Part shown: positions 1 through 64,000 of the stretch, in pieces
Layout of the letters: each line of letters opens with the position of its first letter
Position numbering within the stretch: the first letter of the stretch is position 1
Assembly (NCBI GenBank): GCA_016215405.1
Contig: JACRJQ010000005.1
Span: forward strand, 75,560-139,559
DNA: 64,000 nt
Direction of reading: 5' to 3'
DNA from: Candidatus Tayloriibacteriota bacterium
Lineage (GTDB): Bacteria > Patescibacteriota > Minisyncoccia > Phycocordibacterales > UBA6065
The notes under the pieces: generated by a model
Told to the model about the DNA's origin: nothing
What the model saw: only the letters and a program-made list of their open reading frames with translations
Databases searched by the model: none
Position numbers and translations under genes: made by a program

Positions 1-238
1 CACTCCTGCGTGGATAGAGCGGAGCGTCGCCCCGAAATCCTCGTTCTTGTCTCCCTTAAGGAACTTCCTGAGCTTCCGGCGGAGGCAGAACACGTCTATG
101 GTAAGTACGAGTATCAGGACTGCCAAAGCGCCGATGAGGTGTTCCACTTCGAGAATCATGGCTTACATACTAGCTTAGAACGGCTTCGAAGGCAATCTAA
201 GCGTTGTAATTCGCCCTTATTTTACATAGTATGGACGC

Positions 239-1423
239 ATGAGGCTTCCTTTATTCAAAAAGAGGCGGATATACGCCGATTGGGCGGCCACGACGCCCCT
301 GCATCCGAAGGTGTCTAGGGAGATGAGGTGCGCGCAGAAGGCGTGGGCGAATCCGTCGGCGATACACGCGGAGGGCGTAGAGGCGAAGAAGGCGCTCGAG
401 GATACGCGCGCGAAATGCGCGCGCCTCCTCGGCGTCCGGCCCGAAGAAGTCTGTTTTACGAGCGGCGGCACGGAGGCGAACGCGACGATCATTCAGGGGG
501 TGTTGCGCACGAAGATCGAGAATGGCGGGAAAGACATCCACGTCGTGACGACCACGATCGAGCACTCGTCGATCCTCGAGACCTTGAGGCTCTTCGAGTC
601 TCGCGGCGTTAAAGTCTCTTACGTCGCGCCTGACAAGGATGGGATCGTCTCTGCTCAGGAGGTAGTCAAGGCGATACGGCCCGAGACGGCGCTCGTCACG
701 GCGATGTTCGCGAACAACGAGATCGGGACTATCCAGCCTATCTCGAAGATAGGCGCTGCCATCCGCAAGATGCGGGCCGAGACGATGTCGGATTATCCGG
801 TCTTCCATACCGACGCCTCTCAGGCGCCTCTGTGGCTCTCGGTCGAGATCGAAGGGCTGCGCGCCGACGCCATGACCCTCGACGCCCATAAGATGCAGGG
901 TCCGAAAGGGGTGGGCGCCCTTGTCGTACGCGCTCGCGTCGCATGGGAGCCTCTTATGGTCGGAGGAGGGCAAGAGAGGGGCAAGAGGCCCACGACGGAA
1001 TCGGTCGAGCTCGCCGCCGGATTCGCCGAGGCGCTCTCGGTCGCCCAGGAGGAGAGGGGGCCGCGCGCGAAGCGCGCGGCCGGTATCCGGGACTACTCGT
1101 TCGATAGGATCTTGAGGGGGATTCCTGATGCGGTCATAAACGGCTCTCTCGATAAGAGGCTTCCGAATAACATCAACGTCTCGATACCTGATCTGTCAGA
1201 TCCCGAGCTCGCCGTGCTTTTCCTCGACCGGGAAGGCGTCGCCTGCTCGACCAAGAGCTCGTGTCTTAAGGGCGAGGAGGATTCCTACGTCGTAAAGGCC
1301 CTCGGCGGCGAGGGTTGGAGGGCCAAGAATACGCTTCGGTTGACGCTGTCACCCGATGCATCTCGCCGTGACGTAGATGTTATTGTGGAAGCGCTTAAAA
1401 AACTTCCGAAACAGCCGAAATAG
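239..1423 (+). CDS. Cysteine desulfurase (class V aminotransferase, IscS/NifS family)
   Basis: 394 aa. N-terminal ADWAATTP, TSGGTEANA and the PLP-lysine context DAHKMQGPKG are typical of NifS/IscS. Confidence 0.85.
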   Translation: MRLPLFKKRRIYADWAATTPLHPKVSREMRCAQKAWANPSAIHAEGVEAKKALEDTRAKCARLLGVRPEEVCFTSGGTEANATIIQGVLRTKIENGGKDIHVVTTTIEHSSILETLRLFESRGVKVSYVAPDKDGIVSAQEVVKAIRPETALVTAMFANNEIGTIQPISKIGAAIRKMRAETMSDYPVFHTDASQAPLWLSVEIEGLRADAMTLDAHKMQGPKGVGALVVRARVAWEPLMVGGGQERGKRPTTESVELAAGFAEALSVAQEERGPRAKRAAGIRDYSFDRILRGIPDAVINGSLDKRLPNNINVSIPDLSDPELAVLFLDREGVACSTKSSCLKGEEDSYVVKALGGEGWRAKNTLRLTLSPDASRRDVDVIVEALKKLPKQPK

Positions 1424-1438
1424 GATACTATATAGGGC

Positions 1439-2176
1439 ATGGAGCATCTCACGAAACAACAGATCGTACTTCTATGCCTTCTCGTTTCGTTCGTCTCGTC
1501 CATCGCGACGGGCATAGTCACGGTATCGCTTCTCGACCAGGCGCCTCCGGCCGTCACCCAGACCATAAACCGCGTGGTCGAGCGCACTATCGAGCGCGCA
1601 GGCGCGTCGGCGACGACGACCAAAGAGACCATCGTCGTCAAGGACGACCAGGCGACGGTCGACGCTATCGCGAAGGCTTCCAAGGCGATCGCGAGGATCT
1701 ATAACGAGGGCCGATTCATAGGCATCGGAGTCATCGTCTCCGGGTCGGGCAGGATCATCGCCCATACCGGCGATCTTTTCGGCGGCGCCATGGAAGCCCG
1801 CCTTGAAGGCGGCAACGTCGTCTCTGCCGAGCAGGTGTCGAGGGATCCGGTCACGGGCATATCCGTGTTCCAGGCGGAGCAGAGCTCCGACCCGAGGAGC
1901 GCTCGGGTATATTCCGCGGCTTCTCTCGCCGAGGCCTCTTCGCTGAGGCTCGGACAGGCGGTCATCGCCATCGGCGGGATAGACACGCCATCGGTCGCGA
2001 CAGGCATCGTATCATCGCTTGAGGGGACAAGGATACGCACGAGCGTTCGCGACCCTAGCTTTGACTCTCAGGCGGTACTTGTTAATCTCTTAGGCGAGGT
2101 CGTCGGGATGAAAGACCAGATCGACACGTCGACCTTCTCGGCTTCGAATCAAATAAATAAATATGCCACCCCTTAA
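1439..2176 (+). CDS. Membrane-anchored HtrA-fold (S1C-like) domain protein, probably non-catalytic
   Basis: N-terminal TM helix. Segments VIAIGGIDTPSVATGIVSSLEG and NLLGEVVGM parallel HtrA VIAIGNP..TSGIVSAL and GELIGIN, but no GNSGG serine motif. Confidence 0.4.
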   Translation: MEHLTKQQIVLLCLLVSFVSSIATGIVTVSLLDQAPPAVTQTINRVVERTIERAGASATTTKETIVVKDDQATVDAIAKASKAIARIYNEGRFIGIGVIVSGSGRIIAHTGDLFGGAMEARLEGGNVVSAEQVSRDPVTGISVFQAEQSSDPRSARVYSAASLAEASSLRLGQAVIAIGGIDTPSVATGIVSSLEGTRIRTSVRDPSFDSQAVLVNLLGEVVGMKDQIDTSTFSASNQINKYATP

Positions 2177-4868
2177 CCATTTCACGACCAAAGCGAAAGA
2201 AGCGATCAGGCGCGCCCACGAGCTCGCTATCGAGCGCGGGCAAAACCACGTGAATCCGCTGCATCTCCTCTCTGCCCTTATCCTGCAGGAGGAGAGCATG
2301 GTCACGGCCATACTCGAAAAGCTCGACGTCGACCTCATACTCCTTTCGGACTCGCTCGCGGAGTCTCTCGAGGGAGGCGGTCCGGCAGCGACCCTGTCGC
2401 AGTCCTACCAGCTCTATCTCACGCCCGAGCTCGCCTCTGCTATGGAGAACTCATCCAAAGTCGCGGCGGCCCTTAAGGACGAGTTCATATCGACGGAGCA
2501 CCTCTTTGTCGCTCTCCTCGAGGTGCCCTCTCCCGTGATCGAGATCATGGGCAGGTTCCGCGTGAACAAGCAGAACGTATTGAGAGTGCTCGAAGAGCTG
2601 CGCTCGGCGAAATCCACGGAAGCGGTCGCTTCAAAGAAGCCTCGCGCTCTCCTTAAGTACACGAAGAGCCTCACGAAGATGGCGACAGAGAACAAGCTCG
2701 ACCCCGTGATCGGCCGCGACAGCGAGATAAACCGCATCATTCAGATCCTTTCTCGCAGGACGAAGAACAACCCGATCCTCATAGGAGAGGCCGGCGTAGG
2801 AAAGACCGCTATAGTAGAAGGCCTCGCAATCCGCATGGCCCAAGGCGACGTGCCCGAGTCCCTTAAAGACAAGGAGCTCGTATCGCTCGATCTCGGCCTC
2901 CTCGTCGCCGGCACCAAATACCGCGGAGAGTTCGAAGAGCGCCTCAAGAACATCATGAAGGAGATCGAGAGGAGCGAAGGGAAGGTCATCGTATTCATAG
3001 ACGAGATCCATACGATCGTCGGCGCCGGAGCCGCCGAAGGCTCTATCGACGCGTCGAATATGCTCAAGCCCGCTTTGGCGCGCGGCGAGATGCGCGCGAT
3101 CGGGGCGACGACCTTGAAGGAGTATCAGAAGCACGTGGAGAAAGACCCTGCGCTCACGAGGCGCTTCCAGCCCGTATATGTCGCCGAGCCGTCCGTCGAG
3201 GATGCCATCGCCATCCTTCGAGGGCTTAAGGAGAAGTACGAGCTCTATCACGGCGTGCGCATCACCGACGACGCCATCGTCGCGGCCGTCAACCTCTCCG
3301 CCCGCTATATCTCCGACAGGTTCTTGCCCGACAAGACGGTCGACCTCATCGACGAGGCTGCGTCTGCGCTCAAGATAGCGCTCGAGTCCAAACCGCCTCT
3401 CCTCGAGGAGACGCATCGAAAGATCATGCGCCTCGAGATAGAGAGGGAGGCCCTGAGAAAGGAGATCGAACTCGCCAAAGACGAGAAGGAGGAGGCGAAG
3501 GCGCCGAAGTCGCGCATAAAGGCGATAGAGAAAGAGATCGCCGACCTGCGCGAGGAGACTCAAGAGCTCGAGCTCAAATGGAAAGGGGAGAAGGAGCTCC
3601 TCACGTCGATAAAGTCGATAAAGAAGGATCTCGAGAAACTGCGCCTCGAAGCCGAGGCGGCAGAGCTCAAGGCGGACCTCGGAAAGGCCGCTGAAATCCG
3701 CTACGGCAAGATACCTGCCCTCGAACGAGACCTCGACGCGAAGATGAAGAAGTTCAAGAAGCTCCAGTCCTCGCGCCGCATCCTCAAGGAGGAGATCACC
3801 GAGCAGGACATCGCCGACGTCGTCTCTAAGTGGACCGGCATCCCGGTGTCGCGGATGATGGAGGAAGAGGCGCAGAAGCTCATGAGGATGGAAGAAGAGC
3901 TCGGCAAGCGCGTGGTGGGGCAGGAAGAGGCGGTCAGAAAGATCGCCGACACCATCCGTCGCGCCCGCGCCGGCATCGCCGACCCGCAAAGGCCTATCGG
4001 ATCGTTCCTTTTCCTCGGGCCTACGGGCGTAGGAAAGACCGAGCTCACCAAAGCTCTTGCGGAGTTCATGTTCAACGACGACAAGGCTCTCGTCCGCGTC
4101 GACATGTCCGAATTCATGGAGAAGCATTCGACTTCGAAGCTCATCGGCGCGCCTCCGGGCTACGTCGGATACGACGAGGGAGGCTCTCTCACGGAGATGG
4201 TGCGCCATCGCCCGTATTCGGTGATACTCTTCGACGAGATAGAGAAGGCGCATCCGGAGGTGTTCAACATCCTCTTGCAGGTCCTAGATAACGGTCGCCT
4301 CACGGATACCAAGGGCCGCGTCGTGAACTTCAAGAACACGGTGATCATCCTTACGTCGAATATCGGCGCGCAGCATATCGATAAGATGGAGAAGCTCGGA
4401 TTCGCCTCCGACAGGGCCGACAAGGCGAAATACGAAGACGTGAAGGGCAAGGTCATGGAGAGCCTCAAGGACTATTTCAGGCCGGAATTCCTCAATCGCC
4501 TCGATTCCATAATCCTCTTCGACGTCCTCTCGCAGGATTCCATAAAGAACATCGTGAAGATCCAGGTCGACCAGGTCATAAAGAGGCTCGCCGAGAAAGA
4601 GATCAGGCTCGACGTCGCGCCTGCGGTCTGCGAATACCTCGCTAAAGAAGGCTACAACCCTCAGTACGGAGCGAGGCCTCTCAAGCGCCTTATCCAGGAG
4701 AAGATACTCACTCCAGTCGCCGGATTCATGATCTCGCAGGGAGTGGGCAAGGGAGGGTCTATCATGGTGGGAGTGAAGGCTGGAGAATTCACATTCGACG
4801 TCAAGAAAGGCAAGAGGCCGATCCCTCTTAAGGGCCTTGGGGAAGAAGAGGTGGAGAAGGTGGGGTAG
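2163..4868 (+). CDS. clpB: ATP-dependent chaperone ClpB (two AAA+ modules plus coiled-coil middle domain)
   Basis: 901 aa with two Walker A sites ([20 protein letters not shown]), a long coiled-coil insert and a Clp N-domain. The motifs read directly. Confidence 0.95.
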
Positions 4869-4997
4869 AGGACTAAGGGGTAAGATTCTCCGCCTACGGC
4901 GGCAGTACAGGTTTCCTATTTTCTCAGACGAATACGTCTTCGAAAATATAGGAGAACCCTTTCGAATCCTGTCCGGACGCTCCGCTGGAGCGTTCTC

Positions 4998-5044
4998 TAC
5001 GCACAAATAGAAAACACCCATTGGGTGTTTTCTATTTGTGCGTA
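4998..5044. terminator. Perfect 22-bp stem with a 3-nt loop between convergent clpB and tRNA-Tyr; it overlaps the tRNA 3' end
   Basis: tacgcacaaatagaaaacaccc att gggtgttttctatttgtgcgta. It is a perfect palindrome and its last 6 nt belong to the tRNA acceptor 3' strand. Confidence 0.5.
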
Positions 5045-5122
5045 GGACAGGATTCGAACCTGTGAAGCCCAATGGGCGACAGATTTACAGTCTGTTGTAT
5101 TTGACCACTCTACCACCTACGC
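5039..5122 (-). tRNA. tRNA-Tyr (anticodon GTA), type II with long variable arm; no encoded CCA
   Basis: The reverse complement folds as acceptor GCGTAGG/CCTACGC, anticodon stem-loop ACAGA-CTGTAAA-TCTGT and T-arm CAGGTTCGAATCCTG. Confidence 0.9.
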
Positions 5123-5191
5123 GTTCGAGAACTCCACTACTCTAGCAGATTTTGGCCGTATCTCAAGCTCTGATATGCTACTATTCTCTTT

Positions 5192-6376
5192 ATGAAAAAT
5201 CAGCCTCTCCGCACGTGGGTCGAGATAGACTATGCCGCTATCGAGGGCAACGCGCGCGCCCTCCGGAAGATCCTGGGGGAAGAGGCTTCTATGATGGCCG
5301 TCGTAAAATCGAACGCGTACGGACACGGCATGGCGGATGCCGCGCGCGCGGCCATCAGAGGCGGCGCCGAGAGGCTCGCTGTGGACGAATTGTCCGAGGC
5401 GCTCGCGCTGCGCGCCACGGGCATAAAGGCGCCCATCCTCGTCCTCGGCTACACGCTCCCGGAGCTCTACAAGGCCGCGGCTCAGAAGAACATATCGATC
5501 ACCATCTCCTCCCTCGAATCGCTTCAGGGCCTCGCCAAGATGAAGCTTCCGAAGAGGCTCAACATCCATCTGAAGTTCGACACCGGCCTCTATCGGCAGG
5601 GGATACAGGAGACATATATAGAGCAATCTCTGCGCATACTGTCGGCGAAGGGGTTCCCTGCGGCGGTCGAGGGGGCGTACACGCACTTCGCGGTCATGGA
5701 AGACCCTTTGCGAGAGGAGTATTCGAAGATGCAGGCGAGGGCGTTCCGGAACGCGGTCGCGAAGCTCAAGGCGAAAGGCTTCTCGCCTCTGACCCACGCG
5801 TCGGCATCGTCAGGGATACTCTACTCGAAAGACTACCACTTCGATATGTCGCGCGCGGGGATCGCGCTCTATGGCCTCTGGCCTTCGCCAGAGATCAGGA
5901 AATGGACCGGCCACGCTGACCTCGTTCCGGCTCTTTCGTGGAAATCGATCGTCACCGAAGTGAAGCTCGCGCCCAAGGGCTCGAAGGTGGGCTACGACCT
6001 TACTCATGAGACCCTTCGGAATTCGCGCCTCGCCATAGTCCCTGTCGGGTACTGGCACGGCCTCCCGAGGAGCCTCTCGAACAAGGGTCAGGTCCTCGTC
6101 TGCGGCAAGCGCGCCAACATCGTCGGAAGGATATCGATGGATATGGCCATCATCGACGTCACCGATATACCGAGCGTTCGAGAGGGGGACGAGGTCGTCA
6201 TCATCGGCAGGCAAGGGAAGGAGACCATGCCGGCCGAAGAGGTCGCTGCGAGCGCGGGCACGATAAACTACGAGATCGTGACGCGCATAAATCCGCTTAT
6301 CCCTCGCATCCCCGTCGGGAGCAAGATCTATTCCCAGAAATCGAAGAGGCCTGCTGTGAGGCAGTATCATATATGA
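5192..6376 (+). CDS. alr: Alanine racemase
   Basis: PLP-lysine motif VVKSNAYGHG near the N-terminus. The 394 aa length fits alr. Confidence 0.9.
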   Translation: MKNQPLRTWVEIDYAAIEGNARALRKILGEEASMMAVVKSNAYGHGMADAARAAIRGGAERLAVDELSEALALRATGIKAPILVLGYTLPELYKAAAQKNISITISSLESLQGLAKMKLPKRLNIHLKFDTGLYRQGIQETYIEQSLRILSAKGFPAAVEGAYTHFAVMEDPLREEYSKMQARAFRNAVAKLKAKGFSPLTHASASSGILYSKDYHFDMSRAGIALYGLWPSPEIRKWTGHADLVPALSWKSIVTEVKLAPKGSKVGYDLTHETLRNSRLAIVPVGYWHGLPRSLSNKGQVLVCGKRANIVGRISMDMAIIDVTDIPSVREGDEVVIIGRQGKETMPAEEVAASAGTINYEIVTRINPLIPRIPVGSKIYSQKSKRPAVRQYHI

Positions 6377-6663
6377 TACCGATGAGGATAACCAAGAGAT
6401 ATGCGATGGGGCTTATGGCGGTAGCCGCTTTTTTCGATCTCCTATCCCTTATCCCCGGCTTTAACGTCGTGACGGCGATCGTGGGCCAGCTTCTCCTCGC
6501 TGGCCTTTTCAGGCTCAAGGGCGTGAATGTCTTCCGGTACAAGCAAGCCGTCACGTACGCCATAGCCACTCTGGTAGAGATCTATCCCGGGTCTAGCTTT
6601 TTGCCGTTCTTTCTCGTAGAGACGCTCGCTCTCATATCCCTCTCCTGGGCAAGGAGGGCCTAG
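6373..6663 (+). CDS. Small hypothetical membrane protein
   Basis: 96 aa with 2-3 predicted TM helices. It overlaps the alr stop by 4 nt. Confidence 0.4.
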   Translation: MIPMRITKRYAMGLMAVAAFFDLLSLIPGFNVVTAIVGQLLLAGLFRLKGVNVFRYKQAVTYAIATLVEIYPGSSFLPFFLVETLALISLSWARRA

Positions 6664-6721
6664 ATTTGCCCTTTTAGAGGGGCTGTGCTACTATCCCCCT
6701 ACATCATTTTGATTCATTCCC

Positions 6722-6877
6722 ATGTCGCAGGACCAACTTATAATCCTTAGGAACAAAGAGACCGGCGAGGTCTATCACACTCGCAAGAACAAGCGAAAGG
6801 TGGAGCGCAAGATCGAGCTTATGAAGTATTCGAAAGCGCTTCGAAAGCGCGTGAAGTTCAAGGAGTCGAAGAAATAA
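6722..6877 (+). CDS. rpmG: 50S ribosomal protein L33 (cysteine-free form); not in the supplied ORF track because it is under 60 aa
   Basis: Translated by hand as MSQDQLIILRNKETGEVYHTRKNKRKVERKIELMKYSKALRKRVKFKESKK (51 aa). The segment KIELMKYSKALRKRVKFKE matches the L33 C-terminal signature RLELKKYDP.LRKHVLHKE. A strong terminator follows. Confidence 0.8.
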   Translation: MSQDQLIILRNKETGEVYHTRKNKRKVERKIELMKYSKALRKRVKFKESKK

Positions 6878-6882
6878 AAATG

Positions 6883-6912
6883 AAAGCCGCCTATAGGGCG
6901 GCTTTCTTTTTT
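6883..6912. terminator. Rho-independent bidirectional terminator after rpmG
   Basis: aaagccgcc tatag ggcggcttt followed by cttttttt. Confidence 0.8.
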
Positions 6913-7124
6913 CGAGCGTTACTTTTTACGGGAGCGCTTCGCGGTCTTTTTCTTGGAGGCCTTCTTGGCCTTTTTGACCGTCTTGCCTCTTTTTACCTTT
7001 CGAACCATGTAGTTGGAGTTAGGCGGATAATGCGCACCTCGACTTACGTACGAGTGATCAAGGCACCTACTAATTGTAGTGCCTCTGCGCGCGAGCACAA
7101 TAGGGTTATGCACTTTTTCGCTCG

Positions 7125-7742
7125 TCAGTGATTGAATTGCTCTTGTTTGAATATGTGGGCGTCCTTTGGATCGCGGCCAGGAGAGAGGAGAACGATCTCG
7201 GAATTTCCGAAATGGAAGTTCTTGAGCGCGTCCTTCCAATCGATGCCATAGAACGCGGCGTAGATCATCTTGCCGATGTCGCCGTGACAGACGAGCAGGA
7301 CGTTGCCTCCTGCGCGCTCCTTCTGTACGTCCGAGATGAGCTTCTTCGCGCGCTCGATGAGATCGGGAAACGTCTCGGACCCCGGACATTCGGTCACGTA
7401 GGTGACCGTATTCGTCTTTATGATGTGAGGGGAATAGAGCTTTTCGATATCGGATATCTTCCTTCCAGTCATATCCCCGAAATTCCTCTCGATGAGACCG
7501 TCTCGCTTCTCAGGCTTATCGAGGCCTAGATGGTCGGCGATTATCTCTGCCGTCCTGTATGCCCTCGAGAGCGGGGAAGAATATATCTTGTCGAATCTGA
7601 TCCCGGTCTTCTCGAGGTGGAGGGCGAGGTTCTTCGCCTGTTCGATGCCGATCTTTGTCAAAGGGAGGTCGCGGTGCCCGTTGAGGATGCCGTTTACGTT
7701 GTCTTCGTTCTGGCCGTGGCGGACGAGGTAGATGGAAAGCAT
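7125..7742 (-). CDS. Histidine phosphatase family protein (phosphoglycerate-mutase-like)
   Basis: The N-terminus LVRHGQNEDN carries the RHG catalytic motif. Length is 205 aa. Confidence 0.8.
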   Translation of the reverse strand: MLSIYLVRHGQNEDNVNGILNGHRDLPLTKIGIEQAKNLALHLEKTGIRFDKIYSSPLSRAYRTAEIIADHLGLDKPEKRDGLIERNFGDMTGRKISDIEKLYSPHIIKTNTVTYVTECPGSETFPDLIERAKKLISDVQKERAGGNVLLVCHGDIGKMIYAAFYGIDWKDALKNFHFGNSEIVLLSPGRDPKDAHIFKQEQFNH

Positions 7743-7768
7743 GGGGAGTGATTAGGAGATGAGGGAAT

Positions 7769-7788
7769 CGGTCCTTACAGGACCAGTA
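7769..7788. repeat. 20-nt hairpin-forming motif cggtccttacaggaccagta (copy 1 of 2)
   Basis: Exact 20/20 match to 14340..14359. Internal hairpin ggtcc-ttaca-ggacc. It lies between a minus-strand tRNA and the start of the next minus-strand gene. Confidence 0.7.
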
Positions 7789-7835
7789 CCCATGTTTGGA
7801 TATATTTTCGCCTATGGCTCAAATCTGTCTCAAAC

Positions 7836-7855
7836 AGGCTTCGATTCCCTCATCG
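7836..7855 (+). repeat. Sense-orientation partial copy (19/20 nt) of the tRNA-Trp 3' half, inverted relative to the real tRNA
   Basis: gcttcgattccctcatcgcc versus the tRNA 3' half GGTTCGATTCCCTCATCGCC. Together with 7911..7930 it forms a long palindrome with nested hairpins in between. Confidence 0.75.
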
Positions 7856-7910
7856 CCAAAGCAATGATGTTTCGCTCGGACGGCTACCCAGCCGTCCTTG
7901 CGAATCATTG

Positions 7911-7981
7911 CGGGCGATGAGGGAATCGAACCCCCACCAAGGCGTTTGGAGTGCCTCGTTCTACCATTAAACTAATCGCCC
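7911..7981 (-). tRNA. tRNA-Trp (anticodon CCA); no encoded CCA
   Basis: Reverse complement GGGCGAT..D-arm..AGGCA-CTCCAAA-CGCCT..GGGGGTTCGATTCCCTCATCGCCCG. The anticodon loop CUCCAAA is classic Trp; there is one A-C mismatch in the anticodon stem. Confidence 0.85.
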
Positions 7982-8068
7982 GTATTCTGTTTTCAAGCCC
8001 TGATTTTATAGCACAAATCCGAGCTAATTGGAATTTCAATCCTTTCTGGGAGTACTATACTTACACCT

Positions 8069-9238
8069 ATGGAAACAGAGCCGCTCGCCCACAAGATAAG
8101 GCCAAAGACCCTCGACGAATTCGTGGGGCAGCGAGAATTGGTGGGGGAAGGGAAGCCCTTGCGCAAAGCGATCGAGGAGCGCCGCCTCTTTTCGTTCATC
8201 CTGTGGGGACCGCCCGGAGTGGGCAAGACGACCTTGGCGAAGGTCTACGCCGGCGCGCTCGACGCGCGCCTCTACGAGCTCTCTGCCGTGTCCGCAGGTA
8301 AGGACGACATAAAGAGGATCATGGACGAATCGTCGCTTCTCGACGCCCGGCCGAAGGTCCTTTTCCTCGACGAGATACATCGCTTCAACAAGGCGCAGCA
8401 GGACTTCCTCCTACCCTTCGTCGAGTCGGGGCGCCTCACTCTTATCGGCGCGACCACCGAGAATCCGTCGTTCGAGGTCAACTCGGCGCTCCTCTCCCGT
8501 TGTCGCGTATTCGTGCTCAAGAGCCTCTCCGAGGACGAGATACGCCTCATCCTTAAAAGGACGAAGATCAAGATCCCAAAAGACGCGCTCGACTGGCTCG
8601 CGTCCCTCTCGAACGGCGACGCTCGGATCGCCCTCTCCGCCCTTGAGAACGCTCGCGCGCTCTACGGCAAGGTCACTTTGGATAACCTCAAGCAGGCGTT
8701 CGAACAGGTATTCATACGCTTCGACAAGAAAGGTGACGAGCATTACGATACGATATCCGCGTTCATTAAATCGATGCGGTCTGGGGATGCCGATGCGGCG
8801 CTCTACTATCTCGCGCGCATGATCGAAGGCGGGGAAGACCCTAAGTTCGTCGCGAGGAGGATGGTCATCTTCGCTTCCGAGGATGTAGGTCTCGCACAGC
8901 CCACCGCGCTCGTCGTTGCGAACGAGGTCTTCTCGGCCGTCGAGAACATCGGCTTGCCCGAGGCTGCCATAAACCTCGCGCACGGCGCCGCGTACCTCGC
9001 GCTCGCCGCAAAGGATCGCTCTTCGTATGACGCCTACTTCGAGGCGCTCGCCGACGTGAAGCGATTCGGCAACCTGCCTATACCTATGAAGATAAGGAAT
9101 GCGCCGACGAAGCTTATGAAAGAGCTCGGCTACCATAAGGGGTACGAAAAGTACGACGCTGGCTCGTATCTGCCCGAAAAGCTGAAAGGAAAGGCCTATC
9201 TAAAGCGGAAAAATAGAGAGAAAGAGGATAGATCCTAG
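8069..9238 (+). CDS. rarA: Replication-associated recombination protein A (AAA+ ATPase RarA/MgsA)
   Basis: Walker A LWGPPGVGKTTLA, the RarA-type N-terminus IRPKTLDEFVGQ, and a C-terminal MgsA helical domain. Confidence 0.9.
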   Translation: METEPLAHKIRPKTLDEFVGQRELVGEGKPLRKAIEERRLFSFILWGPPGVGKTTLAKVYAGALDARLYELSAVSAGKDDIKRIMDESSLLDARPKVLFLDEIHRFNKAQQDFLLPFVESGRLTLIGATTENPSFEVNSALLSRCRVFVLKSLSEDEIRLILKRTKIKIPKDALDWLASLSNGDARIALSALENARALYGKVTLDNLKQAFEQVFIRFDKKGDEHYDTISAFIKSMRSGDADAALYYLARMIEGGEDPKFVARRMVIFASEDVGLAQPTALVVANEVFSAVENIGLPEAAINLAHGAAYLALAAKDRSSYDAYFEALADVKRFGNLPIPMKIRNAPTKLMKELGYHKGYEKYDAGSYLPEKLKGKAYLKRKNREKEDRS

Positions 9239-9363
9239 CCCGTTCGCCAGACAGGCGTCTGCGCGAGGGCGGCGCCTTTACGCTGTACACATATCGTCCG
9301 TATCATTTCCTATCTTATAGCGGTACAATAAATAGCAAGCCAGTTAAAAGCACAAAATTTAAG

Positions 9364-10659
9364 ATGAAAATACGCACGTTCGCGTTTCTTTTGGTCGTCA
9401 CGGCGCTTTTGTCGGTCGCATTCGTCGCGAATGCCCAGACCGAAGCCGTCGCTGCCGAAGGATTCTGCCCAAGCCACGATGAATCGTCGGTCTCGGTAAC
9501 GCTCCAGCCTTTTCCTTCGAAGGTCGCGACGGGAGCATTCCTCCCTGTCGTCGCGCGCGTCACGAACCTGGAACCCTACCCGCTCTCGGGAGGATCCCTT
9601 CTCATGAGGCTCGTGAGCCTCGAGCCTGCGGACAGCGACTTCTCAGGCCTTTCGGGCGCCGTGCTCGCCCGATCGGTCGCTCTCGACGATATCTTCGTAG
9701 CTGCCGGCGAATCGAAAGAACTCTCGTTCATCTTCTCTCTCCCTTCGACCTTGCCGAAAGGCAAGTATCTCGTAGAAGCTGTCTATAGCGTGTCTGGCCT
9801 GAGCCCGGATGGCGTAGACGCGCTTCCGAGCGTCAACAAGCCGAATTCAGGTTTCGCGGCAATATCAATCGAGGGTATGGCTTCGGGCGGATTCGCGTTC
9901 GTCGATCCTCGGACTATCTCTGTCGCGGAGAGCGACGAGGGCGAGGTATCGGTCTCCGTAGACGTGGTCAACATGGCGAAAGCCGAAGCGTCGGTGCCTC
10001 TCCTCTGGAAGGCGTATCGAGGAAACGCTACGATCGAGGATTCGGCCGTGACAGGATCAGTAGAGACGATACGAGTCCCTGCCTCCGGCAGGACGAAGGC
10101 TTCCTATAGGCTCGATGACGGTTCATATTCATCGTATTCGATACTCGCCGCCGCAGCCTTCGGCGGGGTGTCATCCTATGCCGCGGCGAGAGCCGAGGAT
10201 GTGCGGGGAGGCGCCTTGGTGCGGCAGCTCGGCATAGCCACCTCGACCGAAGGATGGAAGGCGTTCGGCTGCGTGACGAACGCATTCGTCGACGACGAGG
10301 TCCAGAGGCTCGTGTCCCTCTCTGTCACAGACGGTTCGGGTATGGGGCTCGGCAGGAAAGAGTTCTCCGTGGCGGGAGAGCTTAACGACCTCGAGTTCTC
10401 GCTGCCGTTTACGATCGCAGGCACCGGGGACGTCATCGTCGCCGCGGAGATCATATCTGGCGGAGGGAGCAAGGAGTCTTTTCAAAAGGTGTTCAGATGC
10501 TCCGACCTCGGCACCTGCGCCGCGGTAGGCACAGGCAGGGCATCTGCCGCAGGAGAGCTCCTCTTCGCCGCCACCATGCTCATAGCCGGCCTCGGGGGCA
10601 TCATCGCCGTCTTGCTCAGGCCGAAAAAGCTCAAGCAGGCTCAAATATACACCTCTTAA
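9364..10659 (+). CDS. Secreted or surface hypothetical protein with signal peptide and C-terminal TM anchor
   Basis: The N-terminus MKIRTFAFLLVVTALLSVAFVANAQ is a signal peptide. The C-terminus has a hydrophobic helix followed by the basic tail RPKKLKQAQ. Confidence 0.6.
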   Translation: MKIRTFAFLLVVTALLSVAFVANAQTEAVAAEGFCPSHDESSVSVTLQPFPSKVATGAFLPVVARVTNLEPYPLSGGSLLMRLVSLEPADSDFSGLSGAVLARSVALDDIFVAAGESKELSFIFSLPSTLPKGKYLVEAVYSVSGLSPDGVDALPSVNKPNSGFAAISIEGMASGGFAFVDPRTISVAESDEGEVSVSVDVVNMAKAEASVPLLWKAYRGNATIEDSAVTGSVETIRVPASGRTKASYRLDDGSYSSYSILAAAAFGGVSSYAAARAEDVRGGALVRQLGIATSTEGWKAFGCVTNAFVDDEVQRLVSLSVTDGSGMGLGRKEFSVAGELNDLEFSLPFTIAGTGDVIVAAEIISGGGSKESFQKVFRCSDLGTCAAVGTGRASAAGELLFAATMLIAGLGGIIAVLLRPKKLKQAQIYTS

Positions 10660-10668
10660 TAAACGACC

Positions 10669-13341
10669 ATGAACAAGAAACTAATCATCGGGACATTCGC
10701 CGCGGCGCTCCTTCTGGCCGGAGCGTTCTATCAACACGTATCCGCTCAGTATTACGACGAGTACGAAGATTACAACGTCCCTTATACGCCCGTCGATCCG
10801 TGTCCAGGCAAGATCTGCGGATGGGTCGATGTTTCTAATGTGAGGGCTTTCGGCGTCGTTCACCCTACGCGAAACGGCATAAATTTCTATGGCACTCAGA
10901 CGACGAAGGAGCATCTCTGCCAGCTCGCGGGCTATGACCGCAGCAAGGGGGGCCAGGAGCAGAATAGGAAATGGAGCAAGTGTAACGACGAATACTACGT
11001 CACGTGGACCGGCAGCAACTGGAATATCTATAAATGCGACGCCAGGACGTATACGGTGAGCATATATTGCGAGAAGGACAAGCCGAATAACGCGCCGACG
11101 ATTTCATGGTCTCAAGCCCCGACCGCGGCGGCGTGCGACGCCTCGTACAAGGTAGAGGCGGCAGGCGCCGACGTAGACGGAAATCTTACGGCGGTGAGCG
11201 TCGATAAGAATGATTCCGCGTTCGCCTATGCCGGCGGCGGAAATGGATGGGAGGGCACGTCGGGCAATCCGACATCGGATAGCGGACCTAAGACCGTGAC
11301 CTTTACCGCCTGGTCGCAAGACTCGACAGGCGCACAGTCTGCAAAGATATCGCACACAGTATCGATAGGATCGTGCGTCGCTCCTAACAGGGAACCGACA
11401 GGCAGCCTTTCGGCGAGCTGCGCCGCGCTCTCTGGGAGCGCCTCTGACCCGGACGCTCCGGGCCAGTCGATAGGGGTCCATTTCTATGTTGACGGACCTG
11501 CTGGCAGCGGATCGTTCGCGGGGGCGACGAATACGAATGGAGGCTCGTATAGCATGGCTTTGCCTGAATCGCTCAAGACGGGGACCAACAGGACGGTATA
11601 CGCATACGCCATCGACACCGCCGGCGGCAATAATCCTCAGATCGGCCAGGCGACGGTGAATTGCTCTCCTGCTTCTGCTCCTGCTCCTACGGGATTCATC
11701 GCGGTCAGCCCATCGACCCTTCCTTCATCAGGAGGCAGCGTCACCGTGAGCTGGTCGGTCTCTGGCGCTTCGTCGTGCACGGCTTCTGGCGACTGGTCTG
11801 GCACCAAAGGATCGAGCGGGTCTGAGACGAAGCAGGTGAGCCGGTCGTCGCAATTCGATATAAGCTGCACGGGAGCCGGAGGCACATGGAGCGATAGCGG
11901 CCGAGTGACGGTCGCGGGGAGCCTCAACATCACCGATTTCTTCATCTCCCCGAATTCGGTCAAAGAGGGCGATGGCTTCACCATATACGGCGTCGCGCAA
12001 TGGAACGGGGTCGACTATATAAAGAGGCACAGAGCGTATTTCCAGGGCTCTCAGGGCGGCCAATGGACGTATGCGGCGGGGCCATATGCCGTGACCGTCG
12101 TCGCGAACGGATACTATACGGCCGAGAGGAATCCTTATTCCATGTATATGGGACCGGGATCATATAGCGTCGTGTATGAAGTGGAGGATAATGCCGGCAA
12201 TACGGATTCCGAGACGCGGTCGTTCACGTATCAAGGGGGCCAGCAGTGCGATACCAAGAGCCATACCTGCAGCGCTTCTTATACGGGATACGAATATCCT
12301 CAGTCGCAATCGACTCAGACGCTGACCGTGTATCAGTCGTGCGATATTTCCGAGCAGCAGCACGGCGCGCTCAATATCCCTAACGGGACGGCAACCCTTC
12401 AGAATAGGGCCTACAGCGACCAGTGCCCTCAGTGCTGGTATGACACGCACGCGTATCAGGGCACCACATGGCATTGTTCGAGGACGCTCTCAGGCTATGA
12501 CCATCCTCACTACAGGTCTACGTTCCCTGTGACCTATTACACTTCATGCAGCATAAGCGATGCTGAAAAGGCGGCTCTCGAAGCGCAGGGATATGTGTAT
12601 GGATACCGGCAGCGCACTCAGGAGACCAGTCCGGGCCAGTGGACCGACGTGCACTACATGAGCAACTGCGATTCGAACACCGCGAGATGCACCGATTCTA
12701 ACGCGACAAACTACAACCAGACAGGGTCGTGCCGTTACAACAATCAGACGAGATGCACCGATTCTAACGCTACGAACTACAATCAGATAGGCTCGTGCGA
12801 CTATTCGAACAACAACAATACTGACACGAACACGAACGGCGGGACGGGGAACAATCCTGGAGGAAACGGCAATAATGGCAATAACGGGAATCGTCCGATT
12901 CCGGGCTTTACCATAACGGCAGATAGCTCGAGGACGCCTGTTCAATTCGTCGGGGGGATCGGCGGCGGATCTGAGGCGAGGAGGATAGAGGTTAACCCGG
13001 TGAATGGCTTCAATGAGGATGTCACGGTGACCGTGGCGAGCATCCGCTCGAGGAGCGGGGGCCAGGCTTTGCCGGAAGGGGTCGTAGCGCTCTACTCGCT
13101 CGATAACAAGCCGTTCGCAGGCTCTATGTCTACGACGCAGAGATACAATCCGTCGGTCGGCGGGGGGAAGTATATCGGATCTGAAGGCCTCATCGGGTCG
13201 AGCTTCAAGCTCACGCTCTCGAAAGCCGTCTCGGAGCCGTATGAAGTCGTATTCAATGCGGTTTCGACATCGGGCAAGGCGGCGACGTATGTCCTCCTTA
13301 TCGAGCCGGATGTAAAGAATCCTTCTTTCAAAGAGCTTTAA
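10669..13341 (+). CDS. Large secreted low-complexity protein (Thr/Ser/Gly/Asn-rich) with an internal tandem repeat
   Basis: 890 aa with a signal peptide, many Cys pairs, N/T/G-rich tracts and a 66-nt tandem repeat at 12685..12816. Confidence 0.65.
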   Translation: MNKKLIIGTFAAALLLAGAFYQHVSAQYYDEYEDYNVPYTPVDPCPGKICGWVDVSNVRAFGVVHPTRNGINFYGTQTTKEHLCQLAGYDRSKGGQEQNRKWSKCNDEYYVTWTGSNWNIYKCDARTYTVSIYCEKDKPNNAPTISWSQAPTAAACDASYKVEAAGADVDGNLTAVSVDKNDSAFAYAGGGNGWEGTSGNPTSDSGPKTVTFTAWSQDSTGAQSAKISHTVSIGSCVAPNREPTGSLSASCAALSGSASDPDAPGQSIGVHFYVDGPAGSGSFAGATNTNGGSYSMALPESLKTGTNRTVYAYAIDTAGGNNPQIGQATVNCSPASAPAPTGFIAVSPSTLPSSGGSVTVSWSVSGASSCTASGDWSGTKGSSGSETKQVSRSSQFDISCTGAGGTWSDSGRVTVAGSLNITDFFISPNSVKEGDGFTIYGVAQWNGVDYIKRHRAYFQGSQGGQWTYAAGPYAVTVVANGYYTAERNPYSMYMGPGSYSVVYEVEDNAGNTDSETRSFTYQGGQQCDTKSHTCSASYTGYEYPQSQSTQTLTVYQSCDISEQQHGALNIPNGTATLQNRAYSDQCPQCWYDTHAYQGTTWHCSRTLSGYDHPHYRSTFPVTYYTSCSISDAEKAALEAQGYVYGYRQRTQETSPGQWTDVHYMSNCDSNTARCTDSNATNYNQTGSCRYNNQTRCTDSNATNYNQIGSCDYSNNNNTDTNTNGGTGNNPGGNGNNGNNGNRPIPGFTITADSSRTPVQFVGGIGGGSEARRIEVNPVNGFNEDVTVTVASIRSRSGGQALPEGVVALYSLDNKPFAGSMSTTQRYNPSVGGGKYIGSEGLIGSSFKLTLSKAVSEPYEVVFNAVSTSGKAATYVLLIEPDVKNPSFKEL
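12685..12816 (+). repeat. 66-nt tandem duplication (x2) inside the 890-aa gene, encoding RCTDSNATNYNQ[T/I]GSC
   Basis: agatgcaccgattctaacgc... recurs with period 66 nt. Confidence 0.8.
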
Positions 13342-13363
13342 TCGGTTAGAGGTCGAGGTAAAG

Positions 13364-13393
13364 AAAAGCCGGCGCCAAAAGGCGCCGGCTTTT
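13364..13393. terminator. Bidirectional rho-independent terminator between the convergent 890-aa gene and miaA
   Basis: aaaagccggcgcc aaaa ggcgccggctttt. Confidence 0.8.
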
Positions 13394-13402
13394 CTTGTCT
13401 AA

Positions 13403-14293
13403 TTAAGAGAGGAATCTCTTCGCGAGAGAGAGGGCTTTTCCGCTCTGATCCGGACGAAGCCAGTGTATATCCTTGTTCCTCTGGAACCACGTCATTTGGC
13501 GCTTGGAAAAATCGACGATGCGGTTCTCAAGCTCGAGGAGCATGCTCTCCTTTGAGATCTTCCCCTGGAGATAGAGCGCGAGAAAGCGATATTCGAGCCC
13601 GAGTTCGTGGAATCGTTTCCAGGAGAGGCCCCTTTTCCGCAATGACTTCGCTTCTTCGACCATACCCTGCTTCATGCGCCTCTGGAGGCGGGCGCGTATC
13701 TTTTCTCTGAGGGCCTTTCGATCTGTCGTAAGCCCGATCCAGAGAGTCTCGTACGCCTTTGTGCGCTTCATCTTTGGAACTTTACCGAGCACACGTGCGA
13801 TCTCTATGGCACGGATGATGCGTACCTTGTTGAGGGGATCGAGCTCTTTCGCCCGGCGAGGGTCGAGCTTCTCGATCTCCTTCATGAGCGTTTTCGTGCT
13901 TTTTTTAGCGAGCCGTGCGCGCAGCTTCGCGTCTGGAGGCACGGCAGGGAAGGATTCATCGTAGGCGAGAGCGTCGATATAGAATCCAGTGCCGCCGCAT
14001 ATGATCGGTACATCGCCGCGCGAGAGTATGTCCTCGATAGCTTTGCGTCCGTCATTCTTGAATCTCTCGACGTTATAGGTCTTTTTCGGGTCGCAGACAT
14101 CGATAAGATGGTGGGGCACGCCATTCATCTCGCGACGGGTTATCTTGCCCGACCCGACGTCGAGACCTCTGTATACCTGCCTCGAATCCGCCGAAACGAC
14201 CTCGCCCTTGAACCGTCGAGCCAAAAGCACGGCGAGGTCGCTCTTTCCTGTGGCGGTTGGGCCGCATACGATGATAACTTTCGGATGCCTCAT
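13403..14293 (-). CDS. miaA: tRNA dimethylallyltransferase
   Basis: P-loop CGPTATGKS in MRHPKVIIVCGPTATGKSDLA. The start was trimmed to the internal Met at 14293 because the longer ORF (to 14503) overlaps tRNA-Leu. Confidence 0.9.
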   Translation of the reverse strand: MRHPKVIIVCGPTATGKSDLAVLLARRFKGEVVSADSRQVYRGLDVGSGKITRREMNGVPHHLIDVCDPKKTYNVERFKNDGRKAIEDILSRGDVPIICGGTGFYIDALAYDESFPAVPPDAKLRARLAKKSTKTLMKEIEKLDPRRAKELDPLNKVRIIRAIEIARVLGKVPKMKRTKAYETLWIGLTTDRKALREKIRARLQRRMKQGMVEEAKSLRKRGLSWKRFHELGLEYRFLALYLQGKISKESMLLELENRIVDFSKRQMTWFQRNKDIHWLRPDQSGKALSLAKRFLS

Positions 14294-14339
14294 AGTGTAG
14301 ACTCTACCAGAAATAATCGGAAAGGGAATTTGGGAGGCT

Positions 14340-14359
14340 CGGTCCTTACAGGACCAGTA
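14340..14359. repeat. 20-nt hairpin-forming motif cggtccttacaggaccagta (copy 2 of 2)
   Basis: Identical to 7769..7788 and in the same context, between minus-strand tRNA-Leu and the miaA start. Confidence 0.7.
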
Positions 14360-14425
14360 TCCTGATTGGATGTGTAAGAACGCATGTTCAATCAGGCCTC
14401 GAGTCCCACGCACAAAGCTCCGCTT

Positions 14426-14509
14426 TGGTGCCGGAGGTGGGACTCGAACCCACACACCTTTCGATACGCGATTTTGAGTCGCGCGCGTCTGCCATTCCGC
14501 CACTCCGGC
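14426..14509 (-). tRNA. tRNA-Leu (anticodon CAA), type II, CCA encoded
   Basis: Reverse complement GCCGGAG..GTGGCGGAATGGCAGACGC..CGCGA-CTCAAAA-TCGCG..variable arm..GTGGGTTCGAGTCCCACCTCCGGCACCA. Confidence 0.9.
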
Positions 14510-14599
14510 TTCACATCAACAAGTTACAACAAAAACCGCCCTTTCTCAACGTACGGCCCGCGGTCGGATGTGATAAAATACCTCAGTAAATATAAACCC

Positions 14600-15607
14600 A
14601 TGTCATCCCAATTCTTCGGAGATTCCATATTTTGGATAGAGACAGACAAGATAAGGCCGAATCCTTATCAGCCGAGGCGCGAATTCGACGAAGCGGCCCT
14701 TCGAGACCTCGCCGAATCGATCAGGATGTACGGCCTTCTGCAGCCTTTGGTGGTCACGAGGACCGAGATCCAGAAAGAGGACGGCGGCCTTGCCGTCGAG
14801 TACGAGCTCATCTCCGGAGAGAGACGATTGCGCGCATCGAAGCTCCTCGGCCTTTTGCAGGTCCCAGCGATCATCCGCGCCAATTCCGATGACGCGCGGG
14901 TAAAGCTCGAGCTCGCTATCATCGAGAACCTCCAGCGAGAGGATCTTAACCCTGTCGAACGCGCGCGATCCTTCAATCAGCTCGTGTCCGAATTCGGCCT
15001 CAAGCATATCCAGGTCGCTCAGAAGATAGGCAAGTCGCGCGAATACGTCTCGAACTCGATCCGCCTCCTCATGCTCCCGTCGGATATACTCGACGCCCTC
15101 TCCCAAGGCAAGATCTCCGAAGGGCATGCCCGACCTCTCATGATGCTCGCCGATAGGCCGGAAGAGCAGTCGACCCTGTTCAAAGAGATCACTTTCAAGA
15201 GGCTTACCGTGCGCGAGACCGAGATGATCGCGAGGAAGATCGCCGTCGAGAGGGCGCGCAAGAAGGAGCGCGCCTTCGACCCGGAGATGCTCGAGATAGA
15301 GCAGAGGCTCTCCGAGACTTTCGGAACCCGGGTCTCTATCGAGCAAAAGCAGAAAGGGGGCAAGATAACGATCGATTTCTTCTCTCCAGAGGACCTCAAG
15401 GCGATCATGGACGTCGTCGGAAAGAGGGAAAGGAAAGAGCCTGCCGCCCCTGTCGCTTTATCCGACCAGCCTGCGATACCCGCGCCTTCCCAAGAAGCCG
15501 AGACGGTTTCCGAGCCTCAAGCGCCCATAGACGATAGGTCGAAAGAGGAAAAGAAAGAGAGCGACAACAGCGAAGACCTCTATTCCATAAAGAATTTCTC
15601 CCTTTAG
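14600..15607 (+). CDS. parB: Chromosome partitioning protein ParB/Spo0J
   Basis: ParB box GLLQPLVV and the HTH region ELISGERRLRASKLLGL. The start was moved to the internal Met at 14600 because the track ORF begins at 14384, inside tRNA-Leu. Confidence 0.85.
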   Translation: MSSQFFGDSIFWIETDKIRPNPYQPRREFDEAALRDLAESIRMYGLLQPLVVTRTEIQKEDGGLAVEYELISGERRLRASKLLGLLQVPAIIRANSDDARVKLELAIIENLQREDLNPVERARSFNQLVSEFGLKHIQVAQKIGKSREYVSNSIRLLMLPSDILDALSQGKISEGHARPLMMLADRPEEQSTLFKEITFKRLTVRETEMIARKIAVERARKKERAFDPEMLEIEQRLSETFGTRVSIEQKQKGGKITIDFFSPEDLKAIMDVVGKRERKEPAAPVALSDQPAIPAPSQEAETVSEPQAPIDDRSKEEKKESDNSEDLYSIKNFSL

Positions 15608-15611
15608 AAGA

Positions 15612-15637
15612 AGATCCGCCTCCGGGCGGGTCTTTTT
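15612..15637 (+). terminator. Hairpin plus T-run after parB
   Basis: gatccgcc tcc gggcgggtc ttttt. Confidence 0.5.
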
Positions 15638-15743
15638 GACTTAGGGGGACGCTCGGTATATACCTAGTATCGGTAGGCGTATATGGCTTGGCATATCCCA
15701 AGAGCCGCTTCTGGCGGATAACCCGTTCGTTCAAACAAAGGTC

Positions 15744-15992
15744 ATGGCCTTTTCACGTTTCGTTTCTTGGCTGTTTCGCCGCGGGCTCACGCTCGCGTTG
15801 GCTATCGTGGTCGGGGCGTTAGGCGGATACGTCCTCGTGTCGCTCTTCGGCTTCGTCGAGCGTCCCGGCTCTGGGGCCTTCGTGCTATTCTGCGTCGCGA
15901 TGTCGGTCCTCCTGTGGCTCATCGCAGGAGACCGGAAATACGACCGCAAGAAGGACTTCGTCTGGCAGCCTGGCCCTGACGGAAGATACTGA
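15744..15992 (+). CDS. Small hypothetical membrane protein
   Basis: 82 aa with two hydrophobic helices. There is no other support. Confidence 0.3.
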   Translation: MAFSRFVSWLFRRGLTLALAIVVGALGGYVLVSLFGFVERPGSGAFVLFCVAMSVLLWLIAGDRKYDRKKDFVWQPGPDGRY

Positions 15993-16047
15993 CCGCGGCC
16001 TTCCGCAAATCCAAAGGCGCCTGAACCCCAGGCGCCTTTCGTATGGC

Positions 16048-18303
16048 CTATTCTTTTTTCTTTCGGGCGAAGCCTCTCTTTTTCTTCTCTTGCTTCAATA
16101 TCTCGAGGGCGCGCGGAAGCTCTATGTTATAGACGTCGTCTGGCGCTTTTACGGATCTGAAATCTCCGTCGTGGACTATGTAAGGGCCGAATCGTCCGAT
16201 GTTCGCGGTTATGACTTTGCCTGTGTCTGGATGCGAACCGAGCTGGCGGGGAAGGGATAGATAATGGACCGCCTGAGCCAAGGTGACCTCTTCAGGCTTC
16301 ACCTCCTTAGGCACGCTCGCGCGGCGAAGCTTCGGTTTCGCGGGCTTCTTCGCTTTCTTTTTCTTCGGCTTTCGCGCCTGATCCTCAGTAGGAGGCGTCT
16401 CGGCCTTCTCCTCGGGCATGACCATCTCCACGTAAGGTCCGTACTTTCCCGTCTTGAGAGTTATATCGCTTCCGGTATCTGGATGGACGCCGATGACCTT
16501 GTCCTTCGGCATCTCGGTCCCGTCGATGAGGAGGGCGCCGTCGCAGTCGGGATAGCGGGAGCATGAAAGGAATTTTCCGGAGCGGCCGAGCTTTATCACC
16601 ATGGACGATCCGCACTTCGGGCATACGTGTCTCGCGTCCGCCTCGCCTAAGGTCGTCGCTTTATCGAGCTTGTCCTTTGCCTTCACTTCTTTCGAGAACG
16701 GCTTGTAGAAGTCGGAGAGGGTCTTCTCGTATTCCACCTTTCCTTCGGCTATGAGGTCGAGCTTGTCTTCCATCTCGGCCGTAAAGGTGTCGCTTATGTA
16801 TTGGTTGAAATTCTCTTCGAGGAACGTCGAAACGACTTCGCCGGTGTCGGTGGGCTTAAGCGAACGGCCCTCTTTCGTCACGTATTCGCGGTCTTCGAGG
16901 GTCTTTATGATGGAAGCATAGGTCGACGGTCGGCCGATGCCGCGGGCCTCGAGCTCTTTGACGAGGCCGGCTTCGGAGTATCTCGACGGCGGTTCGGTGA
17001 ATTTTTGGAGAGACGCTATGTCGATGAGCTTGAGGGCTTCGCCTTCTTTCACCTTCGGTAGCTCCACGTCCTCTCCGCGCGCTTCCGGGTCGGCATCGAA
17101 CCAGCCTCTGTATATAGTGCGGGAGCCGTTCGCTTGGAAATCGGGGATGGTCCTCGACGTCACGTTCGCGAGGATCTTCGTCCTCATGACGCGGGCGTCC
17201 TTCATCTGGCTCGCTACAGCGCGGCCCCAGATGAGGGAATAGAGCCCTTCTTCTTCCGGGGTCGATCCAGCCTTCTCTTTTAGGGCGTCGGTCGGTCGAA
17301 CGGCTTCGTGCGCCTCTTGGGCGTTCTTGGATTTGGTCGCATATGTGCGGAGCTCGATCTCGTCCTTTCCGTATATCTTCTCTATGGCGAGGGCGATCTG
17401 GGCGACCGCCTGCTTCGAGAGCGCCGTCGAGTCGGTTCGCATATAGGTGATGTGTCCCGCCTCATAGAGCTTCTGCGCGATGCGCATGGTGCGAGAAGGG
17501 GAGAATCCGAGGCGCGTGGAGGCCGCCTGCTGGAGCGTCGAGGTCGTGAAAGGCGCTTTAGGAGACCTCTTTGCCTCTGACTCCTCGACGCTTACGACTT
17601 GCCAGTCTTCCTTTTTCGCGATCGAGAGTATCCTTTCCGATTCCTTCTCTTCTTTCGGTTCGATCGAGCAGGCGAGAGGAAGCCTCTCTTTCTTTACGGT
17701 CTCGGTCGTTGCCGTTATGGAGAAATATCCTTCTGGCTTGAACGCCTTTATCTCCCGCTCTCTTTCGACGAGGATCCTTAGGGCAGGGGATTGCACGCGC
17801 CCGGCAGAGAGGCCGTAGCGGACCTTTTTCCATATGACGCCGGAGAGGTCGTAGCCGACGAGCCTGTCGAGAACGCGCCGCGCCTCCTGGGCGCGGCGCA
17901 GGTTCTCGTCTATATCGCGAGGGCTCTTTAAAGCCTCGATGATGGCGTCTTTCGTTATCTCATTGAAGACGACGCGCCTCACCTTCTTCTTTCCGAAATC
18001 CACCGCCTCGGCGATATGCCACGCGATGGCTTCGCCCTCTCGGTCCGGGTCGGTCGCGAGAAGCACCTCGTCGGACGACTTCGCCAAGCGCTCTATCTCG
18101 GAGAGGACCTTCTCCTTTCCCGCAGAGACTTCGTAGTGGGGGACGAATCCGTCGAGGTCTATCGCTTTCTTGTTCGATTTAGGGAGGTCTCTAACGTGGC
18201 CGATCGAAGCGACCACCGTGTATCCGCTACCGAGATATTTTCCGATAGTCTTCGCCTTTGCGGGAGACTCTACGATGAGAAGCTTTGGCATATATTGAGG
18301 CAA
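16048..18303 (-). CDS. topA: DNA topoisomerase I
   Basis: Toprim N-terminus PKLLIVESPAKAKTIGKYLG, a type IA core, and C-terminal Cys4 zinc-ribbon repeats (CPKCGS...C..C). Confidence 0.95.
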   Translation of the reverse strand: MPQYMPKLLIVESPAKAKTIGKYLGSGYTVVASIGHVRDLPKSNKKAIDLDGFVPHYEVSAGKEKVLSEIERLAKSSDEVLLATDPDREGEAIAWHIAEAVDFGKKKVRRVVFNEITKDAIIEALKSPRDIDENLRRAQEARRVLDRLVGYDLSGVIWKKVRYGLSAGRVQSPALRILVEREREIKAFKPEGYFSITATTETVKKERLPLACSIEPKEEKESERILSIAKKEDWQVVSVEESEAKRSPKAPFTTSTLQQAASTRLGFSPSRTMRIAQKLYEAGHITYMRTDSTALSKQAVAQIALAIEKIYGKDEIELRTYATKSKNAQEAHEAVRPTDALKEKAGSTPEEEGLYSLIWGRAVASQMKDARVMRTKILANVTSRTIPDFQANGSRTIYRGWFDADPEARGEDVELPKVKEGEALKLIDIASLQKFTEPPSRYSEAGLVKELEARGIGRPSTYASIIKTLEDREYVTKEGRSLKPTDTGEVVSTFLEENFNQYISDTFTAEMEDKLDLIAEGKVEYEKTLSDFYKPFSKEVKAKDKLDKATTLGEADARHVCPKCGSSMVIKLGRSGKFLSCSRYPDCDGALLIDGTEMPKDKVIGVHPDTGSDITLKTGKYGPYVEMVMPEEKAETPPTEDQARKPKKKKAKKPAKPKLRRASVPKEVKPEEVTLAQAVHYLSLPRQLGSHPDTGKVITANIGRFGPYIVHDGDFRSVKAPDDVYNIELPRALEILKQEKKKRGFARKKKE

Positions 18304-18391
18304 GTATTACACGAAGGCAAAAACTTTGGCAAATCAGGGCAAAAAGAAACCCCGCTCGTTGAAGCGGGGTTCGAAGGGGGTAGGGTCGCGA

Positions 18392-18916
18392 TCAAGCCGT
18401 GGCTTTCTCGGCCGCGCCCTCGGAGACGGTCGAGGCCATCTTAAGGCCGATCTTCGAGAACTCGATGTCGCCGCGCTCGCAGACCGGGAAGATCCGGACA
18501 GACCTTTTGAAAGGGGCTTTAGGGTCTGGCTCGACGTCCATGGCCCAAAGCTTGCCTTGGTCTTCGCAGATGATCCGAGAGCTTGCGCCGATCTCGGCCA
18601 AATGCTCGGATTCGATGCGTTTGAAGTCGGCGAGGTTGATGACCTCGTATCCGTGCATGGCCACATACGACCGCATGAGGGCATAGTCCTGGCCTTGATC
18701 GAACGTGAGCCAGTAGATCTGGATTTGCTCTTTGTAGCGGACGCCGGATCTGAGCCGATAGGGCGTATTGGGGCCGAAGGGGTTAAGGGCCAGGTCCCAG
18801 AAGATATATCCGACTATTGCGAGCCCGACGAGGAGCGAGACAGGGTATACGATGTTGGAAATCATGAGTTGAGGGGGGTCCGGGGGTAATTCTACGGCGA
18901 TTCCTTTCCGAGTCAA
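18392..18916 (-). CDS. Hypothetical membrane-anchored protein
   Basis: 174 aa with one N-terminal TM helix. A terminator hairpin (aaaccccgct...gcggggttc) lies at about 18347..18375. Confidence 0.45.
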   Translation of the reverse strand: MTRKGIAVELPPDPPQLMISNIVYPVSLLVGLAIVGYIFWDLALNPFGPNTPYRLRSGVRYKEQIQIYWLTFDQGQDYALMRSYVAMHGYEVINLADFKRIESEHLAEIGASSRIICEDQGKLWAMDVEPDPKAPFKRSVRIFPVCERGDIEFSKIGLKMASTVSEGAAEKATA

Positions 18917-18935
18917 CCATGGGCAGGTCCTAGGC

Positions 18936-19793
18936 TCAGATCCTCCGGAATTCTCCTAGCCTCTCCTCTATGAGGCCTTTTATCTCGAGGAGAGATATGA
19001 GAGAGCTTATCTTCGACGTCTCCATGTCGAGCCTGTCGAGGAGGTCGTCGCGAGAGAGAGGCGACGACAGGACTTCGATCACCTTTATCTCGTCGGCCGA
19101 GAGGTCCGAATAGTCCGTCTCGCTCCTCTCCGCGCCCGGCTTGAACCCGAGGGCTTCGGCGAGGTCGGCCGCGCACGTAAGGGGGGTCGCCCCGAGGCGT
19201 ATGAGCATGTGAGGCCCCGCGCTCTGGGAGGAGAATATGGAGCCAGGGACGGTAAAGACGTTCCTGTTGAATTCGGTCGCGTATTTCGACGTGATAAGGG
19301 TCCCCGACTTTATATCCGCTTCGACCACGAGCGTCGCGTGGGATATCCCCGCCATGATCCGGTTGCGCGCGGGAAAGGTCCAGGGCGCCGCCTTGACGCC
19401 CTCCTCGAACGGGGAAACGAGGCATCCTCCCGCCCTCACGATCTCTTTCGCGAGCTCGCGGTTGGCGGCCGGATATATAGACTCCTCGGACAGGCCCGAT
19501 CCCGGCACCGCGACCGTCTTGAGGCCGTATCTGAGGGCGGTGCGGTGGGCGATGGAATCGATCCCGAAAGCGAGCCCCGATACGATGACGACGGGTAGGC
19601 CTGAAAGCCCAGAAAGGAGCGATTCTACGGCTTCTTTGCCGTAGTCGCTGTGCCGCCTCGATCCCACCACCGTAAGGAGCATGTTCTCGGCCGAGGGGAA
19701 GCTTCCTATCATATAGAGCTTTTTCGGCGGGCTCGGCATCTCTCGCAGAAGCGGCGGGAAATCCTCTGGGGCGAGCGTCCTTATGGAATTCAT
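18936..19793 (-). CDS. dprA: DNA processing protein DprA (Smf)
   Basis: The Rossmann-like DprA core reads GSRRHSDYG, GLAFGIDSIAHRTAL and TLVVEADIKSGTLITSKYATEFNRNVFTVPG. Confidence 0.9.
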   Translation of the reverse strand: MNSIRTLAPEDFPPLLREMPSPPKKLYMIGSFPSAENMLLTVVGSRRHSDYGKEAVESLLSGLSGLPVVIVSGLAFGIDSIAHRTALRYGLKTVAVPGSGLSEESIYPAANRELAKEIVRAGGCLVSPFEEGVKAAPWTFPARNRIMAGISHATLVVEADIKSGTLITSKYATEFNRNVFTVPGSIFSSQSAGPHMLIRLGATPLTCAADLAEALGFKPGAERSETDYSDLSADEIKVIEVLSSPLSRDDLLDRLDMETSKISSLISLLEIKGLIEERLGEFRRI

Positions 19794-19834
19794 AGGAAAT
19801 TAGTGTACTATTGAGAGGTTAAAGGAAATCTAAA

Positions 19835-21097
19835 ATGCTGGATATAAAGTTCATCAGGGAGAATAAGGATATCGTAAAAGCGGGCGCCAAGAAGAAGCAT
19901 GTCGATGTCGATATCGACGCTCTCGTCGCGCTCGATCTCGAGCGCCTCGCCCTTCAGGCCGAGGTCGAGAACGCTCGCGCGCGACAGAATGCCGTCTCCA
20001 AAGAGATGCCTTCTGCCGACGCCGACAAGAAGTCGAAGCTCCTCGAAGAGATGAAGACCCTCAAGGCCGTCCTCCAGGCGAACGAGGAGAAGCTCAAGGA
20101 GGCGATGAAGAAATGGCAGGATCTCATGCTTCGCGTCCCGAATATCCCTGACATATCGGTGCCCGATGGGGCGAGCGACTCGGAGAATAAGGAAGTGAAG
20201 GTCTGGGGCGAGAAGCCTGCGTTCGCGTTCGAGCCGAAAGACCACGTAGAGATCATGACCTCCTTGGGAATGGTCGATTTCGAGCGCGGGGCGAAGGTCC
20301 ACGGATTCCGCGGCTATTTCCTCACAGGAGCGGGAGCGAGGCTCTCCTTCGCTATCTGGAACTACGCGATGGAATTCTTCTCTAAGCGCGGATTTACGCC
20401 GGTGATCCCGCCTACGATCGTAAGGAAAGAGAATCTCTACGGCACGGCGCATCTTCCGGGAGACGTCGAAGACTATTATATGACTCAGGACGGCGACGCT
20501 CTGGCCGGCACGGCAGAGGTCCCCGTCATGTCGTTCCATTCCGGAGAGGTCCTCGACGAGAAATCGTTCCCGATAAAATATCTCGGCTTCTCGCCGTGCT
20601 ATAGGCGCGAGGCGGGCAGCCACTCGAAAGACGTCAAAGGCCTCATACGCGTACATGAGTTCTACAAGCTCGAGCAGGTCATACTCTGCGAGGCTTCTCA
20701 CGAGACGTCCGTCCGTCTCCACGACGAGCTCAATCGCAATACCGAGGAGTTCATCGAGTCTCTGGGCATCCCGTACCACACGGTCATAAACTGCGGCGCC
20801 GACCTCGGGTTGGGACAGGTAAAGAAGTACGACATCGAGCTTTGGGTCCCGAAGGAAGGCAAATACCGCGAGATATCCTCCGCTTCGTACTTCCACGACT
20901 TCCAGACGAGGCGCTTTAACATCCGCTATAAGGATGCCGAGGGGAAGCTCCGCTACGCGCACTCGCTCAACTGCACCGCGATCCCTACGCCTCGCATCCT
21001 CGTGTCTTTGGTGGAGAACATGCAACAGCCTGACGGCTCCGTGAGGATACCTGCCGCCCTTAGGCCTTATTTCGGCTCTGACGTAATAAAGAAATAG
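19835..21097 (+). CDS. serS: Seryl-tRNA synthetase
   Basis: N-terminal coiled-coil arm and class II motifs (FHSGE, GFSPCYRREAGS, GTAIPTPRIL). Confidence 0.95.
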   Translation: MLDIKFIRENKDIVKAGAKKKHVDVDIDALVALDLERLALQAEVENARARQNAVSKEMPSADADKKSKLLEEMKTLKAVLQANEEKLKEAMKKWQDLMLRVPNIPDISVPDGASDSENKEVKVWGEKPAFAFEPKDHVEIMTSLGMVDFERGAKVHGFRGYFLTGAGARLSFAIWNYAMEFFSKRGFTPVIPPTIVRKENLYGTAHLPGDVEDYYMTQDGDALAGTAEVPVMSFHSGEVLDEKSFPIKYLGFSPCYRREAGSHSKDVKGLIRVHEFYKLEQVILCEASHETSVRLHDELNRNTEEFIESLGIPYHTVINCGADLGLGQVKKYDIELWVPKEGKYREISSASYFHDFQTRRFNIRYKDAEGKLRYAHSLNCTAIPTPRILVSLVENMQQPDGSVRIPAALRPYFGSDVIKK

Positions 21098-21101
21098 ACC
21101 C

Positions 21102-21944
21102 ATGCGAGGGGAAGTACGGGTCTATCAAAGGAAGATCGTCGCTAAGAAGAGGCGACAGGCCTTCTACTATCCATTCTATTCCCTTTGCGCCGCGACGATC
21201 TTCGTCTGCGCCCTCTCTTTCGTAAGCCATATCGAATCCCTCTCGATACAGAGGGTCGAGATCGCGGGCAACGAGCGCATGCTCTCGTCCGACATCGAAT
21301 CGATAGTATGGAAGTCGCTTTCAGGGAACTATCAAGGCCTCTTCTCCAGGCGAAACGCTCTGCTCTATCCGCGCGACGAGATAGCCGTGTCTATCGCCCT
21401 CGCGCCTCTCGTGAAGTCGGTCGAGGTTTCTCGAGAGGGGCTCGGTACGGTATCCGTGCGGATCGTAGAGAGAGAAGAAGCCGCCCTTTGGTGCGAGGAT
21501 GATAGCGAAGAGGCTCTCTGCTATTCGGTCGACGAAGAAGGTTTCGTATTCGCGTCGGTTTTCGACCGCGCCTCTTCGACGGAGAGCTTCGTCTATCGCG
21601 GGCTCATCGAAGAAGAGCCTATCGGCAAGAAGCTCCTTTCAGGACCGGAGTTCAAGAAGATGCAGTTCTTCATCCGCGAGCTCTCCGGTCTCTCGGTCGA
21701 GCCGCGCGAGGCGCGCCTCGGCGGATCCGGATCGCTCTCTGTGCTCCTAGGGGCCGGCGGAAGGATAGTAGTAAACCAGAGGGACGACCTTTCCGCGGTC
21801 CTCGGCAACATCGCCGCGGTCATATCGGACAGGAAGGTCGCCCCTGACCTGCGCGCGTTCCTCGATACGCTCGACTATATAAAGTTCGACGCCGGCAACA
21901 AGGTCGTCTATAAGGTGAAGGGCTCGACCGCCCCCCTGGAGTAG
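21102..21944 (+). CDS. Cell division protein FtsQ/DivIB-like (TM plus POTRA)
   Basis: N-terminal TM helix then the POTRA-like segment IQRVEIAGNERMLSSDIESIV. Length is typical of a short FtsQ. Confidence 0.55.
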   Translation: MRGEVRVYQRKIVAKKRRQAFYYPFYSLCAATIFVCALSFVSHIESLSIQRVEIAGNERMLSSDIESIVWKSLSGNYQGLFSRRNALLYPRDEIAVSIALAPLVKSVEVSREGLGTVSVRIVEREEAALWCEDDSEEALCYSVDEEGFVFASVFDRASSTESFVYRGLIEEEPIGKKLLSGPEFKKMQFFIRELSGLSVEPREARLGGSGSLSVLLGAGGRIVVNQRDDLSAVLGNIAAVISDRKVAPDLRAFLDTLDYIKFDAGNKVVYKVKGSTAPLE

Positions 21945-21951
21945 GTTAGAG

Positions 21952-22941
21952 TTGTCCTCTATGGAATACGGATTCTGGAAAAAGCTCCGAAAGCCCTTCT
22001 TCGTCCTCGCGCCTATGGCGGACGTGACGGACTGCGCCTTTCGCCGGATCATCGAGGAGCATGGCCGCCCAGACGTCTTTTGGACCGAATTCGTCTCTGC
22101 CGACGGCCTCGCGTCCCCTGGAAAGAAGGTCCTCATGCGCGATCTCGAATTCACTAAGAAGGAGAAGCCGATCGTCGCCCAGCTTTTCTCTTCGCGGCCG
22201 GATAAGATGCGGGAAGCGGCGGCTCTCTGCCAGAGCCTGGGATTCGACGGCATAGACATAAATATGGGCTGTCCCGACCGCTCGATCGAAAAGCAGGGTT
22301 GCGGCGCCGCTATGATAAAGAACCCGAAGCTCGCGCGCGAGGTGATCCGTGCGGCAAAAGAAGGCGCGCCGAAGCTCCCAGTGTCGGTAAAGACCCGCAT
22401 CGGGTACAACAAGAACGAGATATCGACGTGGATACCTGAGATCCTCTCGGAGGGGGTCGCCGCCCTCACCGTCCACTGTCGCACCCGCAAGGAGCTCTCG
22501 CTCGTGCCTGCGCGCTGGGAGCATGTCCGCGAGGTCGTCTCGCTTCGCGATAGGCTCGCGCCCGATACCTTGATCCTCGGCAACGGCGACGTCAAAGACC
22601 TTGACGACGCGCGCGCGAAGGCGAGCGAGTTCGGCGTCGACGGCGTCATGCTCGGTCGCGCTATATTCGGGAATCCATGGCTCTTCTCGTCCCTTCACGG
22701 AACTCAATCCGTGCCCACCATATCCGAGAAGCTCGAGGTGATGGTCGAGCACACGAAGCTCTTCGAAAAGCTTCTCGGAGATATAAAGAGCTTCGCTATC
22801 ATGAAGAAGCACTATAAGGCGTATGTGAACGGCTTTGACGGGGCCAAGGAGTTTAGGACGGAGCTCATGGAAGCGAAGGACGCGAAGGAGGTGGAAGAGA
22901 GGGTGAAGGCGTTTCTTGCGGCCCGCGCAGACTTGAAATAA
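21952..22941 (+). CDS. tRNA-dihydrouridine synthase
   Basis: FVLAPMADVTDCAFRRII (Dus LAPMAGVTD motif), the FMN-binding TIM barrel and the catalytic Cys context GCP. Confidence 0.9.
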   Translation: MSSMEYGFWKKLRKPFFVLAPMADVTDCAFRRIIEEHGRPDVFWTEFVSADGLASPGKKVLMRDLEFTKKEKPIVAQLFSSRPDKMREAAALCQSLGFDGIDINMGCPDRSIEKQGCGAAMIKNPKLAREVIRAAKEGAPKLPVSVKTRIGYNKNEISTWIPEILSEGVAALTVHCRTRKELSLVPARWEHVREVVSLRDRLAPDTLILGNGDVKDLDDARAKASEFGVDGVMLGRAIFGNPWLFSSLHGTQSVPTISEKLEVMVEHTKLFEKLLGDIKSFAIMKKHYKAYVNGFDGAKEFRTELMEAKDAKEVEERVKAFLAARADLK

Positions 22942-23002
22942 GGGACTTTGAGGAGTAGGGTGGGTCCGACGAATCCTCGTTCCTTTCAAACCCACGACCA
23001 CC

Positions 23003-23443
23003 ATGACCGACAAACGAAAACAGCCGCGGACGAAGGTCCGCTGGTTCCTCTGCGCTCTTACGAACGCTGCGCACCACAACCTCGGGCAGTCTCTCGGCTC
23101 TTCAGGGGTCTCTGACGAGACCCGCCTCAACGAAAAGATGAAGACCGCTGACGGAGAATACGATCTCTGGGACTGCGAAGGCATGACGTCTTCGGACGTC
23201 AAACGCCTCGCGATCGATTTCCTCAAGTCTGACCAGCCTGTGCGCATCTACCGCAAGCACGGAGACAATTTGCCCAAGCGGTGGGCGGATAGCGACGTGA
23301 CGGAGGCCGAACGAGGCTCTCTCGATCGCCAAAAGGAGAAAGGGCGGCCGAAAGAGCCCTCTCCTGAAAGTCCCGCCGCCCTCGCGAAAGCGCGCCTCGA
23401 CGAGCTCCTCGCCAAGCGAGGAGGGTCGAAAAAGGCTTCGTGA
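23003..23443 (+). CDS. Hypothetical protein (K/D/E-rich, non-repetitive)
   Basis: The composition is unlike the Arg/Ala/Gly-rich spurious ORFs typical of this GC content. No SD sequence or homology was recognised. Confidence 0.3.
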   Translation: MTDKRKQPRTKVRWFLCALTNAAHHNLGQSLGSSGVSDETRLNEKMKTADGEYDLWDCEGMTSSDVKRLAIDFLKSDQPVRIYRKHGDNLPKRWADSDVTEAERGSLDRQKEKGRPKEPSPESPAALAKARLDELLAKRGGSKKAS

Positions 23444-23680
23444 TGGATCCGTCCCGACCATCGCGACCTCGAGCTCTGCCGCATCTGCAGCGGAGCTTTT
23501 TTATGGTACAAGGCGGCGCTTGCAAACTTCGGCCGGAAGAGTAGAGTTCATGGTACCGGCCCTGGTCCACAAGAACTAGAGGGCCACAGAGGGCGGTCCG
23601 AACTGTTCGGTTCTGACCGCCCTCTCCCGATCTTTTGAATTCGCCCGTAAGGCTTCACGGGCGCTTAGCCATACTGCGGG

Positions 23681-23715
23681 CGGGAGCTTCAAGTTCCTGC
23701 CCGCTTTTCATATCG
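23681..23715 (+). terminator. GC hairpin plus T-run (paralog 1 of 2)
   Basis: gcgggcggga gcttcaagt tcctgcccgc tttt. It has the same stem as 23884..23917. Confidence 0.5.
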
Positions 23716-23883
23716 AGACCTCTTCTTGCAACGCGGAGTTCGCGGGTGTAGATTTAGGGAGACCTCGGGGCGGCGGCAGTAGGACCTCTCGGGCAAGAAG
23801 CCTTTCGGCATCTAGGGCCTGCTTGGAACCGAGCCTGCCGCTCCAAGTTCTTCGTTTTTTTGGGCGGTATTCATGTATGTGGG

Positions 23884-23917
23884 CGCGGGCGGGACCTCCT
23901 TGGTCCTGCCCGCCTTT
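23884..23917 (+). promoter_or_regulatory. GC hairpin plus T-run (paralog 2 of 2), 16 nt upstream of the pilin A1 start codon
   Basis: gcgggcgggacc tccttg gtcctgcccgc c tttt. The stem is identical to 23681..23708 with a different loop. Confidence 0.45.
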
Positions 23918-23932
23918 TGTTATACTGGGCGC

Positions 23933-24826
23933 ATGAAGCCTTTCCGCGGACGCTTCGGCGCGCAAAGCGGGTTCACCCTCATAGAGCTCCTCGTCGTGAT
24001 ATCGATAATATCGCTCCTTTCGTCTGTCGTCCTCTCGCAGCTTAACGCGGCGAGGGAGAAGGGGAGGCTCGGCAGCGCGAAGCAGTTCGCGGCCCAAGTC
24101 GACCGCGTGGCGGGAGATAGGGCTGTCGGTATCTGGGAGCTCGACGAGTGCTCCGGCGCGGCCGCGGCGGATAGGTCTGGAAACGGGAACAACGCTTCGC
24201 TTTCAGGCAGCCCTTCATGGCTTTCAGATACTCCCGACTCGACAGGCTGCTCTCTGAGCCTTAACGGCTCGACCCAAGGCGCTCTCGTGCCTCATGCGCC
24301 ATCCCTAGATCTCACAGGCGACATGACCTTTTCCATATGGTTCTATGCCAACGCGTCGAGCTGGCCCGCGAGCTGGCAGTCCCTCATGTCGAAAGGAAAC
24401 GCGACTCCGCGCAACTATTTTATGAACGTGATGAGCGGGGAGAGCGTCGTCGCGAACGATTGCTCCGACCAGACCGGGGGCTTTCAGTTCGGCTACCACG
24501 ACGGGACGACTTTCCGGCTCGTCGATATAAACGCGAGCTCTGTGCCGACCCAGCGGTGGGTGAACGCTGTCGGGGTGATATCCGCGAATGGGGCTAATCG
24601 CGACGTGAAGCTCTATATAGACGGACAGTTGAGGGCTTCGGCTTTGTGCTCTAACGCCCCTACGTCGAATACGGTGCCTCTCTCGATCGGCTCTATCCAG
24701 AATTCGATCGAGTTCTTCAACGGGAGAATAGATAAGGTCCGCCTATTCGAAAAATCGCTTACAGCGTCCGAAGTAGGCAGGATGTATGCCGCAGAGGCTC
24801 CGAAATATGAATTCGCATATGAATAG
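23933..24826 (+). CDS. Type IV pilin-like protein A1 (prepilin leader/methylation motif plus LamG-type Laminin_G_3-like domain)
   Basis: The class III leader ends ...G|FTLIELLVVISIISLLSSVVLSQLNAAREKGR. The mature part carries the WELDECSG....DRSGNGNNASL signature. Start moved to the internal Met; the track ORF begins at 23873. Confidence 0.8.
   Translation: MKPFRGRFGAQSGFTLIELLVVISIISLLSSVVLSQLNAAREKGRLGSAKQFAAQVDRVAGDRAVGIWELDECSGAAAADRSGNGNNASLSGSPSWLSDTPDSTGCSLSLNGSTQGALVPHAPSLDLTGDMTFSIWFYANASSWPASWQSLMSKGNATPRNYFMNVMSGESVVANDCSDQTGGFQFGYHDGTTFRLVDINASSVPTQRWVNAVGVISANGANRDVKLYIDGQLRASALCSNAPTSNTVPLSIGSIQNSIEFFNGRIDKVRLFEKSLTASEVGRMYAAEAPKYEFAYE
23971..24062 (+). repeat. 92-nt perfect direct repeat shared by pilin A1 and A2; the second copy is at 24834..24925
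   Basis: ttcaccctcatagagctcctcgtcgtgatatcgataatatcgctcctttcgtctgtcgtcctctcgcagcttaacgcggcgagggagaaggg is identical in both genes. Confidence 0.9.
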
Positions 24827-25637
24827 AAGAGCCTTCACCCTCATAGAGCTCCTCGTCGTGATATCGATAATATCGCTCCTTTCGTCTGTCGTCCTCTCGC
24901 AGCTTAACGCGGCGAGGGAGAAGGGAAGATTGGGCGCCGCCCGCCATTTTGCGGCCCAGGTCGAGCATACCGCGGGAGACCTCGTCGTGGGCATGTGGAG
25001 CTTCGACGAGTGCGCGGGGCTTTCCACCGCCGATAGGTCCGGGTTCGGGAACAACGGAGTCCTTCAGAATATGGCGGGCACGTCCGAGTGGTCGTCCGAT
25101 ACGCCGTCAGGTACGGGATGCTCGCTCCTCCTTGACGGCACGAACGACTACGTCTCCGTCCCGGATTCTGCGAGCCTCGATCTCAGCGGCGTGGCGACCT
25201 TGTCTATCTGGGTAAAATCGAGCGGCACGAACGCATATTCCGGATTCATGAATAAGACGAGCGCCCTTACCGGATATCAATTCGGCATCGGCGCTTCGAA
25301 TAGCATCCGCGGGGATCTCTATAACGGCACGACCTATATAAGCCCGATGCACACGACGAACGTCCTCGATGGAAAATGGCATCATATCGCGGTGGCGTAT
25401 GACGGCGTCGCCGCAAAGGTCTATGTCGACGGGATCGCGGGCGGCGCGGTCGCGGGATCAGGCTTCGTCACGGCTAACAACGCCTCTTTCGTCATAGGCA
25501 ACGACGTGTGCTGCGGAGGGAGATTCTTTAACGGCAGGATAGACGAGGCGAGGGTATTCGCCAAGGCTCTGACGGCGAAAGAGGTAGAAAGGATCTACGC
25601 GTCTGAGAAAAAGGGGTCCCAGGTCGCCGGCATCTGA
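24807..25637 (+). CDS. Type IV pilin-like protein A2 (prepilin N-terminus plus LamG-type domain)
   Basis: AFTLIELLVVISIISLLSSVVLSQLNAAREKGR and WSFDECAGLSTADRSGFGNNGVL. It overlaps the A1 stop. Confidence 0.8.
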   Translation: MNSHMNRRAFTLIELLVVISIISLLSSVVLSQLNAAREKGRLGAARHFAAQVEHTAGDLVVGMWSFDECAGLSTADRSGFGNNGVLQNMAGTSEWSSDTPSGTGCSLLLDGTNDYVSVPDSASLDLSGVATLSIWVKSSGTNAYSGFMNKTSALTGYQFGIGASNSIRGDLYNGTTYISPMHTTNVLDGKWHHIAVAYDGVAAKVYVDGIAGGAVAGSGFVTANNASFVIGNDVCCGGRFFNGRIDEARVFAKALTAKEVERIYASEKKGSQVAGI

Positions 25638-25649
25638 TATACTTTCCAT

Positions 25650-26684
25650 ATGTCACACGAAGTCCTCTATAGGAAATACAGGCCCCAGAACTTCAAGGAG
25701 GTGATCGGCCAGGATTCGGTCGTAAAGGCCCTCAAGGGCGCGATAGAGTCGGGAGCGGTCGCTCACGCCTATCTTTTCGCGGGCTCTCGCGGCATCGGCA
25801 AGACTTCGATCGCGCGAATATTCGCGAACGAGATAGGGACGAGCCCGAACGACGTCTATGAGATAGACGCGGCGTCGAACCGCGGCATCGACGATATCCG
25901 AGCGCTCCGCGACGCGGTCGCAACGCTTCCGTTCGAGTCCAAATTTAAAGTCTATATCATCGACGAAGTCCACATGCTCACGAAGGAGGCCTTTAACGCG
26001 CTCCTCAAGACCCTCGAAGAGCCGCCGAAGCATGTCGTATTCATCCTCGCTACGACCGAGGTCCATAAGCTCCCTGAGACCATCGTCTCGCGCTGCCAGG
26101 TGTTCGAGTTCAAGCGCCCGACCCTCGAGATACTCAAGGACGTCGTCACGACCATCGCCAAAAAGGAAGGCTTCTCGATCGAGCCTTCGGCGGCAGAGCT
26201 CGTAGCCCTCGTGGGCGATGGGTCGTTCCGCGATACTCACGGGACCCTCGAGCGCGTCATCGCCGGCATAAGCGGCAAGAAGATATCGAAAGAGGATGTC
26301 GAGGAAGCGACAGGCGCTCCGAAATCAGAGCTCGTCCGCGGATTCGTCCTCGCCCTCGCGAACAAGGATTCGAAGGCCGCGTTCGATTCTTTGGCCAAGC
26401 TGCGCGCGAAGTCGTTCGACCCGAAGCTCTTCCTCGAGCTATCCGTATCCCTCGTCCGTCTCGCCCTCTTCGTGAAGATGGGCGTATCGAGCGACCTTGT
26501 CGATCAGGCATCGGACGAAGACAAGGCGTTTTTCAAAGACGTCTCGGCGAAAGTCGATTCGAAGCTCCTGCGCTCTCTCCTCGGCGCATTCGACTATATC
26601 GGCGTCTCTCCGATCCGCGAACTGCCTCTCGAGCTCGCCGTGCTCGACATAGCAGGGGAGAAGGAGCAGAGGCTTTTCGCCTAG
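25650..26684 (+). CDS. dnaX: DNA polymerase III subunit gamma/tau (short form, no tau extension)
   Basis: YRPQNFKEVIGQ, Walker A GSRGIGKTSIA, DEVHMLTKEAFNALLKTLEEPP and the sensor TIVSRCQVFEF. Confidence 0.9.
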   Translation: MSHEVLYRKYRPQNFKEVIGQDSVVKALKGAIESGAVAHAYLFAGSRGIGKTSIARIFANEIGTSPNDVYEIDAASNRGIDDIRALRDAVATLPFESKFKVYIIDEVHMLTKEAFNALLKTLEEPPKHVVFILATTEVHKLPETIVSRCQVFEFKRPTLEILKDVVTTIAKKEGFSIEPSAAELVALVGDGSFRDTHGTLERVIAGISGKKISKEDVEEATGAPKSELVRGFVLALANKDSKAAFDSLAKLRAKSFDPKLFLELSVSLVRLALFVKMGVSSDLVDQASDEDKAFFKDVSAKVDSKLLRSLLGAFDYIGVSPIRELPLELAVLDIAGEKEQRLFA

Positions 26685-26702
26685 ATCGAATCGAGAAATA
26701 AA

Positions 26703-26726
26703 CGCCTCAACCGGTTGAGGTGTTTG
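26703..26726. terminator. Palindromic terminator between dnaX and the convergent phosphatase gene
   Basis: acgcctcaaccggttgaggtgttt. Confidence 0.6.
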
Positions 26727-26738
26727 GAATGGCCAGGG

Positions 26739-27338
26739 TTAGCTATTTTTGGGCGTGAATTCAAAGACGAGCCCTTCGGATCTTAGATAAGAGAAATTGC
26801 TATCACAGACTTCGAATCCGACGAACGAGCAGTCGCCGATCTCTTTGAGCTCGCCCCATTTGAGATAGTCGCGAAAGAGGACCCTAAGAGGCCCTCCATG
26901 GGTCACGACCGCTACGCTCTCGTATCCCGATCCTAGGATGCGGCCGAACCCCGCGATGACGCGATCGCTGAAATCCTCGTAGGATTCAGCTCCTTCGATC
27001 GTGTTGAGCCTGTCTTTGAGCGCCTCGACGAGCGTCTGGTGCGATCTTTTCGCATCCTCCTTTTTCATCCCTGTAAGGATGCCGTATTGGTTGCGCTCGC
27101 GGATGTCGCTTCGCGGTTCGGTTGGCGCGCCCGTCTGCGCCGCTATCGCCGCGCCGGTCTCTCTCGCTCTCGAAAGGGAGCTCGTGAATATCTTCTCTAT
27201 GCCCTCGCTCTTGAGCTTGAGCGCGACCTGCTCAGACTGCTCGCGTCCCTTCTCGGAAAGGCTGTCGTCATAATCGCCTCCGTAGCGGTTCTCGATATCT
27301 CCTGTCGTCTCTCCGTGTCTTAGAAAAATATCTTCATA
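26739..27338 (-). pseudogene. Histidine phosphatase family gene with an apparent -1 frameshift in an A5/T5 homopolymer (pseudogene or sequencing error)
   Basis: The minus strand reads ATG AAG ATA TTT TTC TAA (MKIFF*). The +2 frame continues as FLRHGETTGD...SSLSRARETG and runs into the track ORF 26739..27068 (MKKEDAKRS...VVTHGGPLRV). One extra T would give an intact MKIFFLRHGET N-terminus. Confidence 0.55.
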
Positions 27339-27437
27339 GCCGATGATTTATAGTGGTGAGATGGGGTGTAGCGCGCAGAAGGCGCATCATCAGTATACGG
27401 ATTATAGGAATGTGTTGCGAGCAGCACGACCTTGAGT

Positions 27438-27746
27438 CTATTTCTTGGTTCTTTTGTCGAGTATCGCTCGTACAGAGGGGCTTAGCGGCTTGTCGGTGCG
27501 GTGTGTGCAGCCGATCCAGCAGCAGGGCCTCCGCTTGCCTTCCTTGAGCTTTTTTACGAGTCTTTCTATATGTTCCTTTCTCGTCTCCTCCTTTTTTACG
27601 GAGACGGTCCAGCATATCCACTCGTTGCGGGAGAGCGGCGTGAGGAGCTCCCATGCCCTGAGTGCCGTCTTATTCGAAACAAGCGCCTTTCGCATGTCCG
27701 TTGGCACGGTATGCGCTGTGCCGCCTGAGATATTCTTATCGGCCAT
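27438..27746 (-). CDS. YdeI/OmdA-family-like small protein
   Basis: VPTDMRKALVSNKTALRAWELLTPLSRNEWICW...KEETRKEHIERLVKKLKEGKRRP follows the YdeI pattern VPeeL.eAL..np.a...f..Lsps.rreyl.Wi..AK..eTR. Start set to the internal Met. Confidence 0.5.
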   Translation of the reverse strand: MADKNISGGTAHTVPTDMRKALVSNKTALRAWELLTPLSRNEWICWTVSVKKEETRKEHIERLVKKLKEGKRRPCCWIGCTHRTDKPLSPSVRAILDKRTKK

Positions 27747-27903
27747 ATATCTTATTGTACGCTTTTTGAGCAGGTTGGGGTGCGGGTAAGTCTGGACTTG
27801 GACCGCGAATACGCTTATCGCCCTCGACTCGAATCTCGCCGTCGCTCGATTCGGTCTGGGCACCGCCTCGCTCCCGCCGGAAGCCGTCGGGTCCTGCTCC
27901 GGC

Positions 27904-27949
27904 GTTCGATTCCAAACGCGATGCATTTCCATGCATCGCTGTCCGGCAA
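27904..27949 (+). repeat. Sense-orientation partial copy of the tRNA-Gln 3' half, split by a 25-nt hairpin
   Basis: gttcgattccaa (12 nt), then the hairpin gcgatgcat-ttcc-atgcatcgc, then gtccggcaa. It matches the tRNA 3' half GGTTCGATTCCAAGTCCGGCAA. The arm gtccggcaact/agttgccggac pairs with the real tRNA acceptor end. Confidence 0.65.
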
Positions 27950-27970
27950 CTACTCGCCGCAGCTTCTAGT

Positions 27971-28039
27971 TGCCGGACTTGGAATCGAACCAAGATTCTA
28001 GGCTCCAAAGGCCCATGTCCTACCATTAGACGATCCGGC
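27971..28039 (-). tRNA. tRNA-Gln (anticodon TTG); no encoded CCA
   Basis: Reverse complement GCCGGAT..TCTAATGGTAGGA..TGGGC-CTTTGGA-GCCTA..CTTGGTTCGATTCCAAGTCCGGCA. The 7-nt loop geometry puts TTG at positions 34-36. Pro (TGG) would need a shifted loop and is less likely. Confidence 0.75.
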
Positions 28040-28076
28040 AATATGTGGCCTTAAAAGTACACCAAAAGAGCTTTAA

Positions 28077-29006
28077 TTGAAAGTTTTGGATGCTATAGTA
28101 AATGGTATGAATAAGATAATCGCATACATAGTCGTCCTTCTCGTCCTTATCGGAGGTTTCTATGCCCTTAATAATTACATATATGAGAAAAAGCAGGCCG
28201 TAGCCGCGCCTTATCCGCGCGACGCGGAATACGTGATTGACGGCAAGCGCGTAAAGCTCTCCGACGGCACGTTCGAGGAGGAGGGTGTCGTCACGACCTA
28301 CTTTGGAAACGAGCTGGCAGAGGATCTCAACGGAGACGGCGCGATCGATACGGCGCTTCTCCTCACGCAAACCAAAGAGGGGAGTCCAGAGATCTTGTTC
28401 TATGCGGTCGCGGCTATCTATACCGAGAGAGGCTATGTCGGATCCGATGGTTTCCTCCTCGGCGACAGAATCGCGCCGCAGACGATCGTGGTCAGCCAGA
28501 ATCCGAGGCACAAGAATGTGATCGCGGTCAATTATGCCGAAAGGAAGCCTGGGGAGTCGTTCGACGTGCGCGCGAGCATGGGAAAGAGCGCGTATCTCAA
28601 GCTCGACCCTGATTCTATGCGATGGGCGATCGTCGAGCCGGATTTCGAAGGCGAGGCCGATCCATCTCGCATGACCCTCGGCATGAAGGACTGGGTGTGG
28701 ATGAAGGCTCTCTATAACGACGGTCGCGAGATCGCACCAAAGGTTCCCGGCAAGTTCGGCATATCGTTTGCAAAGGACGGCCGATACTCTCTAGCGACGG
28801 ATTGCAATTCGATGGGCGGGTCTTATGTCGCAGAGGGTAGAAAGATAGCTTTTAGCCAGGGCATGTCGACCCTTATGTACTGCGAAGGGTCTCAGGAATC
28901 CGAATTCTCTGCGCTCATCCGCGATGTGGAGGGGTACAGCTTCACGTCCAAAGGCGAGCTCGTCCTCGACCTAAAGTTCGACAGCGGGTCGGTGATATTC
29001 AGATAG
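28077..29006 (+). CDS. Membrane-anchored protein with C-terminal META/HslJ-like domain
   Basis: N-terminal TM helix, then C-terminal DCNSMGGSYVAEGRKIAFSQGMSTLMYCEG...GELVLDLKF resembling the META (DUF306/HslJ) domain. Confidence 0.55.
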   Translation: MKVLDAIVNGMNKIIAYIVVLLVLIGGFYALNNYIYEKKQAVAAPYPRDAEYVIDGKRVKLSDGTFEEEGVVTTYFGNELAEDLNGDGAIDTALLLTQTKEGSPEILFYAVAAIYTERGYVGSDGFLLGDRIAPQTIVVSQNPRHKNVIAVNYAERKPGESFDVRASMGKSAYLKLDPDSMRWAIVEPDFEGEADPSRMTLGMKDWVWMKALYNDGREIAPKVPGKFGISFAKDGRYSLATDCNSMGGSYVAEGRKIAFSQGMSTLMYCEGSQESEFSALIRDVEGYSFTSKGELVLDLKFDSGSVIFR

Positions 29007-29009
29007 GTT

Positions 29010-29558
29010 ATGGCTAAAGATATTCTTTTTAAAGCGCTCTTGGATTCGTTTGTAGACCACTGGCAGGCGTGGCTTGTCATCTTTTTATTTGTCATTATTC
29101 TTGTCCTCGCCACTTTTTTTCTTCCAAAGGGAAAGGTCTCTATTGGATATTCGTATCGCAGGCGAGACTGTATCATGACCCCATCTGAGCATGTTTTCTT
29201 CAAGGTTATGCTCGATTTGTTCGCCGACCGATACCATGTATTTCCACAAGTCCATCTTGATGCGATTCTTGACGGCAGGGTTTCTGGCCAGAATCCATTC
29301 GGAGCTTTTCGTCACATCAACGAAAAATCCGTCGATTTTCTCATATGTGACAAGTTGAGCGATAGGCCCATGCTCGCGATAGAGCTCGATGATCATTCTC
29401 ACGACAGAGCGGATAGGATCGAAAGAGATCGAGAAGTTGAAAGGATATTCGCCACCGCATCTCTTCCGATTCTTCGTATTAAGATAGAGCAATCGAAAGA
29501 TGTTGAGTCGGTAAGAAATTTAGTAAGGGAAAAAATAGACGGAGTAGCTAACAAATAG
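29010..29558 (+). CDS. DUF2726-like (PD-(D/E)XK nuclease-like) protein; low-GC gene
   Basis: VDFLICDKLSDRPMLAIELDDHSHD fits the DUF2726/NERD-like core. The gene is about 43% GC against a background near 60%. Confidence 0.55.
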   Translation: MAKDILFKALLDSFVDHWQAWLVIFLFVIILVLATFFLPKGKVSIGYSYRRRDCIMTPSEHVFFKVMLDLFADRYHVFPQVHLDAILDGRVSGQNPFGAFRHINEKSVDFLICDKLSDRPMLAIELDDHSHDRADRIERDREVERIFATASLPILRIKIEQSKDVESVRNLVREKIDGVANK

Positions 29559-29559
29559 A

Positions 29560-29997
29560 ATGGCGAACAAGAAGATAACCATAGAGGCGACGATACACGC
29601 TCCGATAGGGAGGGTGTGGGAGCTTTGGACGAAGCCGGAACATATCATGAAGTGGAACAATGCGTCGGAGGATTGGCATACGCCTGCTGCGACGAACGAC
29701 GTCCGCGAAGGCGGGAAGTTCGATTTCAGGATGGAGGCGAAGGACGGTACGGCAGGATTCGATTTCGAAGGCGTCTATGACGAGGTCGCGACGGAGGATT
29801 GGCTCGCGTATACCATAAGCGACGGCAGAAAGGTCGAAGTGTCGTTCGAGGACGAGGGCGACGGGGATACCCACATCACCGAGACGTTCGAGATCGAGAA
29901 CGAGAATTCCGAGGAGATGCAGAGGCAGGGATGGCAGGCGATCCTCGATAGTTTCAAGGGATATGCCGAGGGCGCTTTTAACGGAAGTAAGTCTTAA
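29560..29997 (+). CDS. SRPBCC (AHSA1/polyketide-cyclase-like) family protein
   Basis: ITIEATIHAPIGRVWELWTKPEHIMKW is the typical Activator-of-Hsp90-ATPase-homologue/SRPBCC N-terminus. Confidence 0.7.
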   Translation: MANKKITIEATIHAPIGRVWELWTKPEHIMKWNNASEDWHTPAATNDVREGGKFDFRMEAKDGTAGFDFEGVYDEVATEDWLAYTISDGRKVEVSFEDEGDGDTHITETFEIENENSEEMQRQGWQAILDSFKGYAEGAFNGSKS

Positions 29998-30008
29998 ATC
30001 ATAGTTTT

Positions 30009-30479
30009 ATGAACAGAACAATAGTAGCGATCGGAGGTTTGATAGTAGTCGTCGTCGTCATTTTTGTCGCTATGGGCAAAAACGATGCCTCGAACGAAGT
30101 CTCGACCACTGCTGGGTTTCGCGTCGGAGCCAATGCTATAAACGTCAACACTCAAGCCGCAGGCGGCAAGATAAACGTCTCCTTCGCCGTCCTTGAAAAA
30201 GGCGGATTTGTGGCGATCCATGAAGCGGTCGCGGGCGAGCCTGGGAGAATCGTCGCGGCGAGCGCTCTCTTGAAGGCGGGCGAATCGAGCGATATCTCGA
30301 TCCAACTCGCCGAGCGATCCGAGGTCGGAGAAAGGTATATCGCGATGCTTCATACCGATGACGGGAACGGCACGTTCGATGAGACTGCGGATACGCCTGT
30401 AATCGAGAACGGCGGTCCGATCATGATCGAGTTCGCGATAGGAGAGACGAGCGAAGATGGGGATCCGGTGACCATTTAA
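30009..30479 (+). CDS. Hypothetical secreted or membrane-anchored protein
   Basis: Signal anchor followed by a small beta-rich domain. No homology was recognised. Confidence 0.45.
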   Translation: MNRTIVAIGGLIVVVVVIFVAMGKNDASNEVSTTAGFRVGANAINVNTQAAGGKINVSFAVLEKGGFVAIHEAVAGEPGRIVAASALLKAGESSDISIQLAERSEVGERYIAMLHTDDGNGTFDETADTPVIENGGPIMIEFAIGETSEDGDPVTI

Positions 30480-30497
30480 CTAGAACTACCGCCAGAC

Positions 30498-31424
30498 ATG
30501 CAAAAGATCATTCCTCACCTTTGGTTCGATAAGAATGCCGAAGAAGCGGTCAGATTCTACGCATCGGTGTTCGGAGACGTCGAGGTCGGTGCGACGACCC
30601 GCTACACAGAGGCAGGGTTCGAAACCCACAATATGCCGGCAGGCACGGTGCTCACGATCGAATTCTCGATAGGAGGCTACGATTTCATCGCCCTTAACGG
30701 AGGTCCGGTTTTCAAGCTCAACCCTTCGATATCGTTCTTCCTCAACTTCGACCCGTCGAAAGACAAAGACGCTGCGAAGAAGCTCGATGCGCTCTGGCAG
30801 AAGCTTTCCGAGGGAGGCAAGGCCCTCATGCCTCTCGACAAGTACTTCTTCAGCGAGCGATACGGCTGGATACAGGATAGGTTCGGCGTCTCGTGGCAGC
30901 TTACGCTCACGAACCCTGCAGGCGACGAGAGGCCCTTCATCGTCCCGTCGCTCCTTTTCACCGGTGAAGCCTCTGGCAAGGCCGAAGAGGCGATGAAGCA
31001 TTACGTCTCCGTGTTCGAGGGTTCGAAGGTAGGACAGGTCGCCCTCTATCCAGAAGACACGGGCGTGCAGAAGAAGGGAGACCTCATGTTCGGAGATTTC
31101 ATGATCGAAGGTCAATGGTTCGCCGCGATGGACGGCGGCGACGTCCATGGTTTCGGATTCAACGAGGCGGTATCCCTGCTCGTCGCGTGCGAGGATCAAA
31201 ATGAGATCGATCGCTTTTGGGAGAAGCTCAACGGGGATCCTTCGGAGGGGCAGTGCGGATGGCTCCACGACAGATTCGGCGTCTCGTGGCAGATCGCGGC
31301 CCAGGGCATGGCGCAGATGCTCAACAGCGCGGACCGAGCAGCGGCCGACCGCGTGATGAATGCGATGCTTCAGATGAAGAAGATCGATATGGCGGCGCTA
31401 AAGAGCGCATACCAAGGGAGATAG
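30498..31424 (+). CDS. VOC-superfamily protein, tandem PhnB/3-demethylubiquinone-9-methyltransferase-like domains
   Basis: IPHLWFDKNAEEAVRFYASVFG is the PF06983-type N-terminus, and a second half repeats the fold (PSLLFTGEA...HYVSVFEG). Confidence 0.7.
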   Translation: MQKIIPHLWFDKNAEEAVRFYASVFGDVEVGATTRYTEAGFETHNMPAGTVLTIEFSIGGYDFIALNGGPVFKLNPSISFFLNFDPSKDKDAAKKLDALWQKLSEGGKALMPLDKYFFSERYGWIQDRFGVSWQLTLTNPAGDERPFIVPSLLFTGEASGKAEEAMKHYVSVFEGSKVGQVALYPEDTGVQKKGDLMFGDFMIEGQWFAAMDGGDVHGFGFNEAVSLLVACEDQNEIDRFWEKLNGDPSEGQCGWLHDRFGVSWQIAAQGMAQMLNSADRAAADRVMNAMLQMKKIDMAALKSAYQGR

Positions 31425-31482
31425 GGCAGGAGCGGCTTTATTTGCCTTTTCTTCCAAAAGGTGACATAGTTACCCCCTCATT

Positions 31483-32025
31483 ATGAACAACTTCAAAAAG
31501 CAGGGCGGTTTCGGAGGCGGCAGACGGGACTTCGGACGGCCATCGTTCGGAGGAGACAGGGGAGGATTTAAGGGCGGAGGCAAGAGCTTTGGACGCCCTC
31601 TCGAGATGTTCCAGGCGACCTGCGCGTCGTGCGGAAAGTCTTGCGAGGTCCCTTTCAAGCCTAACGGCAAGAAGCCTGTCTACTGCAAGGAATGCTTCGC
31701 CGCGAACGGAGGCCCAGCGGTAGCGCCTCGAGAGTCGAACGATCGTTTCTCTGACAGGAGGCCTTTCGCTTCGAACGTCCCAGCGGCTCCGGCATTCAAG
31801 GCCGAGCCGTCTAAGGAGATCGGAGAGATGAAAAGGCAGATCGAGACCCTCGGATACAAGCTCGACAAGGTTCTCGCTCTCCTCGGCGAGAAGGCGCAGG
31901 GAGATAAGCCTACAAAGGTAGAAAGGGTAGAGAAGACCGCGGTCCCGGTAGCATCGAACATGCCGCCGGAGCCTGCTGACAAGAAGCCTGTCGCGAGGAA
32001 GGCTCCAGCAAAGAAGAAGAAATAA
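31483..32025 (+). CDS. Gly/Arg-rich protein with CxxC...CxxC zinc ribbon and Lys-rich tail
   Basis: The N-terminus is RGG/FGG-rich; then CASCGKSCEV...YCKECF; then a C-terminal K/A-rich tail. Confidence 0.5.
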   Translation: MNNFKKQGGFGGGRRDFGRPSFGGDRGGFKGGGKSFGRPLEMFQATCASCGKSCEVPFKPNGKKPVYCKECFAANGGPAVAPRESNDRFSDRRPFASNVPAAPAFKAEPSKEIGEMKRQIETLGYKLDKVLALLGEKAQGDKPTKVERVEKTAVPVASNMPPEPADKKPVARKAPAKKKK

Positions 32026-32026
32026 G

Positions 32027-32062
32027 CGAATACGAAAGCCCCGCGAGAGCGGGGCTTTCGTA
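32027..32062. terminator. Rho-independent terminator
   Basis: acgaaagccccgc gaga gcggggctttcgt followed by attattc. Confidence 0.7.
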
Positions 32063-32297
32063 TTATTCGGCGAGGTAGCTCCGAGCCTTTCTCTCGTTCA
32101 TAAGGTATGATGGATGTATGGCAAAAAGAGCGAATACTAAAAAGAGGCAGACGCGATCGCGCAAGACCGCGAAGCGGCTCGCGATAAAGCACGCGAGGCC
32201 TCTCAAGAAGCGCCGATAGAAGACGCTTCGCCCTTCTGTGGGATTTAAGCCTCGTTTCGCTACGAACTAGGTTTTTTGCGTTGAGCTGCAGCCTTAG

Positions 32298-33062
32298 CTA
32301 GGGGACGTACTGCTCTTGGAGCGACACTATCGTCGATCCATTGAGGAGGTATCTGAAGGTGTATGCTTTCATGAATGAATCAGGGTCCGCGAATCCGTCC
32401 GCGAACGCCTCAGAGGTCGCCGGAACGAGTACGGGCGATCCCGGGTTCTCGAATATCGCTATGTCGGCGTCAGGAAGGAGGTTGTATGTCTCGGTGGATG
32501 TCGATATGTTCCGTATATAGAAATCGTTATTGAGGCTCGGCACGCATTCCGCCGCGTCTTTCTCGCCGCAATCGGTATCCTCTGCGGCCTTTCGGTACGC
32601 TTCGTCTCCCGACAGGAATTCGACAGGGTCGATGGTCACAAGGAAGTTTACCCCATTCTTTTCTACGGAGCGGATGAAGCCGAATCTCCTGTCGGCCTCG
32701 ATATCGAGTGCGAGATTCCTTACGAGGATATCCGATTCTCGACGTATGCCCTCTACGAAGACCCTCTTTCCGCCATAGGCGCCCATGATCGTCTGGTTTA
32801 TCGCGACGCACGGCTCTTCCTGCCCTCCGGCGCGGCATATGCTCGATCCATCGAAGGAGATCTTCGCGTCGAGCGCCGGCTCTCCTGGCGCTTCGTAGAC
32901 GAGGTAGAGGGCTCCGTTCACGATCGACGGGTCTCTGTCCGTGATATAGCCGATCTCGATAAAGTCGATGTCTGCGTCCTGCTTTTCGACGGGATCTAAA
33001 GCGATAGCGACGACGAAGGCGATGACGGCCAGTCCCGCGATAAAGACGATTATCTTTTTCAT
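32298..33062 (-). CDS. Hypothetical secreted protein
   Basis: Signal-anchor start MKKIIVFIAGLAVIAFVVAIAL; start set to the internal Met. No homology recognised. Confidence 0.5.
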   Translation of the reverse strand: MKKIIVFIAGLAVIAFVVAIALDPVEKQDADIDFIEIGYITDRDPSIVNGALYLVYEAPGEPALDAKISFDGSSICRAGGQEEPCVAINQTIMGAYGGKRVFVEGIRRESDILVRNLALDIEADRRFGFIRSVEKNGVNFLVTIDPVEFLSGDEAYRKAAEDTDCGEKDAAECVPSLNNDFYIRNISTSTETYNLLPDADIAIFENPGSPVLVPATSEAFADGFADPDSFMKAYTFRYLLNGSTIVSLQEQYVP

Positions 33063-33206
33063 ATAGATAAATATAGTCCTAGACGCGCCGTCTGCATAGG
33101 GCGCTCCTTTTATATGAAACAAAGGTTCGAACCCTTCGTACTAGGAGCGCGGGCAGATTTCGGAAAGATGCGTTCGATGCGGATCGACTGATACTAATTT
33201 AGACCA

Positions 33207-34016
33207 ATGCATATGCCAAAGAGAATATTGATCGCGCTCCTTATGTTCGTCCTCGGGCCCGGCGCCGCATCGGCGCTCACTCTTTATTCCTATGTCCCCG
33301 GAGTAGGGTACGAGAGCCAGGGCGAATACCAAGCGACGAAGATAGAGAAAGTCGCCGAGAGGGCCTTTAGATCCGTTGTCATAATAGAGGGGTACAGAGA
33401 GTCGCCGGTATACTCCATGGAGCTCGGCGAGGATCCGGAGACAGGGGCCTTTTCGGTGTCCGTGAAAGAGATAGGCGTAGAAGAGAGGAAGGTCACTTCT
33501 GGAAGCGGGTTCTTCGCGACCGGAGACGGGTATATCGTCACTAACAGGCACGTCGTGGACGGCTTTGGCGCCTCGTTTTGGGTGGATACCGGCGCCTCGC
33601 GCGTCCCGGCTTTTGTCGCGTTCCTCGATCCCGTATACGATCTCGCTCTCATAAAGATAGAGGGCGAGGGCTATCCCGCGATACCTTTCGGCGATTCGTC
33701 GAAGATAGAGATGGGCGATGAGATCGTGAGCGTCGGGAACGCTCTTGGGAGGTTCGTGGACTCGGTCTCTTCTGGTCGCGTGATATCGCTCGACCAGACG
33801 GTCGTCGCGCGGGAAAAGGGTACTGTCGAGGTGCTAAGCGGCCTCATCGCTACGGACGCCAGGCTCTATCCCGGAGATTCCGGCGGGCCGCTCCTTAATG
33901 CGCGGGGCGAGGCGATCGGGGTCAATGTCGCGATAGAGGCAGGTACGAACGTGAGCTTTTCCATACCCTCGAACGTCGCGAGGGTCGTCATGGAGAGGGC
34001 CGGCATCGAAGTCTAG
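33207..34016 (+). CDS. Trypsin-like serine protease (S1C, HtrA/DegP-like, no PDZ)
   Basis: Signal peptide and the catalytic triad contexts TNRHVV (His), DLALIKI (Asp) and GDSGGPLL (Ser). Confidence 0.85.
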   Translation: MHMPKRILIALLMFVLGPGAASALTLYSYVPGVGYESQGEYQATKIEKVAERAFRSVVIIEGYRESPVYSMELGEDPETGAFSVSVKEIGVEERKVTSGSGFFATGDGYIVTNRHVVDGFGASFWVDTGASRVPAFVAFLDPVYDLALIKIEGEGYPAIPFGDSSKIEMGDEIVSVGNALGRFVDSVSSGRVISLDQTVVAREKGTVEVLSGLIATDARLYPGDSGGPLLNARGEAIGVNVAIEAGTNVSFSIPSNVARVVMERAGIEV

Positions 34017-34060
34017 TCTTTCGGTTTGAGGGATTTCTCTTCGAATGCTACTCTCAATGT

Positions 34061-35563
34061 ATGACTAATATGGAAAAGCTCAGAAGTCGGCTCCAGGAGA
34101 TCGCGCGGATCGGCTCTCTCCTCAATATCGCGCTCTGGGACCAGGAGGTGAATATGCCGCCTAAGGCCGCTGATTCGAGGGCTCTGGCCCTTGCGGAAGC
34201 GTCGGGCCTCCTTCACCAGAAGTTCGTATCGATCGATTCGGACGGACTCCTTTCCGGCCTCAAGGCGGAGCTCGATGCGGGAGCTCTCTCGGGAGGCGAT
34301 GCCGTCGTCGTGAGAGAGACGTGGAGGTCTTTCGAGCGCGAGAAAAAGCTCCCGGAGAGGCTCGTCAAAGAGATAGCCCTCACCGCCTCTCAGGCGTACG
34401 AGGTATGGGCAGAGGCTCGCAAAAAAGACGACTTCGATATGTTCTTGCCCTGGCTTCGCAAGATGGTGAAGCTCAAGAGAGAGGAGGCCGAATATGTGGG
34501 CTATGCGGATTCGCCTTACGACGCTCTTCTCGACGCCTATGAGCCCGGCATGACGTCGAAGGAGGTCACGAAGGTGCTTTCAGACCTCAAGGGATTTCTC
34601 GTCCCTTTCATACGGAAGATAAAAGCGTCGAAGTCGAAAGTCGACGACAGGCGCCTTAAAGGGAAATTTCCGATCGAGGCGCAGGAGTCCTTTAACAGGC
34701 TCGTGGCGAAGGAGATAGGCTTCGATTTCGCCGCTGGAAGGCTCGACAAGGCGACCCATCCGTTCGCGACGGGCATCAACCCTTCCGATGTGAGGCTCAC
34801 GACGCGTTATCTGGTCGAAGACGTATTCTATTCCATAGGGTCGACGGTCCACGAGGCGGGACACGGCCTCTACGAGCAGGGCCTTCCTGGAGAGCACTTC
34901 GGGACGCCCTTAGCGGAATCCGTCTCGCTCGGAATCCATGAGTCACAGTCGCGCATGTGGGAGAACATGATAGGCAAGAGCGAGCCGTTCTGGAGGCACT
35001 TCTATCCGAAGCTCCGCAAAGCCTTTCCGAAGCCGTTTAGGGAGATCCCGCTTAAGGATTTCTGCAGGATGATAAGCAAGGCGAGGCCGTCTCTCATCCG
35101 CACCGAGTCCGACGAGGTCACGTATAATCTGCACATCATTCTAAGGTATGAGATAGAGAAGGGGATGATCGAAGGGACGATCGATCCAGCCGATACGCCG
35201 AGGATATGGAAGGAAAAGATGAAGGAGTATCTCGGCGTAGACGTGCCGAACGACAGGGAGGGCGTGCTGCAGGACGTGCATTGGGCGCATGGAGGCATCG
35301 GATACTTCCCGACATATAGCCTCGGGAACCTCTACGCGGCGCAGTTCTATCGGGCCATGAAGAAGGATGTTAAAGGTATCGAGAGGAAGATGTCTCAGGG
35401 CGATTTCATGCCTGTCCTTACATGGCTGCGAAAGAATATCCATTCTCTCGGGAAAACGTATCGCGCGGGCGAGCTCGTAGAGAGGGTGACGGGGAAGCCT
35501 CTCGACAGCAGATATTTTATCGAATATCTTGAAGAGAAATACGGGAGGATATACGGCCTATAA
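34061..35563 (+). CDS. Carboxypeptidase Taq (M32 metallocarboxypeptidase)
   Basis: HEXXH as HEAGHGLYE, plus the M32 signatures HESQSRMWEN, DEVTYNLHIILRYEIE and the GYFPTYSLGN context. Confidence 0.9.
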   Translation: MTNMEKLRSRLQEIARIGSLLNIALWDQEVNMPPKAADSRALALAEASGLLHQKFVSIDSDGLLSGLKAELDAGALSGGDAVVVRETWRSFEREKKLPERLVKEIALTASQAYEVWAEARKKDDFDMFLPWLRKMVKLKREEAEYVGYADSPYDALLDAYEPGMTSKEVTKVLSDLKGFLVPFIRKIKASKSKVDDRRLKGKFPIEAQESFNRLVAKEIGFDFAAGRLDKATHPFATGINPSDVRLTTRYLVEDVFYSIGSTVHEAGHGLYEQGLPGEHFGTPLAESVSLGIHESQSRMWENMIGKSEPFWRHFYPKLRKAFPKPFREIPLKDFCRMISKARPSLIRTESDEVTYNLHIILRYEIEKGMIEGTIDPADTPRIWKEKMKEYLGVDVPNDREGVLQDVHWAHGGIGYFPTYSLGNLYAAQFYRAMKKDVKGIERKMSQGDFMPVLTWLRKNIHSLGKTYRAGELVERVTGKPLDSRYFIEYLEEKYGRIYGL

Positions 35564-35604
35564 GCGTCGTCATAGCCTGATTAAAAAATAGTTCATATAT
35601 TCAA

Positions 35605-35979
35605 ATGAAAAGATCGATTTCATACATAGTTATCGCCATCATCCTAGTTTTGGGCGCGTTCGCGCTCATCCGCAAGGAGCCCGAAGGGGAGAGCGCTAGC
35701 GGAACAGGGATCTCGGGCGTCGTCGCAGCGATAGACCTCGAGCAGGCCATGGTGGACGGTCCTTATGTCGTCACCGTTCAAGACGACAACGGCTCGGAGC
35801 GCGACGTGAAGGTCCCTTCGATGGGGATAATGCTCTGCGCCGCGCGGGAGAGCATCATGAGCCCGTCAGAGCTTAAGGTAGGCGACAGGGTCGAAGCGAG
35901 AGGCGCGCTTACCGCAGAGGGTGACCTCGTCCCGTGCGAGTCCCCGGACCATTATCTGCGCCTCGCGTCTGAGAGATAG
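35605..35979 (+). CDS. Hypothetical secreted protein
   Basis: Signal anchor. No homology recognised. Confidence 0.4.
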   Translation: MKRSISYIVIAIILVLGAFALIRKEPEGESASGTGISGVVAAIDLEQAMVDGPYVVTVQDDNGSERDVKVPSMGIMLCAARESIMSPSELKVGDRVEARGALTAEGDLVPCESPDHYLRLASER

Positions 35980-36010
35980 GGTTTACTACGTATAACTTTC
36001 TATCAGAGAT

Positions 36011-36808
36011 ATGAATACAAGGCTCGCCATAATGGTCATTGCGGCCATTGCCGTAATCGCAGGCGCTGTCTGGCTCGGCTCTGGAAAAGAAGCGCCGACG
36101 CTCACGAACGGAGAGGCTCTAGCGCCTGTTTCAGGCGTCGAGGTAGAGGCTGGGGACGTATCCTATTTTCCCGGGGCGACGGGATATTTCGCCAGACCTA
36201 AGGGCGAAGGCGATTATCCTGGAGTGGTCATGATCCACGAGAATCGGGGGATAAACGACGGCGTCCGCGCCTATGCCCGCGAGCTCGCCAAAGAGGGATA
36301 CAGGGTCCTCGCTGTGGACCTTTTCGGACGATCGGTCGAGACTCAGGAAGAGGCCCGCGCCCTTACAGCCGCATTCGACCAGAATAAGGGCGTAGAGAAC
36401 ATGCGGGCCGCTGCGGCGTATCTCCGATCGCAAGGGGCTCAAAAGATCGCCTCGCTCGGCTGGTGCTTCGGCGGCAGGCAGTCGGTAGAGCTTGCCGTAT
36501 CGGGAGAGCCTCTCGACGCCACGGTCGTCTATTACGGAGGAGGCATGGCCACGACGACGCAAAGGCTCGCTCCTATCAAGTGGCCGGTCCTCGGCATCTT
36601 CGGAGATAAGGACCAGGTCATCCCGATCGAGACGGTCCGCGCCTTCGAGGCGTCGCTCGACTCCCTCGGCATAGAGAACGATATCTATATCTATCCCGGA
36701 GTCGGACACGCCTTCGCGAATCCTTCTGGGATGAATTACGCGCCGCAAGAGACGGCAGACGCTTGGCAAAAGACGATAGTCTTCCTCAAGGAGAATCTCC
36801 GGCCCTGA
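36011..36808 (+). CDS. Dienelactone hydrolase family protein
   Basis: Nucleophile elbow GWCFGG, the DLH-type His context GVGHAF, and a signal anchor. Confidence 0.8.
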   Translation: MNTRLAIMVIAAIAVIAGAVWLGSGKEAPTLTNGEALAPVSGVEVEAGDVSYFPGATGYFARPKGEGDYPGVVMIHENRGINDGVRAYARELAKEGYRVLAVDLFGRSVETQEEARALTAAFDQNKGVENMRAAAAYLRSQGAQKIASLGWCFGGRQSVELAVSGEPLDATVVYYGGGMATTTQRLAPIKWPVLGIFGDKDQVIPIETVRAFEASLDSLGIENDIYIYPGVGHAFANPSGMNYAPQETADAWQKTIVFLKENLRP

Positions 36809-37020
36809 ACCTTTCTCCCGCGAGCCTCGTAGTATGTCTGCGGATCCTCATTCGCTATCACATAAAAATATGAGACGCATGACACAAAAGACATACAAGC
36901 GCGCGGTAAAGAGCCCCTACTACGGGGCTTTTTCCGTATCGCATCCGCTGGCAACTTTCCCGGCGGCCGTTTCGTCCTAGATATGAAGGTCATAGAGATA
37001 GCTATAAAGAATCCGTAACC

Positions 37021-37731
37021 ATGTTTCTTGCGAAAGAAAGCTCGCGTCCTTATCTTTTAGCAGCCGCGGCTGCCGCCGTCTTGGCCGCGCTCGGTTTTTT
37101 TGCCTATTTCGTCTACGCGGAGAGAGCGGCTCTAGTTCAGGCTCCCGTCTCGACCGATAGGGCAGCGACTTCGACTATGGTTATCCCTTTTGCCGCGATC
37201 CCGACGACAAGGGCAGCAGATCGAGCGAATGAAGAGGTCGTTTCGCCGAAATCCATCGCCGCTTCCGCGCCCGACCTTTCACCTCAAGCCGGCACGCAAG
37301 GGGCAGGGGCTCATGATCCCCTCGGCCGCTTTTGTACGGCGAACGACCTCACAGGGAGGGCGTCGTGGGAGAAAGAAGGGCCTTATCTCTCCGGGTCGGT
37401 CAGGATAAGGAATTCCTCTGGCAGCGATTGCGTCGTGTCGGAGTCGTCGTCTATCGCCATAACGTCCGGCTCACGGGTCGTCGCTTATCTCCAGGCCTCG
37501 CGTCCCGAGACAGGGTTCGTCTTGCCGCAGGGCGAGGAGAGAAGGGTCGGTATTGACTGGTCTAATTGGTGCGGGGGGGCCCTGAGCGAGCCCGCGTTCG
37601 TATTCTTTGCGCTTCCTGGGGAGGCCGGATACCTGAGGGTCCCTCTCATAAGCTCCCTCGGCTCTCCTCAATACGACGCTCCTCCGTGCGGCTCACCGGC
37701 TTCGCCGTCGATCCTTGATCTGCGGTGGTAG
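37021..37731 (+). CDS. Hypothetical secreted protein
   Basis: Signal anchor. No homology recognised. Confidence 0.4.
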   Translation: MFLAKESSRPYLLAAAAAAVLAALGFFAYFVYAERAALVQAPVSTDRAATSTMVIPFAAIPTTRAADRANEEVVSPKSIAASAPDLSPQAGTQGAGAHDPLGRFCTANDLTGRASWEKEGPYLSGSVRIRNSSGSDCVVSESSSIAITSGSRVVAYLQASRPETGFVLPQGEERRVGIDWSNWCGGALSEPAFVFFALPGEAGYLRVPLISSLGSPQYDAPPCGSPASPSILDLRW

Positions 37732-37778
37732 GGCATCTCCCAGCAGCTAAACGGCCTGTAAAGATTCAGCTTTCCGCA

Positions 37779-39680
37779 TCAGAGGCTCTCGGCGAACTCG
37801 AGGGCGGAGTCTCTCTCCGCGAGCGCCCGCTCTGCGGCTTTGGAGAGCGGCTCGGTGAGCTCGCGCGCATAGGATCCATCGGTAAACGCTTGTGACGAGG
37901 CCGCCGCGGCGCGCGCTTTTCGCACATGGAGGCGAATCTTCCGGCATATCTCGTCTATGGATTCTTCCCAAAATACCTTTTCCAGGAGCTTTGAGGCGCT
38001 ATCGGCCGCTATCGGATTTTCTCTCCCTTTTAAGACCGATCTGAGGGCGTCCGCGCTCGCCGAATTGATCCTTCCCGAGGCGAGGTCGCTCTGCCAGTCG
38101 TGTGCGTCGTCGTTAAGCTGGCGCGCGGCGATGTAGCTTTTGAAAAAAGCTTCGACCTCCCTGAACTTCCTGCTTCTCGGGGCATGGCCGAGCGTCATCA
38201 TGACGACGAGAGGGCCGAGCGCGTGGCCGAACGATTTGTCCGAGAGGATGCTTTCGTCGTAGGGTGGTATGCGGATAGGCGCTATATGCCCTTTCGCCGA
38301 TCGAGGAAGGAATGAGGACGCCGCTTCTCTCGCGTTTGCTTCGTCTATGGCCCTAAACGTCCTCCGCACATACGCCTTTCCCTCCTCGTTCGGAGAGAGC
38401 GACTCGATGATCGACAAAGACTCGCGTATGAGCACGTTAGAGAGGGGTAGGAGGCGCTCTCCTTTGGATTCGTCGATGATGTCGTCTTGGATCGAGTATC
38501 CGATCCAACCGAGCATGTTCGCGTGCCCGAGCTTCGCGAGCGTCCTGTCCTCGATCCTCTCTCCGTCCTTAAGGGCGCGAGAGAAGCGGAAAGGCAAGAG
38601 AGAGATGAGCTTCTCCATATCGCCTTTCGCGACCCTCGCTCGGCATTCTCTCGCTTGGCTTTCGAAGGGCTCTCCGAGGCCCTTGAAGAACCGGTCGCCT
38701 TCCGCTCTCGCCATGTCGAGCGCGGCTTTTTCCCGGCTGTCGTCCTCTCGCGTCGCCGTCTCTTTCTCTTCGGATAGGAGAGACAGGGCCTCGATGCAAA
38801 AAGCGGTCGTGATAGCTTCCGATCCCGCGTAGCTTCGTCGTCCGCCCTTTACCTCTTCGATATAGAGAGGGAAGGCTTTCCAAGGCGAAGAGAGGATATC
38901 TTTGGCCGCCTCATCTACTGCGCCATTTCGCCGGCCGAGTCTCGTAAGCGAGCTTATGCATATGGCTTCCTCCAGGGGGTTCACGGCTTTTCGGAGCGCC
39001 TCCGAGGCGGTATCCGCAAGCTTCTCTCTCTGCGCGCTCTCGCCTCGAAGCTCATAGAAGCGCGATATGAAATATATAAACGGATAGACGGTCTCATAGT
39101 AGAGAGAGTCGAATTTCGACCTCGCGACCGCAGAGTCGATATAAGAGGAGAGGGAGTCGAGGAACACGCCGTTAAGGCCCAGGGCGAAAGCGATGTTCGC
39201 GTTTACCGCTGTGTCGACGTCGTCCCAGCCCTTTTTCGCTTTGGCTAGCCACGTCCTGTAGGGCCCTCCTTCGTTCGATTCCGCCGAGATCAGGGCACGG
39301 ACGAAGCCTGCGAGAGGCCCGCCGCCGAGCTTTTCGCCGTAAAGCGCGAGCGACGCGATAGCGCAAGACGTGTCGTCGAGGTCGTCAGGGTAAGGGCGCG
39401 AGGCGGCTAACCTCGAGCCTCGTATCGTGTAATTCCACGTCCATTGGGGGCTTCTCTGCGACAGGATAAAGGAAGCAGCTTTCGCCTTTATCGCCGCGAC
39501 GCCTCTTATGCCTTTGGGGACGCGAGAGAGGCAAGAGAGTATGAGCGCGGCGGGGAAGACGGCCTGTCTCGACTCCGGTTGAGAGAATAAGGCGTCTTTC
39601 GAGCAGAGGCTCTCCCAGCTCCCGTTTCGCGCCTGGAGGGCGCGGAGGCGGGGTATTCCGTTTCGAATAGCCTCGTCCAT
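37779..39680 (-). CDS. Two-domain terpenoid-enzyme-like protein: N-terminal class II terpene-cyclase-like alpha/alpha-toroid domain (DxDD) fused to a C-terminal trans-isoprenyl diphosphate synthase-like domain (two Asp-rich motifs)
   Basis: A QW repeat QARNGSW at aa 17-23; DLDDT at aa 101-105 (compare SHC DVDDTA, CPS DIDDTA); a FARM-like SIQDDIIDE at aa 398-406 and a SARM-like RQLNDDAHD at aa 521-529, about 125 aa apart as in FPPS/GGPPS. Its ATG shares one nucleotide with the HK stop (TGATG). Confidence 0.55.
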   Translation of the reverse strand: MDEAIRNGIPRLRALQARNGSWESLCSKDALFSQPESRQAVFPAALILSCLSRVPKGIRGVAAIKAKAASFILSQRSPQWTWNYTIRGSRLAASRPYPDDLDDTSCAIASLALYGEKLGGGPLAGFVRALISAESNEGGPYRTWLAKAKKGWDDVDTAVNANIAFALGLNGVFLDSLSSYIDSAVARSKFDSLYYETVYPFIYFISRFYELRGESAQREKLADTASEALRKAVNPLEEAICISSLTRLGRRNGAVDEAAKDILSSPWKAFPLYIEEVKGGRRSYAGSEAITTAFCIEALSLLSEEKETATREDDSREKAALDMARAEGDRFFKGLGEPFESQARECRARVAKGDMEKLISLLPFRFSRALKDGERIEDRTLAKLGHANMLGWIGYSIQDDIIDESKGERLLPLSNVLIRESLSIIESLSPNEEGKAYVRRTFRAIDEANAREAASSFLPRSAKGHIAPIRIPPYDESILSDKSFGHALGPLVVMMTLGHAPRSRKFREVEAFFKSYIAARQLNDDAHDWQSDLASGRINSASADALRSVLKGRENPIAADSASKLLEKVFWEESIDEICRKIRLHVRKARAAAASSQAFTDGSYARELTEPLSKAAERALAERDSALEFAESL

Positions 39681-41209
39681 CAAACTTTTACGCTTAGAGG
39701 CCTCGCTCTTCTGCGCCTGTCAGCAGCTTTCTTGTCGAGAGGAATGGTGACGATGAATCTAGACCCTTCCTGAGGCGCGCTTATCACTTCTATCTTTCCG
39801 CCGAAATCCTTTTCGACGATATCCTTGGTCGTTGAGAGGCCGAGGCCGATCCCCGAATGCTCCGTTTTCGTGGTGAAGAAGGGGTCGAATATCCTGCAGC
39901 TCACCTCAGACTCGATGCCGCAGCCCTTGTCGGAGACCTCGAAGCGTATGCCGTCCGCAGACTCGAGGATGGATACGTCAACCGTTCTTTCGCCTTCCTT
40001 CGGCGAGCATATATATGAATCGATCGCATTCGATATGAGATTGACCGCGACTTGGAAGAACCGCACCGAGCTGCCATGGACGAGGATCGCCTCCTTTGAA
40101 TCTATGCGCACCGTTACGCCGGATTTCCTCGATTTGTGCAAAAGAAGGTCGGCCGCGTCCCGCGCCTCGTTCTCGAGAGAGAATATACCTACCTTGCTCT
40201 CGGAATTGAGCTGCTTGCGCACCGTCTGGACGAACGATTCGATCCTCTTCGAGGCCCTCACCGCCCTGTCTAAGGTCTCCTTGTATTCCGCGCCTTTATC
40301 GCCTGACTCGGCCGAGAGCTTTTCGACGGTGAGAGAGACGGTCGTGAGCGGATTGAGGAGGTCGTGGAAGATCCCTGACGAGAGCTTGCCGAATTCGACG
40401 AACCTATAGAGCTGGGAGACTTTCTCGAGCTGAGCCGCTTTGAGCTCGCGGGTCCTCTCTTCGACCTTCTCTTCGAGGGTGTCTCGCTCGGCCTTGAGGG
40501 CTCTTTCGGATTCGCGCGCTCGGCGCAGAGACCTTTCGAGATCCTTGTTGGAAAGCCAGGATACGGCCACTATCGCGAAGAATATGATGGAGTCTTCGAT
40601 AGCGTCTTTGGCCACCATAGGCTCCGACCTCCAAGATACGTCCGCTTGGATGATCCCCGCGGCTTGCAGATGCCCGAGGGTGATGAGGGTCGCCGCGATG
40701 AGGCCTGTTATGGCGAAACTCTGCTTCGTCCCCAAGAGTATGCTCGACATCACGATTATGGCAGCGTAGGAGAGGAGAGGAAGGGGGACTTCGATGCCCC
40801 ACGCGTATATGCCGTAGGTCGTGCCCATGAAATAGAGGCCTATGAAGAGGTAAGACGCGAGCCTCGTATGGCCGCGGCGAGAGAGGGCGAGGAGCGCCGC
40901 GAAGAGGATGATGAAAAAAGAGAATATCGTAGGGCGGAAGCCGTAGGTATCGAGGTCTGCGATCTGGGAGTATATGATCGAGGCCTCGAGCAGGATGACG
41001 GCTCCGAGCACGGTCGTGGCTATGACGTTGAATATGTGCTCGCGCCGATAGCTGTCTTCGTCGGATGACCGTGGGCGGATGCAGAGCGCGTAGATATAGC
41101 GAACACCCTGTCCGGCCGCCTGTCTCGCGCGTCTGTACGCTTTTAGGCTGGTCTCCAGGGTGTTCATGGCGCCTTTAATTATATAGCTAATTCCAAGGCG
41201 CGAATTCAC
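39680..41209 (-). CDS. Sensor histidine kinase (polytopic membrane N-terminus, HisKA plus HATPase_c)
   Basis: H-box GIFHDLLNPLT, N-box NLISNAID, and G-boxes DKGCGI and GIGLGLS. About 6 TM helices. Confidence 0.9.
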   Translation of the reverse strand: MNSRLGISYIIKGAMNTLETSLKAYRRARQAAGQGVRYIYALCIRPRSSDEDSYRREHIFNVIATTVLGAVILLEASIIYSQIADLDTYGFRPTIFSFFIILFAALLALSRRGHTRLASYLFIGLYFMGTTYGIYAWGIEVPLPLLSYAAIIVMSSILLGTKQSFAITGLIAATLITLGHLQAAGIIQADVSWRSEPMVAKDAIEDSIIFFAIVAVSWLSNKDLERSLRRARESERALKAERDTLEEKVEERTRELKAAQLEKVSQLYRFVEFGKLSSGIFHDLLNPLTTVSLTVEKLSAESGDKGAEYKETLDRAVRASKRIESFVQTVRKQLNSESKVGIFSLENEARDAADLLLHKSRKSGVTVRIDSKEAILVHGSSVRFFQVAVNLISNAIDSYICSPKEGERTVDVSILESADGIRFEVSDKGCGIESEVSCRIFDPFFTTKTEHSGIGLGLSTTKDIVEKDFGGKIEVISAPQEGSRFIVTIPLDKKAADRRRRARPLSVKV

Positions 41210-41382
41210 CGCTAACGTCCACGAGCTCGTTTCTCGCGTTCTTTCGAGCCCTTTTGTCCGAGAGGATCCTTTTTATGATAGCGCTCATGCGTTTCGATTG
41301 GCTTGTAAACCGAGAGAGGTGTCCATCGACCGGGAGCCCTTCATATGGTCTCATGTCGAGATAAAGAAAAAATAAAGAAAAG

Positions 41383-42075
41383 TTAAAGATTGTAGGTCGG
41401 ATGGCCGTTCGGGTCTATCTTGTATCCTCGTCCAGGCACCGTGTGGATGAGCTTGTTCCTCGCCTTCTTGTCGATCTTCTTTCGCAGGTTGAGTATGTGG
41501 GCTTCGACCGTGTTCGAGAAGGGATCGATCTCCTCGTCCCAGACATGCTCGAGCAGGGCGCCGCGCGAGATGACCGTGCCTGAATTGCGCAGGAGGTATT
41601 CGAGGAGCGCGAATTCCTTTCGCGTCAGATATATCTCTTTGCCCGCCCGGCGGACCCTTTGTTTGGAGGCGTCAAGGACAAGGTCGGCCACCGAGAGCGT
41701 CGGCAGGACAAGGGAGGGCGGACGCCTCATGATCGCCCTTATGCGCGAGCGCAGCTCCTCGTAGGAGAAGGGTTTTACGAGGTAGTCGTCCGCTCCGGCG
41801 TTGAGCAGGTCGACCTTATCGTCAGTTTCGCATTGGACGGACAGGATGATTATGGGGGTCGATTTCCCGGCGGCGCGGATATCGCGGCAGACCGTGTAGC
41901 CTGTCTTTTTTGGGAGTATGTAATCGAGGAGGATGAGGTCGTAATCGCACGTCCTTCCCATATAAGAGCCTTCCTCTCCGTCGCCCGCGGTATCGACCCC
42001 AAAGCAATCGGCCTCGAGGTTCGCCTTTAGGAAACTTCGTATCTCTCTGTCGTCGTCTATGACCAGGATGCGCAT
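41383..42075 (-). CDS. OmpR-family response regulator
   Basis: MRILVIDDD, the phospho-acceptor Asp context LILLDYILP, and a winged-helix C-terminus RNSGTVISRGALLEHVW. Confidence 0.9.
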   Translation of the reverse strand: MRILVIDDDREIRSFLKANLEADCFGVDTAGDGEEGSYMGRTCDYDLILLDYILPKKTGYTVCRDIRAAGKSTPIIILSVQCETDDKVDLLNAGADDYLVKPFSYEELRSRIRAIMRRPPSLVLPTLSVADLVLDASKQRVRRAGKEIYLTRKEFALLEYLLRNSGTVISRGALLEHVWDEEIDPFSNTVEAHILNLRKKIDKKARNKLIHTVPGRGYKIDPNGHPTYNL

Positions 42076-42240
42076 GTTCGTGGAGGTGCTCTTTCTAGTC
42101 TCCTTATGGTACTACATTACGCAATAGAATTTTTGAATGTGAGTTATGCACATTTTTATTATTTCTTTATCTTTTATTTATCACCTTTGTGCGCAATGGA
42201 TGCGTAAAGGTTATAATGTTCCGATATAAACCATACATAT

Positions 42241-42669
42241 ATGTTTTTCGAGAATATAAGCTACATAACGGTCGCGATAGCCGCGATCGTGTCGGTCGGC
42301 TTCGGCTTTATCTGGTACTCTCCCTGGCTTTTCGGCAAGCGCTACATGAAAGAGATGGGGATCTCCGCTTCCGAGGTAGCGGAAGCGAAGGCTAAGGGAG
42401 GCAAGGAGATGTCGAGGATGTACGCGATGTCGTTCGCCCTCTCTCTCGCGACCGCGTTCGTCGTATCGTCCCTCCTCGGGTCCCTTATCGTGGTGAGCCT
42501 CTGGGGCCTCGTCCTTGTCGGCTTTATGATGTGGCTCGGCTTCTCTTTGCCGGTCGCCGCGAACGGAGCCATATATGGCAAGGACTCTCTGGTCCTTTTT
42601 GCCATAAACAGCGGGTACCAGCTCCTCTCGCTCGTGCTCGTCTCGGTCGTCGTGGGCATATTCGGCTAG
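42241..42669 (+). CDS. Hypothetical membrane protein (DUF1761-like)
   Basis: Four TM helices. The N-terminus ITVAIAAIVSVGFGFIWYSPWLFGKRY resembles DUF1761 proteins. Confidence 0.45.
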   Translation: MFFENISYITVAIAAIVSVGFGFIWYSPWLFGKRYMKEMGISASEVAEAKAKGGKEMSRMYAMSFALSLATAFVVSSLLGSLIVVSLWGLVLVGFMMWLGFSLPVAANGAIYGKDSLVLFAINSGYQLLSLVLVSVVVGIFG

Positions 42670-42670
42670 C

Positions 42671-43075
42671 ATGCATACTCTCAAACTGTTCGCGTCGGCG
42701 ATGGCGATCGGGATGGCGCTCGATTACGTCTGGTTCTCTCTTTTAGCGTCAGGCCTCTACAAAAGGGAGATATCGCAGCTTTTGCGCATGAGCGACGGCG
42801 CGATCGCGCCGAACCTCTGGGCGGCCCTTCTCGTCTACGTCCTCATAGCGGCTCTCGTCGTGCTCTTCGTCGTGCCAAAGGCGTCGTCTTTGGGCGCGGC
42901 GGCCCTTTGGGGCGCTCTCGCGGGCCTCATCCTCTACGGCGTCTACGACCTCACGAATATGTCGTTCCTCAAAGATTGGACATGGGCGGCGGCGCTTCCG
43001 GACATCGCGTGGGGCACTTTCATGGTCGGCGTCCTTTCCGCCGCCCTTTGGCAGCTCGACAAAGCCCTCTCGTAG
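42671..43075 (+). CDS. Hypothetical membrane protein (DUF2177-like)
   Basis: Four TM helices. It overlaps the stop of the previous gene. Confidence 0.45.
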   Translation: MHTLKLFASAMAIGMALDYVWFSLLASGLYKREISQLLRMSDGAIAPNLWAALLVYVLIAALVVLFVVPKASSLGAAALWGALAGLILYGVYDLTNMSFLKDWTWAAALPDIAWGTFMVGVLSAALWQLDKALS

Positions 43076-43115
43076 GGTTTTCTTTGAGACCGCTTTCATA
43101 TAGAATGGCCTCGCC

Positions 43116-44045
43116 ATGAAGCACGAGATACTTCTGTACTATAAATACGCATCGGTGAGGAATCCCGAGAAGCTCGCCTCCGAGCATCGGGAGTTTTGCG
43201 CGCGACACGGCCTTAAGGGGCGCATAATAATCGCCAAAGAGGGGATAAACGGCACCCTTGAGGGGCTTTCGAAGGATACGAAGGCTTACCGCGATTTCCT
43301 CAGTTCGAAGCCCGGCTTTAAGTCGATCCACTGGAAGATAAGCGAAGGTAACGGATTCGCGTTCCCGAGGCTCTCGGTAAAGGTCCGCGAGGAGATCGTG
43401 TCTTTGTCGCTTAAGAGGTCGAAAGAGACCGACGTTGATCCGAGGAAAGTGACCGGCAAGCATCTCGCTCCTGAAGAGCTCAGGTCGTGGTTCGAGAAGG
43501 GCGAGAAGTTCACCATAATAGACATGCGCAATGACTACGAGCACAAGGTGGGCGCGTTCGAGGGCTCCGTGCTGCCGCCGCTTAGGAATTTCCGCGATTT
43601 GCCGAAGGCGCTTCCGAAGCTCAAAAAGCATGCCAAGGATAAGGTGCTCACTGTGTGCACGGGAGGCGTGCGCTGCGAGAAGGCGTCGGGGTATCTTATA
43701 AAGAAGGGCTTCAAAGACGTATACCAGCTCGACGGCGGGATCGTCTCGTATATGGAGAGATATCCCGGCGAGCATTTCAAAGGCTCGCTCTATGTGTTCG
43801 ACGGGCGCGTGACGATGGCTTTCGACGAGAAGGGCGGGATCAAAAGGGAAGTGATAGGCAGATGTGAGAAGTGCGGCGCGAAGACGGAGGAGTATGCCGA
43901 CTGCACGAATCAAGACTGCAGGAACCAGATGCTCTGCTGCAGGGCGTGCGTGAATGCCGACAGGGCATATTGCTCCGAGAAGTGCAGGAAGATACTGCAG
44001 AGGAATCCGAACGCCAGGTCGAGATCCGTGGCGAAGGGGATATAG
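43116..44045 (+). CDS. trhO: Rhodanese-domain protein TrhO/YceA (tRNA uridine-34 hydroxylase family, UPF0176)
   Basis: N-terminus ILLYYKY...GRIIIAKEGINGTLEG, the rhodanese active-site Cys in CTGGVRCEKASGYL, and a C-terminal Cys-rich tail. Confidence 0.8.
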   Translation: MKHEILLYYKYASVRNPEKLASEHREFCARHGLKGRIIIAKEGINGTLEGLSKDTKAYRDFLSSKPGFKSIHWKISEGNGFAFPRLSVKVREEIVSLSLKRSKETDVDPRKVTGKHLAPEELRSWFEKGEKFTIIDMRNDYEHKVGAFEGSVLPPLRNFRDLPKALPKLKKHAKDKVLTVCTGGVRCEKASGYLIKKGFKDVYQLDGGIVSYMERYPGEHFKGSLYVFDGRVTMAFDEKGGIKREVIGRCEKCGAKTEEYADCTNQDCRNQMLCCRACVNADRAYCSEKCRKILQRNPNARSRSVAKGI

Positions 44046-44146
44046 CAGCCTTCCGCGTTCGACGGAGGAGAGGGCTAAAATACTGGGCGGTATAGAAACG
44101 ATGCTATTTTTCGGAGGCGTGCGACGTAGTATCTGTTATATACTTA

Positions 44147-45196
44147 TTGCATATGGATAATAAAAAGCTTCAACTTTATTTCTTTATCGGACTCCTTTTC
44201 GCGGTATTCGTTCTCGCTCTCGCGCTCTTTAAACCCTTTATCGCGCCCATCGCCCTCGCCTTCATGGCTGCGATAGTGGTAAAGCCCCTCGACCAGAAGA
44301 TGCTCCTCGCGGTCCGCGGCAGAAGGACTCTCGCGGCGATACTTACCGTCGTCATCGTCCTCGTCATTATCCTCGTGCCGCTCTCGATCCTCGTCCGCGA
44401 GATAACGGTCGAATCTTTGAATTTCTACGCCGATGTCAGAGATTCGGGCATAGGAAGCTTCAGCGCGGTGTCCGGGTATTTCGTGGAGCCTTTGCAGCGC
44501 GTCTTTCCTGAATTCAATCCGGACGTAGAAGGGTATGTACGCAAGATCGCGGTCGGCCTCGTCGACAACGCCCAGGGGATATTCTCGTCGACCGCGTCGC
44601 TCGCGCTCGGCGTCTTCGTCGCTACGGTCGCCCTGTATTACCTGCTTAGAGACGGCCACTCGTTCAGAAAGAGCATCATACGGCTCTCGCCCCTCGCCGA
44701 CGCCTACGACACGCAGATAATGGATAAGGTCGAGAGGGCAGTGAACTCCGTCGTCAGAGGATCCCTCTTTACCTCCCTCATCAAAGGCGTGCTCGCAGCC
44801 TTGGGCTTTGCGATATTCGGCGTCCCTCACGCGATACTTTGGGGAGCCCTTACGGCGATCGTATCGCTTCTGCCGGGCATCGGCGCGGGCCTCACGATAA
44901 TACCGGCGGCTCTCTATCTCGTGGCCACCGACGCCGTGGGCCAGTCCATAGGCCTACTCGTGTGGGGCTTCGTCGTCGTGGGCCTCGTCGATAACGTCAT
45001 CATGCCTATCGTGGTGGGCAAGGGAGCCACCATGCACCCGCTCTTCGTGCTCCTCTCGGTCATCGGAGGGCTTTCGTTCTTCGGCCCTATCGGTCTTTTC
45101 CTCGGGCCCTTGGTCATAGCCCTGCTCTCGGCCCTCCTTGAGATCTACAAGCTCATCATTCTCGACGATAAGGACAAGAAGACGATAAGCATTTAG
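44147..45196 (+). CDS. AI-2E family transporter (UPF0118/PerM-like)
   Basis: About 8 TM helices and the family-typical length and N-terminal topology. Confidence 0.8.
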   Translation: MHMDNKKLQLYFFIGLLFAVFVLALALFKPFIAPIALAFMAAIVVKPLDQKMLLAVRGRRTLAAILTVVIVLVIILVPLSILVREITVESLNFYADVRDSGIGSFSAVSGYFVEPLQRVFPEFNPDVEGYVRKIAVGLVDNAQGIFSSTASLALGVFVATVALYYLLRDGHSFRKSIIRLSPLADAYDTQIMDKVERAVNSVVRGSLFTSLIKGVLAALGFAIFGVPHAILWGALTAIVSLLPGIGAGLTIIPAALYLVATDAVGQSIGLLVWGFVVVGLVDNVIMPIVVGKGATMHPLFVLLSVIGGLSFFGPIGLFLGPLVIALLSALLEIYKLIILDDKDKKTISI

Positions 45197-45240
45197 GGCT
45201 GTGGTACAATTATCCGTAATTAAGAGTTAACGGTCTTAAC

Positions 45241-45621
45241 ATGAAATCTAACACCGATATAGCGCTTCTCCTGGTCCGGGTCGGCCTCGCCCTCGTGTTC
45301 ATAGCTCACGGCTGGGACAAGCTCTCCAACATGGAGGGCACCGTCGGATTCTTCTCGTCGATAGGCCTCTCGGCGGTCTGGGCCTACGTCATCGCCTATG
45401 TAGAGCTCATCGGAGGCATCTCGATGCTCGCGGGAGTCTTTACAGGCTGGGCAGGAGTCGTCCTCGCGGCCACTATGGTGGGCGCCATCGGCATCGTGAA
45501 GATATCGAAGGGATTCATCGGCGGATATGAATTCGACCTCATGCTCTTCCTCTCGGCGATAGCGATATCTCTCGCTGGTCCGGGCATCTACACCGCGAAG
45601 AGGCTTTGGAAGAAGGCATAA
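45241..45621 (+). CDS. DoxX family membrane protein
   Basis: LLLVRVGLALVFIAHGWDKL is the DoxX N-terminal signature. Four TM helices. Confidence 0.75.
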   Translation: MKSNTDIALLLVRVGLALVFIAHGWDKLSNMEGTVGFFSSIGLSAVWAYVIAYVELIGGISMLAGVFTGWAGVVLAATMVGAIGIVKISKGFIGGYEFDLMLFLSAIAISLAGPGIYTAKRLWKKA

Positions 45622-45778
45622 GCGGCTAATCGATGAGCAATGACACACGCGCACGCTCATAGGAGAAGGCATTGGTACGAGGACAGGCCGGTGAAGATCG
45701 CCCTCGTCTCCGGTTTCTTTAGCACTCTCATGACCATGATCAACATCATGTTCGGAGGGAAGTAAGTCGATGTATAGC

Positions 45779-45811
45779 AAAAGCCGCAGGCCCAAGGGCC
45801 TGCGGCTTTTG
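45779..45811 (+). terminator. Strong hairpin plus T-run ending 14 nt before the helicase ATG
   Basis: aaagccgcaggccc aag ggcctgcggctttt. Confidence 0.6.
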
Positions 45812-45824
45812 CTATACTTCTCGC

Positions 45825-48743
45825 ATGTCCCAATCCTTCGAAGAGCGCTATGCGAAGCTTAACAAAGCCCAACGAGAGGCCGTCGACTCTATCGAGGGCC
45901 CGGTCATGGTCATCGCCGGTCCCGGCACCGGAAAGACCACTATCCTAACGCTCCGCATCGCCAACATCCTCAAGCGCACCGATACGCCGCCTTCGGGGAT
46001 CCTCGCGATCACTTTTACCGAAGCGGGAGTGAAGGCGATGAGGATGAAGCTCCGCGAAGTCATAGGGCCGAAGGCGGACGAGGTGAGGATACATACCTTC
46101 CATGGATTCGCCGCCTCTCTCATCCACGAGTTCTCAGATCATTTTCCGCATGTCTCGGGCGCTCGACAGCTCTCCGATATCGAGGCTGAGGCCCTGGTGA
46201 GGGATATCCTGGCCGAAAAGAAGTACGCCAAGCTCCGTCCGTTCGGGAATCCCGACCTCTACGTGGGAGCGATACTGCGCGCGATCGGAGATTCGAAGAA
46301 GGAGGCGTGGACGCCCGCGATGATCCGCTCGTTCTCCAAAGAGGAGGCCGAAAAGGTAAGGTCCGACGAGTCGTCGCTCTCGACGCGCGGGGCGAGCAAG
46401 GGCAAGCTCAAGGCGGAGGCGGAGAAGCGGATAGAGAAGTGCGAGAGGACAGCGCTTTTCGCGGATGTATATGAGGCCTATGAAGAGGGGAAGAAGGCCG
46501 TGAAGGCGATCGATTTCGACGACCTCATCATCGAGGCGATCCTCGCGTTCGGCCGCGACGAGCTCTTGCTCCGGCTCGTCCAGGAGAGATTCCTCTACAT
46601 CCTCGTCGACGAGCATCAGGATACGAACGATTCTCAGAACCTCCTCGTCCGCCTTATCGCGAGCTTCTTCGAGAGCCCTAACCTTTTCGTGGTGGGTGAT
46701 GAGAAACAGGCCATCTATCGTTTTCAGGGAGCTTCCGTAGAGAACTTTCTCGCGCTTAAGGGGATTTGGAGAGATGTCCGCCTCATATCGCTTAAGGACA
46801 ATTACCGGTCCCATCAAGGCATCCTCGACGCGAGCTTCTCCCTCATCGAGAGGAACTATGGCGAGGGCGAGCATGCGGACCTACGGATAGAGCTCTCTTC
46901 GGGATCTAAGGAGGGGAGAAAGCCGGTCGAGGTCGTCATGGCGGGGAACACCGAGGCGCTCGAAGACAGGCTCGCCGAGGAGCTCTCTCGCATCTCCCAG
47001 AGAGACCCTCTCGCGTCCTCTGCCGTCATAGTAAGGACGAACAGAGACGTGGAGAGAGCGCTCTCTGCGCTCGATGCTCGCGGCATAAAGGCCTCCGCCG
47101 AACGCGGAGCGGACATATTCTCCCATCCTTTAGGGTCGATCTATTTCGACCTGGTCGAATATCTTGCGGACCCGTCGAAGCACGAGCTTCTCTCGAGGAC
47201 TCTCTCTGTCGGCCTTTGGAGGCTCGGCTTCGCGAAGTCCGCCGAGCTCATACGAGGGCTCAGGTCAGGCGATGTCGCTTCCGTGGAGAGGTCAATCCCT
47301 GGCCTCGCGCGGCTCCAAAAGGCGATATCCAAGGCGGGACCGATAGAGTACCTCGTCGATGCCGCCCGCGAGTCGGGATTCGCAGAGCTCTCGGCGCGCG
47401 ACCCGCTCTCTGCCGAGATATGGAGAGGGATCGTCGCCCTTGCTCAGGATATCGCGAGGAAAGGGTCGATCTCCGACCCGCGGGCGGTAATCGAAGCGCT
47501 CCTCTCATATCGCGCGACCGCGGAGAGCAAGAGCGTGAAAGTCTCTGCCGGCAGGTCCGATTCGAAGGTCTCCATCATGACCGCTCACGGATCGAAAGGG
47601 CTCGAATACGATAACGTCTTCATGCCATATGCGACGGAAGAGTCATGGATGCCTCGGGGAAGGTCGTCCTATTTCATATTGCCGCGTGAGAAAGGGGAGG
47701 GCGACGAGATTCGCGACGCGCGAAGGCTCTTTTATGTCGCCATGACGAGGGCGCGCTCCCGCCTCCTCATACTGGCGGATCTCTCCGATGGAGTCGGCAG
47801 GGACCTCACCCCGTCACGATTCATCGGGGAGATCGACCCTTCTGCGGTCTCCGTCTCCGAGGTCCCGCCCAAAAAGGGGGCGCCGAAAGCGGCGAAGAGG
47901 GACGCGGGCGCCGAGGCGTCCGAGCTCGTCGAATACGCGAAGCGGTCGATACTCGAAAAGGGCATCTCCGTGACCGCTTTGAACCATTTCGCTGCGTGCC
48001 CCAACAGATTTTTCTATCGGAGCGTGCTGAGGGTGCCGGAAGCGCCGTCTCCGAGCTCCGAAAAGGGAAACGCGATGCACGAGGCGATGTCGAGGGTCTG
48101 GGCGCTCGCAGAGAAGGGCGAGAAGGCCATAGCCTCTGCCATCGAGGATTCGGTGCGCGAGTATTTTTCGAGGTCTCTCTTGCCTTCGTACGAGAAGGAC
48201 GCATTGGTCGACGAGCTCGTAGCCTCTGCTCCGAAGGTCGCGAAGGCGCTTTTTTCCCACGTATCGCAGCCAGGTACGCATCTGGCAGAGACCTGGATGG
48301 AGATCGCGTTTAGGGCCGAGGTCGAAGGTGACGCGGTCGAATGTCGTCTGCACGGCAAGCTCGACCTCGTCCTCGAGACCGACGATAAGGTATTCGTATT
48401 CGACTACAAGACGCGCGAGGCGATGTCGGAGGCGGCGATACGAGGAGAGACGAAATCGGACGACGGAGGATATTTCCGACAGCTCGCCTATTACAAGATG
48501 CTCGTAGAGGGGAATCCGAAGTACCGGGGCAAGGCGGTAGAGCCATCGCTCGTATTCATAAAGCCGGACGCGAAGGGAAGGTGTCCGATCGCGACCGTGC
48601 CGGTCTCGGCCGAAGACGTCGAGGGGGTGCGGGGCGAGGTTCTGGAGCTCCTTAAGGCCGTCTGGTCGGGCAAGGTCCCGGGAGGCAGGTGCGACGACCC
48701 AGACTGCGACGGTTGCCGCCTCTTTGAGGCTTCGAGGGCCTGA
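45825..48743 (+). CDS. UvrD/PcrA-family helicase fused to a C-terminal Cas4/AddB-like PD-(D/E)XK nuclease with a 4-Cys (Fe-S) motif
   Basis: Walker A VIAGPGTGKTT, helicase motifs (DEHQDTN, VVGDEKQAIYRFQGAS, TAHGSKGLEYDNVF). The C-terminal nuclease core reads KLDLVLETDDKVFVFDYKT, with cysteines at CPNRF...GRCDDPDCDGC. Confidence 0.85.
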   Translation: MSQSFEERYAKLNKAQREAVDSIEGPVMVIAGPGTGKTTILTLRIANILKRTDTPPSGILAITFTEAGVKAMRMKLREVIGPKADEVRIHTFHGFAASLIHEFSDHFPHVSGARQLSDIEAEALVRDILAEKKYAKLRPFGNPDLYVGAILRAIGDSKKEAWTPAMIRSFSKEEAEKVRSDESSLSTRGASKGKLKAEAEKRIEKCERTALFADVYEAYEEGKKAVKAIDFDDLIIEAILAFGRDELLLRLVQERFLYILVDEHQDTNDSQNLLVRLIASFFESPNLFVVGDEKQAIYRFQGASVENFLALKGIWRDVRLISLKDNYRSHQGILDASFSLIERNYGEGEHADLRIELSSGSKEGRKPVEVVMAGNTEALEDRLAEELSRISQRDPLASSAVIVRTNRDVERALSALDARGIKASAERGADIFSHPLGSIYFDLVEYLADPSKHELLSRTLSVGLWRLGFAKSAELIRGLRSGDVASVERSIPGLARLQKAISKAGPIEYLVDAARESGFAELSARDPLSAEIWRGIVALAQDIARKGSISDPRAVIEALLSYRATAESKSVKVSAGRSDSKVSIMTAHGSKGLEYDNVFMPYATEESWMPRGRSSYFILPREKGEGDEIRDARRLFYVAMTRARSRLLILADLSDGVGRDLTPSRFIGEIDPSAVSVSEVPPKKGAPKAAKRDAGAEASELVEYAKRSILEKGISVTALNHFAACPNRFFYRSVLRVPEAPSPSSEKGNAMHEAMSRVWALAEKGEKAIASAIEDSVREYFSRSLLPSYEKDALVDELVASAPKVAKALFSHVSQPGTHLAETWMEIAFRAEVEGDAVECRLHGKLDLVLETDDKVFVFDYKTREAMSEAAIRGETKSDDGGYFRQLAYYKMLVEGNPKYRGKAVEPSLVFIKPDAKGRCPIATVPVSAEDVEGVRGEVLELLKAVWSGKVPGGRCDDPDCDGCRLFEASRA

Positions 48744-48764
48744 GTAGCTCTCTTTGCGTCGTAA

Positions 48765-48796
48765 AAGAAAAAGCCCGCGCGAAGCGCGGGCTTTTT
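48765..48796. terminator. Bidirectional terminator between the helicase and the convergent DsbA-like gene
   Basis: aaaaagcccgcgc gaa gcgcgggcttttt. Confidence 0.85.
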
Positions 48797-48797
48797 C

Positions 48798-49490
48798 TTA
48801 GAGGTTCTTGAGTATCGTATCGATGATATTCTTCATGTCCTCGTAAGGGAGGGCGCCTTGGGTGATCGGTATCCTCTGGCTGTTCACGAAGAGTACGCTG
48901 TAGGGAGTGCCCTGGGCCCCTGCCGCCGTGACGTCGTCTTTATCCTTGAGTATCCTTGCCTTGTGCTTGCCGCTCGCGAGGCATTCGTTGAACCGAGCTT
49001 CGTCGATCCCAACTTCTTTTGCGAGCACCGGCAGCGTGGAGAGGTCGAGCCCGTCGTTCGAAGGCGTGGCGGCGAATATCTTGTCGAGGTACCTCCAGAA
49101 GGCGTCGTTCCCTCCGAGCTCGGCGGCGCACTCGGTCGCCTCGCCCTCCTTTACGGAGTTATTGTGGACCGGATAGTGCCTGAACGCCCATGCGAGCTGC
49201 GCCTTGCTTCCGTATTCCTTCATGAGGGCGCTTAGGGTCGAATGGAACTGCTTGCAGTAAGGGCATTCGATGTCGGAATACTCGACGAGGACTATGGCGG
49301 CGTTGGGGTTCCCGAGGACGTGGTCGTCTGGCCCTATCGGGTCGATCGAGGAGAGCGACGGCGCTTGGGCGGCAGGAGAGGGCTTTTGGATGGCTGTCCC
49401 TCGCCCTGACCAATAGAGCCCGAACGCTATGAGTACGCCCGCGATTATTATCGCGACGGGTATGGAGAGCGATTGTCGTTGTGGATTCAT
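48798..49490 (-). CDS. DsbA-family thiol:disulfide oxidoreductase (membrane-anchored)
   Basis: Thioredoxin CxxC motif CPYCKQFH and an N-terminal TM anchor. Confidence 0.8.
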   Translation of the reverse strand: MNPQRQSLSIPVAIIIAGVLIAFGLYWSGRGTAIQKPSPAAQAPSLSSIDPIGPDDHVLGNPNAAIVLVEYSDIECPYCKQFHSTLSALMKEYGSKAQLAWAFRHYPVHNNSVKEGEATECAAELGGNDAFWRYLDKIFAATPSNDGLDLSTLPVLAKEVGIDEARFNECLASGKHKARILKDKDDVTAAGAQGTPYSVLFVNSQRIPITQGALPYEDMKNIIDTILKNL

Positions 49491-49521
49491 TTTCTTTTGG
49501 CTATATGCGAATTATACACCC

Positions 49522-50097
49522 TTAGAAACCGAGGGTGAACGTCATGGCGTTCGCCTCTTTCTTTTCCCATTCCCTCGTGTCGAGCTTTATATCTTTGCTC
49601 GCTTGGCCGTCCTTGAACTTGAGCGTGCCCGTCTTCATGGCGTAGTCGTATATCTCTTTGGTGACCTTCACGTCGTCTTTGCAGTACTGGATTATCTTGT
49701 CCACCTCGCCGTTCTTCCACCAGGTGATGGCCTCGAGCCCATGGCCGGATTTGCCGTAGCCTAAGGTCGCTTGCGCTATGGAGTCGAGCTTTACCCGGAA
49801 TCCGAGCGATTTCTTCACCTCTTTGAGGAGGTCTAAGGATTTTATCTTCGTCAGGTCGCCCGGATAGTATTTGTCGAGGAGAGGTATGTCGAAATGGTCG
49901 CCGTTGAAGGTTATGAGCATGTCCGCGTTCTCGAGCATGGGCCAGAGCTTGCCGAGGTCCTCCTGCAGGAAGCTCTTGTATTCTCCTGTCGCGTATTCGT
50001 ATGTGCAGACGACGGCTATGTCGAGGTCTCGCGGATCGTTCGATCCCACGTCTTGGAAGAGGTTCCTTGTTTCGATGTCGAAGACGATTTTTTTCAT
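49522..50097 (-). CDS. DEDDy 3'-5' exonuclease, RNase H-like fold (COG3359-like, PolB-exo-related)
   Basis: Exo I FDIET, Exo II FNGDHFDIPLL and Exo III YCKDDV. Confidence 0.75.
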   Translation of the reverse strand: MKKIVFDIETRNLFQDVGSNDPRDLDIAVVCTYEYATGEYKSFLQEDLGKLWPMLENADMLITFNGDHFDIPLLDKYYPGDLTKIKSLDLLKEVKKSLGFRVKLDSIAQATLGYGKSGHGLEAITWWKNGEVDKIIQYCKDDVKVTKEIYDYAMKTGTLKFKDGQASKDIKLDTREWEKKEANAMTFTLGF

Positions 50098-50131
50098 GCG
50101 GCTTGGGAAATAAGCCTAGGCATTGTAGCAT

Positions 50132-50923
50132 ATGGGCATGTCTACAAGCCTTGACGGGATAAGGAGCGAAGTGATCAATCTATATAAAAGGCGGAGCGAG
50201 ACCCCTTTGCAGACCATAGAGAGGCACGTAAAATCGCATCCCGAGTATAAAGGGGTAAAGATGACGTATGCCGGAAGGCTCGACCCGATGGCCGAGGGCG
50301 TCCTTGTCGTGCTCTCGGGGGAGAAGAACAAGGAGAGGGAGGCTTATACCGGCCTTGATAAGGACTACGAGTTCGAATTCGCTTTCGGGGTGGAGACGGA
50401 CACGTTCGACGTCCTCGGCAAGATCGTCGCTACGAGCGACGCGGAGAGGATCGCCAAGGAGCGCGTAGACGCAGGCTTAAGGGCCTACCTGGGCGAATTC
50501 GAGCAGAAGTATCCTCCGTATTCTTCGAAAGTGGTAAACGGGACGCCGCTCTACGAGCTCTCGCGCAAAGGGCTTTTGCACGAGGAGGACATACCTTCTC
50601 ATAAGGTCTCCGTAAGGAAGATAGAGCTCCTCTCTTCGCGGACGATATCCAAAGACGACCTCGTCGAATTCATATATCGTACGGTAAGCGCGGTCTCGGG
50701 AGATTTCAGGCAGTCAGAGATCTTGAAGGCATGGAACATGTATTTCTCCGAAAGGGCGCCGGAGGAGACCGTCATATATAAGGCGCGGGTATCTTGCGGC
50801 AGCGGATTCTATGTCAGGCAGCTCGTAAGCGATCTAGGAAAGGCTCTGGGACCGGGAGCGGTTACCATCTCTATAGTGAGGACTCGGGTGGGGGAATACC
50901 GCATCGAGGATTCGATACGATAG
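50132..50923 (+). CDS. truB: tRNA pseudouridine synthase, TruB family (short)
   Basis: The catalytic motif region YAGRLDPMAEGVLVV (TruB GTLDPxAxGxL) and a downstream YEF...VETDTFDVLG segment. Confidence 0.7.
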   Translation: MGMSTSLDGIRSEVINLYKRRSETPLQTIERHVKSHPEYKGVKMTYAGRLDPMAEGVLVVLSGEKNKEREAYTGLDKDYEFEFAFGVETDTFDVLGKIVATSDAERIAKERVDAGLRAYLGEFEQKYPPYSSKVVNGTPLYELSRKGLLHEEDIPSHKVSVRKIELLSSRTISKDDLVEFIYRTVSAVSGDFRQSEILKAWNMYFSERAPEETVIYKARVSCGSGFYVRQLVSDLGKALGPGAVTISIVRTRVGEYRIEDSIR

Positions 50924-50930
50924 GACGTCG

Positions 50931-50969
50931 ATAAAGCCCCGTGCCGCGATGCGGCACGGGGCTTTATCC
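50931..50969. terminator. Long palindromic hairpin between truB and the convergent membrane-protein gene
   Basis: aaagccccgtgccgc gat gcggcacggggcttt. Confidence 0.7.
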
Positions 50970-50980
50970 GTCCGGGTGGC

Positions 50981-51439
50981 TTATATCCTACCTGTGAGGT
51001 TCGAGTCTTCGATGAAGCCCCTCATCACGTCTTGTCGGGCGGCGACCCGTGCCGATTCGTCGGACAGGATGATAAGGAAGAGGCTCCCTGCGATGATGAC
51101 GGCCGTCATGAGCCACTTGATATAGATCGCCCACTGCGGCGTGTGCCAGATCCTGTGGAGGACGAATATCGAATAGAAGGATATGAAGAACGGCAGGACG
51201 AGGGAGATGACGAAGGCCATGCCGGTGAAGAGATAGGAGATCCCCGTGAGGGCGGTGCCACCGAGGAGCGTATGGAACAAGAACTTTATGGCGAGGAGGA
51301 GATTGTCTACGTAGTAGAGCGTGAAATATCCGAATATGACAAGGTAAAAGATGGTGCCTACCGAGCGGAGCTCGGGCGCGAAATAGAAATGAAGGACATG
51401 CCTCATATAAGACTCCTTTTCCTTGGGTTTTTCCGGCAT
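50981..51439 (-). CDS. Hypothetical polytopic membrane protein
   Basis: Four TM helices. No homology recognised. Confidence 0.4.
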   Translation of the reverse strand: MPEKPKEKESYMRHVLHFYFAPELRSVGTIFYLVIFGYFTLYYVDNLLLAIKFLFHTLLGGTALTGISYLFTGMAFVISLVLPFFISFYSIFVLHRIWHTPQWAIYIKWLMTAVIIAGSLFLIILSDESARVAARQDVMRGFIEDSNLTGRI

Positions 51440-51602
51440 GGGTTACATATTCCCACTTTTTAGACATTTGTCAACATATCGATTGACTCGCATGGAAGTC
51501 TGTGTATAATTAACTCCGTCGTTAGTTTCTCGGTGGTGGAAGCGTAAAGTCTAAGCCATAGGGAAGGTCGGACGATAGTTAAAAGAAATAGCAAGTCGCA
51601 CA

Positions 51603-51902
51603 ATGGCAAAGAAACTTTACGTGGGAAACCTCCCTTACAGCACGACTTCTGAGAGCCTCCGAGCAGGCTTTGAGAAGGCTGGCGCTGTCCTCAAGGCAGA
51701 CGTTCTCATGGACAAGATGACCGGCCGCTCGCGAGGCTTCGGCTTCGTAGAGATGGAAGACGCGGACGCTGACAAGGCGATCGCGATGTTCGACGGCAAG
51801 GAATTCGAAGGACGCTCCGTTAAGGTTAACGAAGCTCGCCCACTCGAAGACAGGCCTCGCCGCTCGTTCGGTGATCGAAACGACAACCGCCGAAGCTTCT
51901 AA
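51603..51902 (+). CDS. RRM-type RNA-binding protein
   Basis: RNP-2 KLYVGNL and RNP-1 RGFGFVEM. 99 aa. Confidence 0.85.
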   Translation: MAKKLYVGNLPYSTTSESLRAGFEKAGAVLKADVLMDKMTGRSRGFGFVEMEDADADKAIAMFDGKEFEGRSVKVNEARPLEDRPRRSFGDRNDNRRSF

Positions 51903-51921
51903 AGCTTCTCGATAGTCGGAC

Positions 51922-51947
51922 AAAAGCCGCCCTTACGGGCGGCTTTT
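51922..51947 (+). terminator. Rho-independent terminator after the RRM gene
   Basis: aaaagccgccc ttac gggcggctttt. Confidence 0.8.
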
Positions 51948-51978
51948 GCTTCGAATGCCTGCTGCTATAATGAGGAGC

Positions 51979-52803
51979 ATGCGTATAAGGAAGTCTCTCG
52001 ACAAAGACGGATTTACCCTCATAGAGCTCCTGGTCGTCATATCGATAATCGCGCTCCTCTCAAGCGTCGTGCTTTCTAGCCTCAATTCCTCCCGCGCGAA
52101 AGCCCGTCTTGCCGCCGGAAAGCAGTTCGCTTCCCAGGCTGACAGGGTAGCAGGGGAGCTCGCCATAGTACTCTTCGATTTCGACTCTAGTCCGGCCGAT
52201 AAATCGAGCGTGAGCGGGACTTTAACATACAGCGGCAACACCGCCTATTCCGCGGACACTCCTTGGGCTTCCGGCAGCTCGCTTTTCTTCGACGGGTCGG
52301 GCGATTACGCCTTAAGCGCGAGCAACCTGCCCTTATCCGGAGACGCCGAATTCTCTATGTGCGCGTGGATCAAATGGAACGGGGCATGGTCTTCCGACTA
52401 TCCGTCCTTTATGGGAAATAACAGCACAGGCGCGGCGAATCAAGGGCTCTCGTTCACCGTCCGTGACGGGCGGCCTGCGGTCGACTTTTGGGTGAACAGG
52501 TTCAGGGCGACGTCTGCTATAACCGCCGACGAGTGGCACCATGTCTGCGGCACCAAATCGCCCGGCCTCATCGGCTCCGCTACGAAGCTATACGTGGACG
52601 GCGTCCAAGTCGCAGGCGCGGTCGAAGGGTCGAACGTCTCGCCTTCGATCGTTCTCGCTCCCGCTGTGATCGGACGCCTCGACGGCAGCCGCTACTTCAA
52701 CGGATGGGTAGACAGCGCCCATTTCTTCGCAAAGACGCTCGTGGCGTCAGAGGTCCGCGACCTTTATGCCGCAGAGGCCTCCGCGTTCATAGCAGGGATA
52801 TAG
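51979..52803 (+). CDS. Type IV pilin-like protein B1 (prepilin N-terminus plus LamG-like domain)
   Basis: Leader MRIRKSLDKDG|FTLIELLVVISIIALLSSVVLSSL. Start set to the Met giving a short class III leader. Confidence 0.75.
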   Translation: MRIRKSLDKDGFTLIELLVVISIIALLSSVVLSSLNSSRAKARLAAGKQFASQADRVAGELAIVLFDFDSSPADKSSVSGTLTYSGNTAYSADTPWASGSSLFFDGSGDYALSASNLPLSGDAEFSMCAWIKWNGAWSSDYPSFMGNNSTGAANQGLSFTVRDGRPAVDFWVNRFRATSAITADEWHHVCGTKSPGLIGSATKLYVDGVQVAGAVEGSNVSPSIVLAPAVIGRLDGSRYFNGWVDSAHFFAKTLVASEVRDLYAAEASAFIAGI

Positions 52804-52807
52804 ATAT

Positions 52808-53647
52808 ATGGATAACGCACGGAGCATACGGCACAAAGGATTCACGCTCATCGAGCTCCTCGTCGTGATATCGATCATATCGCTCCTCTCGAGCGTCGTA
52901 TTATCGAGCCTTAATGCGGCGAGAGAGAAGGGCAGGAGAGGCGCGATACGGCAGTTCTCGTCCACTCTCGATCACGCGCTCGGCGCGTCATATGCGGGCG
53001 TCTGGGATTTCGACGAGTGCTCGGGCCCTACGACCTCGGACAGGTCGGGTTCTGGCACTAGCGGGACCCTTATAGGAGGCCTCGCCTGGTCGGTAGACAC
53101 CGTCTCTGGAACGGGCTGCTCGCTCCTTTTCGACGGCGTAGACGACTGGCTCAACAACGTGGCTCAGCCGGTGTTTCCGACGACTCCTAACGTATTCACC
53201 GTCGCGTTCGCGATAAAGCCGGACAATCAATACGGGCATGTCATAACGCCTCAGTCTAACGGCGTAGATCAGTGGATAGAATACGATCAGAGCAGCCAAA
53301 GGATCGGCATGAGGGTGGCGCAGAGCGCGGATACGAACGAGAGGCTCAGGCCCTCTTCGACGGGATCCGTTCCGTACGGGAGATGGTCTCATGTCGCGAT
53401 CTCCGTTAACGATAAAGCCATAAAGATATATATAAACGGCAAGCTCGATGCCGAATACACGGAGACTATCGATATCGGAGCCTGGGCGGGCCTGTGGGCG
53501 GTAGGCCAAAGAGGCATCAGTACCAACTGGTTCAAGGGCAATCTCGACCAGCTTCGGATATACGCGACAGTCCTCGGCGCGTCAGAGATAGGTAAGCTCT
53601 ATGCGGCAGCAGTCGGTCGGTCAGAGAGGCTATCCGCCATAGAATGA
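52808..53647 (+). CDS. Type IV pilin-like protein B2 (prepilin N-terminus plus LamG-type domain)
   Basis: KGFTLIELLVVISIISLLSSVVLSSLNAAREKGR and WDFDECSGPTTSDRSGSGTSGTL. Confidence 0.8.
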   Translation: MDNARSIRHKGFTLIELLVVISIISLLSSVVLSSLNAAREKGRRGAIRQFSSTLDHALGASYAGVWDFDECSGPTTSDRSGSGTSGTLIGGLAWSVDTVSGTGCSLLFDGVDDWLNNVAQPVFPTTPNVFTVAFAIKPDNQYGHVITPQSNGVDQWIEYDQSSQRIGMRVAQSADTNERLRPSSTGSVPYGRWSHVAISVNDKAIKIYINGKLDAEYTETIDIGAWAGLWAVGQRGISTNWFKGNLDQLRIYATVLGASEIGKLYAAAVGRSERLSAIE

Positions 53648-54375
53648 GACATATGAGGCACAAAGGATTCACGCTCATCGAGCTTCTCGTCGTGATATCG
53701 ATCATATCGCTCCTCTCGAGCGTCGTGCTATCGAGCCTTAATGCGGCGAGAGAAAACGCGCGTCTGACGGCCGCTCGACAGTTCGCCGGGATGGTCGAAC
53801 GCTCCGTGGGCGATCAAGCCGCCGCGATATTCGGTTTCGGAGAGGGGTCGGGAGCGACAACGAGAGACAAATCGGGCTCGAATATCATGACCTTGAGCTC
53901 CTCGGGATTATGGGGCGCTTCTGGATTGAGCGGTCAGGCGTACGCGCTATCGTTCAACGGCACGAGCGATTACGCGAGCTCTCAAGCGACGACTATGAAC
54001 GGCGCGAGCGAGACCGTGGGTATCTGGATAAGGACGACCGGCACGACGGGCGCGATGGCGGCGGGACAGGACTGGTGGAGGAGGCTTTTTACCGACAGAT
54101 GGAACATCATCGATTCTGCGAATAATTACGCTCAGATCTACTTTCCGGCGCCGATAAACGACGGTAAATGGCATTACACCGCGTACAGTCTCTCGGGAAA
54201 CTCCGTGAGGGTATATCTCGACGGCAAACAGGTCGGGTCGGCGACCTTGCCGGCGGCGATGGCTCCATATACGGGCAACTGGCAGATCGGCGGCCAGATG
54301 TGCGCGGGCACGTGTTCGAATTTCCTCCAGGCCTCTTATGGAGGGCTCCATGTCTATAACGCGAGCCTCTTTTAG
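53644..54375 (+). CDS. Type IV pilin-like protein B3 (prepilin N-terminus plus LamG-like domain)
   Basis: MRHMRHKGFTLIELLVVISIISLLSSVVLSSLNAAREN. The start overlaps the B2 stop (ATGA). Confidence 0.8.
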   Translation: MRHMRHKGFTLIELLVVISIISLLSSVVLSSLNAARENARLTAARQFAGMVERSVGDQAAAIFGFGEGSGATTRDKSGSNIMTLSSSGLWGASGLSGQAYALSFNGTSDYASSQATTMNGASETVGIWIRTTGTTGAMAAGQDWWRRLFTDRWNIIDSANNYAQIYFPAPINDGKWHYTAYSLSGNSVRVYLDGKQVGSATLPAAMAPYTGNWQIGGQMCAGTCSNFLQASYGGLHVYNASLF

Positions 54376-54386
54376 GCGGATGCATC

Positions 54387-54411
54387 GAAAAGCCGCCCTC
54401 GGGCGGCTTTT
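54387..54411. terminator. Bidirectional terminator between pilin B3 and convergent typA
   Basis: aaaagccgccc tcg ggcggctttt. Confidence 0.85.
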
Positions 54412-54415
54412 CGCA

Positions 54416-56224
54416 TTATGATTTCTTTTTCGCTTTTTCTCGCTCGGTCTTCTTGAGGAATTGCTTTCGGAGGCGCACCGATTGTGGCGTTATCTCGAGG
54501 AAGTCTGATTCGTGCATGATCTCGAGGCCTCGCTCGATGGTGAGCGTGAAAGGAGGGATGAGATCGATCGCCTCGTCCTTTCCGGCAGAACGATAGTTCG
54601 ACATGACCTTGCCTTTGCATGGGTTAACGTCGAGGTCGTCGCCTTTCGACGTGTTGCCGATGAGCATGCCTTCGTAGACGGGCACGCCTGCGCCGATATA
54701 GAGGGTTCCGCGCTCCTGGAGGTTCCAGAGGGCGAATCCGACGGCGTCACCGGTCTCCATGGAGATCATCGATCCGAATTCGTGCTTCTCGATGGCGCCC
54801 ACATGAGGCCTAAATCCGACGAAGCGCGACGACAGGATGCCTTCGCCTCTGGTATCGACGACGAACTCGCCTCGGTAGCCGAGGAGCCCCCTGGTAGGTA
54901 TCTCGAAAGTGAGGCGGGTGATGCCCTCGCGCTCGACCATGTTTGTCATGATGCCCTTCCTCTGGGAGAGCTTGCGGATGACTTCGCCTGAGACTTCGTT
55001 CCTGACGTCCGCCGTGACCTCTTCGAACGGCTCGGACTTTACTCCGTCGATCTCCTTGATGATGACCTGAGGCTGGGAGACCTGGAGCTCGAAGCCCTCT
55101 CGGCGCATAGTCTCGAGGAGTATGGAGACGTGGAGCTCGCCGCGGCCGTAGACCTTGAAGGTATCGACGCCTGGGATGCTCTCGCCTGCGGCAGGAGAGA
55201 AGTCTATCCTGAGGCCCACGTTCACCTCGAGCTCCTTTTCGAGGCGCTCGCGGATCTGGCGGGTCGTGACGAACTTGCCCTCGCGACCTGCGAACGGCGA
55301 GTTATTGACGAGGAAGTTGAGCGCGATGGTGGGCTCGTCGACATTTATGGCGTGGAGAGGGACCTGATCAGGGGTCTCACAGATGGTCTCGCCGATAAAG
55401 ATATCGGAGAGGCCGGCTAGCATGACGATATCGCCTGCGCCCGCTTCAGTCGATTCGATTCGGTCGAGGCCTTCGAAGGTATAGAGCTTCGTCACCTTGC
55501 CTTGGCGCGTCTCGCCGGTCGGTTTCTTGATAAAGACGTTTTGTCCCACCTTGACCTTGCCCTCGTATATGCGGCCTACCGCGAGGCGGCCGGTATACGA
55601 GTCGTACGCGAGATTGAACGGCTGCATGCGCAGAGGGATCGCGGTGTTCGATGGAGCCGCAGGCACGAGCTCGAGCACGGCGTCGAGGAGGGGAGACAAG
55701 TCTGAGGACTCGTCGGTAAGGTTCCTTTTCGCGATGCCCTGGCGGCCGATCGCGTAGATGGTATGGAAATCGAGCTGCTCGTCCGTCGCTCCGAGCTCGA
55801 TGAAGAGCTCGAGGATCTCGTCGAGAGCCTCTTTCGGCCTGGCTGCCGGCTTGTCGATCTTGTTTATGACGACGATGGGCTTCATCCCGAGTTCAAGGGA
55901 CTTCTTCAAGACGAAACGGGTCTGTGGCATAGGACCCTCCTGCGCGTCGACGAGGAGGAGGACTGTGTCGATAGAGCGCAAGACGCGCTCGACCTCAGAG
56001 CCGAAATCGGCGTGCCCGGGAGTATCCACGATGTTTATCTTCGTCCCTTTGTAGTGGATAGAGGCGTTTTTCGCATAGATGGTGATGCCGCGCTCCTGTT
56101 CGAGGGCGTTCGTATCCATGGAAAAGCCCTCTTTGGCGACTCCTGCCTGCTTCATGATGCCGTCCATGAGGGTGGTCTTGCCGTGGTCGACGTGTGCGAT
56201 AATCGCTATATTGCGGATCTCCAT
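54416..56224 (-). CDS. typA: Translational GTPase TypA/BipA
   Basis: G1 AIIAHVDHGKTTL, DTPGHADF and NKIDK, with EF-G-like domains. Start trimmed to MEIRNIAIIAH; the track ORF has a spurious 56-aa N-terminal extension. Confidence 0.9.
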   Translation of the reverse strand: MEIRNIAIIAHVDHGKTTLMDGIMKQAGVAKEGFSMDTNALEQERGITIYAKNASIHYKGTKINIVDTPGHADFGSEVERVLRSIDTVLLLVDAQEGPMPQTRFVLKKSLELGMKPIVVINKIDKPAARPKEALDEILELFIELGATDEQLDFHTIYAIGRQGIAKRNLTDESSDLSPLLDAVLELVPAAPSNTAIPLRMQPFNLAYDSYTGRLAVGRIYEGKVKVGQNVFIKKPTGETRQGKVTKLYTFEGLDRIESTEAGAGDIVMLAGLSDIFIGETICETPDQVPLHAINVDEPTIALNFLVNNSPFAGREGKFVTTRQIRERLEKELEVNVGLRIDFSPAAGESIPGVDTFKVYGRGELHVSILLETMRREGFELQVSQPQVIIKEIDGVKSEPFEEVTADVRNEVSGEVIRKLSQRKGIMTNMVEREGITRLTFEIPTRGLLGYRGEFVVDTRGEGILSSRFVGFRPHVGAIEKHEFGSMISMETGDAVGFALWNLQERGTLYIGAGVPVYEGMLIGNTSKGDDLDVNPCKGKVMSNYRSAGKDEAIDLIPPFTLTIERGLEIMHESDFLEITPQSVRLRKQFLKKTEREKAKKKS

Positions 56225-56280
56225 AAGGCTGCTTAAAAAATAAAACAGAGCCGACGGCTCAGATAGGGGTATATTTAAGC

Positions 56281-56310
56281 AAAAAAAAGCGCGCCTGGCA
56301 AGGGCGCGCT
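56281..56310 (-). terminator. Terminator for the adk-like gene (minus-strand sense: hairpin then U8)
   Basis: Plus strand aaaaaaaa gcgcgcc tggcaa gggcgcgc. Confidence 0.7.
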
Positions 56311-56333
56311 TCGCAAGCGGGTTTTCGCTCCGT

Positions 56334-57086
56334 TTAGGCCACCGCGGCCTGTTCAGGCGCGTAGCGCTCGGTATCGAAGGACGCGTCGACATCGGGCTCC
56401 AGGCAGGCCTGGATCTTGGGGAAGATGCCTTCGGCGATGCTCTCGTCGCCGTCGACCTCGATCACGTCGCACGCCGTCTCCTTGAACATCTCCCGCAGCT
56501 GGGGAGCCGTGTTCTGGTGGAGGCGGAAGCGCTTGTGGAAGGTCGGCAGCTCTGCGTCGATGCGATTCTTGCCGTTAGGCTTGTTCTCGCAGCGATGCAT
56601 GAACCGGGCGAGGCAGGTGCTCTCGGAGGCCTCGATCATAAAGACCTTGTCCCCCTCGGCGAGATACCCTTCTCGGGCGGCGAACGCGATCTGGTTCGGC
56701 GAGCGGCAAAAGCCGTCGACGAGGACCATGTTAGGCATGCCGTTCTTGGCCATCTCGTCGATCTTCCGTTCGAAGAGGATGATCGCTTCGGGGTCGGGGA
56801 TCAGATCCCCGGCCCTGACCATCGGCCCGTAGGCGCGATTGAACTCAGGGTCGCTCTCGAGGAGGTCTTTGACGATGTCGCCAAAGGACACGATCCCGAC
56901 GCGGACGAGCCCGCGATTGATCATGACGCGCAGCCACGAGAGGAGGAGCTTCATGAGATAGCCTTTGCCCACGCACGTGGGCCCGATGAAATACACGAAA
57001 CGGGTCTCGCGGTATTTCTCGCGCGAGAACAGTTTGGACGCTAGGGGAGCCAGAGCGGCACAGAGGACGGAAACCAACTTGGTCAT
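56334..57086 (-). CDS. Adenylate-kinase-family (NMP kinase-like) P-loop protein with N-terminal extension
   Basis: P-loop IGPTCVGKG, and segments VLVDGFCRSPNQ (Adk LLDGFPRT) and RIDAELPTFHKRFRLHQNTAPQLREMF that parallel the Adk core and LID regions. Confidence 0.55.
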   Translation of the reverse strand: MTKLVSVLCAALAPLASKLFSREKYRETRFVYFIGPTCVGKGYLMKLLLSWLRVMINRGLVRVGIVSFGDIVKDLLESDPEFNRAYGPMVRAGDLIPDPEAIILFERKIDEMAKNGMPNMVLVDGFCRSPNQIAFAAREGYLAEGDKVFMIEASESTCLARFMHRCENKPNGKNRIDAELPTFHKRFRLHQNTAPQLREMFKETACDVIEVDGDESIAEGIFPKIQACLEPDVDASFDTERYAPEQAAVA

Positions 57087-57196
57087 TCGGCAATGAGGGT
57101 CGAGGGTTGATGTATAGGTTTACATCCTATTCATTCTCAGAATAAGAAGGAGCAGGACTGGTGAGGAATTCTACATGAAAACCCGAGCGGGTCAAT

Positions 57197-57946
57197 TTAC
57201 CCGTGCTTTGAGAGGAGAAGGAGGAACTCTTTATTGCCCTTCTCGCCCTCGATAGGGGAGACCGCCTCGGCCTCTATCGAGAAGCCCGAGCTCTTTGCGA
57301 CGTCGCGCACTCTTTGCAGCGCGTCGTGGCGGACCTTCTCGTCCGAGATGATCCCCTTGAACCTGTCTGCGATCTCTTTGCCGACTTCGAACTGCGGCTT
57401 GACGAGGGCGACGACCCTGCCGCCGTTCTTAACGAGCTCGTATGCCTTGGGAAGGATGTGTGAGAGAGATATGAATGAGACGTCTATGACCGCTGCGTCG
57501 ACGGGTGAGGGGAGGCAAAATTTCCGTATGTCGGTGCTCTCGTGGAGTTCGATCCGTGGGTCGTCGCGAAGGGAGCTATCGAGCTGATCCGTGCCCACGT
57601 CGACGGCGATCACCTTCGCCGCTCCTTTCTTGAGGAGACAGTCGACGAACCCTCCCGTGGATGATCCTATGTCAATGACGGTCGCTCCAGCGAAGTCGAG
57701 CTTGAAGGCCTCGATGGCGAAAGAGAGCTTCTCTCCGGCTCTTGATACGAAGGTGTCGCCGCCCTCGATCGATATGTCGTCCTCAAGTCTCACTTCGAGG
57801 CTTGCTTTGAGAGCGACTTTTCCATTCACTCTCATTTTTCCTCGCTTGATGAGGTCCGCCGAAAGCGATCTGGAACGGGTAAGCCCCCTCCGATAGGCCT
57901 CGACATCGAGTCTGTTTCCGTGTTCTAGAGATGAAGGATTTTCCAT
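57197..57946 (-). CDS. tlyA: TlyA-family rRNA 2'-O-methyltransferase (S4 plus FtsJ-like)
   Basis: An S4-like N-terminus and the SAM motif VIDIGSSTGGFVDCLL. Confidence 0.85.
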   Translation of the reverse strand: MENPSSLEHGNRLDVEAYRRGLTRSRSLSADLIKRGKMRVNGKVALKASLEVRLEDDISIEGGDTFVSRAGEKLSFAIEAFKLDFAGATVIDIGSSTGGFVDCLLKKGAAKVIAVDVGTDQLDSSLRDDPRIELHESTDIRKFCLPSPVDAAVIDVSFISLSHILPKAYELVKNGGRVVALVKPQFEVGKEIADRFKGIISDEKVRHDALQRVRDVAKSSGFSIEAEAVSPIEGEKGNKEFLLLLSKHG

Positions 57947-58302
57947 GGGTAAACCATACCCGAAGAGTCGGTATAAAGATAGTTTTAACGTATCGAGTCA
58001 CCGGTGGCAGTGGGGGATTTGAAGAACTATCCATGGAGCTCGCGCCCCATCAAAATATGGTATTCATTTTTAAACATTTATAAACATTGATAGATAATTT
58101 ACGTAAGTTAGCCACCTAGAAAAATGGGTGTTTTCTAGGTCCAGGACCACATACCAGTAACCGCTGAAGACACAATCCTCTCTGGCCCCAGAGGTCGGGT
58201 CAACAGAGAGGGGGTATCTGGTTCAAACTTCAAATAACGAAAACTCGCGATCGCTCTTTTCCACAGGGCCTATTCCTGGGCTAGAAACTATAATTAGACG
58301 TA

Positions 58303-61300
58303 ATGAGCAGCGATCTCTATTTAGAAGGAAAAAAGTATATCTCGTCTAGACGAGCTGCGGCTGAGTATGGCTATACTCAGGACTATGTCGGCCAACTCAT
58401 ACGCGGCAAAAAAGTAGATGCAAAGATGATAGGCAGGTCGTGGTATGTCTGCGAGGAGTCTCTTGCCTCATATCAGACATCCGCGAACCTCTTTTTGAAG
58501 GAAAAAGCCGAGGCTCTCAAGGCTCAGGCCGCTACGCAAAGGGTCATCTCGGCTCAAGAGAAGCCCTCGCTCGCGTACGCTCCAGACGAGAGCCCCCTCA
58601 TGCCGCCTCTCAAGAAGGTTGGCATCGAGAAGCTTATAGACGAGCCAGTCATGTCGAGGGTCGCTTTCGGATCATGGAAGGCGGCTGATCTCTCGAAGAA
58701 GGCTGTCGCTGCGACGCTTTCGCTCTCGCTTGTCCTCGGCGCTGGCTGGTTCACCTATCCCGGTAACGCGAAGGCGGCCCTTGGAGCGATCGCGAGCGGC
58801 CTTCAGAGAGTCGATGATGCGGCAGCGATCGCTATGATCGATTTCGTCGGGCATGTCCGAAACGCTCTCGGAATCAACCTTGCGGCGGTCGAGAGTTCGA
58901 TCGAGGGTGTCGAGCGGTCTATCGATCTCGCGACAGAGGCTTCGGAGTCGATCGTCTCTTTCCATGAGTCGAGCGTCTCGAAGGTCGGCGACGCGATCGC
59001 AAGCGCCTTCGGGTCAGTAACGAAGATCTCGGATGGATTCGCTTCTCTCGCGGCTGTCGGAGCGTCACAAGATTCTTTCCTCGAAAGGATAGCTCGCGGC
59101 GTCTACGAGAGTATTCACGCGCTCTTTGGCGGAAAAAAGCAGATCGCCCGAGAATCGGCACCTGCGCCTCTCGCAGAGACAAAGACGATCGTCGCGCAGA
59201 GCGATCGCTTCGAACCCGTATTCCCTGAGGGCGTCGTACCGGCGACTTCCACCGAGCCTGACGTTTACGCACCGCAGGCAGTGACGGTCCCTGCGACAGC
59301 TGCGGCGTCGCCTGTCGTGAATAACTATTACTCGACCGAAGGCATGAGTGCGGCGGAGGTAAAGGCTCTCATCTCGGCTTCGGAGAGCGAGTTGCGCTCC
59401 GAGATAGCGGCAGCCGCGAGTTCGGCGGCGCGGGCTACCGGAAATGCGCGCAACGCGCGAGAGGATAACAGCGTGGGCGACCAGTACAGGCCGGTCATCC
59501 GCGAGGCGACCATAAAGGACGCGAAAAGCCTCTCCGTCGCAGGCGATACGACGCTCTCTGGCGGCCTTTCGGGCACATCGGCATATTTTAGCGACGGGAT
59601 AGGCATAGGCGGCAGCTTGAACGCATCCGGCGGCCTCGTCGTGTCAGGAGCGGCGACATCCTATGCGACGAATACCGCGCCATCCTTTGCGGCGACCTCC
59701 ACCGCGGCGACGTCGACCTTCGCCGGAGGCATAGCTATCGGAGACACCGGTTTCGTGTTCCAGCAGGCGACGAAGAATATCGGGATCGGTACGACCTCGC
59801 CCGATGCCACCATATCCCTCCTGCAGAGCTCGAACGGCACGACCATGATATCGGCGTACCGCGCGACCGACATCGCTCCGTCGGGGGATTTCATAAACTA
59901 TAAGTCGAACGCAGGCACGACCCTCTTCCGCGTCGACAATTCCGGCAACCTCCTCGCTGGCGGCATCATCAACACAGGGAGCCAGACCGTGACCTCCGTG
60001 TCCGGCCCTCAATTCCGCATCCAATACGACGCTTCGAACGAATTCACGACCACGGTGAGCTCGTCCGGTACGACCACTTTGGCGCTCAACGGCACGACGC
60101 CTTCCTTGGCGTTCACTCCGCAATCGAACCAGCGGAACACCTTCGATTTCACGAATGCAGCCGGAACCTCTATCCTCTCTATAGATACCCAGAACAGGCG
60201 CGTCGGCATCGGCACCACGTCTCCGTCTCGGGCGCTCGACGTCGTAGGGGTCGGAGGATTCCACGATCCGTCCGGGTCCGGCAGCTATTTCAGGATCGGC
60301 GCTGATTCGACCGGTTCATATTTCGAGGGTGATCCTACCGGCAGGCCGGTATCGTTCTGGGTAGGCGGAGCGGAGAAGGTCCGGTTCTCTACGACGAGCG
60401 TAGGCATCGGCACTACGTCTCCGTCGGCAAAGCTCTCTATAGAGCAGAATGCCGGGGAGACCGGATTCGTCGTCGGATCATCGACGCAGACGTCGTTTAT
60501 CGTAGACGCGAAGGGAAACGTCGGTGTAAACATGACCAATCCAAATCCTGGCGATTTCGGAGGAGGCGCTCTCGGAGTGAGAGGCAGGAATAATTCGACG
60601 ACAGGAAGCCTCGTCCTCGTCGGTAACAACGTCACTGGCACGAATCCGGTAGGCAGGGTTGCGTTCACCCAAGAGGTCGCAGGCGTGAATACGAACATCG
60701 CGTTCATTCAGGCGCTCCGTGCGGGGGCCGACGATGCAGGAGACCTTAATTTCATGACAAAGGCGGCAGGAGGCTCTCTCTTGGAGAGGATGCGCATAAC
60801 GTCCGTCGGAAACATTGGCATCGGTACGACCACTCCGGGAGCGAAGCTGTCGGTAAACGCCGCTCTGGGCGACACTAACACCACGCTCTTCTCGATCTCG
60901 TCATCGACATCCTCCGGAGCATCGACCACTTTCGCCGTGCTCAATAGTAATCGAGTCGGTATCGGTACGCTGACCCCGTCCCGCCCGCTGCAGATATGGA
61001 CGACCGAATCCGATTCTATACAAGTGAATCGCCAAGGTTCATTTAACATAGGCGACACCGTGGGCCTCATAGCGTTCCAGACCGGCAGCGGCAGCGGTAC
61101 AGACGCCAATGCCCAGGTACGTTCGTTCGTAAAGCAGGCTGGGTCTGAATACGTCTCCGATCTTCGTCTGAGGGCGAGGTCACTTGGGGGCGGGATGAGA
61201 GATATCCTCACTGCGGATTATACGGGCAATGTCGGAGTCGGCACGACGTCTCCTTTTGCCCAGCTCTCGGTCAATCCGGACGGGATTTCAGGACCTTCTT

Positions 61301-64000
61301 TCGCGATAGGATCTTCGACCAGGACGAACCTCATCGTGACGAATGGGGGCAACGTGGGCATCGGGACTTCGAGCCCGCTTACGCGACTCGATGTCGTAGA
61401 TAACGGTCAAGTCGTGGCTGCGTTTCGCGGTTCGAATGATCACAACACCGTTGCGATCGATAACCTCGGCGGGACGAGTTTCAAGAATCAGCTTTCGTTT
61501 AGGACTCAGAACACAGAGAAGTGGGCGATAGGAAACGATATCAATGCGAATGGCAGCGATAACTTCTATATATGGAATGCCACCGGCGGAAGGACTCCTT
61601 TCTCGATCGATGGAACAGCAAACACGATTGTGCTATCGCAGAGCGGTAGTTACAAAGTTGGCGTGTCCTCGACCACGCCATGGGCCCAGCTCTCTTTAAA
61701 TCCGAATGGAATTACTGGGCCGTCATTCGTGGTTGGAAGCTCGACCAAGACCGATTTCATCGTGACGAACGCCGGAAGGGTCGGTATCGGCACGACGACT
61801 CCGCAGAGGTCGCTTCATGTAGTGGGTAACGGCGCGATCATAGAGAGATTTGGTGCAACGCCTCTCCTTGTCCTCCGTGGCGGACCTACCAGCGCGACCG
61901 GTAAGGATTGGAAGGTTAATGTCGACCAGGCGACGAGCAATTTGAATTTTGTCTACGACAACGTAGGTGAGTCAAACAATCAGTTCGCAATGGGTATCGA
62001 TACTAACGGCAACCTTGGTATCGGTACGACTACGCCCGGAGCAAGGCTTGCCGTAACGGGAAATGCTTTAGTGAATGGAAACCTCACGGTCCAGCCTGCG
62101 GGTAACGGACCCCAGCTCAACGTCCTCGCGAACGGGTCGGGGAACGATACCGAGATAGTCATAGGAGACGGCCTCGGATCGTTCTGGAACCTCTCGCGCG
62201 AGAATAGCGTAGGGAACGTGAACCGCGGCGACCTCACGTTCGAGTCGTCTGCGGCGGGCACCGTGCTCTCCCTCGAGAATTCTGGGACGGTGGGGATCGG
62301 AACGACGACATCTGCGTCAGGGCTCACCATCGCTTCGACGACAGCGGCGAGCACGTATTTCCAAGGGCTTACGATCACGACCAATAACGCTACGAGCTGG
62401 GGAAACTACATGATCTTTGCCCGAGGCGGCACATCGAACCGCGGCCTTGTCCTCGGAGAGCAGTACGGGGGAAACCTTGACGCGCCGACCATACGGTCGG
62501 CCGGAAGCGTATCGCAGGACCTCGAGATCAGATCCGGCCGCAACCTATCCGGAAACAGCGGCGTGATCTACTTTAATACCGGCGGCGATTCGACCGCGCA
62601 GATATATCAGGGTACGACCACGATCACGACCGACCTCTCTGTTTCCGGCGAAATCGGAGTCGGCACGACTTCTCCATGGGCAAAGCTTTCGGTAAACCAA
62701 GGAGCTGGTGATGTTGCATTCGCCATCGGCTCTTCGACTCGAACGAGCTTCATCGTCGCTGCGAACGGGCATGTAGGCATCGGCACCACCACTCCGCCGA
62801 GGCCGTTCTATCTCCAGGGTACGAGCGACGGCACCATCGGAGTCCAGACCACAGCGACGAACAATTACACCGGTATCAATTTGTTCGACGTCGATAGCAA
62901 TCTAGTGGGCTCGCTCGGATACGGCAATTCCGCAGCCGGAGTCTTTGCGGACACCGTCTTTGTCGGGTCGCGTAACGCGACTGCTCCTCTCGCGTTCGTC
63001 ACAGGCGGCTCGTCCGAGAGGATGAGGATCACGCCGACAGGAAATGTGGGTATCGGTACGACATCTCCGTCGGCTCTCTTTGCTGTCGAGCAGGATACTG
63101 AGGCGAATTCATTCATGATTGGGAATACGGGTAGTACGACATGGAATGGACTAGCGTCCCCATCGCTCGTCGTTAAAGGAGTGAATGGAAACGGTAGGGT
63201 CGGAGTAGGTGTCGCGGACCCTGCGGCGAGAATGGAGATCCTCAACACCTCTCCAACGAGTGGTATAAACGAAGTGCTTCGGCTGTCGAATGGATTCACC
63301 ACAGGTGCTCTCAATGAGCCGGCGATAAGATTTGACAATAGTCTCGGTACGAATTGGTGGAGCATAAGCGCTGTGGTCGCCGGAGGCGCTCAGCATTTTC
63401 GTATAGGAAAGAGTTTGGCGGGCGATCCAAATACGTTGGAAGAATATATAAGAATAGTCGGTAGTGACGGAAATTTAGGCGTTGGGACGACGTCTCCTTG
63501 GGCGAAGCTCTCTGCCTCGAGCACCTCTTCGTATCCTGCGCTCGCGATCGAGCAGAGAGGTGCTGGCGCCGCTGCGGTATTTTTGGGAGGTAATGTCGGC
63601 ATCGGCACCACATCGCCAACGGCAAAGCTCCACGTCTACGGGTCTGGCGGAATCGAACCTATAATCCAGAGCTCGAACAGCTATTCGGGGATCACCCTCG
63701 TCGGCGGCCAGGCACAGGACGGAGCGAATGGATACGGCATCTATTCCGGCTACCCGACGGCTGGTAATTTCTCTATCGGCGAAAACGGCGTAGGCACCCG
63801 ACTCACCATCCAAAAGACGACCGGCAACGTCGGCATCGGTACGACGACACCCTCGGCGATGCTGCATGTTGCAGGTAGTGGGTCGACCTCGCTCGGGAAT
63901 GGAGATTTGAGCCTCAAGCTTACAGGTACTGCGGATAACACATATTCCGGTTTCAATATCTATAGTCCGAGCAATTCGAATCAGTTCTTTGCCTGGGCGA
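58303..64000 (+). CDS. Giant repeat protein, partial (runs off the window end; at least 1899 aa): short N-terminal HTH-like segment, one TM helix, then more than 18 degenerate repeats carrying G-N-[VI]-G-[IV]-G-T-T-[ST]-P-x-A-[KR]-L-x-V
   Basis: Hand translation from ATG 58303 shows an uninterrupted frame to 64000; it is absent from the track because there is no stop in the window. The repeat anchor VGIGTTSP.AKLSV recurs every 90-130 aa. Confidence 0.85.
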   Translation, partial: MSSDLYLEGKKYISSRRAAAEYGYTQDYVGQLIRGKKVDAKMIGRSWYVCEESLASYQTSANLFLKEKAEALKAQAATQRVISAQEKPSLAYAPDESPLMPPLKKVGIEKLIDEPVMSRVAFGSWKAADLSKKAVAATLSLSLVLGAGWFTYPGNAKAALGAIASGLQRVDDAAAIAMIDFVGHVRNALGINLAAVESSIEGVERSIDLATEASESIVSFHESSVSKVGDAIASAFGSVTKISDGFASLAAVGASQDSFLERIARGVYESIHALFGGKKQIARESAPAPLAETKTIVAQSDRFEPVFPEGVVPATSTEPDVYAPQAVTVPATAAASPVVNNYYSTEGMSAAEVKALISASESELRSEIAAAASSAARATGNARNAREDNSVGDQYRPVIREATIKDAKSLSVAGDTTLSGGLSGTSAYFSDGIGIGGSLNASGGLVVSGAATSYATNTAPSFAATSTAATSTFAGGIAIGDTGFVFQQATKNIGIGTTSPDATISLLQSSNGTTMISAYRATDIAPSGDFINYKSNAGTTLFRVDNSGNLLAGGIINTGSQTVTSVSGPQFRIQYDASNEFTTTVSSSGTTTLALNGTTPSLAFTPQSNQRNTFDFTNAAGTSILSIDTQNRRVGIGTTSPSRALDVVGVGGFHDPSGSGSYFRIGADSTGSYFEGDPTGRPVSFWVGGAEKVRFSTTSVGIGTTSPSAKLSIEQNAGETGFVVGSSTQTSFIVDAKGNVGVNMTNPNPGDFGGGALGVRGRNNSTTGSLVLVGNNVTGTNPVGRVAFTQEVAGVNTNIAFIQALRAGADDAGDLNFMTKAAGGSLLERMRITSVGNIGIGTTTPGAKLSVNAALGDTNTTLFSISSSTSSGASTTFAVLNSNRVGIGTLTPSRPLQIWTTESDSIQVNRQGSFNIGDTVGLIAFQTGSGSGTDANAQVRSFVKQAGSEYVSDLRLRARSLGGGMRDILTADYTGNVGVGTTSPFAQLSVNPDGISGPSFAIGSSTRTNLIVTNGGNVGIGTSSPLTRLDVVDNGQVVAAFRGSNDHNTVAIDNLGGTSFKNQLSFRTQNTEKWAIGNDINANGSDNFYIWNATGGRTPFSIDGTANTIVLSQSGSYKVGVSSTTPWAQLSLNPNGITGPSFVVGSSTKTDFIVTNAGRVGIGTTTPQRSLHVVGNGAIIERFGATPLLVLRGGPTSATGKDWKVNVDQATSNLNFVYDNVGESNNQFAMGIDTNGNLGIGTTTPGARLAVTGNALVNGNLTVQPAGNGPQLNVLANGSGNDTEIVIGDGLGSFWNLSRENSVGNVNRGDLTFESSAAGTVLSLENSGTVGIGTTTSASGLTIASTTAASTYFQGLTITTNNATSWGNYMIFARGGTSNRGLVLGEQYGGNLDAPTIRSAGSVSQDLEIRSGRNLSGNSGVIYFNTGGDSTAQIYQGTTTITTDLSVSGEIGVGTTSPWAKLSVNQGAGDVAFAIGSSTRTSFIVAANGHVGIGTTTPPRPFYLQGTSDGTIGVQTTATNNYTGINLFDVDSNLVGSLGYGNSAAGVFADTVFVGSRNATAPLAFVTGGSSERMRITPTGNVGIGTTSPSALFAVEQDTEANSFMIGNTGSTTWNGLASPSLVVKGVNGNGRVGVGVADPAARMEILNTSPTSGINEVLRLSNGFTTGALNEPAIRFDNSLGTNWWSISAVVAGGAQHFRIGKSLAGDPNTLEEYIRIVGSDGNLGVGTTSPWAKLSASSTSSYPALAIEQRGAGAAAVFLGGNVGIGTTSPTAKLHVYGSGGIEPIIQSSNSYSGITLVGGQAQDGANGYGIYSGYPTAGNFSIGENGVGTRLTIQKTTGNVGIGTTTPSAMLHVAGSGSTSLGNGDLSLKLTGTADNTYSGFNIYSPSNSNQFFAWA

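Follow-up and report, generated by a model that had tools for sequence, protein, structure and literature searches.

Tandem putative small-RNA genes precede a pilin pair upstream of dnaX in a Paceibacteria genome

Results

Gene content and folding of the locus

The locus lies in a 64-kb stretch of Paceibacteria (Patescibacteria) DNA, analyzed here at its full length and referred to as the window, in which the gene order is dprA, serS, an ftsQ-like gene, dus, hyp, a noncoding gap, pilin A1, pilin A2, and dnaX. The gap (positions 23444 to 23932) is bounded on one side by hyp, a plus-strand open reading frame (ORF) of 146 amino acids (23003 to 23443), and on the other by a type IV pilin gene, pilin A1 (23933 to 24826, plus strand), which is followed on the same strand by pilin A2 (about 24819 to 25637); both pilins match N_methyl and Laminin_G_3 in Pfam. 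Gaps between genes in the window have a median length of about 50 nucleotides (nt). An identical copy of the window locus is present in a Logan assembly (L001).

The upstream gene, hyp, belongs to a fast-evolving family that occupies the same position in most relatives. Its homolog in one related contig (L002) is 72% identical by blastp over 66% of the query (65% in a separate alignment), and its counterpart in another (L166) is 31% identical, although DnaX there is 87% identical. No Pfam domain was matched in hyp, hyp used as a query against the genome contig collection returned no match, and the AlphaFold2 model of the protein (pLDDT 57) was too poor for a fold search. An intrinsic terminator of hyp, designated T0, folds from 23471 to 23502 on the plus strand (stem GAGCUCUGC.../...GCGGAGCUU, followed by T6); in relatives, an equivalent hairpin and T-run come straight after the hyp stop codon.

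An earlier reading of the gap, made from the sequence only, had described it as GC rich and lacking a convincing ORF and had listed several hairpins. Indeed, plus-strand ORFs in the gap do not exceed 38 amino acids, and the sole long ORF touching it (129 amino acids) lies on the minus strand (23708 to 24097), antisense to the pilin start. All of the listed hairpins are present: a gagggcggtc-type hairpin (GAGGGCGGTC/GACCGCCCTC), which sits inside arms at 23588 to 23603 and 23610 to 23625; a CGCCCGT/ACGGGCG hairpin with arms at 23642 to 23648 and 23657 to 23663; and a pair of hairpins with a shared stem. The GC content is 59%, which exceeds that of the window (57%) only marginally. Folded as a whole, the 489-nt gap reaches −226 kcal/mol, compared with −194 ± 6.8 kcal/mol for shuffled sequences (z = −4.7). 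The fold is 23 kcal/mol better on the plus strand than on the minus strand, consistent with G·U pairs and T-runs that make sense on the plus strand only.

The two hairpins that share the stem GCGGGCGGGA/TCCTGCCCGC occupy 23676 to 23704, followed by TTTT at 23705 to 23708, and 23885 to 23913, followed by C and then TTTT at 23915 to 23918. Both had been recognized earlier, with the first placed at 23681 to 23715, about 5 nt from its actual position (23676 to 23708), and the second said to end 16 nt before the pilin ATG; hairpin and tail in fact end 14 nt before that ATG (23933). A terminator scan picks up both as intrinsic terminators, with stems of 12 to 13 bp and energies of −25.5 and −27.7 kcal/mol. 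These 33-nt hairpins lie 209 nt apart and are 82% identical, and the exact 10-mer of the stem occurs three times in 64 kb, two of them in the gap.

Promoter-like elements in the gap

Sigma-70-type promoters carry −35 and −10 hexamers 16 to 18 nt apart that are close to TTGACA and TATAAT. Two promoter-like elements are found on the plus strand of the gap. The first, P1 (23504 to 23547), consists of an upstream block, TGGTACAAGG (23504 to 23513), a −35 hexamer, TTGCAA (23520 to 23525), a 16-nt spacer, and a −10 hexamer, TAGAGT (23542 to 23547); it is the positional counterpart of TGTGTACAAC..CTTGCAA-N17-GGTGTANNNT in five related contigs (L163, L166, L169, L171, and L172). The second, P2 (23726 to 23754), has TTGCAA at 23726 to 23731, a 17-nt spacer ending in GGGTG, and TAGATT at 23749 to 23754, and it is nearly identical to the P2 of the closest relative, L165 (CTTGCAT-N..-CCGGGTGTAGATT). 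The −10 boxes (TAGAGT and TAGATT) are weak, P1 lacks the GGTG seen elsewhere, and a scan of 22800 to 24200 with the strict sigma-70 consensus returned no promoter. The tRNA-Gln promoter in the window has the same form as these elements (TTTCAA-N17-GGTG-TACTTT).

The pattern TTGCAA-N15-19-TAGAKT occurs at two sites in the 64 kb, both in the gap, against 0.05 expected for a pattern that was picked after the sites had been seen. A related pattern, CTTGCA-N14-18-GGTGTANNNT, was found in 12 of the 175 loci fetched (about 1.4 Mb), at the dnaX-upstream position only; these 12 are the window's own copy (L001) and loci from seven of eight related lineages. L172 and L175 carry slightly variant versions of the promoter pattern. 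We considered a sigma-54 reading of TGTGYAYA..TTGCA and rejected it by eye, as the invariant GG is missing.

Two folded units related by tandem duplication

From the promoter-like and terminator signals and the distances between motifs, we infer two transcribed units and the start and end positions of their RNAs. The predicted RNA of unit 1 (23553 to 23709, plus strand; ~157 nt) comprises a hairpin (23563 to 23586), a rod (23588 to 23625), a linker, a second hairpin (23642 to 23663), and the terminator hairpin (23676 to 23704) with U4. The linker, CCCGAUCUUUUGA (23626 to 23638), is predicted to be mostly single stranded. The minimum free energy of this unit is −79 kcal/mol, compared with −52.9 kcal/mol for shuffles (z = −7.1). 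Unit 2 (23760 to 23918, plus strand; ~159 nt), likewise predicted from its fold and the terminator scan, comprises a 92-nt rod hairpin (23760 to 23851), a U7 run (23855 to 23861) where transcription might already stop, then a spacer and finally the terminator hairpin (23885 to 23913) with CUUUU; its fold gives z = −2.6. Across the window and its relatives, every one of 12 units folds better than its dinucleotide shuffles (z between −2.6 and −7.6). On reading the unit sequences of the window and relatives, we saw no conserved small ORF, nor did any ATG lie at leaderless distance from the unit −10 boxes.

The segments 23505 to 23712 and 23713 to 23925 are colinear, promoter aligning with promoter, rod with rod, and terminator with terminator. 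The global alignment score of these two ~210-nt units is 95, compared with 49 ± 9.6 for shuffles (z of about 4.8). Because they align colinearly, the units derive from an old tandem duplication of a ~209-nt unit. Two units are likewise present in L165, the closest relative. Overall identity between its unit 2 and that of the window is 61%; the promoter and the 5′ rod arm are almost identical in the two, and the rod pairs are kept. In other relatives, the single unit follows T0 plus TGGTACAAGG and carries the motif GAUCUUUU; unit 1 of the window retains both. There is no other copy of the element in the 64-kb window.

Conservation of the element upstream of dnaX in relatives

Relatives were collected through a DnaX protein search, which listed more than 60 homologs at 74% identity or above, many of them from relatives at 74 to 91%, and through contig look-ups. 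Ten contigs were fetched, so that the comparison set comprises about ten related genomes, several of them close to each other. DnaX identity to the window is 91% in L165, 88% in L163, 87% in L166, 85% in L171, 84% in L169, 83% in L172, 82% in L173, 81% in L175, and 80% in L002; at the DNA level, dnaX of the window and of L165 are 83.5% identical. In all 10 contigs, a noncoding stretch of 140 to 490 nt ends right before dnaX.

The promoter block is kept in eight lineages (L165, L163, L166, L171, L169, L172, L173, and L175; 81 to 91% DnaX identity), and in all eight, the unit sits directly before a leaderless dnaX with no pilins there. In the relatives other than L002, it opens the noncoding stretch and takes the form of the block TGTG(T/C)A(C/T)A, 8 to 10 nt, CTTGCA(A/C/T), 16 to 17 nt ending in GGTG, and TANNNT. 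Two of these lineages (L173 and L175) lack hyp and still carry the promoter block, with the unit directly after dus. In L002, the unit is present and the promoter block is absent. DnaX scans of genome and metagenome contig collections returned mostly distant genomes (at most 57% identity) and one at 75% without the unit. In three more distant Paceibacteria (L003, L085, and L087), dus comes directly before the leaderless dnaX promoter, again with no unit, which indicates that the unit is not needed for dnaX expression.

All units of the window and relatives end in an 11- to 14-bp GC stem of −23 to −28 kcal/mol followed by a T-run, and many of these terminal hairpins begin with GCGGGC(G/A)G. We counted their pairs by script over ten distinct stems: outer-stem pairs are canonical at 90 of 90 positions, and 8 of the 9 stem positions show several types of pair. 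The bodies of the units are poorly conserved. Whole-unit multiple alignments, which were too poor for a covariance model, have a mean column identity of 36 to 45%, and only short motifs recur. One of these, GAUCUUUU(C/G), follows the first rod in unit 1 of the window and in L172, L166, and L002 and recurs in 4 to 6 of the 12 units, as does GAUCUUUUC; a third, ACAUUACGCC, precedes the terminator in 6 of 12.

Leaderless gene starts and insertion of the pilin pair

Pilin A1 has the layout of a leaderless gene: a −10 box precedes the ATG by 6 nt, and a Shine-Dalgarno sequence is lacking. This putative promoter (23918 to 23935, plus strand) consists of an extended −10 box, TGTTATACT (23918 to 23926), the spacer GGGCGC, and the ATG at 23933. 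That of dnaX (25635 to 25652, plus strand) consists of TGATATACT, in which TGA is the stop codon of pilin A2, the spacer TTCCAT, and the ATG at 25650. Across the window, TANNNT lies 5 to 8 nt before 16 of 53 gene starts, compared with 2.9% of other ATGs, an approximately 10-fold difference that depends on crude gene calling. At gene starts, the box is often preceded by TGn, and many genes in the window, pilin A1 and dnaX among them, lack a Shine-Dalgarno sequence. The same leaderless layout precedes dnaX in all relatives, where, for example, TGATATACTTTCTTCATG (L165) and TGATATACTTGGGCCATG (L002) come directly after the terminal hairpins, and in more distant Paceibacteria in which dus abuts dnaX. 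Because the −10 box of pilin A1 lies between the last terminator and the ATG, the second hairpin ends the upstream unit and is not part of a pilin leader.

None of the 10 related contigs has the pilin pair between the element and dnaX. In L165, the junction reads ...TTTTG ATATACTTTCTTCATG(dnaX), and in the window, the corresponding junctions read ...CTTTTG TTATACTGGGCGCATG(pilin A1) and ... CATCTG ATATACTTTCCATATG(dnaX). By this comparison, the pilin pair was inserted downstream of the RNA terminator and upstream of the −10 box of dnaX; near-identical 9-mers flank the inserted pair. Since relatives lack pilins before dnaX, the pair is a later, lineage-specific insertion.

These observations bear on three interpretations put forward in the sequence-only reading. 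An attenuator or riboregulatory leader for the pilin operon does not fit a gap element that precedes dnaX in ten pilin-free contigs, nor a pilin A1 with a −10 box of its own (TGTTATACT). Decayed remnants of a pilin cassette are contradicted by the presence of the element in pilin-free relatives and by its lack of similarity to the five pilin genes of the window; the reported recurrence of pilin-like fragments is at chance level (15 of 17 positions match between 23793 to 23809 and 23931 to 23947), and blastn and blastx comparisons of the gap with the five pilins and with the window outside the gap gave only E values above 0.3. Finding the same element before dnaX without pilins therefore rules out both a pilin leader or attenuator and pilin remnants. 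The third interpretation, a structured noncoding RNA, is borne out in outline, as each unit combines a conserved promoter-like element, a folded ORF-free body, and a strong terminator.

Searches for known families and for targets

We searched the locus for known RNA families. With Rfam 15 at the gathering threshold, the whole window yielded four tRNAs elsewhere and no hit in the gap. The sequence-only reading had named an Rfam hit to a known family as the result that would make the element not novel, and no such hit was obtained. At E ≤ 10 on 801 nt (23300 to 24100), the matches were at chance level only, sX13 matching just T0, and none belonged to riboswitch, T-box, or leader families. At E ≤ 1, four relatives yielded tRNAs only. 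In Firmicutes such as Bacillus subtilis, the SRP RNA gene (scr/ffs) lies upstream of dnaX, and for this reason SRP RNA was checked specifically: bacterial small SRP RNA (RF00169), whose domain IV has a GNRA loop and conserved internal loops, had no match in the window, in the region at E ≤ 10, or in the four relatives, and 17 other Paceibacteria/CPR dnaX loci had tRNAs only and no SRP RNA beside dnaX. 6S RNA (RF00013 and related families) is a long rod whose two ends pair around a central bubble; it had no Rfam match, and the predicted folds consist of separate hairpins in a row, with a terminator as the last. ARAGORN found no tmRNA, and blastn against phage and plasmid collections returned no match to the gap. 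A mobile element, phage, or plasmid origin was rejected on the basis of this lack of a collection match, the lack of another copy in the window, and the fixed syntenic position in relatives.

Searches for a function of the putative RNAs covered several kinds of target. A CsrA/RsmA sponge was rejected, as GGA is not enriched (35 observed versus 38 expected). The complement of CCCGATCTTTTC, sought as a target signal, is not enriched in the window. Duplex energies of the units with the 5′ ends of eight mRNAs do not go beyond those of shuffles (best z = −2.3 among 16 tests). Separately, UGACAU in the units of L163 and L166 is complementary to the dnaX 5′ end, AUGUCA, over 6 nt only, and this match is not conserved. 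Full-text literature searching turned up neither a description of small RNAs from Patescibacteria (CPR) nor anything relevant on their leaderless genes.

Discussion

The gap is best explained as a row of independent transcription signals rather than as a single element. On balance, we think it probable, with modest confidence, that the two units are independently transcribed small-RNA genes that were tandemly duplicated and have since diverged. The transcript of hyp would end at its own terminator, T0, and each unit would then be transcribed from its own sigma-70-type promoter (TTGCAA, 16 to 17 nt, TAGAGT or TAGATT) into an RNA of ~155 to 160 nt made up of stable hairpins with no ORF, ending at the shared GCGGGCGGGA hairpin and a U-run. 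The last terminator would halt transcription 14 nt before pilin A1, where the TGTTATACT-N6-ATG promoter would start a leaderless pilin mRNA at its AUG. The terminal hairpin would thereby keep read-through transcription out of the leaderless promoter that follows, and the downstream mRNA would begin with its AUG. This RNA gene would, in relatives, end just before the leaderless promoter of dnaX.

As to their role, regulation in trans is our best guess: the small RNAs may base-pair with targets or bind a protein. This suggestion builds on the combination of a conserved promoter, a conserved terminator, and short conserved unpaired motifs with an otherwise variable sequence. The linker CCCGAUCUUUUGA, mostly unpaired by prediction, is the best candidate for a contact site. 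RNAs that have a defined fold or seed do not usually show body conservation as weak as that seen here. Evolution is rapid throughout the dus-dnaX interval; neutral drift may thus account for some of the variation, and the unit transcripts may lack a function of their own.

Such weakly conserved bodies would be expected if the unit acted only in cis, its transcription and termination tuning or shielding the promoter of dnaX (here, of the pilin) and its RNA product being irrelevant. Insulation from read-through, local supercoiling, or a hand-over of RNA polymerase could serve as the means, and a body that needed only to be noncoding and folded would be free to drift. The promoter block and the terminal hairpin are indeed the best-conserved parts, the end of the unit always lies 15 to 75 nt before a leaderless −10 box, and terminator stability varies strikingly little (−23 to −28 kcal/mol). 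We nevertheless regard this reading as rather unlikely: L003, L085, and L087 run dnaX from the same leaderless promoter without the unit, a drifting body is not expected to hold z scores of −3 to −7 in every genome, and short motifs such as GAUCUUUUC recur in 4 to 6 of 12 units.

If the interval between dus and dnaX were simply a hot spot of insertion and duplication, the hairpins could be duplicated terminators and other leftovers in a nonfunctional spacer. The interval is hypervariable, with hyp present, absent, or replaced, pilins inserted, and a body of 140 to 275 nt; the units are tandem duplicates, and L002 has no promoter block. We consider this unlikely as well. T0 by itself already terminates hyp, the promoter block is kept while its surroundings change, even though the dnaX DNA has diverged (83.5% identity between the window and L165), and compensatory changes keep every terminal hairpin intact. 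Moreover, small, compact genomes (the median gap in the window is about 50 nt) rarely keep 200 to 450 nt of junk at a fixed place.

Two further possibilities, to which together we give little credence, are a clade-specific module in cis and an abundant housekeeping RNA peculiar to the clade. In the former, the locus would be kept immediately before a leaderless promoter, its conserved promoter and uniformly strong terminator would supply the neighboring leaderless gene with RNA polymerase or shield it, and the hairpin body could be rebuilt freely. Such a module would amount to a new way of controlling leaderless genes in ultrasmall Patescibacteria.

A riboswitch-like leader or attenuator, in which transcription from P1 or P2 would enter pilin A1 (dnaX in relatives) whenever the terminators were overridden, seems very unlikely, notwithstanding the two or three terminator-like hairpins in series between promoter and gene and the G-rich and C-rich arms of rod and terminator (GGGCGG/CCGCCC) that could pair alternatively. 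The downstream gene has its own promoter past the last terminator and no Shine-Dalgarno sequence; read-through RNA would therefore bury an AUG that is normally 5′ terminal. The same element also precedes two unrelated genes, the pilin here and dnaX elsewhere, and it has neither a conserved aptamer-like core nor an Rfam riboswitch, T-box, or leader match at E ≤ 10. Finally, a very divergent form of a known housekeeping RNA (SRP RNA or 6S RNA) would suit the position immediately upstream of dnaX, a promoter like that of a stable RNA (tRNA-Gln), and a length of 150 to 270 nt, but we can give it almost no weight, as there is no SRP or 6S match at E ≤ 10 (801 nt) or E ≤ 1 (four relatives), no SRP RNA lies beside dnaX in 17 other Paceibacteria/CPR loci, the body is not conserved, unlike the nearly invariant domain IV of SRP RNA, and no 6S-type rod forms by pairing of the 5′ and 3′ ends in the predicted folds.

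Read as a pair of small-RNA genes, the locus is of an ordinary bacterial kind, and its family is new, absent from Rfam and from the literature searched. Tandem paralogous small-RNA genes include OmrA/OmrB in Escherichia coli and PrrF1/PrrF2 in Pseudomonas aeruginosa. Like these, the units would be two neighboring genes in the same orientation, and each would have a promoter and an intrinsic terminator to itself, here predicted from the sequence. As in OmrA/OmrB, where the ends are similar and the middle has diverged, the window units share the promoter and terminator hairpin and differ in their bodies. Unlike both pairs, to which they have no sequence relation, the window units have bodies that are much more GC rich and laden with hairpins. 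The terminators themselves resemble intrinsic (Rho-independent) terminators placed before promoters, with an 11- to 14-bp GC stem and U-run 15 to 75 nt before the next −10 box, but they close small units with a conserved promoter of their own and not simply protein-coding genes. The SRP RNA gene of Firmicutes offers a parallel in position, a putative small-RNA gene immediately upstream of dnaX on the same strand; unlike SRP RNA, the units have no Rfam SRP match and no conserved domain IV, and their bodies vary between close relatives.

A small-RNA locus of this kind does not overturn current ideas. Patescibacteria (CPR) are uncultured organisms, and a small-RNA gene with a recognizable conserved promoter and terminator would offer a concrete handle for metatranscriptome studies, as well as a first handle on small RNAs and leaderless gene organization in Paceibacteria. 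The locus also dates the pilin pair as a recent insertion.

The locus further displays how gene starts are organized here, as terminator, −10 box, and AUG with no leader, and it cautions against taking upstream hairpins for mRNA leaders. Leaderless units whose −10 box precedes the start codon by about 7 nt occur in Actinobacteria, Deinococcus, and archaea, and the TANNNT boxes (often TGnTANNNT) 5 to 8 nt before the ATG of pilin A1, dnaX, and other genes are similar to these. This likeness concerns only the 3′ edge of the gap, where it explains why the hairpins are not a leader. The other pilin cluster of the window shows the same order, with a terminator at about 51926 to 51946 followed by TATAAT-N7-ATG.

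Putative leaderless gene starts

Many genes in the window carry a -10-like box, TANNNT (often TGnTANNNT), 5 to 8 nt upstream of the ATG. We found such a box at 16 of 53 gene starts, all of them crude calls, versus 2.9% of other ATGs in the window; boxed starts include those at 239, 1439, 5192, 8069, 21961, 23933, 25650, 28107, 34061, 44153, 45825, 51979, and 58303. Genes that carry it have no Shine-Dalgarno sequence. These data suggest that leaderless mRNAs are widespread in this Paceibacteria genome. The dnaX genes of distant relatives are preceded by a box of the same TANNNT type.

Promoter-like sequences also precede two tRNA genes. Upstream of tRNA-Gln (27969-28040, minus strand), region 28041-28130 contains TTTCAA-N17-GGTG-TACTTT on that strand, and the GGTGTA form is common to this promoter and the small-RNA promoters of relatives. 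tRNA-Tyr has TGcTAGAGT, with a -10 hexamer identical to those of dus and of P1, the promoter-like element of the first small-RNA unit.

Pilin genes

The pilin A1-A2 pair (23933-25637) is missing in all 10 related contigs, in which dnaX directly follows the small-RNA terminator. The insertion is flanked by TGTTATACT on the left (23918-23926) and TGATATACT on the right (25635-25643), and the TG of the extended -10 box of dnaX comes from the pilin A2 stop codon.

A second pilin cluster region (51468-54375) contains three N-methyl pilins (51979-54375), preceded by a gene for an RRM-type RNA-binding protein (51603-51902). This gene has a promoter-like TTGACT..TGTATAAT, a predicted 5' untranslated region of about 90 nt, and a terminator (GCCGCCC/GGGCGGC). 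The first pilin of the cluster, like pilin A1, appears leaderless (TATAAT-N7-ATG).

The region downstream of dus

In relatives, the gap immediately 3' of dus holds an additional unannotated unit that the window lacks. The window has 61 nt between dus and hyp, the gene for a 146-aa protein (23003-23443); in relatives whose next gene is hyp or a different small gene, the post-dus gap is about 500 to 670 nt. Gaps with the extra unit were located in contigs L163 (4591-5250), L165 (1023-1696), L166 (4725-5265), L002 (7506-8000), L172 (1708-2312), and L083 (1-400). Its elements are a strong predicted promoter, of the form TACTTGACTT-N17-TATGATAC or close to it, a set of conserved hairpins, and a terminator. 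The copies in L163, L165, and L083 further contain an open reading frame of 27 to 39 aa (beginning MNNGPPQN, MHDPPQG, and MTTAPPIT). A perfect DnaA-box-like TTATCCACA lies just upstream of the unit's promoter in L165 and L083.

By sequence comparison, the hyp protein is very fast evolving: it shares 31% identity with its L166 homolog, versus 87% for DnaX. An unrelated 131-aa protein takes its place in L165, and it is absent from L173 and L175. No Pfam domain was found in it, and its AlphaFold2 model is poor (pLDDT of 57). The last codons of hyp (AAAGGCTTCGTG, 23431-23442) and the start of pilin A1 (CATGAAGCCTTT, 23932-23943) are complementary at 11 of 12 positions; this match is probably due to chance, since complementary pairs of similar length are numerous in the region.

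Other loci

In L163, an 88% relative, a reverse transcriptase gene (RVT_1) adjoins a bAvd gene (11569-12989), 5 kb 3' of dnaX, and together they look like a diversity-generating retroelement; the corresponding region of the window lacks this locus. The largest gap of the crude gene map (748 nt, 6377-7124) contains a promoter-like TTCCCA-N16-TATAAT (6717-6744) and a perfect bidirectional terminator (6882-6906).

Follow-up and report, generated by a model that had tools for sequence, protein, structure and literature searches.

Two adjacent type IV pilin genes, A1 and A2, in a metagenome-assembled genome of Candidatus Taylorbacteria (CPR/Patescibacteria) share an identical 92-nt segment at their 5' ends, which is probably the footprint of a recent, short-tract gene conversion between the two paralogues. 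The homogenised tract has abrupt borders, its silent sites are homogenised inside those borders only, and only there is A2 closer to its paralogue than to its orthologue. The genes lie in a window, the whole 64-kb stretch of DNA that was analysed, together with a second array of three related genes, B1-B3, where B2 and B3 show a comparable but older tract.

Pilin genes and their surroundings

The five genes (Table 1) are tandemly arranged paralogues that encode a type IV pilin of probably modular design, which consists of a class III signal peptide, helix alpha-1 and a LamG/concanavalin-A-like beta-sandwich. Type IV pilins are recognized by a short basic leader that ends in Gly or Ala (position -1), by Phe at +1 and Glu at +5, by a hydrophobic stretch of about 20 residues and by a long helix alpha-1; they are cleaved and methylated by a prepilin peptidase and assembled by a PilB/PilC-type machinery. 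The prepilin cleavage motif was G↓FTLIELLVV in A1 and B1-B3 and A↓FTLIELLVV in A2, and Ala also occupied position -1 in 42 of 117 homologues. Both N_methyl (PF07963) and Laminin_G_3 (PF13385) exceeded the Pfam gathering cut-offs in 5/5 ORFs, which bears out an earlier reading of the sequence alone that had assigned a prepilin leader and a Laminin_G_3 domain to A1 and A2. The Laminin_G_3 E-values ranged from 7.9e-14 to 7.6e-29 (52-101 bits, cut-off 27.6); A1 gave 2.7e-22, with 4.1e-07 for N_methyl, and A2 gave N_methyl and the lowest Laminin_G_3 value, 7.6e-29. A1 was 100% identical to MBI5134068.1, an NCBI entry from a Candidatus Taylorbacteria MAG, and A2 matched the adjoining accession, MBI5134069.1.

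Table 1. Positions of the pilin genes, the homogenised segments and other features in the window
Feature	Position	Strand	Remarks
A1 prepilin-LamG gene	23933..24826	+	297 aa; leader MKPFRGRFGAQSG, then FTLIELL
Block copy 1 (in A1)	23972..24063	+	exact-match search
A2 prepilin-LamG gene	24819..25637	+	272 aa from NCBI start 24819; leader MNRRA, then FTLIELL
Block copy 2 (in A2)	24834..24925	+	862 nt 3' of copy 1; codon register equal
B1 prepilin-LamG gene	51979..52803	+	start uncertain, 51970 or 51979; Pfam
B2 prepilin-LamG gene	52808..53647	+	279 aa; Pfam
Older homogenised tract, B2 copy	52830..52926	+	94/97 nt identical to B3 copy; contains 41-nt run 52859-52899
B3 prepilin-LamG gene	53644..54375	+	243 aa; start overlaps B2 stop (ATGA); Pfam
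Older homogenised tract, B3 copy	53657..53753	+	94/97 nt identical to B2 copy
Terminator-like hairpin 3' of B3	54386-54413		terminator scan
dprA	18936-19793	-	adjoins topA among housekeeping genes, 4 kb from the pilins

The AF2 model of A2 (mean pLDDT 91) had a helix alpha-1 at residues 8-53 and beta-sandwich strands at residues 56-247, so that the LamG sandwich started at residue 56, right after alpha-1, and there was no separate pilin head. The top Foldseek matches were lectin-like jelly rolls, including the Hc domains of the tetanus and botulinum (clostridial) toxins, and not pilins; the best match in the PDB was domain 4 of AbnA (5hon_A, E 4.6e-12, TM 0.78 on the target). The LamG sandwich is presumably a ligand-binding head, probably glycan-binding, and such heads are presumably displayed on the cell by a pilus.

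The first 8 nt of A2 overlap the end of A1, including its stop codon (24824-24826), and A2 has two other in-frame starts, at 24807 and 24786. The neighbours of the pilin genes were Dus, a 146-aa ORF, DnaX, TruB and TypA. The sequence-only reading had also connected LamG pilins with attachment or DNA uptake and pointed to a dprA gene in the window. The gene is indeed present but does not amount to evidence for such a role; it sits beside topA among housekeeping genes, 4 kb away, and no pilus machinery gene was found among the scanned ORFs of the window. The sigma-70 promoter scan gave no match near A1 or A2. A possible weak TTGGTC-16-TATACT element, below the threshold of that scan, was read by eye just 5' of the A1 start. 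The Rfam search of the 64-kb window returned four tRNAs only and nothing credible 5' of A1.

The homogenised 5' blocks

The longest exact match between A1 and A2 was 92 nt in direct orientation. It runs from codon F1 to codon G31 of the mature pilin and so encodes the first two thirds of helix alpha-1. The sequence-only reading had reported this repeat, with the second copy correctly placed (24834-24925) and the first (23971-24062) one base off. The two genes matched at 92/92 nt inside the block, compared with 13/60 nt on its 5' side and 36/60 nt on its 3' side. The synonymous divergence (pS) was 0.04 in the block and 0.71, i.e. saturated, in the other 232 aligned codons, where 46 of the 93 codons that specify the same amino acid in both genes were identical. 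Given the same amino acids, the chance of identity at all of the first 30 codons was approximately 5e-12 with the codon usage of the window, far below what coincidence would explain, and a run of at least 30 identical codons occurred in 0 of 200,000 silent-site permutations. The gene bodies have thus diverged as had been proposed, and the two genes are not simply old duplicates, since silent sites were homogenised in the block alone. A recent duplication of the whole gene was ruled out by the saturated silent sites outside the block.

Only one other exact repeat of at least 30 nt was present in the 64-kb window, a 41-nt match between B2 (52859-52899) and B3 (53686-53726). It is part of a tract that extends from 11 nt inside the leader to mature codon 29, in which the pS was 0.20, compared with 0.75 in the rest of the two genes. 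This tract is an older event of the A1/A2 kind that has accumulated three substitutions since. The 5' block of B1 was not homogenised, with a pS of 0.64-0.67 in the block against B2 and B3. The suggestion that the second array repeats the theme of the first consequently holds for B2/B3 and fails for B1. Nor was conversion seen to be 'ongoing', as had been claimed; the one assembly shows a tract in A1/A2 that is very recent and another, in B2/B3, that is older.

The same stretch of peptide was encoded quite differently elsewhere. B2 and A1 had 30 of 31 block residues in common and only 20 codons. The three tandem LamG pilins of another locus (L001) were identical at 30-31 of 31 residues and at only 13-16 codons (pS 0.59-0.71), and two further loci (L204 and L069) likewise had the same peptide with different codons. 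Because other paralogues and other genomes use different codons for the same amino acids, constraint on the protein does not explain the identity of the A1 and A2 blocks.

A2 has an orthologue, P0004, at a locus from another metagenome (L205), and both proteins have the MNRRA leader. The body of A2 was closest to P0004 (66.5% aa, 63.5% nt), compared with 40% aa and 50.7% nt for the A1 body. In the block the relationship was reversed, with 98.9% nt identity to A1 and 71% nt to P0004, the sole orthologue in the comparison, which differed from A2 at 27 of 93 block positions. Since the body of A2 is nearest to the orthologue and its block is nearest to A1, the gene is a mosaic of the type that is the signature of interparalogue gene conversion. 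The best non-self match of A2 was 68%. No orthologue was found for A1, whose best non-self match was 46%.

A survey of 107 neighbouring same-strand pilin pairs from approximately 200 loci showed that A1/A2 is the extreme case. Homogenised 5' tracts on diverged bodies were also present at seven other loci (L172, L121, L140, L033, L136, L165 and L169); the tract in L172 had a 68-nt run and a pS of 0.13 versus 0.52. Close relatives such as L001 and L204 were without any homogenised block. The median fraction of block codons shared was 0.64 for pairs within a locus versus 0.36 for GC3-matched pairs from different loci, and part of this excess could be explained by local codon usage held in common. 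A degenerate DNA pattern limited to CTN/TCN codons gave no match in metagenome contigs, and a broader pattern gave 120 loci. Among the matches listed in a scan of genome contigs, which were dominated by generic GFTLIELLV pilins, about four were full-length LamG relatives and none came from Taylorbacteria. Three of the homologues (P0038, P0014 and P0106) were singleton LamG pilins amid housekeeping genes and so were uninformative for the tandem comparison.

Origin and consequences of the A1/A2 block

Gene conversion, which the sequence-only reading had also put forward, is the best reading of a block and a body that have conflicting closest relatives. By non-reciprocal homologous recombination, one of the adjacent copies would have overwritten the other within the block. 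Pairing would have been limited to the sole segment that was still similar enough, the codons of the invariant alpha-1N helix, and the converted tract would have stopped on the 5' side where the unrelated leaders begin and on the 3' side after codon 31. Rather than a selected mechanism, the conversion is most likely a side effect of sequence conservation and adjacency. In a single assembly, such a pattern would fit a short conversion tract and a mosaic generated by crossing-over alike.

The latter could have arisen by array turnover, in which one gene was newly slotted in, for example by unequal exchange, by integration of a circle that had been excised or by replacement with transformed DNA, and the conserved block would be the recombination joint. 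Several observations are in accord with turnover. The A2 orthologue in L205 is preceded by a LamG pilin, P0068, which is not the A1 orthologue (34.5% aa, body), and by a 153-aa classical pilin. The presence of non-orthologous genes 5' of the A2 orthologue indicates that the upstream slot turns over much faster than A2 itself. Moreover, L121 has two tandem copies that are completely identical and a third with only the 5' part in common, which demonstrates that such arrays still undergo duplication. However, the leader and the body of A2 are both ancestral, the tract does not reach into any flank that a recent insertion would bring along, and a replacement would need a second crossover, for which the homology past the block is too low. 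A 92-bp patch is more economical. As an account of the A1/A2 block, turnover is therefore unlikely.

A consequence of the identical blocks is that the A1 body is flanked by exact direct repeats. Repeats of 92 bp can allow a RecA-type deletion or duplication of the 862-bp unit, and a deletion would join the A1 leader in frame to the A2 body. Extended further, the alpha-1N block might be a portable homology anchor by which LamG heads are excised, duplicated, deleted or swapped between slots or with DNA acquired from relatives. The fast turnover 5' of the A2 orthologue and the recurrent 5' tracts in many CPR pilin arrays are compatible with an anchor, though they do not demonstrate it, and we regard this extension as quite improbable. 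If it were true, these host-dependent CPR cells could rapidly re-assort their repertoire of adhesins with no need of a dedicated recombinase.

An assembly artefact, in which near-identical blocks were merged by graph simplification or strain alleles were misjoined in tandem, had to be considered because the source is a metagenome-assembled genome and a 92-nt repeat exceeds the k-mers of some assemblers. It is nevertheless very improbable. Graph simplification merges only near-identical sequences, so the contrast with the saturated silent sites would persist, and a collapse cannot put two copies into different flanks. Nor could shared k-mers have produced the overlap of the A1 stop with the A2 start (24819-24826), which is a unique junction. 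In addition, an independent Logan assembly also has a LamG-LamG tandem that ends in the A2 orthologue, and unrelated assemblies, among them a closed chromosome (CP051247, L033), have similar tracts.

A conserved 5' block followed by a variable 3' body superficially resembles the known pilin variation loci, and the block might be the recombination site of a programmed system of the Neisseria pilE/pilS cassette or Moraxella Piv inversion type. The Piv type has inverted repeats around the variable part and a site-specific recombinase beside it. In the Neisseria cassettes, however, it is the opposite part that is converted from pilS to pilE, while here the conserved part was homogenised. Furthermore, 5/5 copies were complete, each with its own leader, and no silent 5'-truncated cassette was seen. 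Within the 64-kb window, none of the 14-mers of the block matched the minus strand, and inverted exact repeats of 25 nt or more were absent. No G4 motif was present in 23000-26000 or 51000-54600, no recombinase was encoded among the genes neighbouring the pilins, and close relatives such as L001 and L204 have no homogenised block. An inversion or cassette variation system was rejected on the absence of inverted copies and of a G4 motif, and programmed variation of either type is extremely unlikely. The idea that the repeats are a substrate for shuffling pilin domains is likewise unsupported, since none of the inverted copies, recombinases, silent cassettes or G4 motifs looked for was found; direct repeats lead to deletion or duplication of the 862-bp unit and not to domain shuffling.

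Selection at the nucleotide level, for instance on mRNA structure, on a target for regulatory RNA or on codon choice, which has nothing in its favour but the identity of the blocks itself, can be given almost no credence, since it is contradicted by B1-B3 and homologues elsewhere, which write the same peptide with many different codons, and by the 27 block differences of the A2 orthologue.

The probable gene conversion between A1 and A2 provides a clean, well-controlled example of a short conversion tract in a CPR genome, in which the conserved helix-coding part recombines while the predicted ligand-binding heads diverge past silent-site saturation. In practical terms, phylogenies and orthology calls of CPR pilins should omit the ~100 nt at the start of the mature coding sequence. 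Such blocks are also potential sites of array expansion or contraction, and of assembly breaks.

Comparison with known systems

Modular LamG-bearing pilins are, as a class, already catalogued. Pilins with PF13385 are among the 15 most frequent modular architectures in the catalogue of Raynaud et al. 2021, and several representatives of these frequent architectures come from CPR phyla (PMC8179133; PMC9934059). Our search found no paper that treats the LamG or concanavalin A-like pilins of Patescibacteria/CPR specifically. Streptococcus sanguinis PilC and the other pilins with IPR012902 and PF13385 share with A1/A2 and B1-B3 a class III signal peptide, the alpha-1 helix and, after it, a concanavalin-A-like/LamG domain. 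A modular pilin in the sense of Raynaud et al. has a complete pilin module, alpha-1 plus a beta-sheet head, with a short linker to the extra domain; the A2 model has the extra domain but no alpha-beta pilin head or Ig-like spacer between alpha-1 and LamG. The proteins described here are about half the size of PilC, their binding role is predicted, and the five paralogues are in two arrays amid housekeeping genes, outside any pil locus.

In Neisseria, one expression locus, pilE, receives variable sequence from silent, promoterless, 5'-truncated pilS cassettes, in a process that is started at a G4. The likeness to A1/A2 is the non-reciprocal homologous recombination between pilin paralogues that gene conversion would entail here. 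The differences are that all copies are full length, that the constant region was converted and that there is no G4 motif.

The direct repeats at the pilA-pilE pair of Francisella tularensis are probably pilin 5' ends. They are reported to flank a type IV pilin gene in this pair and to be able to recombine so that pilA is lost, a deletion that was observed and has a virulence phenotype (Forslund et al. 2006, as cited in PMC2941502). The body of A1 is similarly flanked by direct repeats, the 92-nt blocks, but here the deletion is a structural possibility only.

The A1/A2 case is the ordinary evolution of duplicated genes, with no new switching system, mechanism or protein class. Concerted evolution of bacterial paralogues by short-tract gene conversion is a general phenomenon, for example in the duplicated tuf genes. 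The concept of concerted evolution and gene conversion has been reviewed (PMC3924837, PMC2720389). The pilin genes resemble other instances in their sharp-bordered homogeneity and in the greater closeness of paralogues than of orthologues, and differ in that homogenisation was confined to a 92-nt sub-segment, the silent sites of the remainder being saturated.

Architecture of the arrays and the shared block

A1 and A2, and likewise B1-B3, are tandem prepilin genes carrying a LamG domain. All five ORFs exceeded the Pfam gathering thresholds for N_methyl and Laminin_G_3, which confirms the earlier description of A1 and A2, and all five copies are full length with a leader. A1 is identical (100%) to MBI5134068.1 and A2, read from the start at 24819, to the adjoining accession MBI5134069.1; both records come from a Candidatus Taylorbacteria MAG (144,751-bp contig) and bear a prepilin-type annotation. 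A1 and A2 overlap by 8 nt, from the A2 start to the A1 stop, leaving no intergenic DNA, and the leaders of A1 (MKPFRGRFGAQSG) and A2 (MNRRA) are unrelated to each other. Housekeeping genes neighbour both arrays: A1 is preceded by Dus and an unknown 146-aa ORF, A2 is followed by DnaX, and the B array is surrounded by TruB and TypA/BipA. No recombinase or pilus machinery gene was found in the window. DprA, which the sequence-only reading had connected with DNA uptake, is indeed present, but it adjoins topA and is unlinked to the pilins, and the suggested tie to DNA uptake is not supported.

Features of the window
Feature	Position	Strand	Description
A1	23933-24826	+	N_methyl (PF07963) + Laminin_G_3 (PF13385)
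A2	24819-25637	+	N_methyl (PF07963) + Laminin_G_3 (PF13385)
B1	about 51979-52803	+	N_methyl (PF07963) + Laminin_G_3 (PF13385)
B2	52808-53647	+	N_methyl (PF07963) + Laminin_G_3 (PF13385)
B3	53644-54375	+	N_methyl (PF07963) + Laminin_G_3 (PF13385)
A1 and A2 blocks	23972-24063; 24834-24925		92-nt exact match
B2/B3 tract	52830-52926; 53657-53753		94/97 nt alike
B2/B3 41-mer	52859-52899; 53686-53726		exact repeat
A2 leader	24819-24833		Ala at position -1
Non-coding region	23570-23935	+	366 nt, upstream of A1
Terminator-like hairpins	23676-23704; 23885-23913		near-identical
DprA gene	18936-19793	-	adjoins topA
DsbA-like gene	48798-49490	-	thioredoxin
Long ORF	58294-63999	+	>1,902 codons
Three large ORFs	9364-13341; 37779-39683	+; -	431, 890, 634 aa

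No exact match between A1 and A2 is longer than the 92-nt block, which the sequence-only reading had recognized although it placed the first copy one base early (23971-24062). At an offset of 862 nt, identity was 13/60 upstream of the block, 92/92 within it and 36/60 downstream. At its 5' edge the block opens with the F+1 codon, whose residue directly follows the prepilin cleavage site; its 3' edge lies inside the G31 codon, and the two copies are direct repeats. The only other exact repeat of at least 30 nt in the 64-kb window is the 41-mer common to B2 and B3.

Several further features were observed. Position -1 of the A2 cleavage site is Ala for the canonical Gly, as in 42/117 family members (homologues P0002-P0120); Ala at -1 is unusual among type IV prepilins. 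A cysteine pair (C65 and C101, A2 numbering) is nearly invariant in LamG pilins, so a disulfide is plausible, and the DsbA-like gene lies 2.5 kb upstream of the B array. The non-coding region (MFE -173 kcal/mol, z = -5.3 versus shuffled) forms three strong hairpins and matched no Rfam family; two of these are terminator-like and near-identical, GCGGGCGGGA...TCCTGCCCGC then a T-run, the second ending 20 nt ahead of the A1 start codon. The long ORF continues past the window end and had no Pfam match; none of the three large ORFs could be placed in a Pfam family at significance, and the 890-aa ORF gave a sub-threshold Ig-like match only.

Silent sites, ancestry and competing explanations

The peptide FTLIELLVVISI[IV][SA]LLSSVVL.. 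is almost invariant over 117 homologues, so amino acid identity of the blocks is expected. The proportion of synonymous differences (pS) between A1 and A2 was 0.04 for codons 1-31 and 0.71 (saturated) for the other 232 aligned codons, where the same codon was used at 46/93 identical-residue positions. This comparison, proposed in the sequence-only reading, bore out its view that the genes are not simply old duplicates, since their silent sites are alike only inside the block. The B2 and A1 blocks have 30/31 residues but only 20 codons in common. Similarly, three tandem LamG pilins on a Logan contig (L001), including one of the closest relatives of A1, showed 30-31/31 protein identity in the block with only 13-16 common codons (pS 0.59-0.71), and L204 and L069 also kept residues but not codons. 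With the codon usage of the window, 30 consecutive codons for the same residues would all match with a probability of about 5e-12; no run of 30 arose when silent-site states were permuted 200,000 times along the A1/A2 alignment. Judged from these sites, the block identity reflects more than protein conservation.

The A2 orthologue P0004, on the independent Logan contig L205, has the same MNRRA leader. In the body, A2 was 66.5% (aa) and 63.5% (nt) identical to P0004, compared to 40% and 50.7% between A1 and A2. In the block, A2 was 98.9% identical to A1 and 71% to P0004 (nt), the nearest relative switching from A1 in the block to P0004 in the body. Paralogues closer than orthologues inside a sharp tract, and the reverse outside, are the classical mark of interparalogue gene conversion. 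This conflict, and silent-site homogeneity limited to the block, support the gene conversion originally suggested, and recent short-tract conversion between the adjacent paralogues is the best-supported explanation. Purifying selection on the helix would keep one segment similar enough for pairing, conversion would be limited to that segment, and the homogenised block would raise the chance of further exchange.

Alternatively, array turnover could have produced the identical blocks as a crossover joint rather than a copied patch, a reading that we consider less probable. Turnover does occur. L205 (1-3084, SRR23285957) has four tandem pilin genes, in order a LamG pilin cut short at its N-terminus where the contig ends, a classical pilin of 153 aa, and the LamG pilins P0068 and P0004. 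The LamG pilin directly upstream of P0004 and the other upstream genes are non-orthologous to A1, which indicates that array slots turn over rapidly. We consider an assembly artefact improbable. In this separate assembly, too, LamG pilins stand in tandem with the A2 orthologue last, which argues against a chimeric join. Recent duplication of the whole gene was ruled out because silent sites beyond the block are saturated, and a nucleotide-level function because codon choice is free among paralogues and orthologues.

Recent conversion would have a further consequence. With 92-bp direct repeats now flanking the A1 body, recombination between the blocks would lead to loss or duplication of an 862-bp unit, and the earlier proposal that the block is a substrate for shuffling pilin domains is not supported. 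Because each block starts at mature codon 1, the deletion product would be the A2 body fused in frame to the A1 leader and promoter.

Recurrence in tandem pilin arrays

The B2/B3 tract begins 11 nt inside the leader and continues to codon 29 (pS 0.20, versus 0.75 elsewhere); it is of the same type as the A1/A2 block but older. B1 has no homogenised tract, so the B array repeats the A1/A2 theme only in B2/B3. All neighbouring same-strand pilin pairs (n=107) were compared in a sample of about 200 loci among the matches listed, from species-representative genomes and metagenomes. Among these pairs, A1/A2 had the longest exact run at the 5' end of a diverged body, followed by a LamG pair in L172 (68 nt, pS 0.13 versus 0.52) and by runs of 41-60 nt in L121, L140, L033 (a closed Planctomycetaceae chromosome), L136, L165 and L169. 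In these loci, among them L121, L172, L140 and L033, the tract reaches upstream over the leader and ribosome-binding region. L121 (4066-5433) has two fully identical tandem copies, with which a third agrees only in the upstream region and the initial 60 nt of mature coding sequence. The median proportion of block codons in common was 0.64 within a locus versus 0.36 for between-locus pairs matched in GC3, and 18/75 within-locus pairs surpassed the 99th percentile for between-locus pairs. The recurring tracts and this codon excess point to episodic 5'-end homogenisation as a general though not universal property of tandem pilin arrays, with A1/A2 the freshest example.

Lone LamG pilin genes were also seen amid housekeeping genes of related genomes (L082, L083, L084; neighbours RNase HII and L32, a peptidase M23 gene, and pyruvate kinase). 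Family members thus occur both in tandem and dispersed.

Predicted structure and relation to known pilins

The AlphaFold model of A2 (61-sequence alignment, mean pLDDT 91, pTM 0.83) has one long helix (residues 8-53), a beta-sandwich (56-247) and a C-terminal helix. Mature codons 1-31 fall in the long helix, as the sequence-only reading had anticipated, and the block would thus encode the N-terminal two thirds of alpha-1. The Foldseek matches in the PDB, AbnA arabinanase domain 4 (5hon_A, E 4.6e-12) and the tetanus and botulinum toxin Hc domains, are lectin-like jelly rolls, not pilins. From this layout and these matches, the proteins are predicted to consist of alpha-1 and a LamG head and to lack a pilin head of their own, which suggests that LamG may substitute for the usual head instead of being added onto one, a modest structural point outside the original finding.

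The arrays differ from known pilin variation loci. No opposite-strand copy of any block 14-mer and no inverted exact repeat of at least 25 nt occurs in the 64-kb window, and neither array has a G4-type motif nearby. The locus therefore matches neither the Neisseria cassette type, its copies being full length with leaders and no G4-type motif, nor the Moraxella inversion type, its repeats being direct with no inverted copy and no recombinase in the window. There is a precedent in Francisella tularensis, where pilA is lost through flanking direct repeats (PMC2941502, citing Forslund et al. 2006); the A1 body is likewise flanked and could be lost in the same way.

Raynaud et al. (2021) described more than 1,200 modular pilins, including a PF13385 lectin-type architecture and several representatives from CPR phyla (PMC8179133). 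The solved structure of S. sanguinis PilC has a glycan-binding, concanavalin-A-like lectin module (PMC9934059), and type IV pili are regarded as important for host interaction of cultivated Patescibacteria (PMC11623550). Pilins with an added functional module are a well-documented group; the A2 model has no separate pilin head. The literature search returned no paper specifically on LamG pilins of CPR. Concerted evolution through gene conversion is textbook knowledge. Thus, modular pilins and gene conversion are both already known, and A1/A2 is a clear new case.

Follow-up and report, generated by a model that had tools for sequence, protein, structure and literature searches.

A hairpin-split inverted copy of the tRNA-Gln 3' half in a Patescibacteria genome as the probable arm of a small mobile insertion

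The tRNA-Gln gene and its trailer

The window, by which we mean the whole 64,000-nucleotide stretch of DNA analyzed here, contains a tRNA-Gln(UUG) gene on the minus strand. A 100% dnaX match assigns it to a Candidatus Taylorbacteria (Paceibacterota) MAG. CCA is absent from this gene, and the 3' half of the tRNA, called seg1 below, is the sequence that is found copied 3' of the gene. The minus-strand orientation of the gene places the inverted copy of this half downstream of tRNA-Gln, in its 3' trailer. Read on the minus strand, the tRNA ends in ...GGTTCGATTCCAAGTCCGGCAA, which is followed by CTA and a 14-nt loop and then by the segments seg2a, P2 and seg2b. The locus comprises the following features, given in their order on the minus strand, with the basis of each in brackets.

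27969/27970-28040, minus strand: tRNA-Gln(UUG) gene (ARAGORN; Rfam RF00005, 61.9 bits)
27790-27968, minus strand: whole Gln element, about 180 nt at the 3' end of tRNA-Gln
27953-27966, minus strand: 14-nt apical loop of the stem between seg1 and seg2a, gaagctgcggcgag (sequence)
27941-27952, minus strand: seg2a, the inverted acceptor 3' strand with the discriminator and three trailer bases, TAGTTGCCGGAC (12 nt, 100%)
27916-27940, minus strand: P2, a 25-nt stem-loop, a GCGATGCAT ggaa ATGCATCGC gt (repeat search; family comparison; compensatory changes in metagenome contig L131)
27904-27915, minus strand: seg2b, the inverted T-stem 3' strand with the T-loop, TTGGAATCGAAC (12 nt, 100%)
27876-27903, minus strand: GC-rich hairpin GCCGGAGC...GCTTCCGGC, the first of the family-2 module (folds; kept in L131)
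27820-27875, minus strand: family-2 core, the block GGGAGCGAGGCGGTGCCC and then an inner hairpin (CGAATCGAGC gacg GCGAGATTCG) closed by GCCC/GGGC (folds, L131, alignment A3)
27803-27819, minus strand: GA and the mini-hairpin TAAGCGTATTCGCGG, called P6 (an optional family feature inside the direct copy)
27790-27802, minus strand: seg3, a decayed direct copy of the tRNA 3' half, TCCAAGTCCaGaC versus TCCAAGTCCGGCA in the tRNA (repeat search; better kept in L131)

An earlier note on this DNA had described two segments that together reproduce the tRNA-Gln 3' half in inverted orientation and are split by a clean 9-bp hairpin, and the repeat search bears out both statements. The arms 27904-27915 and 27979-27990 are complementary over 12 nt (100%) and correspond to the T-loop and the T-stem 3' strand, while the arms 27941-27952 and 27967-27978, also 12 nt and 100% complementary, run from G65 to the discriminator and include the trailer bases CTA; the two matched segments are contiguous in the tRNA. 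The intervening hairpin (27918-27926 and 27931-27939) is perfect, with 9 bp and a 4-nt loop, and lies inside exactly 25 nt (27916-27940). A stem between the distal segment and the real acceptor end is likewise present, but it is 12 bp long and not 11 bp as had been stated. Allowing at most one mismatch, the two Gln 12-mers are expected by chance 0.46 and 0.28 times per window, so a chance origin of the inverted arms has a low probability.

The repeat search also returned a direct copy of the Gln acceptor/T junction, TCCAAGTCC, at 27794-27802. Terminator-like sites were absent from positions 27650-28150 around the locus. The Gln apical loop resembles a GAGCGNAGCGA cap found in related elements that do not have a terminator, and this cap motif showed no enrichment within the window. 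Folding, suggested in the earlier note as a check, gave a predicted minimum free energy of -132 kcal/mol for the tRNA and trailer together (z = -5.5), with the tRNA 3' half paired to the inverted copy. The Gln element folded alone gave z = -4.06 for the sense strand and -2.87 for the antisense strand.

Related trailers in the window and in other genomes

Trailers of this kind were found behind all four tRNAs of the 64-kb window (Gln, Tyr, Trp and Leu), all of them on the minus strand. The three sister elements are listed below.

4870-5037, minus strand: tRNA-Tyr element with a terminator hairpin, GTGCGTAG, a 22-nt P2, GGACAGGATTCGAA, a type-B P4 and the P5 variant ACTGCCGCCGTAGGCGGAGA
7755-7910, minus strand: tRNA-Trp element with a contiguous inverted copy GCGATGAGGGAATCGAA, P4, P5 (20-mer at 7768-7787) and the direct copy CGATTCCCTCATCtCC
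14331-14425, minus strand: tRNA-Leu(CAA) element with the inverted copy GTGGGACTCGA, a short P4, P5 (20-mer at 14339-14358) and a decayed direct copy

The tRNA-Tyr trailer also carries its own tRNA 3' half inverted and split, with a 22-nt hairpin between GTGCGTAG and GGACAGGATTCGAA. The Trp and Leu elements have in common the 20-mer ACTGGTCCTGTAAGGACCGA, which is followed in each case by a partial direct copy of the 3' half of the respective tRNA. A P5 hairpin with a UGUAA/GUA loop after ACUG occurs in the Trp, Leu and Tyr elements; this family-1 hairpin is missing from the Gln element.

Exact matches to the 20-mer were found in more than 116 contigs of the genome collection, and the titles among the matches listed were all those of Patescibacteria/CPR metagenome-assembled genomes (MAGs) or of unclassified "bacterium" MAGs. 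Among the matches listed, 88 of 122 copies sit 18-320 nt (mode 100-150) 3' of a tRNA on the same strand, and the preceding tRNAs span 32 anticodons. The remaining copies are mostly truncated by contig ends or lie behind a tRNA-like 3' end not detected by ARAGORN. Since the locus sample was picked by one exact 20-mer, the frequencies derived from it are biased. Within 260 nt downstream, 78 of 92 motif-bearing tRNAs had a stretch of 8 nt or more that matched part of their own last 24 nt exactly in inverted orientation, compared with 17 of 174 in an upstream control, in which the longest match was 9 nt. Most of the tRNAs lacking the motif in the same loci (58 of 82) had no downstream inverted match. 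A YraN-like nuclease was encoded near elements in nine loci.

Across the family, elements are 100-250 nt long, contain no ORF and follow a common order: the tRNA, an optional T1 or a short loop capped by GAGCGNAGCGA, seg2a, P2, seg2b, P4, P5 and seg3. T1 is an optional terminator-like hairpin, and many members show an A-run, a GC stem and a T-run right after the tRNA. Seg2b complements the T-stem 3' strand and the T-loop; it ends in NNTCGAA and varies with the loop of its own tRNA. P4 is a long hairpin with conserved GA/GAA internal loops, and P5 has the form ACUG-stem-UGUAA-stem. Seg3 is a direct copy that extends from C56/G57 to the discriminator and sometimes further, with the start at C56/G57 seen in 87 elements.

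In about 85% of the elements, the hairpin P2 sits exactly where the acceptor part meets the T part. It measures 22-26 nt (mode 25), with a perfect stem of 8-9 bp and the flanks A...G(T), and it is missing in about 15%, the Trp and Leu elements of the window among them. The sequences of P2 are unrelated between elements, yet always paired. Most of the 48 elements with cleanly delimited inverted segments show the split architecture, with hairpins of the same length and of unrelated sequence, and T1 and P2 are both hypervariable but near-perfectly paired, with only 2% G.U. The Gln P2 fits this pattern exactly, so the feature that had been read as an insertion corresponds to a standard part of the element. 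The related suggestion that the 25-nt hairpin is an independent repeat put into an older copy found no support: a second copy of the 22-nt Gln hairpin is absent from the window, even when three mismatches are allowed, and the same slot holds a hairpin in about 85% of the family. Sequence comparison indicates that P2 is a standard structural part of the element and not a secondary insertion.

Neighboring tRNAs that had not been selected by the 20-mer revealed a second type of module, composed of the GCCGGAGC hairpin, GCGAGGCGGGGTCGCG, a hairpin, CGTGACCGA and seg3. We define family 1 by P4 and ACUG-stem-UGUAA-stem-CGA, and family 2 by the GCCGGAGC hairpin and GCGAGGCGGGGUCG...GUGACCGA. The Gln element has the family-2 order of seg2, module, optional P6 and seg3. 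The block GAAAGCCGGAGC in its GC-rich hairpin is common to other family-2 elements, and a loose alignment (A3) shows that GAA(A/C)GCCGGAGC and GCGAGGCGG(G/T)G(T/C)C are common to Gln and eight other elements. The optional mini-hairpin TAAGCGTAYTCGCGG of several members is present in the Gln element too, and the P6 sequence TAAGCGTACTCGCGG is identical in L053, L094, L022, L010 and L131. Because its 3' closing block is GGGCGA instead of GTGACCGA, we file Gln as a divergent member of family 2, a family that is less sampled than family 1 and in which L131 is the single close homolog found for the Gln element.

These trailers apparently form a large, undescribed family specific to Patescibacteria. 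In searches against Rfam 15, run with permissive E-values for the Gln and Trp regions and with gathering scores for the whole window and ten "orphan" loci, only tRNA and tmRNA reached the threshold. No description of the element was found in the literature, which was searched for the motif text as well; group I introns in the anticodon loops of Patescibacteria tRNAs, the topic of PMC13011429, are unrelated to the trailer element. Among IMG/VR viral contigs the exact 20-mer had no matches, and a degenerate P5 pattern had seven, all of them chance matches within coding sequence.

Insertion, decay and structure of the elements

Filled and empty sites could be compared directly at two tRNA genes. 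At tRNA-Val, the element of locus L091 ends in CGAATCCTCTACCGCCCAC, followed by AAGAA...GCCTCCACGACTTG, and in the empty locus L083 the same flank lies directly after the tRNA; the direct repeat at the L091 insertion is the 19-nt CGAATCCTCTACCGCCCAC. At tRNA-Gly, L090 and L095 repeat the filled/empty pattern, with the element having brought its own terminator. These comparisons show the element to be an insertion whose direct repeat derives from the target and begins in the T-loop. The earlier note had proposed that the split copy, or an insertion into it, arose by a discrete event. This is correct for the whole trailer of about 180 nt, which is an insertion as judged from the filled and empty sites and from its absence in four closer relatives, but not for the hairpin, which is no secondary insertion.

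Conservation of the split copy in related genomes, on which the earlier note had made its reading depend, was found in metagenome contig L131. A metagenome scan with the pattern TTGCCGGAC-N15-35-TTGGAATCGAA, which is too short for a database of this kind, gave 65 matches, of which 64 were chance and one, L131, was genuine. This contig has the same split inverted copy. Its tRNA and element are about 90% identical to those of the window, P2 differs by two compensatory pairs, and the flanks past seg3 are unrelated. The dnaX genes of L131 and the window are only 65% identical in protein and 71% in nucleotide sequence, and the GC content of the L131 locus is 44% compared with 64% for the element. 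Loci with the same tRNA-Gln 3' half and no element were found in closer relatives, namely L001 (dnaX 88% identical), L194/195 (87%), L196/197 (84%) and L004 (81%). The distribution of the element is patchy and incongruent.

Several loci contain more complex arrangements. Tandem arrays occur in L059, L066, L042, L072 and L119. In L069, about 1 kb of cargo with a pterin-dehydratase-like ORF lies between two elements with identical seg2a-P2-seg2b, and in L023 a 3.7-kb island with a KilA-N protein is bounded by a 39-nt repeat of P5 and the direct copy. Among the 12 element pairs with modules at least 85% identical, 11 stand behind different tRNAs, with unrelated P2 hairpins. An integrase domain was absent from the cargo ORFs of L023, and no recurrent recombinase was evident by eye in the 22 most recurrent ORF clusters around 116 loci, these clusters being without domain annotation. 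Inspection of cargo and ORF clusters thus revealed no recombinase, transposase or reverse transcriptase in the elements or recurrently beside them. Circular or excised forms were likewise not observed.

The origin of the inverted segments can be read from the G.U positions of the tRNA stems. At these positions, agreement of seg2 with the complement of the tRNA 3' strand outnumbers agreement with the 5' strand by about 27 to 3, a ratio obtained by hand inspection of cleanly registered single-wobble cases since the raw script tally was inflated by register errors in the T-loop. Seg2 also often runs on into the complement of the trailer or the terminator. Taken together, the 3'-strand complement at G.U positions and the continuation into the trailer argue that seg2 comes from the 3' half and not from a duplicated tRNA, and the former observation rules out a duplicated 5' half as the source of the inverted copy. 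A retroelement primer-binding site, which is complementary to the 3' 18 nt of the mature tRNA with its CCA, was considered as well and rejected, because the complement runs into the genomic trailer (CTA/TAG) and not into CCA, spans the whole T-loop and is split by P2.

Mismatches to the tRNA in the acceptor part amount to 24% in the inverted copy and 30% in the direct copy, which are similar rates, and the two sets are independent. Wobbles account for about 17-21% of non-Watson-Crick positions. Independent decay with few wobbles suggests that the copies are born perfect and then drift, in which case pairing in the outer helix would be needed at most at insertion. The inner part (NNTCGAA, P4 and P5) remains conserved. 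When wobbles are included, seg2 pairs at 90% of positions with seg1 and at 71% with seg3.

Alignment A2, made of 46 family-1 cores, has a consensus of P3 (seg2b with seg3), P4 and P5. In this consensus the paired cells make up 92.6%, and compensatory changes are seen at 25 of 28 pairs; no shuffle out of 500 reached this level and no slid register came close. The P5 stems covary as GGTCC/GGACC, GAACC/GGTTC, GAGTC/GACTC, GATCC/GGATC, GAAGC/GCTTC, GGTCTC/GAGACC and CCGCC/GGCGG. In P4, 71 G.U oppositions were counted versus 18 A.C, an excess which indicates that it is the sense strand that folds, either as RNA or as top-strand single-stranded DNA. Covariation in the aligned sequences indicates that the module is structurally constrained on the sense strand; its conservation and G.U bias would suit a DNA site and a functional RNA equally well. 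In the modeled pairing, seg2a-P2-seg2b together with a 3'-half copy would have the topology of a tRNA, with an acceptor stem, an excursion in the place of the D and anticodon arms and a T stem, and with the module replacing the T-loop.

Interpretation and comparison with known systems

We consider it probable, by a modest degree, that a non-autonomous mobile insertion of about 180 nt lies at the 3' end of tRNA-Gln and that the split inverted copy forms its arm nearest the tRNA, with a mechanism that we infer. Such an insertion would restore the tRNA 3' half and would often bring its own terminator. It would carry along that same half in inverted orientation, as a rule broken by P2 at the acceptor/T junction, then the conserved structured module and, last, the displaced 3' half of the tRNA in direct orientation. 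Either direct copy could pair with the inverted one on the sense strand to form a putative three-way junction with acceptor/T-arm topology and with the module in place of the T-loop. Integration may proceed by recombination within the block of identity that extends from the T-loop to the 3' end. As one candidate route, a trans-acting recombinase would recognise a folded site of att type, by analogy with CTX-phi attP(+) and attC. Another candidate is homology-driven insertion after DNA uptake, in which the tRNA and seg3 would supply the homology on the two sides. The element may require its inverted copy when it moves or when a module RNA is processed, and the copy could decay later.

The hairpins that belong to the element alternate with segments specific to the tRNA, so that neither simple cut-and-paste nor an integrase model explains how each new tRNA comes to have its own inverted copy. 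One tentative extension, which we hold to be possible though not the likelier outcome, is that the elements are tiny parasites of tRNA genes without a recombinase, whose direct and inverted target copies fold into a mimic of the acceptor/T arm. They would be self-retargeting, possibly guided by RNA or mobilised by tRNA-processing enzymes, and the target-matching segments would be re-templated when the module reaches a different tRNA.

Other explanations account for parts of these data. The trailer could be a host-encoded, vertically inherited cis-acting RNA that is co-transcribed with the tRNA and only appears to be mobile; through pairing of its inverted copy with the tRNA 3' half or with the direct copy downstream, it could act in folding, 3' processing or decay of read-through pre-tRNA, or as a tRNA-like handle by which RNase P or RNase Z would release the module RNA. 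Such a role would agree with the covariation of the module and the 4:1 preference for G.U over A.C on the sense strand, with the GA/GAA internal loops and conserved loop sequences, and with the predicted fold that pairs the tRNA 3' half with the inverted copy (-132 kcal/mol, z = -5.5). The order seg2a-P2-seg2b mirrors that of the tRNA itself (acceptor 5' strand, excursion, T-stem 5' strand), and no terminator separates tRNA-Gln from its element. However, vertical inheritance is difficult to reconcile with an element that four closer relatives lack behind the same tRNA and that a distant relative of anomalous GC content has, or with filled and empty sites, tandem arrays and cargo-bearing copies. 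The cis-acting RNA is likewise opposed by the 58 of 82 motif-lacking tRNAs without a downstream inverted match, by the strong terminator-like hairpin ahead of the module in most members and by the neutral decay of pairing in the acceptor part. We regard this explanation as unlikely. That the tRNA gene simply has a common intrinsic terminator or RNA-stability hairpin, into which the acceptor strand happens to fall, is an alternative that draws on the A-run, GC stem and T-run straight after the tRNA in many members. The Gln locus has no terminator-like site, however, and a terminator has no need of complementarity that reaches the T-loop, of the conserved module or of the direct copy after it, which leaves this alternative with very little probability.

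The terminator palindromes also enter a different explanation, in which replication produced the arrangement passively. Switches of template at the terminator palindrome and at the self-complementary T-loop core (TTCGAA/TCGA) would yield a direct-inverted-direct triplication, and quasi-palindrome correction would keep the hairpins perfect, with no element or function involved. Turnarounds at the terminator loop and at the T-loop would amount to two such switches; the hypervariable and almost perfectly paired T1 and P2, with 2% G.U, fit correction of this kind, and in many members the palindrome is seamless from the acceptor strand through the terminator. Template switching nevertheless leaves unexplained why a conserved module of 80-100 nt, in two families, is always found at the junction of the inverted and direct copies, why the position and flanks of P2 are constant, why near-identical modules stand behind different tRNAs in different genomes, and why distant genomes share about 90% identity; we judge it to be quite improbable. 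A single local accident, that is an inverted pseudo-copy of the tRNA-Gln 3' half that was later split by an independent 25-nt hairpin repeat, would account for inverted segments that are exactly contiguous in the tRNA and for the clean hairpin in the 25 nt between them. The hairpin is not repeated in the window, though, the same split occurs behind tRNA-Tyr and in most of the 48 delimited elements with unrelated hairpins, and L131 shares it with compensatory changes, so that an accident of this type is scarcely credible.

If the mobile insertion favored here is real, a large share of Patescibacteria (CPR) tRNA genes carry an undescribed hairpin-rich mobile insert, and the annotation of tRNA 3' flanks, terminators and "intergenic" RNA motifs in Patescibacteria would be affected. 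In the element, site-specific insertion into tRNA genes is combined with a conserved module of RNA-like structure, although the two normally occur apart. The arms differ from one tRNA to the next and the module stays constant, and the way in which the arms arise could reveal a new form of target choice or copying. The 20-mer and the architecture also offer a simple means of marking horizontal transfer and tRNA-linked hot spots in MAGs of the CPR.

Among known small elements, the trailer resembles miniature inverted-repeat transposable elements (MITEs) in being small, ORF-less and hairpin-rich, in having several copies per genome (four in the 64-kb window) and in varying in presence among relatives. 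Unlike in MITEs, whose terminal inverted repeats are conserved between copies and come from a parent transposon, its "terminal inverted repeats" are local copies of the target tRNA that differ from site to site, and its "target duplication" comprises 18-19 nt or more of a functional gene. The distal 178-bp repeats of E. coli tyrT, source of the RtT RNA (Rfam RF00391), are co-transcribed and processed. Like these, the elements described here are units repeated 3' of a tRNA gene, each with a copy of the tRNA 3' end, and they occur in tandem in L059 and L066. To our knowledge, RtT has no inverted copy and no such module and is confined to one locus in enterobacteria; in further contrast to RtT, the trailer element has no Rfam match.

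Known tRNA-like handles and guides include mascRNA, the external guide sequences of RNase P and the 5'-half-tRNA guides for RNase Z. In a similar manner, seg2a-P2-seg2b would serve as a strand resembling a 5' half, and its predicted pairing with the 3'-half strand would give an acceptor/T helix that such enzymes could recognise. The trailer differs from these RNAs in that it has no T-loop, its helix extends 5 bp into the former loop and its acceptor part decays neutrally.

The forked hairpin of CTX-phi attP(+) and the attC sites of integrons are folded single-stranded recombination sites. The two spaced inverted segments of the trailer can similarly fold on one strand into a mimic of the target site, with the branch and unpaired parts on one strand only, with structure conserved above sequence and, after integration, with an inverted segment that adjoins the hybrid site. 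The folds in question are predicted ones, and the strand bias of wobbles in P4 fits RNA equally. The target also differs, being a tRNA gene and not dif or attI, and the fold has the topology of a tRNA with its branch at the acceptor/T junction.

Integrative elements that insert in tRNA genes comprise prophages, genomic islands and integrative and conjugative elements (ICEs), and insertion at the T-loop sublocation was reportedly exemplified by Williams in 2002. The trailer element differs from these in its size of about 100-250 nt, in the lack of an integrase or any ORF, in an extra inverted copy of the target that is usually split by a hairpin and in its structured module; a single lineage of modules stands behind at least 32 anticodons, and no copies were found in the IMG/VR viral contigs. 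Like the integrative elements, it lies at a tRNA gene, supplies a replacement 3' part and leaves the tRNA intact; the displaced 3' part is left as a direct repeat that starts from the T-loop, and tandem accretion and occasional cargo are seen. By analogy, the restored tRNA and the displaced 3' half in direct repeat would correspond to the classic signature of tRNA-integrating elements, here in a miniature and ORF-less form.

Occupancy of the tRNA genes and their surroundings

The hairpin-rich element behind tRNA-Gln is accompanied by three sister elements in the window, each of which repeats the 3' half of its own tRNA twice, once in inverted and once in direct orientation:
4870-5037, minus strand, tRNA-Tyr sister element
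7755-7910, minus strand, tRNA-Trp sister element
14331-14425, minus strand, tRNA-Leu-CAA sister element

Since Tyr, Trp and Leu-CAA each have one, all tRNA genes within the 64-kb window are occupied (4/4). The window also has two adjoining genes (23873-25637) whose products resemble type IV pilins at the N-terminus (FTLIELLVVISIISLLSSVV), and read by eye their C-terminal domains both look LamG/laminin-G-like. Pilin-like proteins of this kind are typical of Patescibacteria, and they could be relevant to DNA uptake. Among 116 fetched loci, nine have a small ORF within 8 kb of the elements that by eye is a putative YraN/UPF0102-type nuclease (for example in L005, ORF at 4011, plus strand). Its recurrence could reflect ordinary synteny with particular tRNAs, or it could be a lead to a trans-acting enzyme.

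The tRNA-Gln neighbourhood in relatives

Short scars persist behind tRNA-Gln in relatives that lack the element (L001, 18386-18399; L194, about 7530-7561). In L001 the direct copy GGTTCGATTCCAAG follows tRNA-Gln at a distance of about 70 nt, and a hairpin containing GAGCGTAG/GAGTGTAG behind this gene is common to L001 and L194. The scars in these two relatives suggest repeated traffic at tRNA-Gln. L001 also has a diversity-generating retroelement (RVT_1 + bAvd) 1.5-3 kb from this site. The gene neighbourhood was compared between the window (25650-28040) and L004, L131, L194 and L196. In L004 and L131, dnaX is followed directly by tRNA-Gln on the same strand, whereas in the window, L194 and L196 tRNA-Gln lies 1.3-3 kb downstream of dnaX on the opposite strand, with differing intervening genes. 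The dnaX/tRNA-Gln neighbourhood is repeatedly rearranged.

Variant elements, recurrent motifs and tandem arrays

In loci L005-L120, the 11-mer GAGCGNAGCGA occurs at many hairpin tips within elements, including the apex of P4, the long hairpin of the conserved module, and the loop between the tRNA 3' half and its inverted copy. About 28 exact copies were found in these loci versus about 2 expected (for example L069, 582-592 and 660-670); the window itself shows no such enrichment. At the core of this 11-mer is GCGNAGC, the classic GNA mini-hairpin, which has very high stability. Another sequence, CGAAATACATTCGAACTTTGTCCAATACACACCGC, is conserved ahead of tRNA-Ser-type elements without a detected tRNA (L034, L047, L069 at about 1715-1745, and L118). 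It has no Rfam match. Possibly it stems from a third module family and represents a direct copy that has diverged and gained a TTCGAA hairpin by insertion.

Behind tRNA-Glu in L023 lies a 3.7-kb island with terminal inverted repeats of about 55 nt (about 925-995 and 4275-4340), both of which are themselves long hairpins (GCCCGCACGCA...TGCGTGCGGGC). The island codes for a KilA-N protein and has four further small ORFs, none of them matching Pfam significantly. At the right end of the island, the P4 hairpin has the opposite orientation to that of all other copies.

Complete units form long head-to-tail arrays at tRNA-Pro (L059) and tRNA-Arg (L066), each unit comprising a 3'-half copy, a terminator, an inverted copy and the module. 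These arrays are reminiscent of rolling-circle products, or of repeated integration into the displaced copy.
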